Assembly (NCBI GenBank): GCA_958009085.1
Contig: OY253677.1
Span: 62,001-126,000 of the forward strand
Length of the DNA stretch: 64,000 bases
DNA from: Protoeuglena noctilucae
Taxonomy: Eukaryota
Direction of reading: 5' to 3'
The notes beneath the pieces are model-generated. The model was not told the DNA's origin and searched no databases. It saw only the letters and a program-made list of their open reading frames with translations. Shown in pieces: positions 1 through 64,000 of the stretch (positions are counted from its first letter, which is position 1; each line of letters starts with the position of its first letter). The translations under genes were made by a program, and so were the position numbers.

Positions 1-478
1 GCGCTCAGAAAGGGGCGCTCCAGACGTCTGCGTTTCCTCAGGGGTGCCGAGCTTGCCGCAACAATTCCCCATGATTGGACCAAAGACATGCAGAGCTGGC
101 CTTGTCTTGCCAAGGAGACTATGTGCGTCTCTATTGCAGGGGGTCGCTTAAACTTTTATCGTCTCTTTACAGCAGCAGAGAAAGCGCCGCTTCTGAGGCA
201 ATGGGCGTTCACTGGCGCAGCGCCGGCACTGGGGTTTCAGCAATTCATTGAACCGCGCCCGCAAAAGGGACTGTGGACGGCATCCTCGTCACCTCATCTC
301 TCGCCACATGATCCAGCTGTACCCGTTGCATCGATAACCTGTTCCGAAAAGCCAGCCTAAGCCTGCTCGCTCGCTTTCCAGTCACAGCTTGGACCTGTTC
401 GCGCACCTGCGATCGCTGCGCCGCCAGTATCCCCTCTAGCTCCTGCTAGCTCCCCGTCGTGACTCTCCGGCGCTCCGG

Positions 479-1680
479 ATGGGGCGGGGGACGCGCCACA
501 GCAAGAATGCGGGGGGTTACGGGTCCGAGGCGCTTACTTACCACGAGAAGCGCGCTCTGGGATATGGGACGGTCAAGGAGCGGCTGGGGAAGGTGCGGTC
601 AGGCGTGGCGCTAGGCAGGTCCGCGGCGGCGGGGTGGTTTTGACGGAACGCGACCCCGTGCCTCCGTTTCGGCCGGCAGGACTCCGTGGGAAACTACGAC
701 GACTGTCAGTTGTCGCTGACAACGGCGAAGGACCCCGTGGCCACGCCCGAGGGCGTCATCTACGACCGGGAGGCCATCCTCCACTGCCTGGTGCAGCAGA
801 AGAAGGACATTAAGCGCAAGATGGCCGCATGGGAGGCAGCGGAGCAGAGCGAGCGCGACAAGTGAGCGAGTCGGCTGTCAGCAACTGCGCTGACGGCGGC
901 TCGCCAGGTCGCGCGGCGCGACGACCGCTGCTCGCCGGTGCAGGGAGGCCGAGCGCGAGTGGGTGGACAGCCAGGCGCGGCTGCTGCAGTTCGAGCGGAC
1001 GCAGGCGGCGGGGCTGAGCGACCGAAGCGCCCGGGAGATCGCCGACGCTGTCAGGGCCGAGGCGGCCGCGGACAGGTGCGGTGTGAGAGGCACAGGTGTG
1101 GCTGGGTTCCCCCAGCGTGCACGCTGAGAGTAGGAGTGGCAGGACCTCGTAGTGTTTCTCTGCAAGCAGGTCGGTGGCTGCGAGCGTGGTGGCCATCCGT
1201 GAGAAGGAGGACCTCCGCCGGGACGTGCGGTCCTTTTGGCACGTGGACGCCCACGACGGGGCGGCGGTGCGGGCGCGGCCGGACAAGCCGGACACAGAGA
1301 CGCGGTGCCCCGTGACGGGCAAGCGCCTGCGCCTGAAGGACCTGGTGGACGTGCGGTGGACGCGGGTGACGGACGCGGGGCCGGGGGGGCCGCGTCACAT
1401 GGACCCGGTGACGAAGGACGCCTTCACGAACCGGAGCCACCTGGTGCTGCTGCGCGCCACGGGGGACGTGATGCACCGCGAGACGTACAAGAAGTTCGTG
1501 CAGCCGACGGGGGAGTTCAACGGCCGGCGCGTGAGGGCATCGGACGTGGTGGAGCTGCGGCGCGGGGGAACGGGCTACGCCGCGCACGACGAGCAGCTCG
1601 AGGCCAAGCGCGCCACGCAGATGGGCATCAACTCGGCCAGCTGGCAGAACGACTCCAAGTGGGGGCTGAAGTTTCGATGA
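479..1680 (+). CDS. NOSIP: Nitric oxide synthase-interacting protein (U-box/RING-like), multi-exon
   Basis: ATG at 479 gives MGRGTRHSKNAGGYGSEALTYHEKRALGYGTVKERLGK. After intron 593-679 it continues DSVGNYDDCQLSLTTAKDPVATPEGVIYDREAIL. The last exon carries CPVTGKRLRLKDL and LRRGGTGYAAH and ends at TGA 1678-1680. Confidence 0.92.
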
Positions 1681-1815
1681 TGAGCGGACGCGCGGGGCAC
1701 GTCGCTTGAACAGAAGGCCCTGCGCGGCAGTGAGACAACGCAACGCATGAATCTCTCTCGGCGGTGGCCGTCCAGAGACGGGCCGCGGCAGGCAATGCAG
1801 CGAGCGCGCGCACCT

Positions 1816-2175
1816 CTAGTATGGCCAGGTGGTGGCCGGGTGCCTCCTCTCCTTGTGCCAACCCATGACGTCCTTAAGGCCGGCATATGCCGTCGCTGCG
1901 AGGGAAAAGCAGGCCGCGCGTTTGCGGAACGGCGCCGCGAGCGACCCCGGAAGGGCCGGCAGGACGGACGAGCGAACGGCGGCCGCTGTGGGGGACCAGG
2001 CAACGCGCTCGCGGAACCAAAGGCGCATATTGATAATCATGGTGCACATAAGCACGCCCAGCGACGCCGCGAGGCTGCAGTTGGCCCGCAGTCGCGCCTC
2101 ACCCCCCCCGCCGATGATCAGGGACCATGTGATGACCGGCTCGCGGTACATCCACTTAATCAGCCACTCTCGCAT
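1816..2175 (-). CDS. Small single-TM protein, possibly complex I accessory subunit B9/NDUFA3-like; spliced
   Basis: MREWLIKWMYREPVITWSLIIGGG is followed by a GTGAG donor. The last exon reads ATAYAGLKDVMGWHKERRHPATTWPY*. The REPVIxWS+IIGG pattern resembles NDUFA3-type N-termini. Internal splicing is not fully resolved. Confidence 0.5.
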   Translation of the reverse strand: MREWLIKWMYREPVITWSLIIGGGGEARLRANCSLAASLGVLMCTMIINMRLWFRERVAWSPTAAAVRSSVLPALPGSLAAPFRKRAACFSLAATAYAGLKDVMGWHKERRHPATTWPY

Positions 2176-2572
2176 GGCGTTGACAAGCGCGTGCGGTTAA
2201 GGGCGGACGACGGGCCAGGAGTCCAGCTGGGCGCGTGGGGGATGCGCCTGCAGCTACTGAGCAGCCACGTCCGTCACGTCCCTGGGATCTGCTGTTTCAA
2301 AAGCGTCTGCCAACGTCTACGGGAGTTTTCCCTGCTTGTGAGTTCGAAATAACTTGATGCTGACGCTGACACGCGCTCGCTTGCGCCAGCTGGGATCGCA
2401 AAACCGCTCCGTTCTAGTGCGGATGGACGTGAATGCCTTCAAGCGCATCTGGATGGGAACCGGAGGGCGGGGCAAGGGCGCACGGCCCGGGAAAAGTGCA
2501 CATTATCACGTGGGTTTGCTGAGTCGAAGGATTGAGGCCTGAAGAGTGGCTATAGCTTTGCTGCGCAACAAT

Positions 2573-3827
2573 ATGTCCTCAGCAAAACCCGATGCCAATG
2601 CCGGCCAGAGGAGGGACGCCCGCAAGGCGCCAAAACGCAGGCCCGCAGACGAGAGTTCGGTGCTGGTGAGCGATGGCGTGCGCTCCTGCGCTTGATGGTC
2701 GTTCCGACGACGCGAGCTGATTATCTTGCTGTGCATGCATCGGCACGTGCGCGGCGGGCCCACGCAGTTACGCGTGGTGGTGGCTCTGGCGGTGGTGACG
2801 GTGGCGGTCGGGGTGACGTTCGGGGCGGTGGTGTACCTGAGGGGCAGGGGCGTCGTGAGCCCGAAGGAGGTGTGCAGCAGGCTTCTGCGCAACATGATAT
2901 CGGTGCGGGAGGTCATCGGATCGCCGGAGTACGTGTCGCCACGCCTGGAGAGCGCGACGGCGTTCCTGGACATCCCGAAGAAGGTGCGGGGGGGACGCAG
3001 CGAGTTGCCTGGCGGTGGTGCAAGCAGGGAAACCATTAGCAGCACATGCCTATATGCTCCACATGCAGGAGCTGGACTACTCGGCGGGGCTGATGGAGGT
3101 GAAGGCCTCCCGGATCCCGGGCATCTACGGGGCCTTTGCGAAAGGTGGGGAGTGAGGGGTAAGGGGCGGGCATGCATCGGCGCCTTGGCCAATACCGTCC
3201 AGTCAATGTCGCCCACAGTGGACATCCCCTCCTTCACGCTCCTGGGGACGTACCCCGGCGACCTGTACAACACGGCCTACTACCAGCGGGTGGTGAGCGA
3301 CGACGACAAGCGGTACACCTTCGCCATCTTCCGTGCTGCGGAGAAGTTCCGGGCGTCGAACCAGGAGGTCACCTTCCACTTCCACCTCGTCCCCTCCCGC
3401 CCGGCCAACCCCACCGAGGGGACCCTCGTCAACGCCATCCCCTACGTGAACGAGGCGCCCGTGTGGGCCGACTACAACACGCTGGCGGTGACCACGTTTG
3501 GGTACATGCTGGACGGCACGCCCACGGCCGAGGACCCGGAGCGGGTGGCTGTGGTGGAGTACTACACGTGCCGGGACGTCAAGGCGGGGGACGAGCTGTT
3601 CGTGTACTACGGGGCGCAGTACACGCGGGACTACGACCTGTCCAGGAAGATCGGGCGCTGCCAGTCGAACAAGGAGCTGGTGAGGCTGGGGCTGACTGCT
3701 AGCCAGCGGAATGCTACAGCGCGGCAGCCAGAGTGCAATCAGTCCCTTCTCCCGTCTGCTGCAGTACATTGGGTATACCGGGCTGCCTGCGTGTCGGGTG
3801 CTGCCGGGCACGAGGGACGAGCTGTAG
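2573..3827 (+). CDS. SET-domain protein with N-terminal signal anchor and C-terminal RDEL (5 exons)
   Basis: Exon 2573-2665 is basic (RRDARKAPKRR). The exon from 2768 encodes the hydrophobic LRVVVALAVVTVAVGVTFGAVVYL. SET motifs: VKASRIPGIYGAFAK/VDIPSFTLLGTYPG, YVNEAP and TCRDVKAGDELFVYYG. A phase-0 intron at 3680-3764 precedes YIGYTGLPACRVLPGTRDEL*. Confidence 0.8.
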
Positions 3828-3846
3828 TGCGGCTGCTCCCCGCATG

Positions 3847-5091
3847 CCACCCTTTCGTGCCGCGTGCCCGAGGCTGTTTCAGGCGCTGCCAGACGCCAGC
3901 AGCCTCGTGCTCGGTGAACCAGGAAATTGCCGCAAAGACACTCGTTGATCGGCTGTCTGGTGGCATCGCAAAGGCAGCACAGGCGACGAGAGAGCCTTGA
4001 AGCTGTGATAGGGCGCAGCTAGGGCGAAATGGCTCGCGATTCCGAGGCAGGGGACGCGGGGACAGATGGCAACGAGTCCGATTGGGAGGCTGAGTTGGAG
4101 AGCGGGGCTCTCGCAAGGCGCCTCGAGGGCGTGGGGCTTGGCAATGCAGGTGACGCGGTGCAGGGCCCTGCGCCGCAGCGCAGGGGCGGCGATGGCCTAC
4201 GATATTTTGTGCGCAAGATCTTTATCTCCCCCACATGCCGAACGTGCGGTCTCCAGGCCCTCCCGCGCAGTCGCGGGTCCGCGACCAGGCGCATCGCATC
4301 CGTCCGTGCCACCCGGCGCCGCGGGGGAGCGGCGAGGCGTCCTCGCGTCGTCCAGAGACGTCGTTGGCTGGGATGATGCCTCCAGCGAGCGTCCACGGCC
4401 CCGGGACCCCCGGGACGACGCCGGGATGGCCGGCCCCACGTCGCCACTGCCCGACACGGTGGGTTCCCTGCCCGACGGGGCGCGGCACGTGCTGGAGCTG
4501 CACGGGTTCCCTCCCAGCACAGACCGGGAGGACGTGGACGCGGCGTTGGACGCCGTGAGCGGGGGGGCGCGCGTGCGACCCTACGTGGTGTGGGTGGATG
4601 ACACGCACTGGTGAGGGTGCCACTGGGGGAGCACACATGGCTGCTGCCGTGCCATCCAAGCAGCAGCTTCGTCTGCTGCCGATGCTTGATTCCATGCCCT
4701 GTACATTCAAATCACACCCGTCTGTTCGCCCGCAGCCTGGCGGTGTTTGCGGGGCCGGAGGACGCCCGTGCCGCGCTGGGGGCCCACTATGCGCGGCTGC
4801 GTGAGGAGGGCACCAGGCTAGATGGCGTGTCGATGCGCATGGCCGCCGACAGCGCCCACCCCGCCACGCGCGCCATGCCTCTGGGGCGACTGCCGCCCGC
4901 CAAGCCCAGGTGGGGCGAGGGGGGCGGGTGCTGGCAGATGCCTAGTGGCAGGTCGGGTCCAGCGCGGCAGCGTTAGGCAAGTGGCGTAGCAACCCGCTTC
5001 TGCTTTCAGGCCCAAGGGGACGGCAGCCCTGGCGCGTCGGCTGATCGGGGGCGCGCTGGGCATCGACATGGAGCGGCAGGTGGCGGCCATG
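3847..5091 (+). repeat. Direct repeat copy A (1245 bp), partner of 11549-12793
   Basis: Same sequence at offset 7702. The listed ORF translations on both strands match in the two copies. First mismatch seen at 5092/12794. Confidence 0.95.
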
Positions 5092-5335
5092 AGCAGGGAG
5101 GAAGGGGACCGTGGGGAGCGGGGGAAGAGGATGGCCAGCGAGAGCCGGGAGCTGAGGTGAGACCCCCCGGGGTGGAGAGCTGCGTGAAGGTGGGGGTGGA
5201 ATGGCAGGCAGGGATGTCAGGTCATGTGATGACGCACCACGCGGTGCGTGCAGGGAGCTGCGAGAGCGGACGGCGCGCGAGAGGGCGGAGCGGCACGCAG
5301 AGAGGGCGGCGGCCGAGGCACGCGCGTGGTACTGA
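4029..5335 (+). CDS. R3HCC1L: R3HCC1/R3HCC1L-like RRM-fold plus coiled-coil protein, intact copy
   Basis: Motifs HVLELHGFPPS, VVWVDDTHCLAVF and ALARRLIGGALGI. The charged tail ELRERTARERAERHAERAAAEARAWY* follows intron 5157-5253. Confidence 0.78.
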
Positions 5336-5460
5336 CGCGCGACGACGTGTCATGGGTCGCGACCCATGCTAGGCATGACTGCACTGGGCAGTGCCTTGCC
5401 ATGCCGTCATCTTTGCTGCGGAGGCAATATTGCTTTGGAGTTAAATATGAAGCAAAGAAT

Positions 5461-6331
5461 TCAGCTTTCTGACCACAAATATTTCTCCAGGCCCCAGAAT
5501 GTCCAAGTGTTGGCCGTTTTAGTGGACGCCGTGTCGGACACAGTCGGCAGGGTCGCAGCCCGTGGGACTGACGCCTCTTCTCTTTCTTGAGGCATAAACT
5601 TGCTGGTCTTGGACTTCTTCTTCTTCTTTTTCTTCTCCTGCTTCTCTTTCCATCCTTGGTCCAACTCAAAGATGCTCCTGCCGTGGTAAATGATCTCCCC
5701 ACCTGCCTCGTAGAACTCTTTCATGATGAAGAGGCTTCCGAGCACCACGGATACGATGTAGCTGCGTGAAAGGTCAAACATTAAATGTGAATGGATAGCC
5801 CTGCGGAAGACGCCCCTGCAGCCATATGGGTCCGCACAGCGGGGCGCCAATGGGGATGCACACATGCCAGTACTGCTATGTCGCTGGTTTTGTGTCCCTC
5901 TCTTGCGCTCACATGGGGTTGCTGCCTTGTCCCAGCTCGGCCGAGTTGTATGACTGGAGAATGATCTGAGGTGCATCCTCCACAATCATCTCCATGAAGC
6001 AGCTGGCGAGGAGGACTTTGAGACCCTTTCCGGTGAGCTCCGCGTGGTCGGCCTTCTCCACGTGGTAGTACCCCAGCACCCACGGTGACGCGATCATGCC
6101 CGTCGCGAGGAAGAGCATGAGCATGAGGAGCTCGAGCACGAACTGCAGCACGAAGCCCAGGCAGTACAGGACCCCGATGATCGCGCAGTAGACGGTACAC
6201 AAGGACAGCCACGTGACCCCCAGGATACTGAGCAAGAGCTTGGCAAGCAGCACGAAAAACTCTGCGCTGTCCCCGTCCTGGTAAAACTCTTGCACTGGCT
6301 TGGACAGCCACCTGATTGTCAGGGCAACTTC
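5461..6331 (-). CDS. XK-related multi-pass membrane region; probably the 3' exons of the RCC1-repeat gene upstream
   Basis: An AG acceptor at 6332 opens EVALTIRWLSKPVQEFYQDG, followed by several hydrophobic helices, the motif EMIVEDAPQIILQSYN and a Lys-rich tail. It has no upstream ATG of its own. Confidence 0.55.
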
Positions 6332-6945
6332 CTGCAGTCGAAAATGGTTTCATTAATGAGTAATAATTGGTGTTATTTCAACAATTATTATAGAAATTCT
6401 AAAAATTTCGCAGCAAACTTACCTCGTGATCTTCGAGCCGGTGTCCAAAAGGGCAACCACTTTCTCCGTGAATTGCCGACGGCAGCAGGGCAACCATAGT
6501 CGACACTATGCTTCTTTCATCTTCTCCTCCCGTGTCACGTCCGTTAAAGGAGAATGAAATTTTTCTTGTTCTGCCTTCGAGTGGCAGTTGCATAATGCTC
6601 GGTAGCAGCTCGTAAAACTTGTGGTCCGCCCTGATGAACCTGCAGCAAAAAGGGCGGCAGTGTTGACTTGAAAAAATCGGCGACTTGATAACATAGTTTG
6701 TGTAATTTCGCTTTCTGTGGCGGGGAACCGAAAGACGCCCAGAATATAGGTACGTTTGATATTACCAGCATAACAAAGCAATTTGTGGGTGTAATTTGAC
6801 AGTTTGGAAGTAATGGGCAAAGGAGCAGTGTTTTGATATTGATTGCTTACCTGACCTGACTTCCCGCTGCTGGCAGAAACATAGTACTATTGCTCCATCA
6901 GTATGGCCATGCAATGATCGAGGACCGTACGCGACGAAGCGCTAG

Positions 6946-9027
6946 CTATTTATATGCGCTCAAAAGCCACGCTCTTCCGACGGATGGGTGTTGCCAGCAC
7001 GTAGAGGAGGTTGGAAAGGAGATCGAAGGTGCGCAGGGCGATCTTGAACCACATGCCCCTGTCCTCCCAAAACCCTCTCGGATCCTGCAATAATGGTCAG
7101 GGAGGATGGCTCTGCCAGCTGCCAGGGGTGATTCGCGCCGTCTCTGAAAGGACAAGGCCGCTTTGCATCGCCTCACCAACGCCAGCTTCACGACCACCAG
7201 CGCCACGACAAGGATGAGAATCGCAGCGGCAAGAGCGTACGCCTTGCGCGATGCCCACAAAATGACAGGTTTTGACAAAACGTCAGCTTTGCTTTGTGTC
7301 CATGGCAACGGCGGAGGGGGGGGGGAAGGCGGTGGGCTTGGCGGCGGAGGCGGCGACGGTGGTGGGCTGGGTGGCGGAGGCGGCGGTGGAGGCGAAGGCG
7401 GAGGACTAGGCGGCGAAGGTGGCGGGGGCGGCGGGGCACTTAGCACCCACCAAGGTGGCGGCGAGGGTGGCGGAGGCGGCGGCAAGGGTGGCGGAGGCGG
7501 CGGTGGAGGCGAAGGTGGAGGGCTAGGCCGGGGGGGGGGCGGGGCATTAAAAACCCACCATGGCGGCGGCGGAGACGGAGGGGGCGACGGCGGGGGAGGG
7601 GGCGAGGGGGGTACCATGAGGGTAAGCGATAACGGGGGCAGGGCAGCCCCGATCGTGCTCTTGCTGCCACCTCTGCCTAGGAAGTCGCCATAGCCGAGCT
7701 GGCCGAATGTGTTGTCTCCCACGCAAAAGATAGAGTAGGAAGACAGCAGCAAACAGGTGTGCCAACCCCCAAGCGCGACATGCGTCACAGGATATGACGA
7801 ATTGTAGCTCACAAAGGGCAAATTATTGCCCATGTCGCTGACACCGGCACCCCTGTTGTTTTTGTCGCCCACACCTAGCTGCCCGTAATTGTTTAGACCC
7901 CAGCACTTCACTGCACCCGTGGATACAAGTGCACACGCATGGAAATTTCCCACACCAATGCTTGAAACCTCGTAAGCGAGCCCGTTGTTGTCCGACCCGA
8001 GGTCCACTACGGTCAAAGGGCCGCCAGTGACTGTTTGCGCTGTACTCCCCAGGCCCAGCTGCCCGTAGCTATTGTCACCAAAGCACGTGACCTGCTTGTT
8101 GTTAAGCAAGACACAGGAGAAGGCATAGCCCACACCGACAGACACAGCTTTTGTGCCTGCGGGCAGCTGCACGGGTGCGAGGTTGTCCCCCAACGCCGAG
8201 CTTCCCTGGCTACCCGTATCACCGCCGAGCTGCGATCCGTTCCCCAGTAAGCCGGAACGTCCCCAGCATTTGACCGACCCGTCCGTGAGCACGGCGCATG
8301 CGGTGTACTGTCCCGTAGCTACCGATGTGGCTAGCACGTTCGTCCCCAGGTTGACGTACGGTAGCGCGCTGCCCATCTCTTGGGGCGAGGACCCGCGGCT
8401 GAGGTCATCCGTTACGCCTAGCTGACCAAAGTCGTTGCTGCCCCAGCACTTGATGCGACCCGCGCTGGATAGAGCGCATGAGTACCCTTGATACAGGTCG
8501 TACGTGTAGTTGTACATGTAAGTCGAGGACACCGAGACGTATGTATCGCTCCCCAGGGCAGCGGGCGTGAGCGTGCTGCCGCAGCTGCGCGATTTAACGT
8601 CACCCAAGCCGAGTTCCCCAAATTGGTTGTCACCACAGCACGACACGCTCCCCGCTGACGAAAGCGTGCACAGGAAGAGCCCTCCTGGGGACAGTCCCGC
8701 CACAGGCGAAAGGCCCGTCAGCGTGGGGATCGATACGACAGTCGCCGACCCTGGCGCCGACGTCGGAGATGGCGTTGGCGTTGGCGTTGGCGTAAAAGTT
8801 AGGGTGGGAGTGGTTACCTTCGTCGATGCCGGCGTTGATGGTGACTTTGGTGATGGTGTCGACACGACCGGAGGCTGAGGGATATCGCCCCAGCACATGA
8901 CCGTTCCATCGTAAAGAGTCGCGCATGTGGCGTGAAATCCCGCCGAAATGCTGGGCGTGATGGCCGTGCTGAGGTGGGCTATGAGCCCTGTGACCACAGC
9001 TACGTAGACGGCGTACCACCATCCCAT
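6946..9027 (-). CDS. Secreted/membrane RCC1(BLIP-II)-repeat beta-propeller protein with extensin-like Ser-Pro stalk and TM helix
   Basis: Signal peptide MGWWYAVYVAVVTGLIAHLSTA, repeated CWGxNxxGQLG units, a long SPPPP tract, and TM ALAAAILILVVALVVV. The likely true exon end is a GTGAG donor at 7176. Confidence 0.85.
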   Translation of the reverse strand: MGWWYAVYVAVVTGLIAHLSTAITPSISAGFHATCATLYDGTVMCWGDIPQPPVVSTPSPKSPSTPASTKVTTPTLTFTPTPTPTPSPTSAPGSATVVSIPTLTGLSPVAGLSPGGLFLCTLSSAGSVSCCGDNQFGELGLGDVKSRSCGSTLTPAALGSDTYVSVSSTYMYNYTYDLYQGYSCALSSAGRIKCWGSNDFGQLGVTDDLSRGSSPQEMGSALPYVNLGTNVLATSVATGQYTACAVLTDGSVKCWGRSGLLGNGSQLGGDTGSQGSSALGDNLAPVQLPAGTKAVSVGVGYAFSCVLLNNKQVTCFGDNSYGQLGLGSTAQTVTGGPLTVVDLGSDNNGLAYEVSSIGVGNFHACALVSTGAVKCWGLNNYGQLGVGDKNNRGAGVSDMGNNLPFVSYNSSYPVTHVALGGWHTCLLLSSYSIFCVGDNTFGQLGYGDFLGRGGSKSTIGAALPPLSLTLMVPPSPPPPPSPPPSPPPPWWVFNAPPPPRPSPPPSPPPPPPPPLPPPPPPSPPPWWVLSAPPPPPPSPPSPPPSPPPPPPPPSPPPSPPPPPSPPPSPPPPPLPWTQSKADVLSKPVILWASRKAYALAAAILILVVALVVVKLALVRRCKAALSFQRRRESPLAAGRAILPDHYCRIREGFGRTGACGSRSPCAPSISFPTSSTCWQHPSVGRAWLLSAYK

Positions 9028-10008
9028 GTTTGCGATGCCATAAGCCCTGGAGAGGAAGTGAACAGCACATGTGAGACAAACGTGCGGGTGCCGCTCACAT
9101 ATTTATTAAAAGTCAGTTCAATGCGAAGTGCAAAATGGTGTAAAAGCCAGAAAACTGACAAGATCATCACACGCGTGGCTCAAACAGAATTGTAGAAGTT
9201 TAAGAATGGCTTATGCGTCGCTGTGGGCCGAACAAGCTTAAGATGTAGCTGAGGCGCAATGAGAGGGCATGTGGCCATCACACGGCTCCAGAATGGCACC
9301 AGCATGGTAATGGCATGAAGATTCGTAAAGCAATGGCATTATCCTACCCAAAAAAATCTCATTTACTAGCAGGGGCTTTCCAGCGGTGCATTCCTGGGTC
9401 AACCTCGCAGCGCTATGCATAGCCATAGAAAAGACCCCCGAGATGGCTTCCATTATTGACTGGGACTTAGTTTGAGGAAAACCACGTTGACAGCGCGGGC
9501 CTTCTGGCGCAGAGAACCTCAGGAACGGCTGGGCCCAAGTTGGCAGGCCTAAAAACGTTTTACAGAGTGAAGAGAGGGCGCTCCATCCCGATCCTCTCAC
9601 CGGTGCTCCAAAATCAATATCTCAACCTCCAGTAGTGATGATCTGCCCGATTCACCCTCCTGCGGCGTCTCCCGGCGGGAGGCCGACTGCAACAACGCGC
9701 CGACTGCGCAGCTGGGCTTAAGCTGATGTGCGACTGCCAGCCCCTCTGCTTAATTTCGCTTGGTGCACATCGGGCGCTTTCCCGAAGAGCTGCAAATCTC
9801 GCTTGCAAGGTTTCTGGCGCGAATGCAGTCAGACTGCAGCACAATAACAATAACAGACAGCCGCATGCCTCCCCATCTCGCAAGTATGACTTGCTTAAAC
9901 TTGCACAGATGTCCATAACTTGGCTTGAACAGCAAATTACCACTCCCATTCGCCTGTATACAGCGCCCAGCCCCGGCTGTACCATCCCCTAGGAGGCCGA
10001 CACAAAGA

Positions 10009-10830
10009 CTAGCGTGACGAGCGCCACGAGACCCGAGATGACTGCAATGGCCGCGCTGGAGTTGACAAGGGTGTTGCAAGTGTCATCCGTGCAACACGTG
10101 AAAGCGTGGGCGGTGAGGATGCTGTTGCTCCTGAGGTAAGAGAGAAGCCATCGAATATTGTTCCAGGAAACAACAAACCATGAGAAGGGAAGGGGGGAGG
10201 GGGGGAGGGGGGCAATTAAAGTTCAAGACTCACAGATCGTGCTCGTAGGCGGAGTAGTCCGTGGTATCCCCAGCATTGAACTTGGCTGTCGAAAGTACGT
10301 CAGCTTGGCACTGGGAGGAGGCCCAGCACCCAAAGGGTATCGCGACGTACCCCTGCTGGTTGTTGCCTTGGCCATCCTGGGCTCTGCGGCACACAAAAAA
10401 AGGTATCTTGCTCCCCTGCTTGTCCCAGCCTTGCGTCGACATGCAGTTACAGCAACGCGTGGTCACTTAATGACGGCACTGCCGCAGTAGTATGTCGTGT
10501 ACGTATCGTCACAGCTGACCTGCATGCGTCGATGGGGCAATGTCTTTCTAAGTCATCAGTGTCACAGTAACTGTCACAAGCCCTGGCGCACAGAAATTTG
10601 TGGCGCATCACAAAAGCCGAAATGCAAAGTATGCTGCGTGCAAACCTGGGTGACGTTGGCGTTTTGGAAAATGCAGTTCCTTGTGGAGCGCCAGTCCGTT
10701 TCATTTGCGCATGTCACACCGAGCAGAGAGCTGGTGTTTGACACGAGATTGCACGTGCTGGAGCCAGCTGCCATGGCTTGGCCCATGAGGGCCAGGCGTG
10801 AAGGCAACGACGGCGACAGCGTGGCACATT
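10009..10830 (-). pseudogene. Decayed gene for a secreted Cys-rich, Pro-stalk protein
   Basis: A signal-like start is split by a frameshift (MCHAVAVVAF / LALMGQAMA). Cys-rich exon-like pieces follow (STCNLV...CANE...RNCIFQ; ACDSYCDTDDLERHCPIDACR; CCNCMSTQGW), with an in-frame TAA and a PPSPPPP remnant. Confidence 0.45.
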
Positions 10831-11548
10831 TTTCTGCGGTTGCAAGGGAGTAATTTCAATAAGACCTCGGTGATGCGTGAGTATAAATTGCAAAAACACT
10901 TTTTCTGCTAACCAGCTGCAGCCGCATCACTTGAGACAGCAGAAAACTAGGCTGGGAAGCCCGACCCCTATCGCGGGGAAAGACAGCGGCGCCCATTCCC
11001 TCAAATGACCCGCTGGGTCAAGGATCCATATGTTGTGAACACAATGCTAGTACAGAGCAGCGATATGGCCCGGAAGCGGCCCTGAGTGGGAGGCCCACGC
11101 GTGGGCACAACGCTGGCTGGATATCGTGCACACGCGCGAGCGCACCGCTTCGATCGTGTCACCAGCAAGTCTGTGACGACACAGAGAGTTTCTTGTGGCG
11201 CCAATAGCTTTGTTCCGACGGGTCTGTCGGCGGGTCTGTCGAAGCTTGACCCTCCGCGTCCCAAGAGACTTACAGGAGACAGGGCTGACGGTGCAAGGAG
11301 AAGAAATGCTTTGTGAAAACACCGGAGACGGTATCGACGGTAAGCCCCCCTGCTTCAGGGATTCTGAATATCAGCGTCCAGAAACCCAAAAAAAACCCTG
11401 CCAAGCAACTGCTACTCGTACAGAGCCACTGGAATATTGCAAAAGCGTACTCTGTGCGCAGTGACAGCTGCCGTTGAAGTAGATAAATTTGTTTTCGGGG
11501 AATAAGCCCTTCGCCACAGCGCACTGCGCCGCAGGGGTGGAAGCTGAC

Positions 11549-12793
11549 CCACCCTTTCGTGCCGCGTGCCCGAGGCTGTTTCAGGCGCTGCCAGACGCCA
11601 GCAGCCTCGTGCTCGGTGAACCAGGAAATTGCCGCAAAGACACTCGTTGATCGGCTGTCTGGTGGCATCGCAAAGGCAGCACAGGCGACGAGAGAGCCTT
11701 GAAGCTGTGATAGGGCGCAGCTAGGGCGAAATGGCTCGCGATTCCGAGGCAGGGGACGCGGGGACAGATGGCAACGAGTCCGATTGGGAGGCTGAGTTGG
11801 AGAGCGGGGCTCTCGCAAGGCGCCTCGAGGGCGTGGGGCTTGGCAATGCAGGTGACGCGGTGCAGGGCCCTGCGCCGCAGCGCAGGGGCGGCGATGGCCT
11901 ACGATATTTTGTGCGCAAGATCTTTATCTCCCCCACATGCCGAACGTGCGGTCTCCAGGCCCTCCCGCGCAGTCGCGGGTCCGCGACCAGGCGCATCGCA
12001 TCCGTCCGTGCCACCCGGCGCCGCGGGGGAGCGGCGAGGCGTCCTCGCGTCGTCCAGAGACGTCGTTGGCTGGGATGATGCCTCCAGCGAGCGTCCACGG
12101 CCCCGGGACCCCCGGGACGACGCCGGGATGGCCGGCCCCACGTCGCCACTGCCCGACACGGTGGGTTCCCTGCCCGACGGGGCGCGGCACGTGCTGGAGC
12201 TGCACGGGTTCCCTCCCAGCACAGACCGGGAGGACGTGGACGCGGCGTTGGACGCCGTGAGCGGGGGGGCGCGCGTGCGACCCTACGTGGTGTGGGTGGA
12301 TGACACGCACTGGTGAGGGTGCCACTGGGGGAGCACACATGGCTGCTGCCGTGCCATCCAAGCAGCAGCTTCGTCTGCTGCCGATGCTTGATTCCATGCC
12401 CTGTACATTCAAATCACACCCGTCTGTTCGCCCGCAGCCTGGCGGTGTTTGCGGGGCCGGAGGACGCCCGTGCCGCGCTGGGGGCCCACTATGCGCGGCT
12501 GCGTGAGGAGGGCACCAGGCTAGATGGCGTGTCGATGCGCATGGCCGCCGACAGCGCCCACCCCGCCACGCGCGCCATGCCTCTGGGGCGACTGCCGCCC
12601 GCCAAGCCCAGGTGGGGCGAGGGGGGCGGGTGCTGGCAGATGCCTAGTGGCAGGTCGGGTCCAGCGCGGCAGCGTTAGGCAAGTGGCGTAGCAACCCGCT
12701 TCTGCTTTCAGGCCCAAGGGGACGGCAGCCCTGGCGCGTCGGCTGATCGGGGGCGCGCTGGGCATCGACATGGAGCGGCAGGTGGCGGCCATG
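11549..12793 (+). repeat. Direct repeat copy B (1245 bp), partner of 3847-5091
   Basis: Matches copy A. Diverged homology continues to about 12958. Confidence 0.95.
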
Positions 12794-12927
12794 TGCAGGG
12801 AGGAGGGGGACCGTGGGGAGCGGGGGAAGAAGATGGCCAGCGAGAGCCGGGAGCTGAGGTGAAAGGTTTTATATGATGACGCAAACACCGGCGCGGTGTG
12901 TGCAGGGAGCTGCGGGAGCCGGCATAG
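11731..12927 (+). pseudogene. R3HCC1L: Second R3HCC1L-like copy with decayed last intron and exon (truncated C-terminus)
   Basis: Matches copy A to 12793. The last intron is shortened (12859-12905) and the last exon stops early at TAG 12925-12927 (ELREPA*). Confidence 0.7.
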
Positions 12928-13107
12928 CGGCAGTAAAGGCACGCACGAGGGACTGACACGGGGCGCGATGCGTGCCAGGAGACACGTTCAGGATGCCATA
13001 CAAGAGTGCGCCGAGCGCTGACATGCCGTGTTTTTCATCCTCATCGCTTGGCCCGGCCGCTTTCGCCCGGGCAGTACAGGGGAGGGTGCTGAGCACGAAA
13101 AGCTTTG

Positions 13108-13973
13108 ATGGATGCGCCGCTGGGCCGCGACGCGCAAGCGTACACGCCTTGTTATTGTAAAGAGAACGCTTTTTTCCTAGCGCGAGAGCTCGTCGCATGC
13201 GGGGCGTCGCGCGCGGCCGTGGTCTTCCTGACCTCCCCTCCGCCCCGGCGCTTCCCAATTTTCCACCAGCGCGCCGGCCATTTCGTGTGTTGGGACTACC
13301 ACGTCATTGTCGTCACGTTCGACGCGAGCCCCGGCCACCAAGCGCTGGTCTGGGACCTGGACACGACGCTCCCTTTTCCCTGCCCTGCGTGCGACTACGT
13401 GGCGAGGGCGCTGCGGCCGGAGGAGCTGGCGGGGCAGGCGGACAGGCGCTTTCGTGTCGTGGCGGCGGAGGAGTTCCTCGCGAGATTCGCGAGGCGAGAT
13501 GGGCAGCGAGGGGCGGTCGACGCAAGTGAGGGGCGGCGATCGGGAGGCACATGCTGACTTTTTCTTGCCCCGCCGGGCTCCGCAGCGATCGGTCTCACAT
13601 GCTGCTGCCGGACGGACGGTGGGCCGCTGCCCCGCCACTCTACGCTCCCCTGGTGGCCGCGGACGGATGCCGCATGAACCTCGACAGGTGAGAGAGGTGC
13701 TGCCCAAAGATGGCTGCGCTGTTACCGACAGCATGGGCGACGATGCCTGCCGTTTTCTTCTTTCCCAGTTATCTGGACGTGGATGCTGACGCGGCCGACC
13801 CTGCCGACTTGGTGAGGAAGCGCGCGCGGCTGGCATGCCTCGTCACGCCCTTTGCCACAGCTGCTACGCTGCGAGACGCGCCGCTTCCTGCTGCCCCCAG
13901 GACGCGCTATGGAGGGCGCTGGACAGCCGGCGCTTCGGGGTGGTGCTGTCCGAGGCAGCGTGGGTGCAAGTGA
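13108..13973 (+). CDS. NTAQ1: Protein N-terminal glutamine amidohydrolase (WDYHV1)
   Basis: Motifs YTPCYCKEN, CWDYHVIV and VWDLDTTLPFP. FASDRSHM is joined across GC-AG intron 13494-13585. Confidence 0.92.
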
Positions 13974-14049
13974 TGACGAGCGGCGGGGCCGTGGTTGGTT
14001 AAATTGGGTCCCGTCTCTCATTAAACGACCTTCCCAACACCGCCGCGCC

Positions 14050-16189
14050 TCACTGCTGCTTCCCCTCGCCCCCCTGCCCCCTCCCCCTCCCCCGCTTGCC
14101 ACCCCCCTTGTCCAGGTTGCGCTGCACCAGACCCAGCGCACCCCGGTCCAGCCGCCCCCTCCGCCGCCCGCCCTCCGCCTGCGCCGCTTCAGCATCACCA
14201 GCTGCACCCCCCGTCTCGGCTGCCCCCTTCTCCACGCGCGTCTCCTTCACCTCACGCACCTCCACCACCTGTGAGGATGAAGGCGCAGCACATGCATGGT
14301 CACACCTCTGCAAACTCTCTCGATGCCAACATTGACACCCTCTCCCTCACCTCTCCGCTGGGCAGCCGTGTCTTGCGGATGACCACCGTGCGCTTCACCA
14401 CCGTGCACGGGCCATCAGTGCGGTTGCCAGCAGGGGCAGAGGGCGCCGGAGCCACGGTCGGGGTCACTGGGCGCACGTCAGGCGCGCTGGCCTGCACCCC
14501 GGCCTGCGCCCCACCCGCCGCCTCTTGCCTCACTGCCGCACCCTGCTTGACCTGTGCACCCCGCATCCTCTCCGCCACTTGGCTCCGCGGCGGCTCCTTC
14601 CGCGCCCTCCCCTCCGCCGTCGCCCCCTCCGCGCCCTCGCCCTTCCCCCGCCGCCCCGCCAGCACCACCACTGGCGGTGCCGCCCCTGCCTCCCCCGAGG
14701 CAGCGGGGGCAGCGGGGGAGGCGGCAGCGGGGGAGACGGCCACGGCAGCCGGGGGGAGGTTCGCCGGTCTCCCGCGCGCGCCCCACGCCGGCTCTGCCGA
14801 AACCACCCCTCCCTCTCCCCTCCGCAGCACCGCGCCCACGGGGGGGGTGCCTGAGGCCGCCCCTGACACATTCGCCCCGCCCTTCTTGTCCCCCCCCGCC
14901 CTTGCCTGGTGCTGCTTCCCCGCCCCGTGCGCCGCCAGGCTCGCCGCGTCTCGCACCCGCACCCCGCACAGCCGACACTCGAGCGCTTGGAAGTCCAAAC
15001 TCGCGTCCCGCGACGCACCCGAGGCGACGGCGACCGGGGCGACGACAACTGGGGCAACGGCGGCGCTCGGCGTCCCCTTCTTCCCCCTACCCGGCCCCCC
15101 TCTCTTTGCCCCCTCCCCCACCGCCGACACCGGCCGCCCCTGCCCCCTCCCCCTCCCAGCCTCGCCCCCCTCCTCTCGCGACTGCGGCCTCCCCTTCTCC
15201 TTCCCCTTCTCCCTCTCTCTCTCCCTCTCATCGCCCCTCCCCGCTCCCCGCCTCTCCGCGCCCCTGCCCCCCCGCCCCTCGCCCGCACCCCTCCCGCCCT
15301 TGCCCCCCGTGTCAGCCCCCCTGCCGGCCCTGCCCCGCCCGCCCCTCCTCGCCCTGCGTGAACGTCGCTGCTCATCAACAACACAAACACCCCGTTCTTT
15401 CCCACGTCGCCTCCCCACCTCTGCCCTCACCTCTGATCGCGCAAGTAGGCCATCAGCGCCGTGTGCACCACCGGCCGCTCCGCCTTCTCCTCCTTGGCAC
15501 CCGCACCGCCCGTCGCCGGCTGCCTCTCGAGCGCCGACGCGTCCACCGCCTTGGCCACCGACGCCGCCTCGAAGCGCTCCTGCGCCAGACATGGCACGAT
15601 AGGAATCCTTTTGTCATGGCGCAGGCCGGCATGAAGCGGGCAGCATGGCACGCGGCGCAGCGGCATGAGATCCGCACCCGGAACGCTTGGAACGAGGCGT
15701 TGCTCTCGTAGGTCCCCGCCGCCCTGTTCTCCTTGGCGCGCGGGCGCGGGAGGCGCGGGAACAGCGCCGCAGACACCCTGCACGGCTGCGGGGACGCCGG
15801 GGGCCGCCAATGCGCATTTGTGTGGGGCTCCGCGCATCTGCCTCGGGATATTCGGGTGCAAATCTTCACCTGAGCGGCCTCGAGGGCTTCGCGGACGGCC
15901 GCGGCCGACGCAGGGGCCACGGCCACGTGCGCCACGGCCGGGCGGTGGTCCAGGGGCCCCGCGTGGCCAGGGAGGAAGGACGCCCACCGGTGCATGCCCG
16001 CGCATCGTTCCTCCAGCACCTGCGCGCGCGAGGGGAGGTCGCCCGGGGTGGGACCTCGCGCAAAGCAACGAAAAAGCCCTTCGAGACCATCTACTGCACC
16101 GCCCGGCGACTCGCCCGCAGGAACTCCGCGCTCTTCAGGCCGGGGGCGAGGTCCCGGACGACGAGCTTGATGGAGCCCGGGTCGACCAT
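14050..16189 (-). CDS. UPF3: UPF3/Smg-4-like NMD factor with low-complexity charged region and C2H2 (matrin/JAZ-type) zinc finger
   Basis: IKLVVRDLAPGL, then GC-AG intron 16114-16020, then WASFLPG, ALFPRLP...ENRAAGTYESNASFQAF and HTALMAYL, matching the UPF3 domain layout. CRLCGVRVRDAASLAAHGAGKQH lies downstream. Confidence 0.7.
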
Positions 16190-17238
16190 CGCGCCGCGCG
16201 CGGGGCCAGCGGGTCGCGCGATGCGGGGATCTCGCGGCCCCAGGGATGCTGCTGGCGCGAGCAGGCGTCCCCCGCGGCCCACCGAGCGCCAAGGAGTAAT
16301 CACGCGGTCTCGAGCGCGGGAGCGGACGAACCAATTCGGCTCTGGCCCACCTTAGTCAGTCCCCTCCCCGGGGAGGGGACGGGAGACGTCCCGCGGCCTC
16401 TCCTCTCGAGCGCACCCCGACCCTTCTAGCCGCCCATTTCATCTCGGCGCGCAAACAGGCGATCCTCGATACCTTGGTCCGGGTTTTGCCTCAAAAAACT
16501 CTTGAAGCGCATCCTCCACCTGCACCAGGGGACGAGCGACTTCTGCGCGCGCTGGTCGAAGTCACTGGGATAAGCGCCCGCGCCCGCGGGGCACCCTCGC
16601 TTGGCTGGACGGGCTGGAAGGATGGGGGACGCTGGGGTGAGCTCCCTGGCCTCTGCCGGCCCCTTCCGCGGTGCCAGCCGCCTTCTCTCGCCCGTTTTAC
16701 GCGCAACGTGCGCCACCAGCGGGCCTGCCGCGGTCCAGCGGCTCTTCCTCGCCGGCTGCCTCCATTGACCGGCCCGGCGGCGTCCCGGCGGCCCCGTGCG
16801 TCGTCCCGGGGGGCTTCTCGGGACTCGATCGGCGGGGTTTGTTCCGTCCGGCGCGCCCTCCCGGGGCCGCGGGGGCCACGAACGGTCCCGAGCCTCGAGA
16901 GGCCCCATGGCAGCCGCAAAGGGTCCGCTCGCCCGCCATGGTGTTTCTTTACGTTGAGATGCGATGGCTGGCGCGGGGGTCCGCTCCCGCAGCCGTGCCA
17001 AGGAGCCACGGGGCCCCGCTGACTCCCCGAGGCACCTGTTCGCGGATTTCCCCGCCTTAGAGGCGCCCGTAGACGTCGCGACGGGCCGCTTTCCACCGTT
17101 CGCGAGTCTCGGCGCCCCCGGGTGTGGCCGTCGTGCCCTGTCGCGGCGCGCCGGCGCATCGGGTGCCCGGAAGCGATAAGCGACGCGCTGCCGGCCGAGG
17201 GGCCGCCGTTGGGCGTTCCCCATCGGCGCTCGCTTTCC

Positions 17239-20211
17239 ATGGTCGCGTTTTCCGCCCTGAGGCGCCCCTGGCGGGGTCGGCGCGGGCCCCTCGGCGAGCA
17301 TGCCTGGGCCGGCTTGGTACCGCGCATCCCCGCCCCGGAGCGTCTCGGCTTCGTTGGCGCGAGGCCCGTGCTCTCGCGTGCCCTTGCTCTGGAGCTGGGC
17401 AGGGCCCTTGCGGCGTGGGCACTCACGTTGGCCTCCACCGAGCCCCCAGCCACGCCCCGCATGCGCCTGACCCCCTTCTCCCCGCTCCCCGCGCAGTCGT
17501 ACATCCCGCAGGAGGCGTCCCGCCTCACGAACGTGCTGGCCAACATCAAGCACACGTTCGTGGTGTCGGACGCCACCCTCCCCGACATGCCCCTGGTCTT
17601 TGCCAGCGAGTCCTTCTATCAGATGACGGGGTACACGGCTGAGATCCTGGGGCGCAACTGTCGGTTCCTGCAGGCGAGGAGAAGGATCTGCAGTTGGCGG
17701 GAGCGGCGCTGGCCCCACCCTCGCCTCGCTCCATGCCGACATCCCTCCTCTTCTACTTACCTCCCCTTGTCAACCACCTGCCCCACCCTCTCCCTCCCAG
17801 GGCGAGGGCACGGACCCCAAGGACCGCCAGAAGATCCGCGACGCCATCAGCCAGGGCAAGGGCGTGTCGGTGCGGCTGCTCAACTACCGCAAGGATGGCA
17901 CGCCCTTCTGGAACCTGCTGACCATCACGCCCATCAAGACGGCGGACGGGCGCGTGTCCAAGTTCGTGGGGGTGCAGATCGACGTGACGGGCAAGACGGA
18001 GGGGCGGCAGAGCAAGGACGTGTCGCTGGTGCGGTACGACGACCGGCTGCAGCACAACGTGGCCGAGGGCATCGTCAAGGACGTGACGGACGGGGTGCAG
18101 GAGGCGGAGTACGCCAAGGACGGCTCGCGGCCCAAGCCGAGGCGCTTCCCGCGCGTGGCCGTGGACCTGGCCACCACCGTGGAGCGCGTGCAGCAGAACT
18201 TCGTCATTGCCGACCCCAACCTGCCCGACTGCCCCATCGTGTTCGCCTCGGACGACTTCCTGCGGCTGACCGGGTACGCCCGCGAGGAGGTGCTGGGCCG
18301 CAACTGCCGCTTCCTGCAGGGGCCCGACACGGACCCCGAGGCTGTGAAGCGCATCCGCGGGGCGCTGGGGGCCAACAGCGAGGTCACGGTGAAGCTGCTC
18401 AACTACAAGAAGAACGGGACGCCCTTTTGGAACATGTTCACGCTGGCGCCCATCAAGGACGTGGACGGGGCCGTGCGCTTCTACATGGGGGTGCAGGTGG
18501 ACGTGACGGACCCCCAGTCAGCCAAGCAGATCGACGAGATGCAGCAGGCGGCCCTGCGCGCGGCGGTGGGGGACCTGGGGTCGGGGTGGGGCACGGGGGA
18601 CCCCTGGAAGGACATCCAGACGAACGTCATCCGCGTCAAGCCCCACCGGGGGTCGGACCCGGCCACGCTCGCCCTCAAGGCCGTCTTCGACCGAGGTGAG
18701 GGGAGATGGGGTGCAGGGGTGGGCAGCGATGTCATGAAGTGGACTCGAGTGGATCATGGTCGTTGTCTCACCCAGCTCTGTGCTCGGGTGGCTGCAGACA
18801 AGGAGATCAACATCAACCACTTCACGCGCGTCCGGCAGCTGGGGTCGGGGGACGTGGGCCTGGTGGAGCTGGTCAAGCTTAAGGGCACGGGTGAGGCAGA
18901 GGGCAGGGGCTGGCGGGAGATGGGCACGGTGACAGGCGGTGCAGGGACGACTGCGTGGGTGGTGGGGCAGGGATCTCTCTGAGCTGCCCGAAAAAACTCA
19001 TCTCACCCCCCTCCCCCTCCCCCTCGCCGCGCAGACTTCACGTACGCGATGAAGACGCTGAGCAAGCAGGAGATGCTGGAGCGCAACAAGGTGGCGCGCG
19101 TGATGACGGAGCAGCGCATCCTGTCCGAGGTAGACCACCCCTTCGTGGCCAACATGTACTGCACCATCCAGACGCCCACGCATTTGCACTTCCTCCTCGA
19201 GACCTGCGAGGGCGGGGAGCTTTACGCGCTGCTCAACAGCCAGCCCAACGGCCGCCTCAAGGAGCCGTACGTGCGCTTCTACACGGCCGAGGTGCTGCTG
19301 GCCCTGCAGTACGTGCACCTGCTGGGGTACGTCTACCGCGACCTCAAGCCGGAGAACATCCTCGTGCACGGCTCGGGCCACGTCATGCTCACTGACTTCG
19401 ACCTGTCGTACGCCAAGGGGGTCTGCAAGCCGCGCGTTGTGGACGCGGGCACGAGGGCGGTGGGGGCCAGGGGGGGCAAGGGCAAGGCGGCGGGGGGGCC
19501 GCGCGAGGTGCCCAACCTCATCATCGTCGCGGAGCCACAGGCGAGAGGGGGTCAGGAGATGCGCCTTACTCGTCTTGCCTCTCGTCGCTCGGCGCTCTCG
19601 CCCTGTCCTCGTCGCCCACCCATGCCGCCCCTCTCTGACCAACAGGCGCGCGCCAACTCGTTCGTGGGCACGGAGGAGTACCTGCCCCCCGAGATCGTGG
19701 CAGGCACGGGCCACGCGGCTGCGGCCGACTGGTGGTCGTTCGGCATCCTGGTCTACGAGCTGCTCTACGGGTTCACGCCCTTCCGCGGCGCGCGCCGTGA
19801 CGACACCTTCGACAACATCCTTAAGCGACAGCTGGTGTTCCCAGAGGCGAGCGACAAGGGGTGGAGACGGATGCGCAGTGCTGCCATCGATACCCTGTGT
19901 GTACTATCACTGTTAGATGGATACCGAGAGCCACTCATGCCCCGCCTGGGAATGTGCCCGCTGACCCTGCCGGCTCCTCTCCCTGTCCGCAGCAGCCCAA
20001 GGTGTCGCGCGAGGCCAAGGAGCTGGTCAGCGCCTTGCTGGTGCGCGACCCCTCCAAGCGGCTGGGCGCCGTCAACGGGGCCGAGGAGATCAAGGCGCAC
20101 CCCTTCTTCCGCGACGTGTCCTGGCCCCTCATACGCAACACAGCGCCACCCTTCCTGCCCCAGGCGGGCAAGAAGCCCGCCGAGGCCGCGCCCAGCATCC
20201 CCAACTACTAG
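17239..20211 (+). CDS. PHOT: Phototropin (LOV1-LOV2-AGC Ser/Thr kinase); start exon uncertain (ATG|GT at 17239 or 16938)
   Basis: Two [12 protein letters not shown] cores, linker [21 protein letters not shown], and kinase motifs [22 protein letters not shown] and [10 protein letters not shown]. Stop TAG at 20209-20211. Confidence 0.97.
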
Positions 20212-20315
20212 TGCCCGCTGACTGCCGCGTTGCTGTTAATGGTTGTTAGCTACTATGTTGTTCAAGCTAGGGTCTAGGGTGCTTCTAGGACAGTCAGAGA
20301 AGCCACAAGCTAGTC

Positions 20316-23300
20316 TCAGAGGAGAAGGGCAACGGCGCCCAGCACCACCAGGCCGGAGCTGACCAGGGTGGCGGCGGCGCCGCTCTTCTTCGTCGGCGCG
20401 GGCGTGGAGGTCTTCGTCGGCGCGGGCGTGGAGGTCTTCGTCGGCGCGGGCGTGGAGGTCTTCGTCGGCGCGGGCGTGGAGGACTTGGGCGTCGAGCTGC
20501 CGGGGCCACCGGTGGAGGCGGGCGTGGCGGCAGCGATGTACGCGGGGGCCGTAGTCACCGAAATGACCGGTGCCTGCGAGGGCGAGGGGAGAGTCGTAAT
20601 GAGTCCATGATCCTATGCAGGCGCTCAGTCCTCCGCGTCCCCTTGAGGCTTGCATGGCTCACCGAGATGTTGGCCAGGGCGCCTGACGCCGTCTCGAAGC
20701 TCCTCGTCAGGTTGTGGACCAGCTGGGACCCGGCCCCGAGGCTCGTGGTGACGGCGGTCTGGTTGGAGTTGGTCACTTGCACGCTGACATCCACGTTCAG
20801 AGTGTACTGCGGGTGCAGGGGTGCAGAGAGGACGAGCTGAGCAGCCTTGCAGCGCAGCAAAGGCCCAGTCAGGTCCCCCGCTTACCGTCATCAGCTTCCT
20901 GGACGTCCTCTCCCGGACGCTGATCAGGTCCTGAGAGATGCCCGTCTGCGCGGCCGTCTGCGTCTTGATGAGGCTGAAGATCGCCGTCTTGACGTCCACC
21001 GACGGGGGCTGGTCAAACACCATGGCCAGGCTGAACTGCACCACCGACACCGAGGCAGGGGGCGGGGTGTCGCCCGTCACGGCCCCGGACACCGTGACCT
21101 TGAAAGTCGTGGGGGCCACGGTCGGGCTGTAGCTCTTGGTGATGGCCTTGGTGGTCGAGTCCACTGTGTACTCGGAGCACGTGTATGTGACGGTGCCAGT
21201 GCCCTGCAGACATAGAAGGAGATGCGTTATAACCCTGTGCGCGTGATTAGCAGAGGCAGCAAAACAAACGTGCTTTGCTGCTATTATATCACCTTGGGGA
21301 CAGGGAGCTGGAGGTCGTATTTGTACGCCTTGGTGGTGTCGAAGCCGTTCGTGTAATCCGACGGCGTCTCGGTCGAGTAGGACGTCACCGTGGCCACAGC
21401 GTTTTGGAAATCTCCACTAGGAGACACAGGGGTGGCGTCGTTAGTGGTGGCTTTCTGGTTGCTGTTGGTAATGATGTCGCCGATGATGGTAGCATCGCTG
21501 GAAGTGCAACCGATGGCATTGGTTTGAGTAAGGGACGAGTCGGAGCTCATGATGGCCACCAGGCCCGGGATGGGGACGCCAAGGGCCTCAATGGACACCG
21601 AGGTCACCGCCGTCGGCGCCGTCTTGACAAACTTGGCGTTGCGCGTGCCTGCCACTGCCGTCAGCGTCTGGACAGGCTGTGCAGCCACCTTGAACGAGAA
21701 GGACGTGCTGGTCGTGTAGGATCCGGACCCGATCTGGGGCGTGCACGTGATGGTCGCAGTCACGTTGGCCGTGGCCGAGCTCTTGACGGTGAGGGTCGCG
21801 GCAGCCCCCGTGTAGAAGGCGTTGCTGGTGAGCGACACAGAGTTGGCGGTCGAGGTGTTGGAAACGGACACCGTGGACTGGTCCGAGGTGCAGGTCATGT
21901 TCAGCGCCACAGCAGTGGAAGTGTAGACGTAAATTTGCGTTTGCTGCGACACGCCAGACAGGATCGTGACGGTGTCCACCTTTTTGTAGATAGTGTACGT
22001 GGGCGTCGCCGCGATAAAGGACGTCCTGGCCGTGTAGGTGCTGGAGGTGGCGCGGAGGAAGTAGGCGCCCGCAGCTGGCACCCACACCTGGAAGCTCGCG
22101 GTGCCGATGGTCGCCGACACGTTGTCGCAGGTAGAGGCGCACGTGTACGTGACCAGCGTGTCCTTAGTACCGGTCCCAGCTGCCGTGAGGAGAGCGTTGG
22201 ATCCCGTCATTATGGCGTTGCGGTTGCCGAGCGCCCCCGAGTCTGTGGAGCTCATCGTCACGGTGAAGGTGGGCATCACCGACGTCGTGTCAGACGCGCA
22301 TGTGATCACGACGGAGGGATTCGACACGGGGGCCTTGAGCCTCAGGCTGATAGCACCTGACGGGACTGCGTAGCCAATCGGCACCACCATGGTCTTGGTG
22401 AGGTCGCCAGTCCCCGCAATGTCCGTCCCAGAAGCGATGCGACCGTAGTCCGAAGCGTTAGCCATGGTTGCATTCCCCGTCAGGACCTGGATGCCAGGGC
22501 CCACGACAGTGAGCTTGATGGACAGCGTCGTGCCCGAAATGAGGCCCTTCGCAGCGTTCGAGTCAGTGGCGGCGCAGGAGATGGTGACGTCGCCCGTCGA
22601 TAGCGCCGCCGGGATGGTCAGGTCAAACGTTTGGGAAGTCGAAGTGATGGAGTACGAGCTCGTTGAAGGCGTGCGCATAATCGACAAGGTCGACGACGTG
22701 CACGAGACCGTGTAGTCCGAGGCCACGTAGGGGGCGGCGACGGTGACAATGCCCGTGTAGTCCGCCTTGCGCACCTCAAGGACAGGGACCACCGTGGAGG
22801 AAAGCGTCTTGTCAGTGATGGACGCGCCCGTGGCATCCACAGCGTTCTTGCCGGCCGTGGCAGTCAGGACACCTGCCTTGACCGTGACGGTGAAATACAC
22901 CTTCTCGCCCTGCTTGATGCTTGCCGGAGCAGGCGTCGGGGAGGGGGAGGGGGTCGGCGCAGCGGGCGTCGCCGCAGTTGTGGCAGCGGGAGTAGATGCC
23001 GCCGTAGGAGCCGGGGTGGGAGTCTGGGCAGCCGGCGTGGCGCCGGGGGCGGTCGTCGCCTTCGGGGTCGCCGCGATAGTCGGCGACGGGGTGGGGGCGG
23101 CCACGTACACATCGCACGTGAACACGACGGAGGTGTCGGCGACGACATCAGACGAGCCGGGAAGCTTGAAGGCGGTCGCATTGGAAGACGTCGAGAACGT
23201 GAAGACCTGGGAGTAGGCAGCGCCGCTCGCAGCAAAGACCTTGCTGTTGGGAGCCGAGCACTGAATGGACGTTGACGCACCCGGCACCCCGTTCAAGCCG

Positions 23301-26300
23301 ATGAAGATGCTCGTCGAGTTGGCCACGCCCTCCGTCACGGAGATCGGCGAGGCCATGAGGTCATTGTTCTTGCTGTCAACAACAGTGATGGCCAGCGGGA
23401 CTAGGTTGACAGTGAACGAGGTGGAGATCCCAGCCGCGTAACCGCCGGCCGCAGCCTTGACCGCGCAGGTGTACTTGATGTCCATCGCCTTGTCGATCGG
23501 GGACGAGGCGGGGATCGTCAGCGGGATTGAGTGGCCCGCGGCCGTCTGAGTTGCGTCAAACGAGGCCAGGGTGCTGGGCACCGAGGACGTGCAGGTGACG
23601 GTCACCGCGCTCGTGGATGCGATGGGCAGGAGGATGCTTGCGATGGCACCGGCCGCGGTCGCCTGGCCCTCAACCACCACGGGCCTCAGGTCCACGAGGC
23701 CGGCCACCGGCGAGTACATCGGGTCAATGTACTCGTTGTCCAGCGACTCAGCAGGGAGGCCGTTGCTGTAGGCGGGCACGTTTGCGGAGGTCTTCCCCCC
23801 GACCGCGCGGATCGAGTAGGCGGCGACCATGACAGCCTTGGTGGTCGAGGTGGCGGGCACTGTCGAGGTGGACGAAGCCGCGCACGTGTATGTCACCGTA
23901 GTGTCCGTCGTCACGGCCGCGGGGGCAGGGACAGCGATGGTCGTGACCGCTGCCGTTCCGGAGACAGAGATCCCAGTGATGTCCTTCAGGACGGACGCGT
24001 TGCTCGAAGTGCAGTCCGCCGTCACGGTGTTGGCCGTGAGCGCCACGTTCAGGTTGAGAGTAATGACCGTGCCGGCAGCCGAGGCCGCGGACCCGGCAAC
24101 CAGGACGGGCGTCTGGGTGTGCGACGTGGCAATGTTGGCGTCGTAGTACTGAGTGGTGGGAGTAAGGCCCACGGCACCCGAGCCGTTGCCGGCGATGAGC
24201 GCAGGGGGAGCCACGAGCAGCGTGAACGACAACGACTCGCTCTTGGTGATGTGGGTCTGGGCAGACGAGCCCGAGCCCGTCACCACGTCAGCGTCGTAGC
24301 TGCACGTGTAGGTGATGAGGGTCGGCGTGGCGACCTTGGCCACGGCGGGGAAGCTCACGTTCGTGTACAAACCAGCCGCAAAGGCGACCGACGACACCGT
24401 GGCATTGCCGATGACCGTCGTGTCACTGGACTTGCAGGTCATGCTGCCCGCGGCGCCGAGATTGGCGGGAGCGTAGAGCTTCACCGAAGTCGAGTTGCCT
24501 GCCTGGCCGGCATACACGACAGGTACCTTGCCCTGGGCCATCGTGTTGAACTCGGCGGTCAGCTGATCGGTCGTGGCGCTTGCACGCGAGTTGCTGCTGA
24601 TGAGCTTTTGCTGGGCAGCGATGTAGGTGGCGAGGGCCGCGCTGTCATAGACCGGCAGCGAGGTGGGGGTAGTCCCAGTGCCCTCCGCCAGCGTAGCGCT
24701 CGTGGTCGATGCCGGGGTGTATATTTGAGCCAGGGAGCCGGCAACAGCCTGGGGGAACTTGGGCGTCACCAGGAATGACGTGGACACCGTCGCGCCGATG
24801 GCGATGCCGCCCACGTTGCCGCCCGGCGCCGTCCCCGTCCCCGTGTAAGTGTACGTGCAGGTCAGCGTCACGGACTGAGTGCCTGGGCCGATGGGATAGG
24901 CCTGGAAGACCGCGTCGGGGAAGGCAATGGTCTGGGGGGACGTGCCAACACCCGTGAGGGCCGGGATGGAGTTGGTGGTGCTCGTGGAGTCACCCAGGAT
25001 CTTGTCCGGCGAGCCCTTGCAGGTCCAGTTGACGCTGGACGAGGAGGCGGGGGCGTAGTTGGTGTCGATGCGCAAGACGTTGGCAAGGGACTGGCCCTCC
25101 GTCACAGCGACGACATCGCTGGAAGTGAGGACGTAGCCGGCCGACTTGGTAGAATCGCTGACGATTTTCCCGCTCGTGCCAAGGATCAGCTGGGCCTGGA
25201 TGGGCGCCACCTGGATCTTGAAGGTCACGTTGTCGCCAGCAGCCATCTTGCCGAAGGCGGCTGCCTTGCCGCTGGAGTCCACTGCCTGGCACGTGAACGT
25301 TACGGTGCTCAGGGACATGACATCGGCATAGGTCGAGTCCGTGCCGGTGGATGTCTGGAGGGGCAGAGCCGTGGCCGTCCCGGCAAAGGACGAGATCGTG
25401 GACTTGCTGGCGAGGAAGTATTTGAAGTCCGCGGTACAGGAGATGTTCGTCGTGCCCGCGACGCCAGCGGAAGAGTTGAGGCCGATCTTCACCAGAGTCG
25501 AGCTTGCCGTGTTTAGGGACTGCTCTGCGACGAAGCCCACGAGGTTCGTAGTCGCGCCGCCAGAGATGTCCACGTCTGTCCCGCTTGCCGGGGCAATGGC
25601 CGTCTTCTCGTCGAGGGCCTTGATCAGGCCGCCACCACCCGTGGCGTAGGCCACCAGCTTCATGGGGAGGATGGTCAGGGTGACCGAAACGGAGTCCGAC
25701 GAGTTGTTGCTGTCGCCGTACACGACACTGGTGTTGGTTGTCACCGTGGGCTGGCAGACGATGGTGACGGCCTGGCCCGTCGAGGAGCTGGGGATGTCGA
25801 GGCTCGTGTTGGGTGTGAGGCTCAGAGCGGATCCAAAGTTGGCGGCCGTGAGAGAGCTGGCCAGGATGTTGCTCGTGCTTGTGGAGCAGTTGAACGTCGC
25901 CGAAGTGTCGCCATCGGACCGGGCGACGGTGACGGTCGTCGTGCTGCCCTCGACAATGGACGAGGAGCTCAGAGTGGCCGACAAAGTGACCTTCTTGACG
26001 GTGAGCTTGAAGTAGACAGCGTCGCTCAGCAAGAACAGAGAGCTGTCCGTCTTATTCCCGTCCTTGTCCAGGTTTGTCACGGCGCACTTGAATGTCGTGG
26101 TGACGTCGGAGCCGTAGGGCGCGATGAGGACCGCCGTGGTGGCGTTGCCAGAGGCAGTCTGGTCGATCTTGATGTCGCTGAACGTCTTGGCATTGAGCGT
26201 TGCCACGTACGTGTTGGCGGGGGTTGCGCTGGGGTAGATGCGGTACGAGGCCGTCGCTGCCGTATCCTGGCAGGTGATCTCGACCGTGTTGGTGGTGCCG

Positions 26301-29300
26301 GGGTTGATGACGCTCGTCAGCGTGACCACGTTTGCGCCCGAGGACCCGATGGCTGCACCCTCGTAGAGAGTCATGACCTTGCACGAGTCGGTGGAGGTCG
26401 AGTCGAGGAGCGTCACGTCGAGGCCGGTATTGAGCGTCGCTCCGCTCACAGAGTTGGGGGCGGAAGATCCCGCTGTGATGCGGAACTTGGGCGTTACATA
26501 GAGTTGGAAGGACATGGTCGTCCCCGCCGTGAACCCGCCAGCTGTGGCGATGGGAGAGCAGTTGAACTGCACATACGTGGGCTGCACGTACGCCGTCGTG
26601 AGGACGCCAGCAATCTTGAGGGCCACGTCCGCCGTGGAGCCCTTGGGAAGCGTGACACCGGTGATGTCGCTGAGAACCTCAGGCACGCTGGAGAGGCAGT
26701 CCACGGTGACGTCAGCCGTGGGGGCCGAGGCGGGTCGGAGCTTTACCAGGTTCCCGTCGCTGTAGGTTTTGCCAACGAGCACGATGACCGTCGTCGAGTC
26801 AGCGATGGGGGACGACAAGAGCGTGCCAGCAGAGAGGGCGTTGCCGGAGCTCAAAGCGAAGGCGGCCATGTCGCCAGACCCGCCCGAGCCCGCCACGGCA
26901 GAGAAGGTGGAAGCCTGGATGGAGAGCGGGGCAGGTGAGGGAGCTCCCACGACTTGAATCTTGGTATTGAAGTACGCTGTGGCAGAGGTCAGGCCGGGCA
27001 AAGCGGTGGTCGGGGGGCTGGCACCCACGAGACCCGCGTCCATCGTGCCGGTATGCACGCATTGCATGTAGTACGTCCCGGCCTGCGTGAACTTAATGGC
27101 GATGCCGAAAGCCGAGGAGCCGCTGATGGTGCCGTTCGCACTGATGGCCGTGCTTGTCGCAGGCGTCACAGTGAAAGCAAAGCTGTAGCTTGTGGAGCCG
27201 CTGGTGGCCTCCGTGCTTGATGTCGCATTGGAGGTCGTGGTCGTCATGGCCCCTCCGACCTTGGCGGCGTTGACGAGGTCGTAGGAGTAGTACAGGGTGC
27301 ACGTGAGCCCAGCTGGCCCAGGTGTGCTGGCCGGGGTGTAGCCTTTGGTGGAGTTGAAGGTGAAGCTGTACGACTTGTTGATGACGACCGACGCCGTCGC
27401 CGCCCCCGTCAGGTCGTTCTGCTGCTTCAGAGTGACGCTGTCCTTCGAGTCCACGAGCTGGAAGACGTCCTCGGCACCTGAGACGGTGATGGCACCCGTC
27501 GTGAACCACTGCGTCGCTGTCGTGATGGCCGGAACCAGGCCCGTGTCGGCCGTGCCCGTGTGCAAGCACTGCATGTAGTACGTGCCCGCTGCGGTGAAGG
27601 TCAGCGCCACCGTCACGTCCCCAATCTGGCCGTTGGCAGCAATGGCGGTGGTCGCACCTGCCGCTTCAGTGAGCACGAACGAGTCGTTGCCGGCAGCGGC
27701 ATTCGTGGCACTGGAACCGCTAGAGATAGTCGTGAGCATGGTCCCGTTTGAGGCGGCCGTGCTCAAGCCGGAGTTGGTGTAGAGCTGGCAGGTGAGGCCC
27801 ACCACGGAGGTGGTGCTCTGGAGCGTGTACCCCGGCACCGAGTACAGCTTGTACGTGGACGTCACGCCCAGGGATGCCGTCATGGTCTGCCCCTTGGCCA
27901 GAACAAGGGATGTCGAGTCGGTGCTCTTCAGCTGGAAAACGTCGACGTTGCCAGTCACCGTCACCGCCGTCTGGAACCACTGCGAGGCCGTCGTGGTGGC
28001 CGAAACCAGGCCCGTGTCCGTCGTGCCCGTGTGTAGGCACTGGAGGTAGTACGTGCCCGCCGTGGTGAACGTGAGTGCGACCGTCACGTCCCCGATCTGG
28101 CCACTGGCGGCCACAGCAGTCGTGGCCCCCGTCACCTCGGTAAAGGAGAACGCGCTGCCTGTAGACGCGTCAGTGTGGGACGACGAGTTTGCCGTCGTTG
28201 TCGTCATTACACTGGCAGCGGACGTAAGATCCGACTTGGCGTAGGCCGTGCACGCGATCCCAACGGGGCTGGAGGAGCTCTGGGGCGTGTACCCCGTGAC
28301 CGAGTAGAGCTTGAGCGTCTGCGCCATGCCCACGTAGAACTGAGCCGGGGTCGCCGACGTCAGGTCCGCCTGGTTGGCCAGCGTCACCGAGTCGTTCTTC
28401 AGCGAGAAGACGTTGACGGCGCCCGTCACGGTGATCTTGGTCTGGAACCACTGGATGGCGGTGGCGAGCTTCAAAGCGTTCGTGTCCGTGGTGCCCGCGT
28501 ACGTGCACTTCAGGTAGTAGGTGCCTGCCTGCTTGAAGGTCACCGTGGCATACGAGCTGGTGTCCTTGACAACAGCGCCGGCAGTGTAAGCGGTGGTGCC
28601 CGCGGCGACATCGAAGGCAAAGGCCGCGGCGGTGCTGCCCGCCGGGGTCTGTGCGTCGACGCCTGACTGCTTGGCACCCAGAGAGAAGAAGCCACTGTTG
28701 TACACCAGCAGGGTCAGGGCCGCGTCCATGTAGGCCGTGCAAGCCACGCCGACGTTGCCGCTGTTGCCCGTGAAAGCCTGGCTCGCGTAGATCAGAACGT
28801 TGTACGCCTTATCGAGGGTGAAGGTCGTCGCAGTCGCGGTAGTGAGGTCGGACTGGTTGCTGATCACCAGAGGAGAGGCGTCGGTGGTCTTAAGCTGGAA
28901 GGCGTCCACGTTGCCGACCACCGTCACCGCCGTCTGGAACCACTCCGTCGTGGACGTCTTGGCCAGCAGATTCGTGTCGGTCGTGCCCGTGTGGAGGCAC
29001 TTGAGGTAGTACGTGCCGGCCATGTTGAACGTCAGGGTCACTGTCGCGTCCCCAATTTGCCCACCGGCGCTGATGGCCGCGCTCCCAGTGGCCTCCGTGA
29101 AGGCAAAGCTCGTCCCCCCGCTGACTGTGCCAGAGGACGCATTGGCGAAAGTGGCGTTGAGGATGTTGCCGGTAGCAGCGGTGCTCAGGCCCGTCTCAGC
29201 GCACGCAGTGCAGCTCACGCCGGCGACGTGGGAGCTGCCGTCACCAGTAAATGTGACAGTCGTGTAGAACTTGAGCGTCTGCGACTCGCCCAGTCGGAAG

Positions 29301-32300
29301 GACACCGGAGAAGTCGAGGACGCCTGGTTTGAGAGGGTCACGCTAGAGTTGGAAAGCCTGAGGACATCCACAGCCCCGGTCACCGTCACAGCCGTCTGGA
29401 ACCACTGCGTGGCCGTCGTGGTGGCAGAAACGAGGCCCGTGTCCGTCGTGCCCGTGTGTAGGCACTGGAGGTAGTACGTGCCCGCCGTGGTGAACGTGAG
29501 TGCGACCGTCACGTCCCCGATCTGGCCACTGGCGGCCACAGCAGTCGTGGCCCCCGTCACCTCGGTAAAGGAGAACGCGCTGCCTGTAGACGCGTCAGTG
29601 TGGGACGACGAGTTTGCCGTCGTTGTCGTCATTACACTGGCAGCGGACGTAAGATCCGACTTGGCGTAGGCCGTGCACGCGATCCCAACGGGGCTGGAGG
29701 CGCTCTGGGGCGTGTACCCCGTGACCGAGTAGAGCTTGAGCGTCTGCGCCATGCCCACGTAGAACTGAGCCGGGGTCGCCGACGTCAGGTCCGCCTGGTT
29801 GGCCAGCGTCACCGAGTCGTTCTTCAGCGAGAAGACGTTGACGGCGCCCGTCACGGTGATCTTGGTCTGGAACCACTGGGTGGCGGCAGTCACGCCCAGC
29901 GCACCCGTATCCGTCGTGCCCGTGTACAGGCACTTCATGTAGTACGTGCCCGCAGTCGTGAAGGTGACGGTCGCCTGCACGTTCCTGATCTTGTCGCCAA
30001 CCTTCAACGAGGTGGCCGTGGAGCCGGGGGCATACGTAAAGCTGAATACGGAGCCGGCAGTCGTCAGGCCAGTGCCCGACGTCTGGTTGGCCAGCGTGGC
30101 CGTCATTGCAGAGGCCGCCGAGGTCAGGCCGGAATCGCTGTAGAGGGTGCATGCAAGCCCGACAGCATCGCTGGCGACGCCGTCGCTGGTGAAGGCGGCG
30201 TTCGTGTACAGGTTGAACACGTTGGGCTTGCCGACCAGGAATCCCACCGCGGTCGCCTTGGACAGGTCGTCCTGCTCGCTGAGCACCAGGGCGGGGGAGT
30301 CCGCCGTCTTGAGCTGGAAGACGTCGTAGGCGCCCTTGACGATGACCTCGGTCTGGAACCACTGGGTCGCCTTGATGGAGAGGAGGTTGGCGTCCGTCGT
30401 GCCCGTGTAGAGGCACTTCAGGTAGTACGTCCCGGGCGAGGTGAAGGTCAGCTTGACGGTGGCGGTCCCGATGGCGTCCGTGGTCTTGTAGGACGTGGTG
30501 CTGGTCGACACGGTGAAAGCGAAGGAGGTGGTGTCCGTAGTATTGGAGGCCGCATTGCTGACGGTGGCGGTCAGGATGGTGCCCGTGGCTGCGGTCGAGA
30601 GGGCAGCGTCGGTGTACGCCTTGCAGCTGAGGCCCGCCACGCCGCTGCCGTCGCCGGTGAAAGCCACCGAGGGGTACAGCTTGAAGGTCTTGGCCATGCC
30701 CAGTGGGACGGTGACGGCGGTGGCGTCCGAGAAGGTGGCCTGGTTGCTGAGGACCAGGGGGGTGGTGTCCGTGGACTTGAGCTGCATGCCGTCCACAGCG
30801 CCCGTCACGACGGCCTTCTTGACGAAGTACTGCGTGGCGTTGAGGGCGGTGGCCGTCGAACCCGTCTGGATGCACTTGAGGTAGTAGGTGCCGGCAGCGT
30901 TGAAGGACACCTCCTTGACAGCGTTGATGTCCACGAACTGGCTCTGGGCGGCCGTCGAGACCGCGCCCGAGGACGTGAACTTGAGGGTGAAGGAGCTCTG
31001 GCTCGCGCTGCCATCGACGGTGAACACGGCGCCAGCCGACGTGGCGAAGGCGACGTCCGTGAAGGCGGAGCACGTGGCCTCGACGATCTGCCCGTCCGTG
31101 GTGGCCAGGGTGCTGGAAGCGGCAGCGTTGATGAGGGTCTCGAGGACCGAGACGTCGACCATGAAGTTCAGGGTGGCGTCGGGGAGGTCGGCGTATGTGA
31201 AGTTGAACGCGGTCGTCTGCGCCGAATTGGTGAAGACGACGCCGTCACCGACACAGCTCAACGACACGCCGGAGCGGCTGGCAGGGACGTTGGAGTTGAT
31301 GTAGATGCTCCCGACGGTCGTGGCGGCCGTCTCGGTGGTCGTGGACGTCAGAGAGAGGGAGGCGGTCGTGGTAGGGGTCGAGCCCGTCACGGCAGCCGCC
31401 GTGGTCCCGATGAGCAGGAAGCCCGTCGACGGGCTCGCCTCCGTGCACTTGATGGTGCCGGCCTGGTTCGGGATGTCGACGGCGGGGGTCACGAGGGTGT
31501 AAGCCGTGGCGCCTTGGCCGGCCACCCACGCCACGGGCGTCGTGACGGTGCCCCCGCTCGAGGACTTCAGGCTAAAGGCCGCGGGCACGGCGGCCTTGAA
31601 CGTCGCCGTGACGTTGTCCGCCAGATACGAGGTGACGACGCCATTCGAGGTGAAGTAGACACCAGAGGTCGAGCTGCTGGTCGTGCACGTGTAGGTGGCC
31701 GTCTCGCCGCCGATGGTGGTTGCGCCGGCCTTGAATGTGAGCGCGAAGGAAGTGACAGTGCCATCGCCCGTAGCCGTCAACGCTGTGAGAGTCGTGAAGA
31801 AGGTCGCGCCACTGCTGACGGTGCACGTCACAGTTGATGCCTTCGAGTTGGGGAGAGTCGCCACACTGCCGTCACCACCCAAGAACTTGACTTTAAGAAG
31901 AGACGAGCTGGCAGAGTCGGACGGCTGCACCAGGAGCGTGGTGGCGGCCGTGGGGCTGCCCGTGATTTCCGTCTCGGCGCTGAAGTTCTTGGCGTCCGAC
32001 GCGCGGAAGGCGGCCGTCTGGGCGTAGATGTGCACCGAGGCGGGGGCGACGACGCGGACGAGGAAGGTGACGGAGGCGGTGGGGAGAAGGAAGCCCAATG
32101 TCGATCCTACAACCATCGCAGCCGCAGGCTTGCACGTGTACTGCACCACCTCGGGGACGCTGCCGACGTTGGTGCTCGTCAGGGCGCCGTTCAACGTGAG
32201 GGCCTCTGTGCCACCGTCCGTTGTGAAAGTGACCGTCTGTGTGCTCGCCATGGACTGGGGCGTGCTGCCCTGGGGATACGTCAGGCCCGTGCAGTTGAGG

Positions 32301-33646
32301 GCGACGCTGGCGGTTGGTGCAGCGGCAGTCGAGCCGACATGGACATGTGCGTTGAGCGAACTCGATGCAGTGCTCCCCGTCGTGAGGAGGACAGTCGTGG
32401 CCTCGGTGGGCGGCGTCTCAGCGACGCTGGTGGCGGCGGCGAACGCTGAACCATCCGATGCTTTCAGAGCGGACGTCGTTGCCTTGATGTCGAGGGTGGC
32501 CGTGGTGAGGACGGCTACCTTGAAGTAGACCGTCTGCGTGCCGATGATGACGTTGGTGCCGTCCGACAGCGCCCCGGAGGCGACGGTGAGGGTGCAGGTG
32601 AACTCGTCGGTCTCGGCAGTCGCTTTGGCGGCACCACCCGTGTCAGACCCGATCAGCGTGATGACGGGTGCGGTGGCGGTGGTGGAGTTGATGGCCGTGG
32701 CGGTGACCGGGATGGTTGTGAAGTCACTGGCCGCTACATGAATGCATGCGAAAGACCCTGAGCCGCCGGTGGGCGCCGTCAGCGTCGTCCCATCGGCCTT
32801 GACCATCTTGATCTTGAAGTACTTGCCCAGGTTGGCGGCCGTCTCGCCGGTAGGGATATACACGGTGGTTGCATCCGTCTCGTTCCTGGAGGCAGTCACG
32901 GCCAGCTTGGTGTCGTCCGTCACGGCCGCCGGCGTGGCGGCCGTGTTGTACAGCGTGCGGCCGAGGCTGAGCGCCGAGGCCGCGGCCACCACCTGAATGC
33001 CGCCGATGGCGCTGCTGCTGGGGATGACGGCCACGTGGAAGTTGAAGGTGGCGGTGTCGAGGTTGTACGCGCCGCCGTCCGACAGAGTGTTCTGACTCGG
33101 CGTGCAGACGAACTTATACAGGCCAGGGTCAGCATTGGAGGGGATCGCGCCCGAGTTGGCTCCGACCAGGGTGAACATCTCGGTAATAGCGGTGCTGGCG
33201 GTGCCCGTGATGGTGGTGCTTGTCACCGCTGCTCCTGACCCTGACGGGAAGGCGAGATTGGTGGGAGTCCCTGAATTAGCCACCCACGAAGCCGTGCACG
33301 ACACAGTTGCGGTACCGGTGTTGCCTGCAGCGTTACCGCCAACAGCTGTACTGAGGTACGTTGGGTAGGCCAGGCCCGCAGCAGGGACCTGGAACTGGAG
33401 CAGGCCCCCGAGGGTGGAAGCCGTCGCCCCTTGCGCGACATAGATCGTCCCCTTGTTGATGATCGTGGCGTCGACGGTAGTCGCAGCGGAGAGCACAGTG
33501 TTGGCGGCAATCGTGCTGCCGCCCGGGACGTCAATGCCCTTTACGGACGTGCCTGATTGAGGCGACACCGTGACGAACAGGGAGTTAGCACTCGCCACCC
33601 CCGCGAGCAGTGCGGCCGCCGCGAGGGCGAGGGCCAGGCGCCGCAT
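20316..33646 (-). CDS. Giant (~4350 aa) secreted Thr/Ala/Ser-rich repeat protein with Cys-paired beta-rich modules and probable GPI-anchor signal
   Basis: ATG at 33646 starts signal peptide MRRLALALAAAALLAGVASA. Exons: 33646-21293, 21203-20886, 20806-20663 and 20573-20316, all GT-AG and phase 0. C-terminus: PTK repeats then KKSGAAATLVSSGLVVLGAVALLL*. Confidence 0.88.
20387..20482. repeat. Coding minisatellite, 4 x 24 bp (STPAPTKT units in the giant protein's stalk)
   Basis: TCTTCGTCGGCGCGGGCGTGGAGG repeated four times. Confidence 0.95.
27954..29879. repeat. Near-identical ~500-bp internal duplication in the giant gene (27954-28454 and 29379-29879)
   Basis: Offset 1425 bp. Shadow ORFs 28053-28244 and 29478-29669 are identical, and only a few substitutions were seen. 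Confidence 0.92.
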
Positions 33647-34525
33647 GACTCCTGCGTGTGGGCAGACGAGGGCGCGCCGTTGCTGCCAAGGCGCCCGCGC
33701 GAACAAATACCATCACTTTACTGTTCTCCTCACCGTGGCCGAAGGGAGGGACGAGTGGTGGACGGCCAGAGCGCGATCCACGTCCAGGGACTCCCTGCAC
33801 AGCAGTAGCACTGGCGCAGAGAGCGTCAGCGTTTTGAAGAGTGTAAAAAAAGTCGAGCCGGCCGGCCGCTCGCACCCAAGAGCCTCACCTAGCGAAACCC
33901 AGCAAGTCGGCAGGCGCAGAAACCCGCCGAAATCTAGCCACAAGAAGCTGTCGCCCCGCGCAGACACGCCGGGGGAACGTACGCAATGCAGAGTAGCCCT
34001 TGCGGGCCACAGAGATAGCTCAGAACGGCGATCCACCTCGGCAGTGAAACAGCTGAGATCTGGCAGCAAGGGGAGAAACCCTGATAATATTGGAGTAGGG
34101 ATGCGGACTGACATGCCAAAGCTTTCATTTTCCGCAAAGGGAAAGGATATTGGCTCGACAGCCGTAGTGCAAACATCATAATTTGCCTACCATGCATATG
34201 GACGATTTTATTTTTGCTTATGTTCATCACAGGAGTGTCTTTCTAATTTATTCAAAGCCCTTTCCCCCTTTTCTCTTTCCCAGAAATTGTTTTATGGATA
34301 TCTGTTGGTGAAGATGAGCGTTCGGCGTTCGGAGACACGCCACGCGAAAACTTTGTGAAATTACTCTTCCTGACTCAATAGCAAAAGTCGATTTCTTCTC
34401 CTTGCTGGAGGGCTGTTCAGGCGAAAAAATGGTGCCAGCGCAGTTTTGCTGATTTTCCTTATTCTGTGGCCTGCAAGCAGAGGATTTCTTCAACAGCACT
34501 GCCCCTGCCACGATCATTTTTCGCT

Positions 34526-35492
34526 TCACTCATACCTCTGCTCTAGCTCCGCGAGCATGGGGTCGGGGTCGAACCCCCGCTCCCGCAGCGCCTCGGCCAG
34601 CGCGGCCACCTTGGCCCCCTCCAGCCCCAGGCACGCCAGCAGCTCGTTCATCTCCGCCTCCCACTGCTCCGCGGCGCGCGCCCGCGCCCGCTCCTGCAGC
34701 AGCGCCGCGGCGTCCCGGCAGAAGGACGCCTGGGCTGCTGCAGCGGAATGATGCTGTGGTGGAGCATGCGGCCGCTCGTCCTCCTCCTCCTCGTCTGCCA
34801 CCTCCCCCCGCCTCGCCGCCGCCAGCTTGCTACTGCCACTCTTGAAGAAATGCGAGCCCTGCCGCTCCGCCCCCAGCGTGCCCCCCAGGCGGGCCACGGA
34901 CGCCCGCGCCCCGCTGCGTGGCCGGTGCGGGGAGCACGTGGTCGAGTCGTCGCCGCGGAAGAGCACGGGACCCGGGGGCGCCAGCGGCGGCGCGGGCGAG
35001 CGGCCGGAGGAGAACTCTCCTCCCAGGAATGGGTCCACGTAGCGGCGAGTCCGCAGCCCGGCAGGCACGGGGACGCCCAGGGAGCTCGGGCCCGTCGGGG
35101 GCGGGGCGGGCTGCGTAGAGGTTGGGGTATGTACGTGCGTGACATGCTTTCGGACCAGTGGGCCCCGCCTGCGAAGGCCCAACTCACCCCCGCTGCCTCG
35201 GCCCGCGCCTCGTCCTCCCTCCCCGCCTCGACCCAGCGCCCGAGCTCCTCGCTGTAGTAGAAGCTGCTCTTCTGCCCCAAATGCGCCGTGTGCACCCGCT
35301 TCTTCGGGCTCCTGGACGACGAGGACGACCGCTGCGCGCAGCGCGGGGAATCTGTGGCGTGAGAAGCCCGCACCGCAGCAACGGCTCGCTCCCGCCCGCA
35401 GCCCAGACGCTCACCGTGAAGCTCAGGATGCGCCCTAGGGCGGCCAGGGGCCCGGGGGCATCGCTCGTGGCCTCCCCGTCCTCGGTCGTCAT
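34526..35492 (-). CDS. Small protein with Sec16 C-terminal-like motifs and a Uso1/p115-like C-terminal motif
   Basis: AHLGQKSSFYYSEELGRWVE, PAPPPT and TRRYVDPF, then EMNELLACLGLEGAKVAALAEALRERGFDPDPML. Multi-exon with GTGAG donors; one junction is unresolved. Confidence 0.65.
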
Positions 35493-35701
35493 GCGTTTGT
35501 TCGCGCGAGTGCCTGGGGGGTTACGTGTTATGCAAACGCAAGCCTTTGCAGCTACGCCAGGCTCGCGGCTCGACCTCGTGGCGCCCGAAAACGCCAGAGA
35601 AGCTCTGACACGAGTTTGCTCGCTCCCCTCTGGACCCCGCGCGCCCTGCTTTCCGCAAGCAGTCTAAAAACACTCGACAGCACCGCACTGACACCGATAT
35701 C

Positions 35702-36386
35702 ATGGCTATCAGCTTCGTCCTGCTCGTCAACAAGCAGGGGCAGACGCGGCTGGCCAAGTACACGGACAGCGGCCTCTCCTCGGGTGAGTCGGGGACGTGC
35801 AGAACACTGCGTATATTATCTCGCTGTTGCCGAGCCCTTCCCGCCCTGCCGCCCCCTCGCAGAGGAGAGGCGCTTCCTCGAGGGGGAGATTGTGCGCAAG
35901 TGCCTCCAGCGCACCGACAAGCAGTGCAACGTCGTGGAGCACCGAGACTACAAGGCAGGGAGCGCCGCGGGGGAGCAGGCGGTGGCTGTCTCGTGCTTGT
36001 TTTCGCCAATTCCCTGCCCCCCTCGCGGCGCAGGTGGTGTACCGTCGCTACGCCTCGCTCTTCTTCCTGGTGGGCGTGGACGAGGAGGAGAACGAGCTGG
36101 CGGTGCTCGAGTTCATCCACGCGTTCGTGGAGTCGCTGGACCAGTACTTTGGCAACGTGTGCGAGCTCGACATCATGCACTACCTCGGCACCGTCCACTT
36201 CATACGTGAGGCAGAGTGCTAGCTGCGCCGGCTATCCTACCATCCCCACAGCCACTCATTCGCCCCACCCCCGCCTATTGCGCAGTGGACGAGATGCTGA
36301 CCAACGGGGCGGTGTCGGACATCAGCAGGCAAAACGTGCTGGGCCCCGTCCAGGTGCTAGCCCGCTCGGTCGACTCCACGGCGTGA
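35702..36386 (+). CDS. AP4S1: AP-4 complex subunit sigma
   Basis: FVLLVNKQGQTRLAKY, LEGEIVRKCL, YK|VVYRRYASLFF, ENELAVLEFIH and FGNVCELDIM. Four exons; TGA at 36384-36386. Confidence 0.93.
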
Positions 36387-36397
36387 AACCTGTCACC

Positions 36398-38212
36398 TCA
36401 TACCACCACGTCGTGGTACCCCCGCTCGGCCACCAGACGGTCGAGGTAGGCCAGGACCTGGTCCCGGCGCTGCAGCACGCCCCGCTGCTCCTGCTCCGAG
36501 AGCACGCCGTCGAAGCGGGACATGGCGCGCTCGTCCAGGAAGCGCAGCCGGAGGTAGGTCTGCGCCGACACCACCTGCACCGGCCCCGTCTGCGAGGGCG
36601 GCGTGTACGGCGGAATGTTCACAGCGCCGCTCTGCGTTATAGATGCCTATCGACGCATTTGAACCTCCCCGCTCACCGAGAAGGCGTTCTCGTGCTGCAT
36701 GAGCACCACCGCCTCCCTTCGGAACCCGGCCGCGTGGTCGATGAGCACGGCCGAGAGATCCCCGCGCCACCGGGACCCCTCCCAGCGCCCGCGGGCCCAG
36801 TGCTCCCCGAACAGGAAGTGGCCGTGGTGCCGGTCCGAGTTCTGCAGCAGCACGTCCAGGATGCGCGCGTCCGACAGCAGCACGTCCTTGCGCACGCCCC
36901 ACTCGGACTCGGGCACCGTGTGCAGCACGCGGCTCTTGTGCGCGAAGTACAGCAGGGCCCCGTCCCCGACGCTCTCGCCGTCGATCCGCACGTCCCTCCG
37001 CAACGCCGCTGCGGGGAACGGACGAGGCTTTGCTCAGTAGACTGCAGCGCCCGCATTCCAAAGCCACCCGCCGTGGTGCTCAGCCACTCACCGGGGGGCA
37101 CGAGGTCGAGACCGAGCATGAGCGCCAGCTCGTACGCGACCCACTCGGTGGGCACGCGGTGCCAGCCGTCCGAGTCCCCGGGGATGCGGGGCTTGAAGAT
37201 GGCGCGCACCACGCGGGGGGACGAGGGGTCCTGGACGTGCACCGTGTAGGAGGGGTGGCTGTAGGGGCCCGTCGGCTCGTTGCGCTCGGCCCGCACCACC
37301 TCCCCCTCCCGCAGCACACGGCGCAGGTCGTCGTGGGCGCGCAGCAGGGACGCCGGCAGGCACGCGGCCTGCATGTCCCGGGCCTGCCGCTCGCTCAAGC
37401 GCGCCCCCGCCCGCGCCAGCGACTGGCTCGCCAGCGCCACGAGGCTCTCGAGGCCCAGGCCGGGCGCCACCCCCGTCAGCGACGCACGCGTCCGCACCAC
37501 CACCTCGGCCGACCGCCCGTCCGCGCCGCGCCGCACGGCCGCGTGCGTGCAGCAGAGCGCGCCGGGGTGCTGCTCCGTGCACTCGTCCAGCAGCTTCGTC
37601 GCAGACATGCTCAGGAAGAGGTCCAGCGCCGTGCGGTCCCTGCCCGCCTCCACAGGCTCCCCGCGCAGCGCCGTCCGGGCGGCCAGCGCATACGCGGCTG
37701 CGTGAGACAAAGCAATGTTTGGTTCACCAGTCCCGCCTTCCCAGCTCGCCCCGCCAGCCGTGGAAAAGCTCACCCGAATGCAACAGCGCCGTCAGCTCCT
37801 GCGCCTGCCCCTGGAGCTCCTCTTGCTTGGAGGCCAGCGTTTCCAGACAGCTGAGGACATCCTCCACGTCCACCAGCCAATCAGGCTCGGCGGAGCCCAC
37901 GTCCGCGTCCGCGCGGGGGGTCAACAGTGCCGGAACCCTAACTGCATCGGGGGCTGCGGCGCTCGCTTGTGAAACGCGGCGGGCACAGCACCAACCTCGA
38001 GAACGACCTCTCGTCGCATCACTGACGCCGAGCGCGAGGGCCCGCGGGCGGTCTCCAGCTCCGCCACATCGCTCACCGCCCTCCCGCCCTGCCTTGCGGC
38101 CGCTTCCGGCCAGGACGGCCCCGCTCGCTTGCTTGCCGCGAACGCTAAGCTCGGCGGCGCGCGCATGGCACGGCCCGGCCGGGCGGGGGTTGGAAAGCAC
38201 CGCAGCGCGCAT
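36398..38212 (-). CDS. PI3/4-kinase-fold (type II PI4K-like) atypical kinase with possible plastid transit peptide and coiled coil
   Basis: AIFKP, EWVAYELALMLGLDLVPP, LDVLLQNSDRHHGHFL and LIDHAAGF. The N-terminus is Ala/Arg/Ser-rich and the start is uncertain. Confidence 0.75.
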
Positions 38213-38355
38213 CGCGTCGGGTCACGTGGCCATGGCGAGGGGATAGGCTCAGTTTCCGGACGCAAGGTGTCGCCGTCGCGGAGTGGAATGTGACGGCGGC
38301 GCGAGCGGTCCCGCTTACTTCAACACAGTCTGTCCAGTCTGTCCAAGCGCCCGCG

Positions 38356-39757
38356 TCAGTTCTTCTTCTGAGCCGGCTCGGCCCCCTTTGCAGGGGCGGC
38401 GGCGGGGGCGGCCTGCGGGGCCCCGCCCGTGGTGGGGAGCCCCACGTATACCTTGAAGGCGTCGTAGATGCCCCACTGCATGCCGGTGAGGGTGCCGACC
38501 ATGGCGATGCGGAGGGCGAGGCCGCGGGTGAAGAGGTTGTACCACCCCATCTCGCGCACGATGTCGCCGACCGTGGACCCCTTCTGCGAGTTGAGCTTGG
38601 ACACGAGGTTGTCGGCCGGCTGGCTGACCACGGCGCATAGCACGCCCGCGATGTAGCCTGCCAGGAAGGAGACACCCAGCTGCTCCGTCTTGGTGCACTC
38701 GCTCTTGGGCTTGGGCACCACCGTGCGGTACAGCAGCTGCACCGTGTTCTCGAACGCCCCAAACTTCATCATCGTGTAGGGGATCTGGCGGCCCCACAGC
38801 GCCCCCAGGCCCCGGAACAGCGCCCCCGTGCCCTCCTGCGCCACGAACTTGGGCATGCCGTCTGCGGGGGAGGGGCGCATCCGGGTCGGCGGGTCAGCGG
38901 ACGCGGATCAGGAGCTGACGCCTGCGGCTGAGGCTGCAGCACGCACGCGCGCTCACCCATGAGCCCCTTGGCGTACCCCGGCGTGGTCTGCACCTTGACC
39001 TTGATGGCCTCGAAGGGCGCCAGGGCGATGTCGGCGATGAACTCGGCGGACGCGGACCCGGCCAGGTAGATGATCGACTGGTACTTGCGCGTCATCTCCG
39101 GGCCCGCCATGTCGGCGTACGTCTTCTTGAAGTACTCGTAGAAGCCGAACTTGCACGCGCCCTGGGCCGAGTACCCGAGCTGGGGCAGAAAGGGGAAGGA
39201 GGTGGTGTTGCTCTACGCAGCCGGGGCGCGCAGCGGATGGACACGACCAGTGGGTCGCAACTCACCAGGGTGGGGAACCAGCCGCGCACGAGGCCCCGCA
39301 TGCCCTCCTCGCGCATCACGGTCCCGAAGCCAGTCGCGATGGAAGGGTACTTGGCCGAGTTGGCCTGCATGTTGCACTTGACCACGTCGAGCGGCGTCAC
39401 GGCCATGTGCGTGAGGCCGCAGGCGAGGGTGCCGCCGATGGCGCAAGCCGTGTAGAACTGGGACGAGTACAGCTCGATCCCGGACGCCGCCAGGAGCGGG
39501 GCGCGGGCGCCCTGCGCGGCACAGCGAGCGGTGCGGGCGGGGTCGCGGGCCCGGCTGTCCAGGCCCAGGATCGCGGCGGGGACGCCCGTCGCCCACGCCA
39601 ACCGGCCCTCACAGAAGCCGCGACGCGACGGCGGGCGAGGGCATGCCGCAGGTCCGCGCTCGCGGGACGGAAATCAGGGGGCAAGGAGAACCCGAGCGCC
39701 CTGCACGCTCCCGAGGCGGCAGCGCGCCCGTCGAGCCCGCGGGTGGCTGTCAAACAT
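38356..39757 (-). CDS. SLC25A3: Mitochondrial phosphate carrier (MPT/PiC); 5' end uncertain
   Basis: [74 protein letters not shown] and [17 protein letters not shown]. Confidence 0.95.
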
Positions 39758-40213
39758 CACAAACGTACGCGACAATGCGCTGGAGGACGCACGCGGGTCC
39801 AGGGTCGCCCGGACTCGAGACAGCTGCGGTCCGACCGCTCGCGCGCGCAAGAGAGTACGCGGATCCTCGCGGCCAGTCACCTGCTCCCTCGCGAACTGGG
39901 TCGCGACGCCCATCCCCCCCGCCTCGCGCTGCGCCATTGAGTTCTCCCTCGCGACGCTCTGCCCGACGAGCAACGGCGCTCCGTCCCTGGTGTCGCACGC
40001 GCACTTGAGCAAAAGTGTCAAGCCGAAGCCGCGATGGCTTGGGAAATTGTCCTCGAAAACCCTTACGTCAGTGCTGGAATGGCCGTTTCAAAACATCTAG
40101 GCGTCCTGCATGCCCAGCAATCACTCCACGCGTACTGCACCCGCGCTCACTTCCTTCCCTTGCGCCGCTTGCCCCGACGCCGCATTCCCCCGACCATGAC
40201 GGCCGCCAGCGAC

Positions 40214-41314
40214 TTAGGCAGGGACGGCTGCGGGAAGGGCAAGAAGGGCGGAAGGGATTGACGGGCGTCCGCACCCTAGCCACGGTTCGGTCGCATGGGG
40301 CATCCCCATGGCCACGCCCACCTTGCCAGAGGCCGTCACTCCATCCCCCGCATCGCTCCCCTCCCCGCCTCGGTCCCCTGCCTCCTCGTCCCCCCTGTCC
40401 TCCTCCCCGCCCTCTTGATGCCCCTGGGTGTACGCCTTCATGCTCTCCCTCACCCGGTCCACCAGCCCCAGCCCTCGCGGCGTCGTCACCACCCCCGTCG
40501 TCGCCTCCCCGACCGACGCGGGGCGGCCCGCGGCCTCATTCCCGCCCCCGACGCTCCCCTCGTCGCTGACCCGGCTGACGCTCGACTCAGAGGCAGGCCG
40601 CGACGACCCACTGGCACCCGCTGCCACCCCGCCCTCGCCTTCGCCCTCGCCCTGCTCGCCGGTGCGGGACCGTGCGGCATCCTGTGCCGCACCCTCCTCC
40701 CCCCCCGCCGAATCGGCCTCGAGTTGCAACTTAATTCCCTCTCCACCCACTCCCTGCTCCTCCTCACCCGCCGGGGCCAGCGCCTTCCCCACCCTCACCC
40801 CGTCACCCTCCTCAGCCTCAACGGGCGTCCCCGCGCCCTCGCCCGCCTCGCCAGCCTCGCCAACCTCCCCGCTCTCGCCAATCTCAGCCCTTGCGCTCCC
40901 CTCGTTGTCCGAACCCCGCGCCTCTCCTGCCCCGCCCCCCTCGGCCACTGCCAGGTGGAGGGCCTCCGCTCCCCCCGACGACCGATTCGACGCCAGGATG
41001 TGCGTCCGCGTCCACCCGACACTGTCGCTGAGTGGCGGGGAGTGGCCGGGCGCACCGCCCCCGCCCGCCCCGTTGGCTGCGGCACCCCGGGGCACCACAG
41101 GGGGCGAGGGCAGGCGGCGCAGGGGGCCCTTGGCCGCGTCAGGCGCAGCCACGGGCGGGGTCCGCGACGCCTCCTCGTCGCCGTCCCCCTCGGCGATGAC
41201 GTACAGGCCCCGCGCGGACCCCTCGCCTTTCGCGGCCTTCTGGGCCGAAGCGGGGGGGGCGCTGGACCGCGAAGCGCCTTTCCCGCTCGCCCCCTTGCTC
41301 GCAAAGCACCCCAT
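40214..41314 (-). CDS. Low-complexity Gly/Glu/Ala-rich protein with putative N-myristoylation/S-acylation start
   Basis: Starts MGCFASK, followed by a long open acidic, disordered frame. The 3' end may be spliced. Confidence 0.6.
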   Translation of the reverse strand: MGCFASKGASGKGASRSSAPPASAQKAAKGEGSARGLYVIAEGDGDEEASRTPPVAAPDAAKGPLRRLPSPPVVPRGAAANGAGGGGAPGHSPPLSDSVGWTRTHILASNRSSGGAEALHLAVAEGGGAGEARGSDNEGSARAEIGESGEVGEAGEAGEGAGTPVEAEEGDGVRVGKALAPAGEEEQGVGGEGIKLQLEADSAGGEEGAAQDAARSRTGEQGEGEGEGGVAAGASGSSRPASESSVSRVSDEGSVGGGNEAAGRPASVGEATTGVVTTPRGLGLVDRVRESMKAYTQGHQEGGEEDRGDEEAGDRGGEGSDAGDGVTASGKVGVAMGMPHATEPWLGCGRPSIPSALLALPAAVPA

Positions 41315-41789
41315 GGTTACAAAATGGCCACGACGATGGGAGAGGCGGCCGCGCGGCGCGGCCAGCGGCCGGGACGTCCTGCACAAACAAGGAGTGGTGG
41401 CGCGACATCATTGCAGCCGACATTGGCGGCCAGAAGAACAGGACAGCATGAGATACGTTGAAAGCGTTCGTGGAGTGGACAGCGCGGCGCTGGCATCGCC
41501 GGGCAAGCTCCGGAAGGGACGGGGACGGCACGGGATGTGATGGGCAGCCGCGCGAGGCCGCCAACGCACCGGCGCCGGTCCTCGTGATGGCTAGAGACTT
41601 GAAACACCACAAATATGCGTAGACAGCGGCACTTGTCGCTGTCCTATCGCCGCTTTGACGCACCCACAGCGAGAGCGCAACAGGGAGCCTGCTGTAGCGC
41701 GATTCCACGTTGGTGACGGACTCGGAACAGCTCACATTGGCTGTCTTCACAGCAGCAAGTGAAACCGCAAACTCTAATAAGCAAGACGT

Positions 41790-43241
41790 TCAAGCATCGA
41801 CACTGCTGGCCTGCGCATGCGCCAGCCCGCCCTCGGCACTGCTCTTGACGACCACGACGGGCGCGGCCAGGTGGTGGGCCACGTAGAGGGACACGCTGCC
41901 CAGGCCGAGCACAGCCATGACGCCGCTGCGGAGGGCGCCCATGCCACGTGACCCCACCACCACGAGGTCCGCGCCGTTGCTCTTGGCGTAGTGCACCAGC
42001 GACGCGCCCACCTCGGACGCACCGCCCTCGGGCGCCAGTGGTCGGTACCACAATCGCTCCTGGGGCACCCCCTGCCCCGCCGCATCCCTCAGCGCTGCCT
42101 CGCAGCACAGCCTGGCCGTGCGCATGGCCTGCTCCCGGTCCGCCTCCCACTGCGACTGCCCGAACGCGGCCAGGGCGGGGGCGGCCATCTCGTCCATCAC
42201 CGGCAGAGGCACGGGAGGCGCCACAGACACCACGTGCACCTCGTCCCGTGACTGGCGCAGGTGGCTCAGGTACCACCGGGACGCGGCTGCCGAGTGCTCG
42301 GACGCATCCACCGCCAGCACCACGCGGCGCGGAGGGGCGTCGTGAGATGCACCGTGTTGTTCTGGCCCAGGACTAGCGCCCGCCTCCTCGCCCTCCCCGC
42401 TGCCCTCGTCTGCCGCGGCCGGGGTAGCCCCCCGCACCACCGCGACGGGACACGACAAGTGGCCAACCAGGAAGTCGCCCACGGAGCCTTGCCTGCAGAG
42501 GAGCGCGAGAAGCAGCTGAGCGCCATGGCACAGGCAGGCGAGCACTGACGCTGGCCCCCTGCCCACCCCAAGCCCCCAGTCACCCGACGAGGGACAGCAC
42601 GGACCTCCGCACCACGCCGAGGCCGCGGCTGCCCACGACCACGAGCTCTGCGCCGCGGCTCTCCGCCAGCGCCGCCAGCGCAGGCCCGGCCCCCGCGCCG
42701 CCCTCCACCGTCACTGCCTCCACCCTCACGCTCCCCGCCCGCGGGCCCAGCGCGCCCTTGGCCTCTGCCTCGGCCTCACTCAGCGCCTCGTCCAGCAACG
42801 CGCGCGCCGCCCGCTCGTCCGTCCGCGCCGCCTCCCGCTGAATCTCCTGCCACGACGCCAGCGCCGCAGCGGACAGCCTGGGTGGCCAGGTGGTCGTGGG
42901 GAGCACTGTCACAGCGGCGAAGAAGGAAGCAGCACTTGCCCACGCTCCCTGCACTGCAAGGCTCACTCGGGCACGGCAGCGGGGGCGCCCGGCATCACGT
43001 CCGCCCGCGGTGGCTTGCACGTCGCAACCACCACCGTATCGCCCTCACGCACCGCATTCCTGCGGATGATACGCCACAAACGCTTGTACGCGCCCGACGC
43101 GGCCCAACTGACCGCGCCTAGGTGGCGCATCCCCCCCCCCCACCTCATCGTCCACGCCACGACGCGCTCCGAACTCTCCGTGTCATCGATCGCCACCAAC
43201 ACGGTGCGATGACCGTCCTCATTCGCCAGCGAGCCCGGCAT
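41790..43241 (-). CDS. Universal stress protein with two tandem USP domains
   Basis: RTVLVAIDDTESS, ELVVVGSRGLG, GSVGDFLVGHLSCPVAVVR, RRVVLAVDASEHS, DLVVVGSRGMG and LGSVSLYVAHH. Confidence 0.9.
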
Positions 43242-43742
43242 CGCGGCTTCCGCACGCTTGCACGGCAGAAGGTGGCGATGGTTTGAGCAATCCTCGAGAC
43301 TCCTTAGGGCTCCGAACAGCGCGTCGCTTGCACAAGATGACAATGATCCCCGCACAGCCCGGCAAGAGGCCGAAAACGCGCTGTCGGCCCGTCGGTCCTG
43401 TCTGAATGACTGTGCCAGCCCACCCTGTCCTCGCGCGGCTTCCCTGGGCGACGCGACTTGAGCCAGGCACTGTTTGTATCATCTTCGTCCGCAGGGTCTC
43501 TGTAGCGGATCCCGAAACCCCTTGCAGCGCTCGCATTTCGTCGCACCCTCCAGGGCCGCCGAGTCCGCCCGCAGAGGCCGTCTCTTCGCGCGTCGAGCAG
43601 GAAAGCGCAATTTCATTCGAATCAATACACGAATCGTCCCTTACTGTCGATCCTCGGCGCGTCCACGCCTCGGGCGGGGATGGCTGGCCTTTTAGCTCCC
43701 GCCGCGGACGCCCGCGGAGCGCATGGGGCCCGCGGGAGCGCC

Positions 43743-45689
43743 ATGGCGCACGGATTGCCGTCCTTCACCAACCTGAAGGTCCTCGCCAGCGTCACGTCGC
43801 TCATCGACGAGGCCCAGCCGGGCGCGCCCGGCCCACGTCAGCGCCAGGCCAGCGCCGGGCCTCCCGCCGCTGCGGCGGCGCCTCGACGCGCCCAGGGCAG
43901 TTCCAGGTTCCGGTGAGGCGCTGTGGGGCAACGAAGCTGGACACAGGCACTGTGTATGTATCCAGGCAAGGCGAGACGCGCCCCCCCTGCACCATCGTTG
44001 CAGGGGCGTGAGCTGGCACAGCCAGACAGGTCGCTGGAAGGCGCAGATCAAGGTCAGCGGCCGCGACGTCAACCTTGGCCGGCACCGCTACGAGGTGGAG
44101 GCAGCCCGCGCCTACGACAAGGCGTGTTTGTGTGCGCGTGGGCCGGGGGCCGCCCACCTCAACTTCCCAGAAGTGGGCGGTGGCAGGGGTGAACATGCAA
44201 GTGGTGTTCCACATGAGTGGAATTGCCGACGCCTCACCCACACGCACTGCATGGTTCTCTCTGCAGTCCGACTACTCCGCTCTCATGCTGTGGCTGCGGT
44301 CGATGGATGTGCTGGAGCTGGCGGCGGAGATGCGCGGGTCCGAGTGCCGCAGCCACCAGCAGACGAGTCGCTTCCATGGTGTGCGCAAGAACAAGCGCAC
44401 CGACAAGTTCGAGGCATACATACGCGTGCAGGGGAGGCACGTGCACCTTGGGTGCCACGCCAGCGAGGAGGTGAGACGCTCTCTAGCACTCTCACTAGTG
44501 CCGTGCTGTGGGAGAGGCGAGGATTTAAGCATGCTTGACACCCCATGTTCACCTGGTCTTGCTGTGGTGCAGGAGGCGGCGCGGTGCTACGACCGCGCAG
44601 CCCTGCACCGCCACCTCCACCCGTGGATGCACAGCCACCTTAGCACCGCAACTGCGCCCCGGTCATCCGACGATGACGAGGAGGAGGAGGGCGGCAGGGG
44701 AGGGGCCAGGCAGGCGCGCGGCCGCCGCCCCACGGCGCTGCACCTCAACTTCCCCGCGAGTGCGTACGCGTCTGAGGTGGCGTGGCTGGCGCGGACGGCA
44801 CTGGACGACGTGGCGTTGGCCATGCGCCACGAGCAGGGGGGCGGGGCGGGGGAGGCGGGGGAGGGAGTGCTGGCCGCGCGTGTGCCCAACCCGCGGGGCC
44901 CGCTGCCGGGGTGGCACATGACCACGAGGAGAGGGGGCAGGGGTGACGAGGCGGGGGGGAGTGGGGGTGGCAGCGGGGGCGTGGTGGGGGTGGACGCGGT
45001 GCTGGCGGGGAAGGCGGCGGCGTTGGATGGGGTGGTGGCGCGGCACGCGAGGGAGGGGGGGGACCTGGCGGCGATGCTGGCGGCGCTGGTGGCGGGGAAG
45101 CAGGCGGGGCAGGACAAGACTGGTGGGGAGAGAGCGTGGGGATGCGGCTGTGAGTGGCGAGCACATATGTGACTCTTTGTGACTGCTGCTGACTTGCTCA
45201 CCTGTTCCCGCAGCCCCTGCGACCGCCCCTGCTGCCGGACATGTGATGCGCCCTCAGCCGACGCGCCTGGGAGCATCCGCACCCACGCAACTAGCCACGC
45301 GCTCAGCTGCCCCGTCGCCGGCGCACCCCAACCCCGCGTCCACGCCCAGCCAAGCACCCCACCAGGCACTCCATGCAGTACCGGGCCAAGCGCATGCATT
45401 CGACGCCCTGCCCCTCACCTGCGACGCGGTGTCCCAGTGGCTGTCGGGCCCCCACGGCGCGGCCTTCCTGGCCCAGCTGGCCCCGCACCTCGCGGCAGCC
45501 ATGGCGGAGGGGGCACTGCCGATGGCTGCGTGGGAGCCAGTGCAGCAGCCGTGCCTGGATGCCTCACATCCGCACGCACATGCACACGTGTCCCCTGGCC
45601 ATGCGACGCCGCCCTATTCCCCCACGCTCAAGGACCAGGGCGGGTGCACTCCCGTGATGGACTCGACGGACCCCTGTCTCTCAGCGTAG
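43743..45689 (+). CDS. AP2-family transcription factor with two AP2 domains
   Basis: First domain: SSRFR|GVSWHSQTGRWKAQI...EAARAYDKA...LNFP. Second domain: TSRFHGVRKNKRTDKFEAYI...EAARCYDRAAL...LNFP. The 3' end is inferred from splice phase. Confidence 0.87.
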
Positions 45690-46205
45690 GTGCACGCGTG
45701 GGGTGGTGGGGTGTCGCATGGGGACGTGCTGCACTCGAGCCGCAGCACGAGGGACCTGGGGGAGGTGGAGCTGGGGGGCGTGGATGGGGCGTGCGTGGCG
45801 GCGTCTGCGTCTGCGTCCACCTCTGTGATGCAACGAGGGGGGGAGACGGGGGCAGTGGGGGCGGTGGGGGCAGGGGCGTCGGAGAGGTGAGGGGACAGGA
45901 AGGGCGAGGATGAATGGTGAGATGCTGAGCATGAGTCTCTCATCTCCCATTCCCATCGTGTTGTGTGTCTGCAGCCTGGTTTCCCCACACGTGGCGTGGC
46001 CGGCCAAGCGTCGCAGCGTGGAGGTGGGGGTGGAGGACGCGAGGGGGGGCAAGCGGGGGAGAGGAGAGGGACAGTAGGGAGAGAGGGCGCGATTGCGTGG
46101 CTGTATGCGCGCAAGCATGATTGGCGTGACTGCCTCTGTTCAACGCACGGTCGGGCAACAGAGGAAGGCTAGCGCAGCTGCAGCGTTAGCAGCAAGCGTC
46201 TGTCT

Positions 46206-49200
46206 TCATGACACGGTGGGTGTTCCCCCCAGGAACCCCCACAGTGCCCAGGTGCTGGGGGGGGCGGGGGCGGCAGAGGCCTCGCCACGCGCACTCTGAG
46301 AGGAGAGATGGGAGAGTCAAGCAGTGAGGAGAGACGACTGCCATGCAATCACTCACTGCGTACACCGCTCCCGCTCACCTCCACCCACTGCCTTGCCTCT
46401 GCCTCGTCCGCCTGCTCTGTAAGACGCGCCCTCAGCTCCGACACCTGGCGACTGCGGAGAGGGACGAGTGAGGCACTGACATCGTACGTGCGCGTTCAGT
46501 GAACCTGTTCCTGTCAGCCACACCCACGCACGCCTCACCGCAGCGTCTGCAGCTCCCCCTCCATCTCCGCGCATCTCTGCCTCCCTCTCTCCGCCTCCCT
46601 CTCCGCATCCGCGGCCCTCTGCCTCGCCCCCTCCGCCTCCCTCGCCAGCCCCGCCTTCTCCTCCCGCAGACGACCCACCTCCCCCTCCAACTGAAAGGCC
46701 TCCGCCTGCAAATGGGTAGATGAGGATCACTCAACATGCACATGGTAGACGAGGATCACTGATAGAATTACTTAGCATGCATGCGGTGCGCATGGTCAGC
46801 CATCACCCACGTCTCCCCTCTCCCTCGCCTGTGCCTCCACCAGCTGTCGCCGCGTCATGGCCAACTCCCGCTCCAGGGCGGGGGAACGAGGGACACCGCG
46901 CCACGACCACTCCTGGGCAGCACCCGCGACTGCACCCACAGCACCCGCAGCAGCACCCGCACCCCCACTTGCACGCGCACTGCCACCCACGCCACCCGTG
47001 CCGCGTGCGCCCCCACTAATCCCCTCCTCGGTGTCCCCCTCGTAATCTCCCTCGCCCTCGCCCTCACGCAAAGTGCGACCATCACTCGCCGCACCCTTCA
47101 TGTCCTCCCCCGCCCCTGCCTGCGCCTGCATGGGCCCCGTCTGTGGCAGTCGCCGTGGCAGCGTCCCCCGGGCAGTGGAGACGCGGATGGGGGAGGCAGA
47201 CAGAGGGGGGGGGGAAGGGACACTGCGGGACATGTGAGATGCATGGCGAGGGTCAGTAGCACCATGCTAATGCTCAATCATGCCTGGACAGCTGACAAAG
47301 TCTGCAGGTCTTGCACCTGAGGCCAGGCACGACCGCTGCGGCTGCCTGCGCCCCTTCTCCCCTCCCCTTCGTCGCCTCTGCCCCGCTCTCCTCCACTCGC
47401 ATCACCGCCACTGCGCTGCGCTCCCTGCGGCCGTCGTAGCCCCCGAACGCCACCAGGGCACCCCCCGCCTCCCACGCCACCACCGTCAGGCCCTGGGAAA
47501 AAGCAGGGGGAGGGGGGGTTCCACAACAGTGAGTTGAGTTGCTGGTGTGACTGCGGCACCAGCTGCCACATCTGTCACTGCCACATACAATTGCCCCTCA
47601 CCTCCGCAGCCAGCTCGTAGCCCCCTTCCTCCACCGGCACCCTCCTCCACGCCAGCTCGACCGCGGCACCCGCAGCGCCCGCGTCCAGGTGAGACCCGGC
47701 GCGGCGGGGACGGGGGTGGTGGCCAGAAGAGGCCGCGGGTGCAGGGGAGACGACGTCAGAGGCACGGGACAGCACCAGCAAGTCACTGCAGAAAGGGGAA
47801 CTCGTGATACATCCGATGCTTGGCTACACAGGACGACAGCACAGTGCATCTCTCTAACACAAACAACCCGCCACCCCCTCACCTGCACGCGGCCCCCGCT
47901 TCCCCGTTCACCCCCCCCACCAGGTACCACCTTCCCCCCAGCGCCGCAGCGGCGTGGCTGGCGCGCGGCCCCGGGTCGTCCCCCTCCGCGGCCAGGCACT
48001 CCTCCATGGGCCTCCACCGCAGGGCATCCACGTCCAGCAGCCAGGCGTCATTGAAGCAGTGGGACAGGGAGCCACCCCCGTACACGGCCACCTGAGACGC
48101 GCTCACCCTGAGAGGGATGGGGTGCGAGATGGGTGTGGGCATGGGCAGCCAAGCACACTCGCTGCCCTGCCTTCCCTGCCCCGCCCCACCTGACTGCGGT
48201 GTGCCCCGCCCTGGCCCCCGGTCCCTCCCCTGCGTCGGCCCTGGTCCATGCCATGGCCTTGAGGTCCAAAATATATGCATCCGACAGGGGCTCACGGCTG
48301 GGGCGCTCCCCGCCATACACCACCACGCGACTGCCCACCTGGGAGTGGGTGGAAGGGGGAGAGAGAGTGGCAAGGTAGTGAATAGCAGACAGGGTGCGTT
48401 TCATGAAGTCATTGGCATGCCCGTGAACCACCCTCCTTCTCTACTTCAGTCTCTCACCATGGTCACTGAGTGGCCCCCCCTCCGCGTGGGTGCCTCCCCC
48501 GCCGTCTCCACCTCCGCCCACCGCCCGTCACGGGTGTCAAAGGCAAAGACGCGGACGTGGGAGTCGATGCAGGAAGAGGGGTGGTGGCCGCCAACTGAGG
48601 GAAAAAGGGAGAGAGGGGAGGGGGTGTGAGAGAGTGAAGGCAGATGCAGGGTCGTGTGACCCCAGCACGTGCTTGCGCGCTGCACAGTTGCTATCCTTGC
48701 CATCACCCACCAACCAGCGTCTCTCACTTGTGAGCAGCGTGGCCCCCCACGCCACCATGCCATGCCCCGCCGCGGGTGCTGGGCATGGGCCGGCAGAGTC
48801 GCCTCCCCAGTGCGTGCCCGGGTGCAGCATCTCCCACTCCATGGACGGCAAGTCCAGGCGCCACAGATCTGCAAGCAAACCACGACGGGCACTGCTGCGA
48901 TGCCCCCGACGCTTCACAAGACAGCCCATACTCCGGATGCCGCAGTCGTCCTCACCGTTGAGGAGCCTCCCCCGCGAGATCCCCCCGAAGAGGTACATGG
49001 AGTCACCCAGCACGGCGCAGGCGTGGTCGTGGCGGCCCAGGGGGCGGGGGTGGCTGCCATGGGTCACCTCCACCCACGTCAGGGGGGGGAAGGGGGGAGG
49101 GGCAGAGGAAGGGGACGGGGGAGCAGGGGTGGGGTTGTCGAGGGGAGCGGGGACGTCCCGCTGGCAAGCCTTGGACCTGCACGGGAGAGAACAAAGGAAA

Positions 49201-49756
49201 GGGAAGGAGGGCCCTGTCATGGCAGTCCAGTAATCATGCATGCACCTGCGCCGGCGTTCTCCTCTCACCACCACGTGGCCTCGTCGTGCTCCAGCTGCTG
49301 CACGTACCGGAACATCGCCTCGGCACGGGACATGGAGCCCAGCTGAGACCACGCCAGCCACTGCAGCAGAGAGGGCGGGGAAACCGTGACACTCTGTGCA
49401 AACAACCGGTTTTCTCAGTGCAAAACTCGCTCCATGCCCTTGCCTTGGTCGACTCCACCACATTCCATCCCCAGGGACGCGGTGTGGCGTTGGGACCCTC
49501 GAGAGCCTGCTGCTTAAGTGCGTACAAGAGCAGCCGCGTCTCGTCGCTCAGCGTGAGGCCCGCGCCGGGTCCCCCCGCCTCGAGCGACGCCGCGTGGCGC
49601 TCCACCAGCTTCACTGCCGCATGAAAGCGCTCAGGGTAGGGCAGCGGGCATGGGGACTGCGGCAGAGAACACGGAGCGCAGTGTCTCGGGCGCTGTGAAG
49701 GGGCGCGCCGGGGACGGGCCGGCTCCGCGCCCGAGCGTCACCTCCGCAGCTGCCAT
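46206..49756 (-). CDS. ACBP4: Acyl-CoA-binding domain plus kelch-repeat plus coiled-coil protein (ACBP4/5 type)
   Basis: LPYPERFHAAV, LLLYALKQQALEGP and PWGWNVVE, then kelch repeats (RHDHACAVLGDSMYLFGG; PRASHAAAALGGRWYLVGG), and a C-terminal WALWGFLGG. Confidence 0.9.
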
Positions 49757-50188
49757 TCTTCGTAGCGCAGAAGTTGCGAAGCCTGTCCTAGAGGCTCATC
49801 ACTTGGCAGGGGTCAGAAAGCGAAGTTGGGGTGCAGTTGAGCCAAGCAACCGTCCCGCGCCGGCCCATGCAAGAGGGATGCAACGATGGCCAAGTGGACA
49901 GGCAGAGGATGCGCCGCGGAGTGCTGCAGATGCCTCTGACGTGCGCAGGGCTCCGCTCTGGCGAGCGTCGCTGGCGCGGGGATCCCAGCGGCGCTGCGAG
50001 CTCCGTGTGCGCACTGACTTGGCCATTCGCGATCGCTGCGCAGGACGGCATCACATCGCTCTTCGGCTCTCGTCTCGCACACGACGGCCAGCGATTCCCA
50101 GCTGTTGTGAGACGTCAAGAGCACCTGGCTTGCGGCGAAACGCATATCGCGCACCCTCTGCTGACGCAGGCGCGGATCGCCATCGATC

Positions 50189-53100
50189 ATGGGGCGCGGG
50201 AGGGTGAGGGCGGTGCCGCTGGGGGCCGCATGGTGTGCCGGCTGCCTTGTGCGCCGGTGCGCTGCTATCTGCATGCCGGTCGCTTGCTCACACGACAATC
50301 GCGATGAGTGTGGGTCTGACGTCGAGCAGGAGGCCTCAGCGGGCCCGCTTTCCGGCCAGCCGTCCCTCGCGTTTGCCCAGCGCTGGGCCGTGCCGGCGGG
50401 GCGCCCAACTAGCCCCCCCCCGCCTCTGCGCGCTTGCATGTAGCTGTGCAACTCGCCGCAGGGACGTGGCAGCGGTGGCGGGGGCCGCGGGGGCCGCGGC
50501 AACGAGAAGCGCTTTTTGCGCCGGCAGTTCAAGGAGAAGCGCGACGACGTGTGGAACCAGGACAAGGACGGGGGCAGGCGAGGGACATGTCCGATGTCAT
50601 CCGCGTCGCGGCGTTGTTCGGCGACGAGCCGCGACGTGGCGCGCTGCTCCCGTGCCCCCCAGAGGCCGCCACGGCGACGACGGCCGCGTGACGGCTGCGG
50701 CGATGGAGAACGCCGGCTTTGAGGCATACTACAAGGCGCAGGGGATCGTGCCCGAGGAGGAGTGGGGCGCGTTTATGGATGCGCTGCGCCGGCCCCTCCC
50801 CCTCACCTTCCGCATCAATGGGTCGGGGCACCACGCGGCAGCGCTGCGGGACAGGCTCAAGGCGAGCACACGAGAGTTGGATGGTTGTGATCGTCTGTAA
50901 ACTGCCTGCCTGCCTGCCTGCCTGCTTGCTTGCTTGCTTGGCCATCCCCTTGCGCCCGCGTTCGCTCTTCCCACGTCACCCACCCGCCACTCATCACGTG
51001 ACCCCCGCAGTCCGACTTCATCTCCCACTTCACCTCTGGCCCTGTGGAGGTGGGCGGCGACGTCCTCGACCCCCCCCGCCCCCTCCCCTGGTACCCGCTC
51101 GAGCTGGCATGGCAGATGGAGCTGTCGCGGAGGCAACTGCGCAAGACCGAGGTAACTTGAATGGGGGTGGTACACTGACTCTGCCGTTCTCCCACAAGCC
51201 CAGTCATGACTCGCACCCACCCTCACTGCTCTCCTCAGACCCTGGAGTCCGTGCATGAGTTCATGAAGCTGCAGAACGACGCGGGGGGCATCACGCGGCA
51301 GGAGGCGGTGTCCATGGTGCCGCCCCTCTTCCTGGAAGTCGAGCCCCACCACCGCGTCCTGGACATGTGCGCCGCGCCGGGGTCCAAGGCGAGGGAGGGG
51401 TGGGAGGGGGGTTGGCAAGCATGGCGACCCACCCAAGTTAAAGCGTGGCGCGACTGTCGAAGTTGTTCACCCCTCTCTACATCCCTTGCTCATCCCAGAC
51501 GGTTCAGATTCTCGAGGCCCTCCACAGCGGCAACGAGGCCATCCCCCAGGGCTTCGTCATTGCCAACGACGCCGACGCCAAGCGCTGCAACCTCCTCACC
51601 CACCAGACCAAGCGGCTGTGCTCCCCGTGCATGGTCATCACCAACCACGAGGCGCAGAGCTTCCCCATCGTCAGCCACCCCGTCACCAAGGTGAACAGAG
51701 GGGGCTTGTGTTAACATAGCACCTCATGCACCGCCGTGTGTCGCTCACTGCCCCTCAGTCGCTGCCTCTCATTACGCCACTCTCTCTCTCACACGCACAT
51801 GCAGACCCGCCTCGGCTTCCACCGCATCCTCTGCGATGTGCCCTGCTCTGGCGACGGCACCCTCCGCAAGAACGCCGACATCTGGCGCAAGTGGAGCGCC
51901 AGGAACGGCAACAGCCTGCACCTCCTGCAGTTGCGCATCGCACTCCAGGGGTGCCGGCTGCTGGAGGTGAGACACAGGATGGATGGGACGAGCACCGCGG
52001 CCATGACCGTGACCGTCTCTTGACATCTCAGTGTCCCTTCCATGTCTCTCTCTTTGCAGATGGGTGGTCGGCTGGTGTACTCCACCTGCTCCTTCAACCC
52101 CGTGGAGGACGAGGCGGTGGTGGCGGAGGTGCTGCGGCGGTGCGGGGGCGGCATGCGGCTGGTGGACGTGGGGGGGGACCTGCCCGCGCTGAGGAGGTCC
52201 GCGGGGCTGCACAAGTGGGTGGTGCGGCACGAGGGGGGGGGCGCGCCCCCCCTGCACCTGGCCAGCTTCGACGAGGCGGAGGGGGCCGAGGGGGCGAGGC
52301 TGGTGCCCAGCATGTTCCCGGCGGGGGACGAGGCAGAGCTGCACCTGGAGGTGAGGGTTTGTGGGTGTGTGTGTGTGTGTGCATGTGTGCGATGCTCATC
52401 TCACACATCCCCTCCCCTCCCCTCTCCCCCAGCGCTGCATGCGTTTCCTGCCCCACCACTCGGACACGGGTGGCTTCTTCGTGGCGGTGCTGGAGAAGGT
52501 GGGGGACTGCGGGCGGGTGCCCTTCCCGGAGTCGTGGGCGGCGCTGGACAAGCGCAAGAGGAGGAGGAGCGAGGGGGCCAAGGAGGTGAGGGGGAGGGGA
52601 GGGGGAGAGATGGAGGTGATGTAGCCTATGTATCGCTCACACCCATGCTGCCTGTGCTCATTTTCGCAGAGTGGGGGTGCGGAGGGGTCGACTTCTCCTC
52701 CCACCAAGCGGTCGCACGATGGGGACGAGGCAGCGGCGAAAGATGCCGATGCGGGGGGCCAGGGTGGTGCAGGGGAGGGCGACGAGGCCGGTGCTGTGGG
52801 GGACGCTGATGTGGAGGGTGGTGTGGGGGCTGCGGGTGTTGAGGGCGAGGGTGAGGGTGGGGAGGGCGCTGTGGCGGAGGAGGGTGCGGGGGAGGGACTG
52901 GGCGTGGCAGCGGCAGGGGCGGCAGCGCCGGCGTTGGGCGGCGCGGCAGACGCATCTGCGGGGGTGGGCCTGGGCGAGGCGGACCCCCTGCCGGGTCCCA
53001 GGGGCGGGGGTGGGCGGGCACGGGAGGGGACGGCGGGGAGGCACCGCGCGCTGGACCCCATCCTGCCCGTCACGGGTGAGTGGCGGTGGACGGTGTGTGC

Positions 53101-54214
53101 TGCGAAGGGTTGGCGAGGCTGCCCCTGCACTCACACCCGCACCCCTCTCTTGATCCCCCCTTCCCAGGCGCGGGCGTGGTGGAGAGCATCTCCGACTTCT
53201 ACGGCCTGTCTGGGATGCAGCACCTGCGCGCGCTGCTGGTGACGCGTTCGGACGCCAACGACAAGCCCAAGAAGATCTACTACATCACGCCACAGGTCAA
53301 GCACCTGCTGGCGGTGGACGTGCGGGAGTCGCTCAAGGTCACGGCGCTGGGGGTGAAGGTGTTCGAGAGGCAGAAGAACAAGGGCGCGGGGTGCGACTTC
53401 CGACTGTCGCAGGAGGGGCTGCCGCTGCTGGTGCCCCACCTGACCAAGCAGACGGTGCGGCCGACCGTGAGGGAGTTCCGGTGAGTATGTGGGGAGGAGT
53501 GTGTGTGTGCGAAGAGGCGCTTTCAGAGAGTAACAGGGGTGCGAGTCCGTGACACACTACAAGCGCAGGGGCCTGCTGGAGCTGCGCGGGCTGCGGATGG
53601 GTGCCAGCCAGGACGGCCGCACCACGCTGAGCGACGCCAGGACGACACAGGAGCTGGACGCGTGCCTGCCGGGGTGCCTGGTGGCCATGCTCAGGTGATT
53701 GATGGGTAGATGGGTGCGGGTGGGTGGGTGTATGTCAAAGGGGACACTTAGCAAGCATACCCCCTTATCGCGTCTGTTTGCAGGGATGAGGACGCGGCGC
53801 GCCTGGGGCTGCCGACGGGGATGGAGGGGGCGCACGGGGAGCTGAGCCAGGCGCCGTTGGCGGTGGCGTGCTACAAGGGGCAGGTCACAGGTGAGGGAGA
53901 CGAGTGCTGCCGCGCTTGGTGCACCTGCCGCCGCTACACGCTGTTCGGTAACCCTACCCTGCCGCGGTCGTCACACCCCCGCAGTGAATGTGTTGGTGGG
54001 GATGCAGGAGGGCAAGGCGATGCTGCAGCGCCTGATGGACCACTTGCGCAAACACGGGACGGAGGAGGAGCTGAGGCCATTCGAGGCATCAGCCAGGGGG
54101 GAGGGGGCAGAGGAGGGGGCGGAGGCAAAGGGGGAGGAGGGAGAGGGGGAGGGAGATGTGATGGAGGGAGAGGAGGGGGAGGGGGAGGCAATGGCAGAGG
54201 CCGGGGCAGAGTGA
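50189..54214 (+). CDS. NSUN2: tRNA (cytosine-5)-methyltransferase NSUN2/TRM4
   Basis: [74 protein letters not shown] and [15 protein letters not shown]. Confidence 0.96.
50902..50940. repeat. Intronic compound tetranucleotide microsatellite (TGCC)n(TGCT)n
   Basis: ctgcctgcctgcc...cttgcttgcttg inside intron 50862-51010. Confidence 0.85.
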
Positions 54215-54535
54215 GTGAGCTGCGATCATTGGCGTGGTGCTGGCATAAATAAATGCCATGGGACAGAGGCACGTAGGCTGAGAACGCGCAGTGTGGGCAG
54301 GGTAGCGTGTTTGGAATGCGTTTAGCCATTTTAAATCCGCCCCGGTATGGTAAGCGGACCATCATAGTGCAGGGTCGGGACCCCAGACCCTTGCACCCCC
54401 GAGACGAGCGCCATCGAGCCCGGCAACCCTGGTGCCGTTGCATGCATGCTCATCCCCGCGTCAGCGCTTGGGCATGTTCAGAATCTGAAGCATGCCTCAG
54501 CCCCGGGGGGGTTGACCGCCCGGTCTTGCGAGCGG

Positions 54536-56830
54536 GACGACCGCCACCGTCACGTACGCCTGCAAGAGCAACAACTCGAGCGTGATTGGGACCATCTCGG
54601 AAGTGACGCTGTCTTCGATCAAGGCGGCCATCACGCTGCCGACCCCGGGCTCCGTGAACACCGACACGTATGTCATCGTCACGTGCACCCCCAAGGCCAG
54701 CACGGGCGGCCTGACGACGTCCGAGAGTGTGGCCTTCACGGTCCATGTCAAGGCGCTTGTGGTCGCAGCCTACAGCGGCACCGCCCAGATGGCCGCCGAC
54801 GGCAAGACGGCCACGACAACGAGCACCATGCTGGTGTCGGGCAAGGTGTCGGCCACCCCGCAGATCATCGAGCTGGCGGCGGCGAGCAGCATCTCCAATG
54901 TGGTGGCGCTGCAGGCCAACGCCACGCCGACGGCGACCATCACCTACTCGTGCACGTCCTCCAACATGTCCGTGCTCGGCAGCGTGTCGTCGGTCCAGGT
55001 CAACAGCACGTCGCCCGTCTCAATGGGCCTGCCCCAGAGCGGCCAGATCGACAAGGCCACGACGGTGACCTACACGTGCACGCCCACGGCCACCGCGGCG
55101 TGACCACATCCGATACGTTCACCTTCAACGTGACGGTCATGCCTCTGGCGGTGTCGGCCCAGGCCGGCACGGCTGCGACCACGGCGGCTGGCGCCACGCT
55201 GGCGCAGGGCACGGCCCTGGCTTCGGGCATTAAGGCCAAGACGCCCTCGATTGTGACGACCGTGACCCCTGCGGCTGGCGCAGACGTCCAGCTGGTGGCC
55301 AATGGCACTCCTCCGGCCGCCGTGAGCTACAAGTGCGCGTCCTCCAACGGCTCGGTCCTCGCCGACGTGACGGTCAGCGTGTCTACCACCACCGCCGTGG
55401 GCCTCACCTTCGGCGCTGCCGCCGACGTCTTCACGGCCACCACGGTCACCTTCACGTGCGCCCTGACGGCCAACGCCGGCGGCCTCACCACGGCCGACTC
55501 CTTCACGTTCGAAGTGACGGTTGTCCCCCTCATGGTCGACGTCTACCCCAGCGCGGTGCTGGCGGCCGCGGACGGCCACACGGGGCTCTCCACGTCCACC
55601 AAGATCAGCAGCGGCGGGTCCCTCGCCAAGACGGTGCAGCTCTACGCGGGCGTCACCTATGCGGCAGGCTCCACGGTCGCGCTGAAGGTCAACGTGGCTC
55701 CCACGGCTGCCGTCAGCTACGTGTGCACGTCGAGCAACAAGACCGTCATCGGCGATGTGGCGGCCACCTCCGTGTCGACAACCGCCGCCGTCAACCTCGC
55801 CCTCCCCACTCCCGCGGTCGTCTCGGCGGGCACGTTCGTCACCTTCACGTGCGCCCCCAGCGCCGCGGCTAGCGGCTTCGCGACCACTGTGAGCGTCACC
55901 TTTGATGTGTATGTGTCCAACCCTACCGCCCAGGTCATGGCGGGCTCGGCTGCGGGCACGGCCGCTGATGGGACCACGACGTTGACTGCCGGCGCCTCGA
56001 TCTTCGGCTCCGGCATTGCCTCGCGCACGCCTGTCGTGTATGAGGGCGCGGCGGCCTCCAGCACCATCGTGGCCCTGCAGGCCACGGCGCCCCCCCAGAC
56101 GGCCACGACCTACTCGTGCTTGGGGATATCAACAACGTGTCCCTCTCGTCCGCCAGCGCCGTGGGACTCATGGTCCCGGTCGCCGCGTCCGTCTCTGCTG
56201 ACACCACGGTGACCTACACGTGCACCCCCGGCTCTGTGGCCGCCCCCACGCCAGCCGCCACCACGGCACCCACGCCCGCTGCCACTCAGGCCTCTACGCC
56301 TGCGTCGACGGCCACCCCCGCCCCCAGCACCCCGGCCAAGACGACCGTGACGGGCACCGGCTTCTTCGACGTCAAGGTCAAGGCCCTCAAGCCCGCCATC
56401 AAGGCCGGTTCCTCCGCCCTCCGCGCGGACACCAACCTGGCGCTGGCGCTTGGCACGGACATCTCGGGTGGCGGCTCGCTCGCCATCACGCCGGCCATCA
56501 TGTACGGCCAGTCAATGAATTCGAGTGCCATCGCGACCATCAGCCTGAACGCCACGGCCACGGTTGCCTTCAGCTGCACCAGCAGCGCCTCGACGGTGCT
56601 TGCCAACATCACTACGGGCCTGTCCGTCAAGGGCACTTCTGCTGTCAACATCCAGATCCCCGCGCCCATGGGGACCCTGACCGGTGACACGACGGTGACT
56701 TACACGTGCGCTCCGACGGCGGCGGCCGGCGGCCTAAACACAACTGACTTGGTCAAGTTTGATGTGTACGTCTACTACTACGGCCTGATGGCTCCTCGGC
56801 CACGACGGCCAGCGGCACGTCGGTCGCCAG
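54536..56830 (+). pseudogene. Internal fragment of a paralogue of the giant repeat protein; frameshifted, 5'-truncated, cut by a transposon at the 3' end
   Basis: Same module type (YxCxSSNxxV+G ... TxVT[YF]TCxP..AGG+TT...F.V.V) and a PAATT linker as in 21293-27000. The frame changes near 55098, 56120 and 56795. No signal peptide or start. Confidence 0.8.
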
Positions 56831-56895
56831 CACTGGTGGGAGATTAACCGGGTTCCGCCGGAACCCTTTTTTTTCGCCTGCGGAGGAAATTTCGG

Positions 56896-56982
56896 CAGAA
56901 TTCAATCAGAACTCAGCCAGAACTTACGCAGAACTCAGCCAGAACTCAAGCAGAACTCAGGCAGAACTCAGGCAGAACTCCG
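56896..56982. repeat. Subterminal tandem array, 8 x 11 bp (CAGAACTCAGN consensus)
   Basis: Units start at 56896, 56907, 56918, 56929, 56940, 56951, 56962 and 56973. Confidence 0.92.
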
Positions 56983-57799
56983 GCGGTAAGCGACACGGGT
57001 ACACGGTTCTGGAACACCGCGGCAACTCTGACGGAACTGGCTCGGATACTCCGCGGGTACGCGAACGCGGGTACGCTGCAGGTACTGCTCTTCAACGGTG
57101 TCGGTACGCGACGGGGCCAGAAGGGCCAGGAACTCATGGATGGCGCGACTGGAATGGCTGCTGGCTGGCGCTGCCTAAGCAAGCAGGGCCCGGCTGGCCG
57201 CCAGCGGCCGCGGCTGCTGCTGGTGCTGGTGCTGCTACGGGCAGTGAAATGCTCTAATGATACCTCTTAGGTGCGCGCGCTCGCTCGGTGTTAGGAGAGT
57301 CCGCTGCAGCAGCACAAGCGATGGCAGGCGCGCGTGGGCTGTGCCGCCTCGAATGGCTCGCGTGTTGAATGCAGAATGATACAGCATGAACGCGCCAGGC
57401 GGCGCTTGCTTGATGGCATGGCCAGGACATGCCTCACCGAGCGGCCCTAAGGGGCGCATCGCCCTGCATGCGCCGACACCCCACCGTCTCGGGTGCCGGG
57501 GCATGGGGCTGCGGGGGACGGGGACGCAGATGGCTCGGTGTCTGGAAAGGGCACGCATGTGCCGCGCGCGCGCGCGTACAGTTCCGCACGCGCTGTGTGC
57601 TGCGCCCCCCGACCGGCGACGCGCCTTGAAGGGGGCGCGGACGCTGCCTGCGGCACCGGACTCGCTCCCCTCCCGGGCCCTCTTCGCCGACGCCCGCGTG
57701 CTCGGCTGTCGGGCCTGCGGCCGGGGAAAGAGACGGGGCCTGGATGGCGAGGAGGGCGGGGCGCGATGGCGTCTGTGGCACCGTCGCAACGCTAGGGGG

Positions 57800-59491
57800 C
57801 TACTCTATCCCCCCCCCTGCAGCGCGCCGCAGCCGATCGAGTGCACTCGCCTTCGGCAGATTCTCCACCGATGCCATCGGCCCGCCGGTCCCCTGCGCGC
57901 GGCAGACGGAGGGAGCTGTTCCGCGGCTGTCGCCGGACCGTGTATGGCGCTCGCCCGCCGCCCGCGCCCTCACCTTCGCCTTGGGTGCTCCTCCAGCGGT
58001 GGCATCGATGCCGCCCGACTCGTCCGCCTTCGGGGAGTGGCGCGCGCCGCCATGCGGCGGCCCCCCCGCCGAGCCCTCGTCATCGTCGTCCCCCCGCCCC
58101 CCGGGCCGGGACTCCCCCGCGCCCCCGGAGACGCCCGCCGCAGGGTTGCCCTCTCCGTCGCCCCCGAAGTCCGGCTGGGTGGGGACGCACCGGAGTGCGC
58201 TGCGGCGCGCGCTCGCCTCGGCCACCAGGTCCTTGTGCTCGGCCATGCTCTCGACCGTCAGCTTGTACGCCTCAATCTGGGCCTTCGCCTGGAGCTGAGC
58301 CGTCGTCTGCGTGTGGCTGATCCCGGATGAAATACACAATCAATGCAGGTCAACAGGCACTTGAGGCGTGCCGCTCGTCAGGTCACCTCGTCCACCCCAT
58401 CGTCCCCATCTGCGGGGGGGCGCAGAGCAGAGAAAAAGCTGTGGACGACGCTGAAGGCCTCCGGGGACAGGGCGCAGTGCCACTGCGAAGCTGGGCTGCT
58501 TTTGTGATACAGAACCGTGGCATGCGCGGACATCCAGCGCGTGCTGTCCGGGTGGCCAACGAGCGTCGACTGCGGCGGCAGACGAAGCGTCTCGACGGTA
58601 CACTGCCGCGAAGAAACGGAGTGCAGGCCCCGCGGCACTGGCCCGCGCACGATCGTCCCCGCACAGCAGCTCGTCCCACACGCGCAAGGCGCAGCGCGAA
58701 CCGGGACTCACCAGCGCAGTCGCCACGACAGCCCGCTCCAAGACGATGCGGTCGGAACGGCCGACCTTGGCGTGAAGCGCCGCCCCGTAGAGAACCTGCG
58801 CGTCTCGCAGCGCCTGGAAGGCCGCGTCGTCCCCCTGGAGGTCACGGCACAGCCCCAGCAGCCACAGCGCGCTGGGTGGGGCCAGGAGGACGTTATCCTG
58901 CGGAGGCCAGGCGGCGGTCAAGATCAGGTGAGACCTTGCCAACACGCCAGGGGCGGCAATGCGTGCGGCGCCGGGGAACGCACCTTGACAAGGGCTGCGC
59001 CGCTGCCAAGGGCCCCGTCCAGGCCGCCCTGCACGTCTGGGTCGAGCTCGAAGATCTCCAGCCCGATCGCCGTCGCCAGGTCCGAGAAGGCGTCTGACAG
59101 CGGCTTGATCTCGGCGCAGTACTCCTGCAGCTTCTTCTGCGACGCGTCCAGTGCCTTGCCCTCACTGGACTTCTGCGACCAGGGCACCGCCGGACCGTTG
59201 CCCGGCTTCCCACCAAAGCCAGCATCGCGCAAGACCCGACGTCGCGGCGCTCGCCTTCAGCACCGCGCGCTGGACCGCCTTACCCTTGGACCCCGCCACC
59301 AGGGAGTTCCCCCGATAGTCCCTGACGCTTTGGACCTTATCCTTGACGAGCTCTCGCAGCTCGGAAGAATCGAAATCGGTGTCATCTTCATCCAGGTTGA
59401 AGAAGTGCGAGACAATCTCCACCACGATGTACGCCATCTGTGCCGCAGGCTGGCTAGGAATGGTTGCAGCGGCCTCTTTGGGGTCCCCCAC
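57800..59491 (-). CDS. Multi-exon helical protein of unknown function inside the putative transposon
   Basis: Exon-like ORFs: MGDPKEAAATIP...LRELVKDKVQ, SSEGKALDASQKKLQEYCAEIK, DNVLLAPPSALWLL and TAQLQAKAQIEAYKLTVESM. Splice model approximate. Confidence 0.45.
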
Positions 59492-59552
59492 CCTCCCGCC
59501 CTGTCGTGCAGCGAGGGGCCGGGTAGGGTTGAGCTACGGCGAGCGCTCCCCG

Positions 59553-60200
59553 CTAGCCGCCCCGCGATGCCACCCGCCACACACGAAGCCGGCGGATGGT
59601 GCAGCTGTCGGCACTCGCCTTGAACACGTTCCAGCCATCGAGGATCAGGGCCTTGGCCGTCACGTCCCTGTTGAAGGCCTGTTGCTCCAACCTGTCCGAG
59701 GGTCCCCCACGGTCCCTCCCCCCTCGCCCCGCTCCCCCTGCACCTCTCGCGCGCCCCGCCGATGACGCCACCGCGCCCGCGCCAATGACCTCGACATCCA
59801 CGTTGGAGGCGCTGCCCGGCGCATACGTGTCCCAGGTCACAAAGGACTGGGAGCGGAGCGCGTTGTCGAGAAGCGTGTGCCCGGACTCCCTCACGCGGAC
59901 GTGCACGACGGCTTCGTCGCTGAGCTCGCACCGCTACAAAATCTGGATGCGGACGTCTGGGAGCGCGGTACTGCAGAGCATGGAGAACTCCCCGACGTTG
60001 CTCCCTTCGCGCCAAACGGTGACCTTCGTGATGGGCGGCCGCTGCGACGCGGTAGTCGGCGAACTCGGCATCCTGACGAAGCACGCTCCTGCGCGAAAAG
60101 GCACACCAGTGCGGAGCTCAGCAGCCCAGGGGCATCGCAGCGCGTCCCGGTCCACGCCGCCCCCTCGCCCCCTCCGGCGCCTCGCATCTTGCCTGAGCTG
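59553..60200 (-). pseudogene. Unknown ORF with in-frame stop inside the putative transposon
   Basis: KVTVWREGSNVGEFSML...VRIQIL*RCELSDEAVVHVRVRESGHTLL... reads in one frame across a TAG at 59934-59936. Confidence 0.4.
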
Positions 60201-60963
60201 GGAGTCTGGACGCCGTTCATGCCGCCCAAGGCCCGTCGAGCGCGCTGTCCGCGTAATTTGATCTGCCCTGCGGTCCCACAGGGCGGCACGCAGTCACGCA
60301 GCGCGGGGACTTGGAGGGAGCGACACGAGGGACGCCGTCCACGATAGCGAGCGGCGATGACCAGGATATGGTCATCGGATGAGGCTGCGGGCCCAGTGAA
60401 GCCCCGGCGCCGGCCCGTGCGGTGCCGGGTCGGATGCCATAGCAGGTTAGGGTGGGGCCTCCAAGCGGGCGCGCCGTGGGCGGAAAACCGGCAAGCCGTC
60501 GCGCAACATGTAAACATGCACACCAAAGGCCCGCGGACGTGGCGGGACGCGACGGACGCGAGAGGAACGCGCGCGGGCATCCGGCTGTGCCCTGCCCGCC
60601 ACCGGGCGATCCGGGCGGTTCGGTCCCGCCAAAACGGCACCCTCACCATTTAAAGCTACAATCGGAGGTTTACACGCGCGGTTGCGGACGACGGAGCGAC
60701 GGGCGACTCGAGGGACTCGTCGGCGGAAAGCGCCCAGCCGAGGCGCGAGGGACAGTCGTCCACGCCGCCAGCGGCACTAAAACGAGTCCGCGGACCCGTT
60801 TGTCCGAACTACGGGCCCAGCGGACCCCGCGTTCCCGGAAAGCTGCGGTTTAAACTGCCAGTGCCTGGCGGTGGCGGGAAACCGGGCCAGTGCCCCGCAA
60901 GGCCAACGCCCCCCACCGCGGGGCAGAGTACGGCGACTGTGCAGTAGCGATGGCCACCGCCGT

Positions 60964-63900
60964 CTAGCGCGCCCCGGAGAGGGTCGCGGGGGCGACGCCA
61001 CGCCCGTGTCCGTCGCTCTGCGTCGCAGTGACGATGACCGTGCCCAGGATCCAGTGGACCGGGATCACGTGGAACCACGAGGAGCGTTTCGCTTGCTTGG
61101 CACCGACGATGCGCTTCGCGGGGCCCCAGACGTGCACCGGCCGCTGCGCAGATTCCACCGCGAGGAGCGTGTACACCTCCGTGGCCGCGTTCTCCTCCAT
61201 CTCGTGCGCGTAACCGATGGCCATGCGGGCCACGGGTGCGCCGTCCTTCGAGGGCGTGCCGACGCGGAGGAACACGAGGACCTGCGGTGGGCGCCCATGC
61301 AAGCGTGTCTCGTGTCTTTGGCCCGCCGTCGCCGGACCGTCGCAGCTGCGGTGCGCTCGGCGCCTCACCTCGAACGCGACGACCGTTGGGTGTTCGGGCC
61401 TGTCGTGCCGCGGGATGGCGCACACAACCCAGTTCCCCACCCCGTTGCGCAGCCCCCCACGATACGGAGAAGGACGTGAAAGCGCGCCTCTCGTTGACGT
61501 GACCCGCCAAGCCGAATTCTGCCACTTCCTGTGCCACTGCCCTGCCACCCCTCTCACTGCGCAACCACTCCATAACGCGGCCCACCTCCGCAGCCATGCT
61601 GTCCTCACCCCGCGCGTGATATGCGGCGTGCTCCAGCGAGCAGCTGTCGTGGAAGGCGTCCAAAGCGCCGGACAGCACCACGTCCACCAGTCGGTGGGCC
61701 ACCCCTCGATCCAGCTTCGCGCCCTGCGGGCCGGGGATGATGGACGGTGACTTCACGGCCCCGAGGCGAGGTGGGGGCATGGCAAGTACATGCTTCGCCT
61801 GCTCGCGCGCTCGCCTCTGACGAGTACTTGTAGACCAGCGGCATCTCGTCGCCCAGGGCCGCGTCCGATGCGGGGCCCCACAACACGCTCTTCACGGGCT
61901 CGTGGGTGCCCTTCAGGAACGCCCCTAGCCGCAGCCCGTCCTTGGCCTCCGCAGGGTTGCAGCGCCTCCGCCCGTGCCAGGGAAAGGGCGGGCTCTCCTC
62001 CGACTCGTCGTCGGTGCTGGACGGCAGGTCGTTCAAGACCCCGGCCAGCTCCAGCGCGTGGACCCTTTCGACCACCGTCACGCTGATCCCGTGCCCCCCT
62101 CCCGACTTCCCTCGACCGAGCGACGCGGGCACCCTCACCGCTTGCTCGGTAGTCAGGTCCGAACGAGCCGACAGCGGGTTCTCGGCGGCTCTGTCCGTCA
62201 CCGGGCTGTGGAGGCGCTCCAGGAGTGGCAGGTTGTGGCAAATGAGGTGCGTCTTGAGCGTCGCGAGGTTGGGGTCCGCGAATTCTGCGGGGGGGGCGGG
62301 GCGGGGCGAGGGAGCCAGGGGGGGGGGGTGGGGCCCGCGGGTGCCGCAGAACACCGCGTGGCTACGTCCGCGCCCAGCGACACCTGCCCTACGCACCCAG
62401 AATACAGTGGAGGAGGCAGAGGCTCGTGCGCATGTTCCGGCGCGTCGTCAGCCCCTCTTCCGACAGGCGCTCGGACGGGGGCGTCGTCACGCCAACCGCC
62501 TTTTCCAAGGGGAGCACGCGCTCGTCCGACTGGAAGCAGGTGACCATCCCCGGCACTTGCTGTAGCTAAATGTTGCCGGCCTTGAAGCCCTTGTCCTCCA
62601 TGAGCTTGGCCTCGACCACGTCTCGCGGCGCGTACTTGGCCAGGACTGGGCCAGTCCACGACACCAGCCGGTCGAGGGCGGTGTTCAGGCCCAAGCGGGT
62701 GAAGTACACCGCTGCGCTCTGCGCGAGGTCCCAGACGACCCTCATCTCTTTGCTCAAGTAGTCCCCATCCGCGCCTTGGAAGACGAGATTGGAGTGCGTC
62801 GTCGTGAACCATTACCAATCTTCGCACGTGTACGACGCACGATCGTCCAGGCATCGATAGGAGCCGCCGGCGACGGGGAAGGACGTGGTGGCTCTCTCGG
62901 CTCTGCGGATCTTCTCAATGTCACACTTGCCGAGGACGGGGTGCTTCGTGGGGGACATAATTTGCCCCACGATGGTGCATATCAAGCCCTGCGGACATCG
63001 TGGTCACCAGGCAGGTCAGTCGCCCGCGGCAGGCTCGCGCACCCGGCTTCCATGTCCCGGGGTGTGGGCGGGCACGGGTGCGCCCCCCCGGCGTCCGCGG
63101 CCGCGGGCTGCTAGGCATGCGCCTTGCAGTAGAAGAGATGATATAGGGCCGGCCACGCGAGTGGCTGCTGGGGGCAGTAGTCCAGGATGAGCGTGGGGAA
63201 GCACGGCCCCTTGGCACCGGCGAGCCACCTGTTGTAGTCAGGGTGCTCAGCGGCCCTCTTGGCGCTCTCCCACACCTTGCGCTGAACGTCAGACCCCTTC
63301 CCTTGATCGAGCGCTGTTCTTTCATCGCAGAAGAGGCCATCATTGGCCAGAGACGCGAGGTGGGCGAGCGAGCGCTCCTCCAGGAACTCGTTGTCGATCT
63401 GGATCTCAAGATCTTGCGTGTGGGAGGGGGGTCCGTGGAGGCACTCTACGTGCCTTGCATCAGCCACGGCGTCTTGCGGGTTGTGGCGCCAGAAGAACAC
63501 CTGAGTGACAGATTTGGCATTCCCCAGGAAGCGCATGCCTGTGAGGGGCTCGCCGTCCAGGTAGGAGATGCCGCGGGGGTCACGCGAGGTGGTGCGGATT
63601 GCGTGCGCGTAGCCCGCCTGCATGGATGAGGCCGTAGGCGGGGAGCATGTCGGTGTTCACGGCCAGACCTGTGCGAGCTGTCGCCGGCGCTGGGGCAGAC
63701 GAGAGCGCTCATCCGCACCCGCACCTGCACCTGCGTGCGAGGCCCATCGCCATGGCGCCCGTCGACCCTCCGTCCCTCCCCCGCGCGCGCCTGCCCTGCG
63801 CCCTCGCCCTCGCCCACGCCGGCCTCGTCCCCGTCGTCCCCGTGCATCACCATGCGAATGATCCTCTAGTCCTCCTCCACGTCGCACAGGGCCTTGCTTG

Positions 63901-64000
63901 ACACGGGCGCCCCAGTGGCCGCGCAGCTGGCGCGAGGGGGCCTGGACCTGTCTGGGCAGCGCGTGGTGCTCCTTACGGGCACGTCCCCGCTCAACTTCCT
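60964..64000 (-). pseudogene. Decayed, intron-containing transposase resembling algal EnSpm/CMC-type transposases
   Basis: Motifs in order: TDMLPA, GMRFLGNAKSVTQ, PALYHLFYCK|GLI, SYRCLDDRASYTCEDW*WF, VWDLAQSAAVYFTR, LATLKTHLICHNL, SPYRGGLR and VARMAI. In-frame stops at 62812-62814 and 62566-62568. The family call is from remembered motif patterns. Confidence 0.6.

Follow-up and report, generated by a model that had tools for sequence, protein, structure and literature searches.

Gene structure and transcription at the locus

We analysed a 64,000-nucleotide stretch of contig OY253677.1 (the window) from the marine green alga Protoeuglena noctilucae, in which an expressed gene for a divergent SET-domain protein lies on the forward strand. 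Its coding sequence, read directly from the DNA and from RNA contigs, runs from 2573 to 3827 in five exons and encodes 302 amino acids with the C-terminus TRDEL. Exon 1 (2573..2665) encodes residues 1-31, a basic N-terminal tail, and is joined to exon 2 across 2665|2768 in three RNA runs. Exon 2 (2768..2983, 216 nt) carries the end of this tail, a hydrophobic segment at 2774..2839 (residues 34-55, 22 amino acids) predicted from Kyte-Doolittle hydropathy to be a signal anchor, and a stem containing Cys67. The first SET strands and an altered motif I (GIYGAFA, aligning to the viral GLGLFA) lie in exon 3 (3069..3144), and exon 4 (3219..3679) holds the body of the domain and the start of a C-terminal flank with Cys246 and Cys276. 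Within exon 4, profile alignment places YVNEAP (3443..3460) where other SETs have NH(S/C), with Glu replacing His, and ELFVYYG (3593..3613) is the counterpart of ELxF/YDY, including the catalytic Tyr. Exon 5 (3765..3827) adds 20 residues, among them Cys292. Its last codons (3810-3827) are ACG AGG GAC GAG CTG TAG, which read T-R-D-E-L-stop; RDEL itself occupies 3813-3824, and the mature message carries RDEL then TAG at 3813-3827.

The four introns all have GT..AG borders. Intron 1 (2666..2767, 102 nt, phase 0) takes out an in-frame TGA at 2693-2695, intron 2 (2984..3068, 85 nt) and intron 3 (3145..3218, 74 nt, phase 1) are each defined by an RNA joint, and intron 4 (3680..3764, 85 nt, phase 0), if left unspliced, would let the reading frame extend to 4000. 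The joints 2665|2768, 2983|3069, 3144|3219 and 3679|3765 occur in contigs of each of the runs X1, X2 and X4, which are metatranscriptomes of three samples from a single study. All four introns being joined in RNA, the coding sequence is therefore 2573..3827. The bins inside introns (2666-2726, 3154-3214 and 3703-3763) had zero coverage by RNA contigs, an assembly product that drops rare isoforms. The 5' UTR (2466..2572) is counted from where the longest RNA contig begins up to the ATG (X2 record 5 / X4 record 6 begin at 2466/2467); 2466-2572 of the RNA contig holds no ATG, and an in-frame TGA stands at 2540-2542. The 3' UTR covers at least 3828..3992, where the X1 contig ends; the X4 contig ends at 4015 and that of X2 continues beyond 4100, with no further joint after the stop. 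One other X1 contig, of 173 nt, was dismissed as unrelated, as only 2776-2807 matches and both its ends are loose.

A preliminary description of this DNA, made from its letters alone, had proposed that a last exon ending in TRDEL appears after removal of a canonical phase-0 intron. This exon is real and transcribed: the joint 3679|3765 that gives RDEL was recovered in all three RNA runs. The DNA run X5, from which the window itself may derive, follows it colinearly and lacks the joint. The spliced protein recurs letter for letter in P0007 (Logan) and P0011 (JGI/IMG), two protein records that each have nine additional residues from a prokaryote-style GTG start, and their C-termini are identical to the RDEL ending of the window protein.

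By tblastn, the window contains no tandem paralogue of the SET gene. A 1316-bp repeat was considered as a pair of LTRs and rejected: its termini lack the TG..CA form, and the internal ORF that we scanned (6949-9102) encodes an RCC1-repeat protein, not a reverse transcriptase. The organism also has a phototropin-type gene, so it is not a diatom.

A divergent SET domain in a small algal family

We compared the spliced protein with known domains at the level of sequence, profile and predicted structure. P0007 matched Pfam SET (PF00856) over model positions 2-105 of 105 with 21.4 bits (E 3.6e-4), where the gathering cut-off is 22.4 bits; among its relatives, the paralogue P0009 scored 22.5 bits, at the cut-off, P0008 scored 16.6 bits, and P0010 gave no Pfam SET match. 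Aligned by hhalign, a profile built from the family only (A3) matched a profile of 16 viral SETs (A7) with a probability of 97.2% (E 3.8e-11, 103 columns), and against the PDB the A3 profile found PRDM9 (E 0.0016) and LegAS4 (E 0.009). AlphaFold modelled P0007 with a mean pLDDT of 66 and a SET core at 75-95. With VIA, the model reached Z 11.2 to SET7/9 (rmsd 4.0-4.2, 139-142 residues aligned) and Z 10.9 to SETD8, and Z was at least 8 for 283 of 613 chains; Foldseek against the PDB gave at least 344 matches at E<=1e-3, the top ranks all being SET or PR domains. Because the alignment behind the model (A6, 29 rows) included bona fide viral SETs, the fold match partly depends on sequence evidence; a model from the family-only alignment A3 (8 rows) reached pLDDT 38 and was set aside. 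We conclude that this is a genuine SET domain, though a divergent one, related by fold to known members.

The motifs show where it diverges. In motif III, Asn is kept and His is replaced by Glu, both residues being invariant across the family, whose consensus YVNEA aligns with YINHA of EZH2 and YINFS of LegAS4. LegAS4 is an active SET protein and reads NF at this site, so the His may not be obligatory. Motif IV, ELFVYYG, pairs with ELFFNYG of EZH2 and ELLVWYG of PRDM9. The catalytic Tyr of ELxxxY is retained in three of the four member types (those of the window, P0008 and P0009), and in the L004 type (that of P0010) six of six cluster members have Ile in its place. Motif I is not GxG: it reads G-I-Y-G in the window protein, G-N-F-G in L004 and E-I-F-G in L001, against G-L-G in the viral SETs, so that GxxG spacing is seen in the window protein and L004, and the first Gly is absent from one of three relatives with a readable exon 3. 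The SET-I region carries two insertions. Tyr-rich substrate-side residues and the Tyr-Val-Asn-Glu block are invariant in the family. In its C-terminal half, the strongest Pfam and PDB sequence matches are PR domains (PRDM2_PR and PRDM9); the PR domain itself (PF21549) scored 20.2 bits with P0007 and up to 23.0 with P0009, with a cut-off of 27 and over model positions 96-119 only, and the Pfam search found no zinc-finger domain. The preliminary description had rightly picked out the NE reading of the NH motif, but its "complete SET motif set" was an overstatement: the SET fold, the NE-type Asn and the Tyr are present, whereas the Pfam score falls below the cut-off and motif I reads GIYG. The retained Asn and Tyr count towards a possible catalytic activity of the domain.

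The family is tiny, with members in about four other marine algal genomes. A search of representatives matched 12 of 1.84 billion, and three homologous-protein searches returned 5, 6 and 7 proteins, with nearly nothing outside the family. We discarded P0024, a bacterial cadherin-repeat protein, as a spurious or low-complexity match, and likewise did not count L008-L010 as family: the likeness there (VNEKPVW..VKAGDELFV, in a 751-amino-acid ORF) covers 63 residues only, at 33-40% identity. Exon 2 is 216 nt long also in the hand-built models of L001 copy 2, L003 and L004, and relatives without intron 4 read straight through it as NKEL-YLG.

Small viral SETs (L005-L007, L011-L012 and L018-L041; vSET-like, about 95-180 amino acids, from IMG/VR and metagenome contigs) form the best sequence bridge to the family. 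They share GxGxFA, have Y-x-N-E-S/A in one subgroup and match the family nearly letter for letter in VKAGDELF..Y.RDY; however, they are bare cores without anchor, stem, SET-I insertions or Cys-bearing tail, and most have the canonical NHS. The NE variant recurs in the viral L018, L020 and L022 and in P0031-P0033. The closest full-domain outgroup is P0031, a protein of 591 amino acids (Pfam SET 36.4 bits) encoded on a JGI contig of 315 kb, which is 28% identical over 172 residues including the insertions (pairwise E 6e-14) and whose likenesses to the family include its YINEPP motif and FT..G.YPG; it differs in lacking an anchor, its SET domain standing at the very start, in having an unrelated C-terminal extension of 400 residues, and in not conserving the four Cys. 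With SET methyltransferases in general (PF00856; structurally nearest are SET7/9, SETD8 and MLL), the window protein has in common the predicted fold, the motif III Asn and the ELxxxY Tyr, and with SET7/9 also a C-terminal flank after the core. It differs from them in reading NE rather than NH, in the GxxG/ExxG motif I of its family, in the SET-I insertions, in lacking the CxCx4C post-SET zinc motif, and in having a membrane anchor at the N-terminus and RDEL at the C-terminus. We know of no characterised SET enzyme with either feature, and literature searches turned up none.

Membrane anchor, cysteines and the RDEL ending

The basic N-terminus and single hydrophobic helix noted in the preliminary description are borne out. 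The N-tail has 9 K/R against 4 D/E in 33 residues, and residues 34-55 form the one hydrophobic segment, with a maximum 19-residue Kyte-Doolittle mean of 2.60 and no other stretch of the protein above 1.6; AlphaFold predicted a long helix at P0007 residues 36-66, covering the anchor region. The basic N-tail, an anchor of 22-25 residues and the stem Cys are kept in three of three relatives with upstream DNA, and across members the N-tails have 23-33 residues with 6-9 K/R and the maximum hydropathy lies between 2.3 and 2.6. The hydrophobic stretch of 22-25 residues, with no conserved AxA after it, disfavours a cleavable signal or a thylakoid-type bipartite presequence, and we prefer an uncleaved, predicted anchor.

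Orientation is less plainly written in the window protein. The positive-inside rule had been taken to predict type II topology, but the 15-residue flanks of the window protein carry +2 (N) and +3 (C), a balanced and ambiguous pair that does not predict it. The expectation holds clearly in the relatives only: the C-minus-N flank charge is +1 in the window protein and -4 in L001 copy 2, -3 in L003 and -4 in L004, whose exon 1 models were built by hand without RNA support, so that N-in/C-out is predicted in three of four members. On this basis we infer a type II orientation with a lumen-facing SET domain.

The cysteines that the preliminary description had seen flanking the domain are indeed there, at residues 67, 246, 276 and 292, and none of the four varies in any family sequence that covers its region. 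Two of them lie in the C-terminal flank of the SET domain, there are no CxxC pairs among the four, and they may form two disulfides. No N-glycosylation sequon was found in the 302-residue window protein or in the SET-exon part of six other family sequences; with a rough expectation of about 0.5 per protein, this is weakly negative for a lumenal location.

RDEL ends a flexible tail: P0007 residues 305-311 have pLDDT <50 and no secondary structure. From the family's own composition, the chance of [KRH]DEL at a C-terminus is 4.1e-5. An xDEL ending occurs in one of four complete C-termini, the others being CRVV, RREGG/QRKGG and KEKPK, and the residues past the last conserved Cys-Arg/Gln-Val-x are unlike in every member. 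With xDEL missing from the other complete C-termini, RDEL counts as an ending peculiar to this species, on a tail that varies. We also considered whether KEKPK of the L004 type is a dilysine signal for the ER and rejected this, because such a signal would require the reverse orientation in the membrane and often arises by chance. In being RDEL on a flexible tail, the ending resembles those of K/H/RDEL ER residents, the clients of ERD2/KDEL receptors; the usual clients are soluble chaperones and folding enzymes, whereas the window protein is predicted to be membrane-anchored and its signal is unconserved in relatives. Structures of KDEL receptors with bound RDEL are reported (10.1101/2021.03.21.436307; PMC8248988). 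In this species, RDEL may act as an ER retention signal.

The preliminary description is thus partly supported as a whole. Its two independently agreeing targeting signals agree in the window protein only, as xDEL is not conserved. It had looked to homologues for both features and had counted the loss of both against itself: the anchor is kept in three of three relatives, and xDEL is absent from the other complete C-termini.

A possible SET enzyme of the secretory pathway

We read these proteins as a family of type II, lumen-facing SET enzymes in which ER retention is special to this species; orientation, activity and SAM supply are the parts of this reading that we infer. The 302-residue protein is predicted to be single-pass, with a basic tail, a 22-residue anchor, a stem of about 50 residues and the divergent SET domain. 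During translation the anchor would enter the ER membrane and leave the N-tail in the cytosol, so that the SET domain would face the lumen, where the four Cys may give two disulfides. In this species the ERD2/KDEL receptor would read the flexible RDEL and retain the protein in the ER, and relatives without xDEL would travel onward to Golgi or post-Golgi membranes. There the SET domain would methylate lumenal or secretory proteins on their lysines, with SAM as the donor. Taken whole, ER mechanism included, we regard this explanation as evenly balanced between right and wrong. The data suggest that proteins are methylated inside the secretory pathway, but they are no proof of it.

Several known systems bear on this reading. 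The SET enzymes known so far are methyltransferases of the nucleus, the cytosol and organelles, and a full-text literature search yielded no SET protein described as lumen-facing or type II; an ER-lumenal SAM pool or an ER-lumenal SET enzyme was likewise not described in the searchable literature. Plant Golgi methyltransferases are built as type II proteins, in which a short tail is followed by an anchor, a stem and a catalytic domain in the lumen. The window protein is predicted to share this layout. The pectin and xylan methyltransferases have non-SET folds and polysaccharide substrates. Working with Golgi SAM transporters, these SAM-dependent enzymes indicate that SAM reaches the secretory lumen in the green lineage, and plant Golgi polysaccharide methylation is described as depending on SAM import into the Golgi (10.1101/2021.07.06.451061). 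For the diatom BacSETs, a role has been proposed in modifying wall-forming proteins that the secretory pathway produces (10.1101/2020.11.23.393678; PMC11151724); they too are algal SETs, but belong to the diatom lineage and not to a green alga, and are likened here by description only.

The same observations admit other readings. The domain may have a SET fold and yet be a non-enzyme, a lumenal or membrane-proximal binding module that is a pseudo-methyltransferase like most PR domains, which we consider a lesser possibility, somewhat unlikely. The PR-like C-terminal half, the altered GxG, the change of the NH His to Glu and the Ile of the L004 type at the catalytic Tyr would fit such a module, but the Asn, the Tyr-Val-Asn-Glu block and the Tyr-rich substrate-side residues are invariant, and the ELxxxY Tyr persists in three of four member types. 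PRDM9, too, is active as an enzyme, the His is missing from LegAS4 as well, and the recurrence of NE in L018, L020, L022 and P0031-P0033 suggests a functional subtype. We think it unlikely that RDEL is an accident on the fast-evolving tail of a membrane-anchored secretory SET protein, either a Golgi or post-Golgi type II protein or one whose SET domain is cytosolic (N-out, C-in) with its RDEL unseen by the receptor. An accident with the chance given above would be far rarer than xDEL is among lumenal proteins, even though post-Cys tails are unlike in four of four member types, three of them without xDEL. For the C-in form, the balanced flanks of the window protein slightly favour it, long and very hydrophobic anchors tend to favour N-translocation, and KEKPK of the L004 type fits KxKxx, a cytosolic pattern; however, KxKxx is expected by chance at roughly 0.5% by our own estimate, the N flank is clearly more positive in three of four members, translocating N-tails with 6-9 K/R would be costly, and four invariant Cys without CxxC spacing would better fit disulfides than a cytosolic zinc site. 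All characterised SET enzymes, to our knowledge, work where SAM is plentiful, which counts for an accidental RDEL.

An organellar destination, with the basic N-tail serving as a presequence for plastid or mitochondrial membrane anchoring and RDEL irrelevant, seems to us improbable. Green-algal transit peptides have a composition like that of the relatives' N-tails, which are rich in Arg/Ala/Gly/Ser/Thr and have 0-1 acidic residues; the window tail, however, has 4. The tails are just 23-33 residues long and the very hydrophobic segment of 22-25 residues follows immediately, and such segments are normally captured by SRP. RDEL would, moreover, again be left to chance (4.1e-5). In favour, N-terminal extensions that resemble targeting sequences occur in two distant SETs of the NE type, P0032 and P0033, and there is precedent in plastid SET lysine methyltransferases such as Rubisco LSMT (PMC11012178).

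Returning to the lumen-facing enzyme, a bolder form of that reading, which we hold to be doubtful, would make this the first SET lysine methyltransferase acting in the ER lumen: a small group of marine green picoalgae would have put a virus-like core into the secretory pathway by means of an anchor and a disulfide-braced flank replacing the zinc post-SET, and one species would later have fixed it in the ER by adding RDEL. Should orientation or activity fail, what is left is a lineage-restricted, membrane-tethered SET protein of modest interest. If the bolder reading is true, these algae must bring SAM into the early part of the secretory lumen, and methyl-lysine placed by an enzyme must occur on lumenal or secreted proteins. 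A lumenal SET protein would raise the questions of how SAM reaches the algal ER/Golgi lumen, which secretory proteins bear methyl-lysine, and how a zinc-dependent cytosolic fold was adapted to oxidising conditions. In addition, it would offer a tractable model of 300 residues for the unsolved problem of which enzymes methylate lysines on secreted proteins of the cell surface, diatom silaffins among them.

Structure and transcription of the SET gene

Direct reading and exon translation gave a five-exon coding sequence on the forward strand, from an ATG at 2573 to a TAG at 3825-3827 (exons 2573-2665, 2768-2983, 3069-3144, 3219-3679, and 3765-3827), with GT..AG borders at every intron. Without splicing of the last intron (3680-3764, 85 nt, phase 0), a long read-through frame runs to 4000, whereas splicing yields 20 residues ending in T-R-D-E-L. 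We aligned public runs over positions 2300-4100; the RNA comprised three metatranscriptome runs (X1, X2, and X4) from three samples of one study, as assembled contigs, which rare isoforms may escape. All four exon joints, including that of the last intron, were present in the RNA contigs of each run, and RNA depth was zero in the wholly intronic bins 2666-2726, 3154-3214, and 3703-3763. The DNA run X5, which may itself be the source of the window, was unspliced over the locus. Beyond the stop codon, RNA contigs extend without a further joint; the open reading frame of the message therefore ends in RDEL. Upstream, the transcript has an in-frame stop at 2540-2542 and, from its start at 2466 up to position 2573, no ATG. 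Two records, P0007 (Logan) and P0011 (JGI/IMG), match the spliced protein exactly, each nine residues longer through a prokaryote-style GTG start. The preliminary description had claimed an RDEL ending created by splicing a phase-0 intron; the RNA joints and these records confirm a spliced SET gene ending in RDEL.

A 173-nt X1 contig aligned at 2776-2807 only and looks unrelated. A 1939-nt X2 RNA contig spans the SET 5' UTR through the 3' UTR and continues past 4100 into the next ORF region, whose ATG is near 4031; this reflects either abutting or overlapping transcripts or a join made in assembly. The downstream sequence carries a 1316-bp direct repeat (3847-5162 and 11549-12864; 4 mismatches, 7702 bp spacing) lacking TG..CA ends. 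Its first copy begins 20 nt past the SET stop codon, so the SET 3' UTR and the beginning of the following gene both lie within it. Between the copies, 6.4 kb of DNA has a GC content of 56-57%, versus about 65%, and contains an RCC1-repeat ORF (6949-9102, reverse strand). An uninterrupted 4142-codon ORF (21287-33712, reverse strand; GC3 0.85) matched no Pfam family at E ≤ 1e-5. Two adjacent forward-strand ORFs at 17627-20218 encode a pair of PAS/LOV-type domains together with a Ser/Thr kinase domain, the layout of a phototropin. Together with the marine metatranscriptome matches, this gene assigns the organism to the marine green algae.

SET fold and catalytic motifs

Judged from sequence alone, the SET call is borderline. 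Exon 4 by itself gave a sub-threshold, C-terminal Pfam match, and the spliced protein scored 21.4 bits over the whole Pfam SET model against a cut-off of 22.4. The paralogue P0009 reached 22.5 bits, and P0031, the closest full-length outgroup, reached 36.4 bits and aligned with the window protein over the whole domain (28% identity, pairwise E = 6e-14). Searched against the PDB, a family-only profile matched PRDM9 (E = 0.0016) and LegAS4 (E = 0.009), and hhalign comparison of the family-only alignment with one of 16 viral SET proteins gave 97.2% probability (E = 3.8e-11). An AlphaFold model from the 8-row family alignment had a pLDDT of 38; a 29-row alignment gave a core pLDDT of 75-95 (mean 66). 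The latter model matched SET7/9 with Z = 11.2 over 139-142 residues, and Z was at least 8 in 283 of 613 chains; because the 29 rows included bona fide SET proteins, this fold match is not independent of sequence homology. Foldseek's top ranks were all SET or PR domains, a viral structure library likewise returned SET proteins, and the protein adjoins SET clusters in a language-model atlas (0.94). The profile comparison, the P0031 homology, and the predicted fold thus bear out the SET domain claimed earlier and make the assignment firm. SET7/9, SETD8, and MLL are nearest in structure; small viral SET proteins and the 591-aa P0031 are nearest in sequence. A PRDM identity was rejected, with a PR score below threshold and zinc fingers absent.

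The NH motif indeed reads NE: in YVNEA, which pairs with YINHA in EZH2 and YINFS in LegAS4, Asn is kept and His is replaced by Glu. ELFVYYG pairs with ELFFNYG, retaining the catalytic Tyr. Motif I is G-I-Y-G here and G-N-F-G or E-I-F-G in relatives, versus G-L-G in viral proteins, and in the P0010 type Ile replaces the catalytic Tyr in all six cluster members. The SET motif set, described as complete, was therefore overstated, although its Asn and Tyr are present. While homologous to SET lysine methyltransferases, the window protein fails two classical tests (the His of NH and GxG) and scores at the Pfam threshold. On this mixed motif evidence, with Asn and Tyr kept versus His and GxG altered, any catalytic competence is putative.

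The NE variant is not unique to the family; it also occurs in P0031 (YINEPP), in P0032 and P0033 (RINEP), and in a small viral SET subgroup (YCNES, YANES, YANEG). A group of viral or virus-like loci, namely L018, L020, and L022 (IMG/VR contigs), L005-L007, and L011-L012, carries N-E-S/G, not the canonical N-H-S. The small viral NE-type proteins and the algal family also have VKAGDELF..Y.RDY in common, and these shared features raise the question of virus-alga gene exchange. P0032 and P0033, distant algal Pfam-SET proteins, have hydrophobic N-terminal extensions resembling signal or transit sequences, so targeted NE-type SET proteins may be more widespread in algae.

A narrow family with a predicted membrane anchor

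The SET-anchor family is very narrow. An exhaustive search of 1.84 billion representatives returned 12 proteins at E ≤ 1e-3, with four kin besides the window's own protein (P0009, P0010, and the fragments P0023 and P0025), and word-indexed protein searches contributed P0008 only. A metagenome scan gave 14 loci, with true relatives in L001-L004. L001 (40-561 and 1107-2136) and L002 (3-521 and 1154-1918) each hold tandem paralogues, the P0009 type followed by the P0008 type, which share about 50-60% identity with the window protein; the pair belongs to one related genome. The SET gene is single copy in the 64-kb window, where no second copy was found. Separately, L008-L010 carry a 751-aa ORF (e.g., L008 1-2253) with a 63-residue stretch resembling VNE..VKAGDELFV, upstream of an unrelated large domain.

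The 302-residue window protein has an N-tail (residues 1-33) with nine K/R and four D/E, a sole strongly hydrophobic stretch at residues 34-55 (19-residue Kyte-Doolittle mean 2.60), and Cys at 67, 246, 276, and 292. Exons 1 and 2 of relatives were modelled from upstream DNA with good splice sites for L001 copy 2, L003, and L004. In all three of these DNA-built models, exon 2 matches that of the window in length (216 nt) and specifies a hydrophobic segment of 22-25 residues, then a conserved stem with a Cys. All members keep the three Cys located in the SET and tail portion, and P0031 has neither the anchor nor these Cys. The predicted anchor, stem, and Cys-bearing flank together are thus the family's defining innovation. 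The four invariant Cys lack CxxC spacing and the CxCx4C post-SET motif is absent, which suggests a disulfide-braced flank in place of a zinc post-SET.

The positive-inside rule had been taken to predict type II topology (N-terminus in the cytosol, C-terminal part in the lumen). On its own, the window protein does not bear this out, its 15-residue flanks carrying +2 on the N side and +3 on the C side (whole N-tail, net +5). The relatives' flanks, from DNA-based exon 1 models, are clear (N +3, +3, +2 versus C -1, 0, -2). If topology is shared, the whole family would be N-in/C-out.

The RDEL ending and the predicted location

A K/H/RDEL-like (xDEL) ending occurs in one of four complete ends. The others are CRVV-stop, found in L001 copy 2 and seen in four cluster members; either RREGG- or QRKGG-stop; and KEKPK-stop. 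Each member has its own residues past the last conserved Cys-Arg/Gln-Val-x motif. RDEL is thus genuine in this species without conservation in the family; of the two signals sought in homologues, the anchor alone is kept in all three modelled relatives. The relatives may have an unrecognised terminal intron, since their contigs stop 60-70 nt past the stop codons. The KEKPK end (L004 3489-3518; P0010 and five cluster mates) occurs in the same protein as the Ile at the catalytic Tyr position. This end fits the dilysine pattern KxKxx, which would act only on a cytosolic C-terminus.

The ER-lumenal interpretation is partly supported: the spliced RDEL, SET fold, and conserved anchor favour it, and the window's flank charges and the poor xDEL conservation count against it. 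These same two points would suit a chance RDEL, a cytosolic orientation, or both, which we consider rather unlikely. From the family's composition, [KRH]DEL would arise at a C-terminus by chance with a probability of 4.1e-5. Because a far greater fraction of truly lumenal proteins carry xDEL, RDEL is informative when a signal anchor is present. The tail is disordered in the AlphaFold model (pLDDT < 50 at P0007 residues 305-311), so RDEL would be exposed, and RDEL is a characterised KDEL-receptor ligand (10.1101/2021.03.21.436307). Anchoring in an organellar membrane is improbable. As an alternative to a membrane-bound form, the anchor may be cleaved in the window protein, with RDEL keeping a soluble form in the ER.

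The best-supported mechanism would be lysine methylation that uses SAM and takes place in the lumen, consistent with the SET fold and the retained Asn and Tyr. Import of SAM into the plant Golgi for polysaccharide methylation offers a precedent (10.1101/2021.07.06.451061). Counting against the mechanism are the changes in the SAM-pocket motifs, the member that lacks the Tyr, the literature searched, which described no ER SAM pool, and, weakly, the absence of N-x-S/T sequons from the window protein and the other six family sequences examined. A true ER-lumenal SET methyltransferase is the boldest reading and a doubtful one; a non-catalytic SET fold, compatible with any location, is likewise a tentative possibility. 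No relevant report emerged from full-text literature searches that paired SET with the ER lumen, KDEL, or a type II membrane protein. The nearest idea in the literature is that of diatom-specific SET methyltransferases proposed to modify cell-wall proteins (10.1101/2020.11.23.393678; PMC11151724). The reading we propose is a secretory-pathway type II family, to which ER retention via RDEL would have been added in this species.
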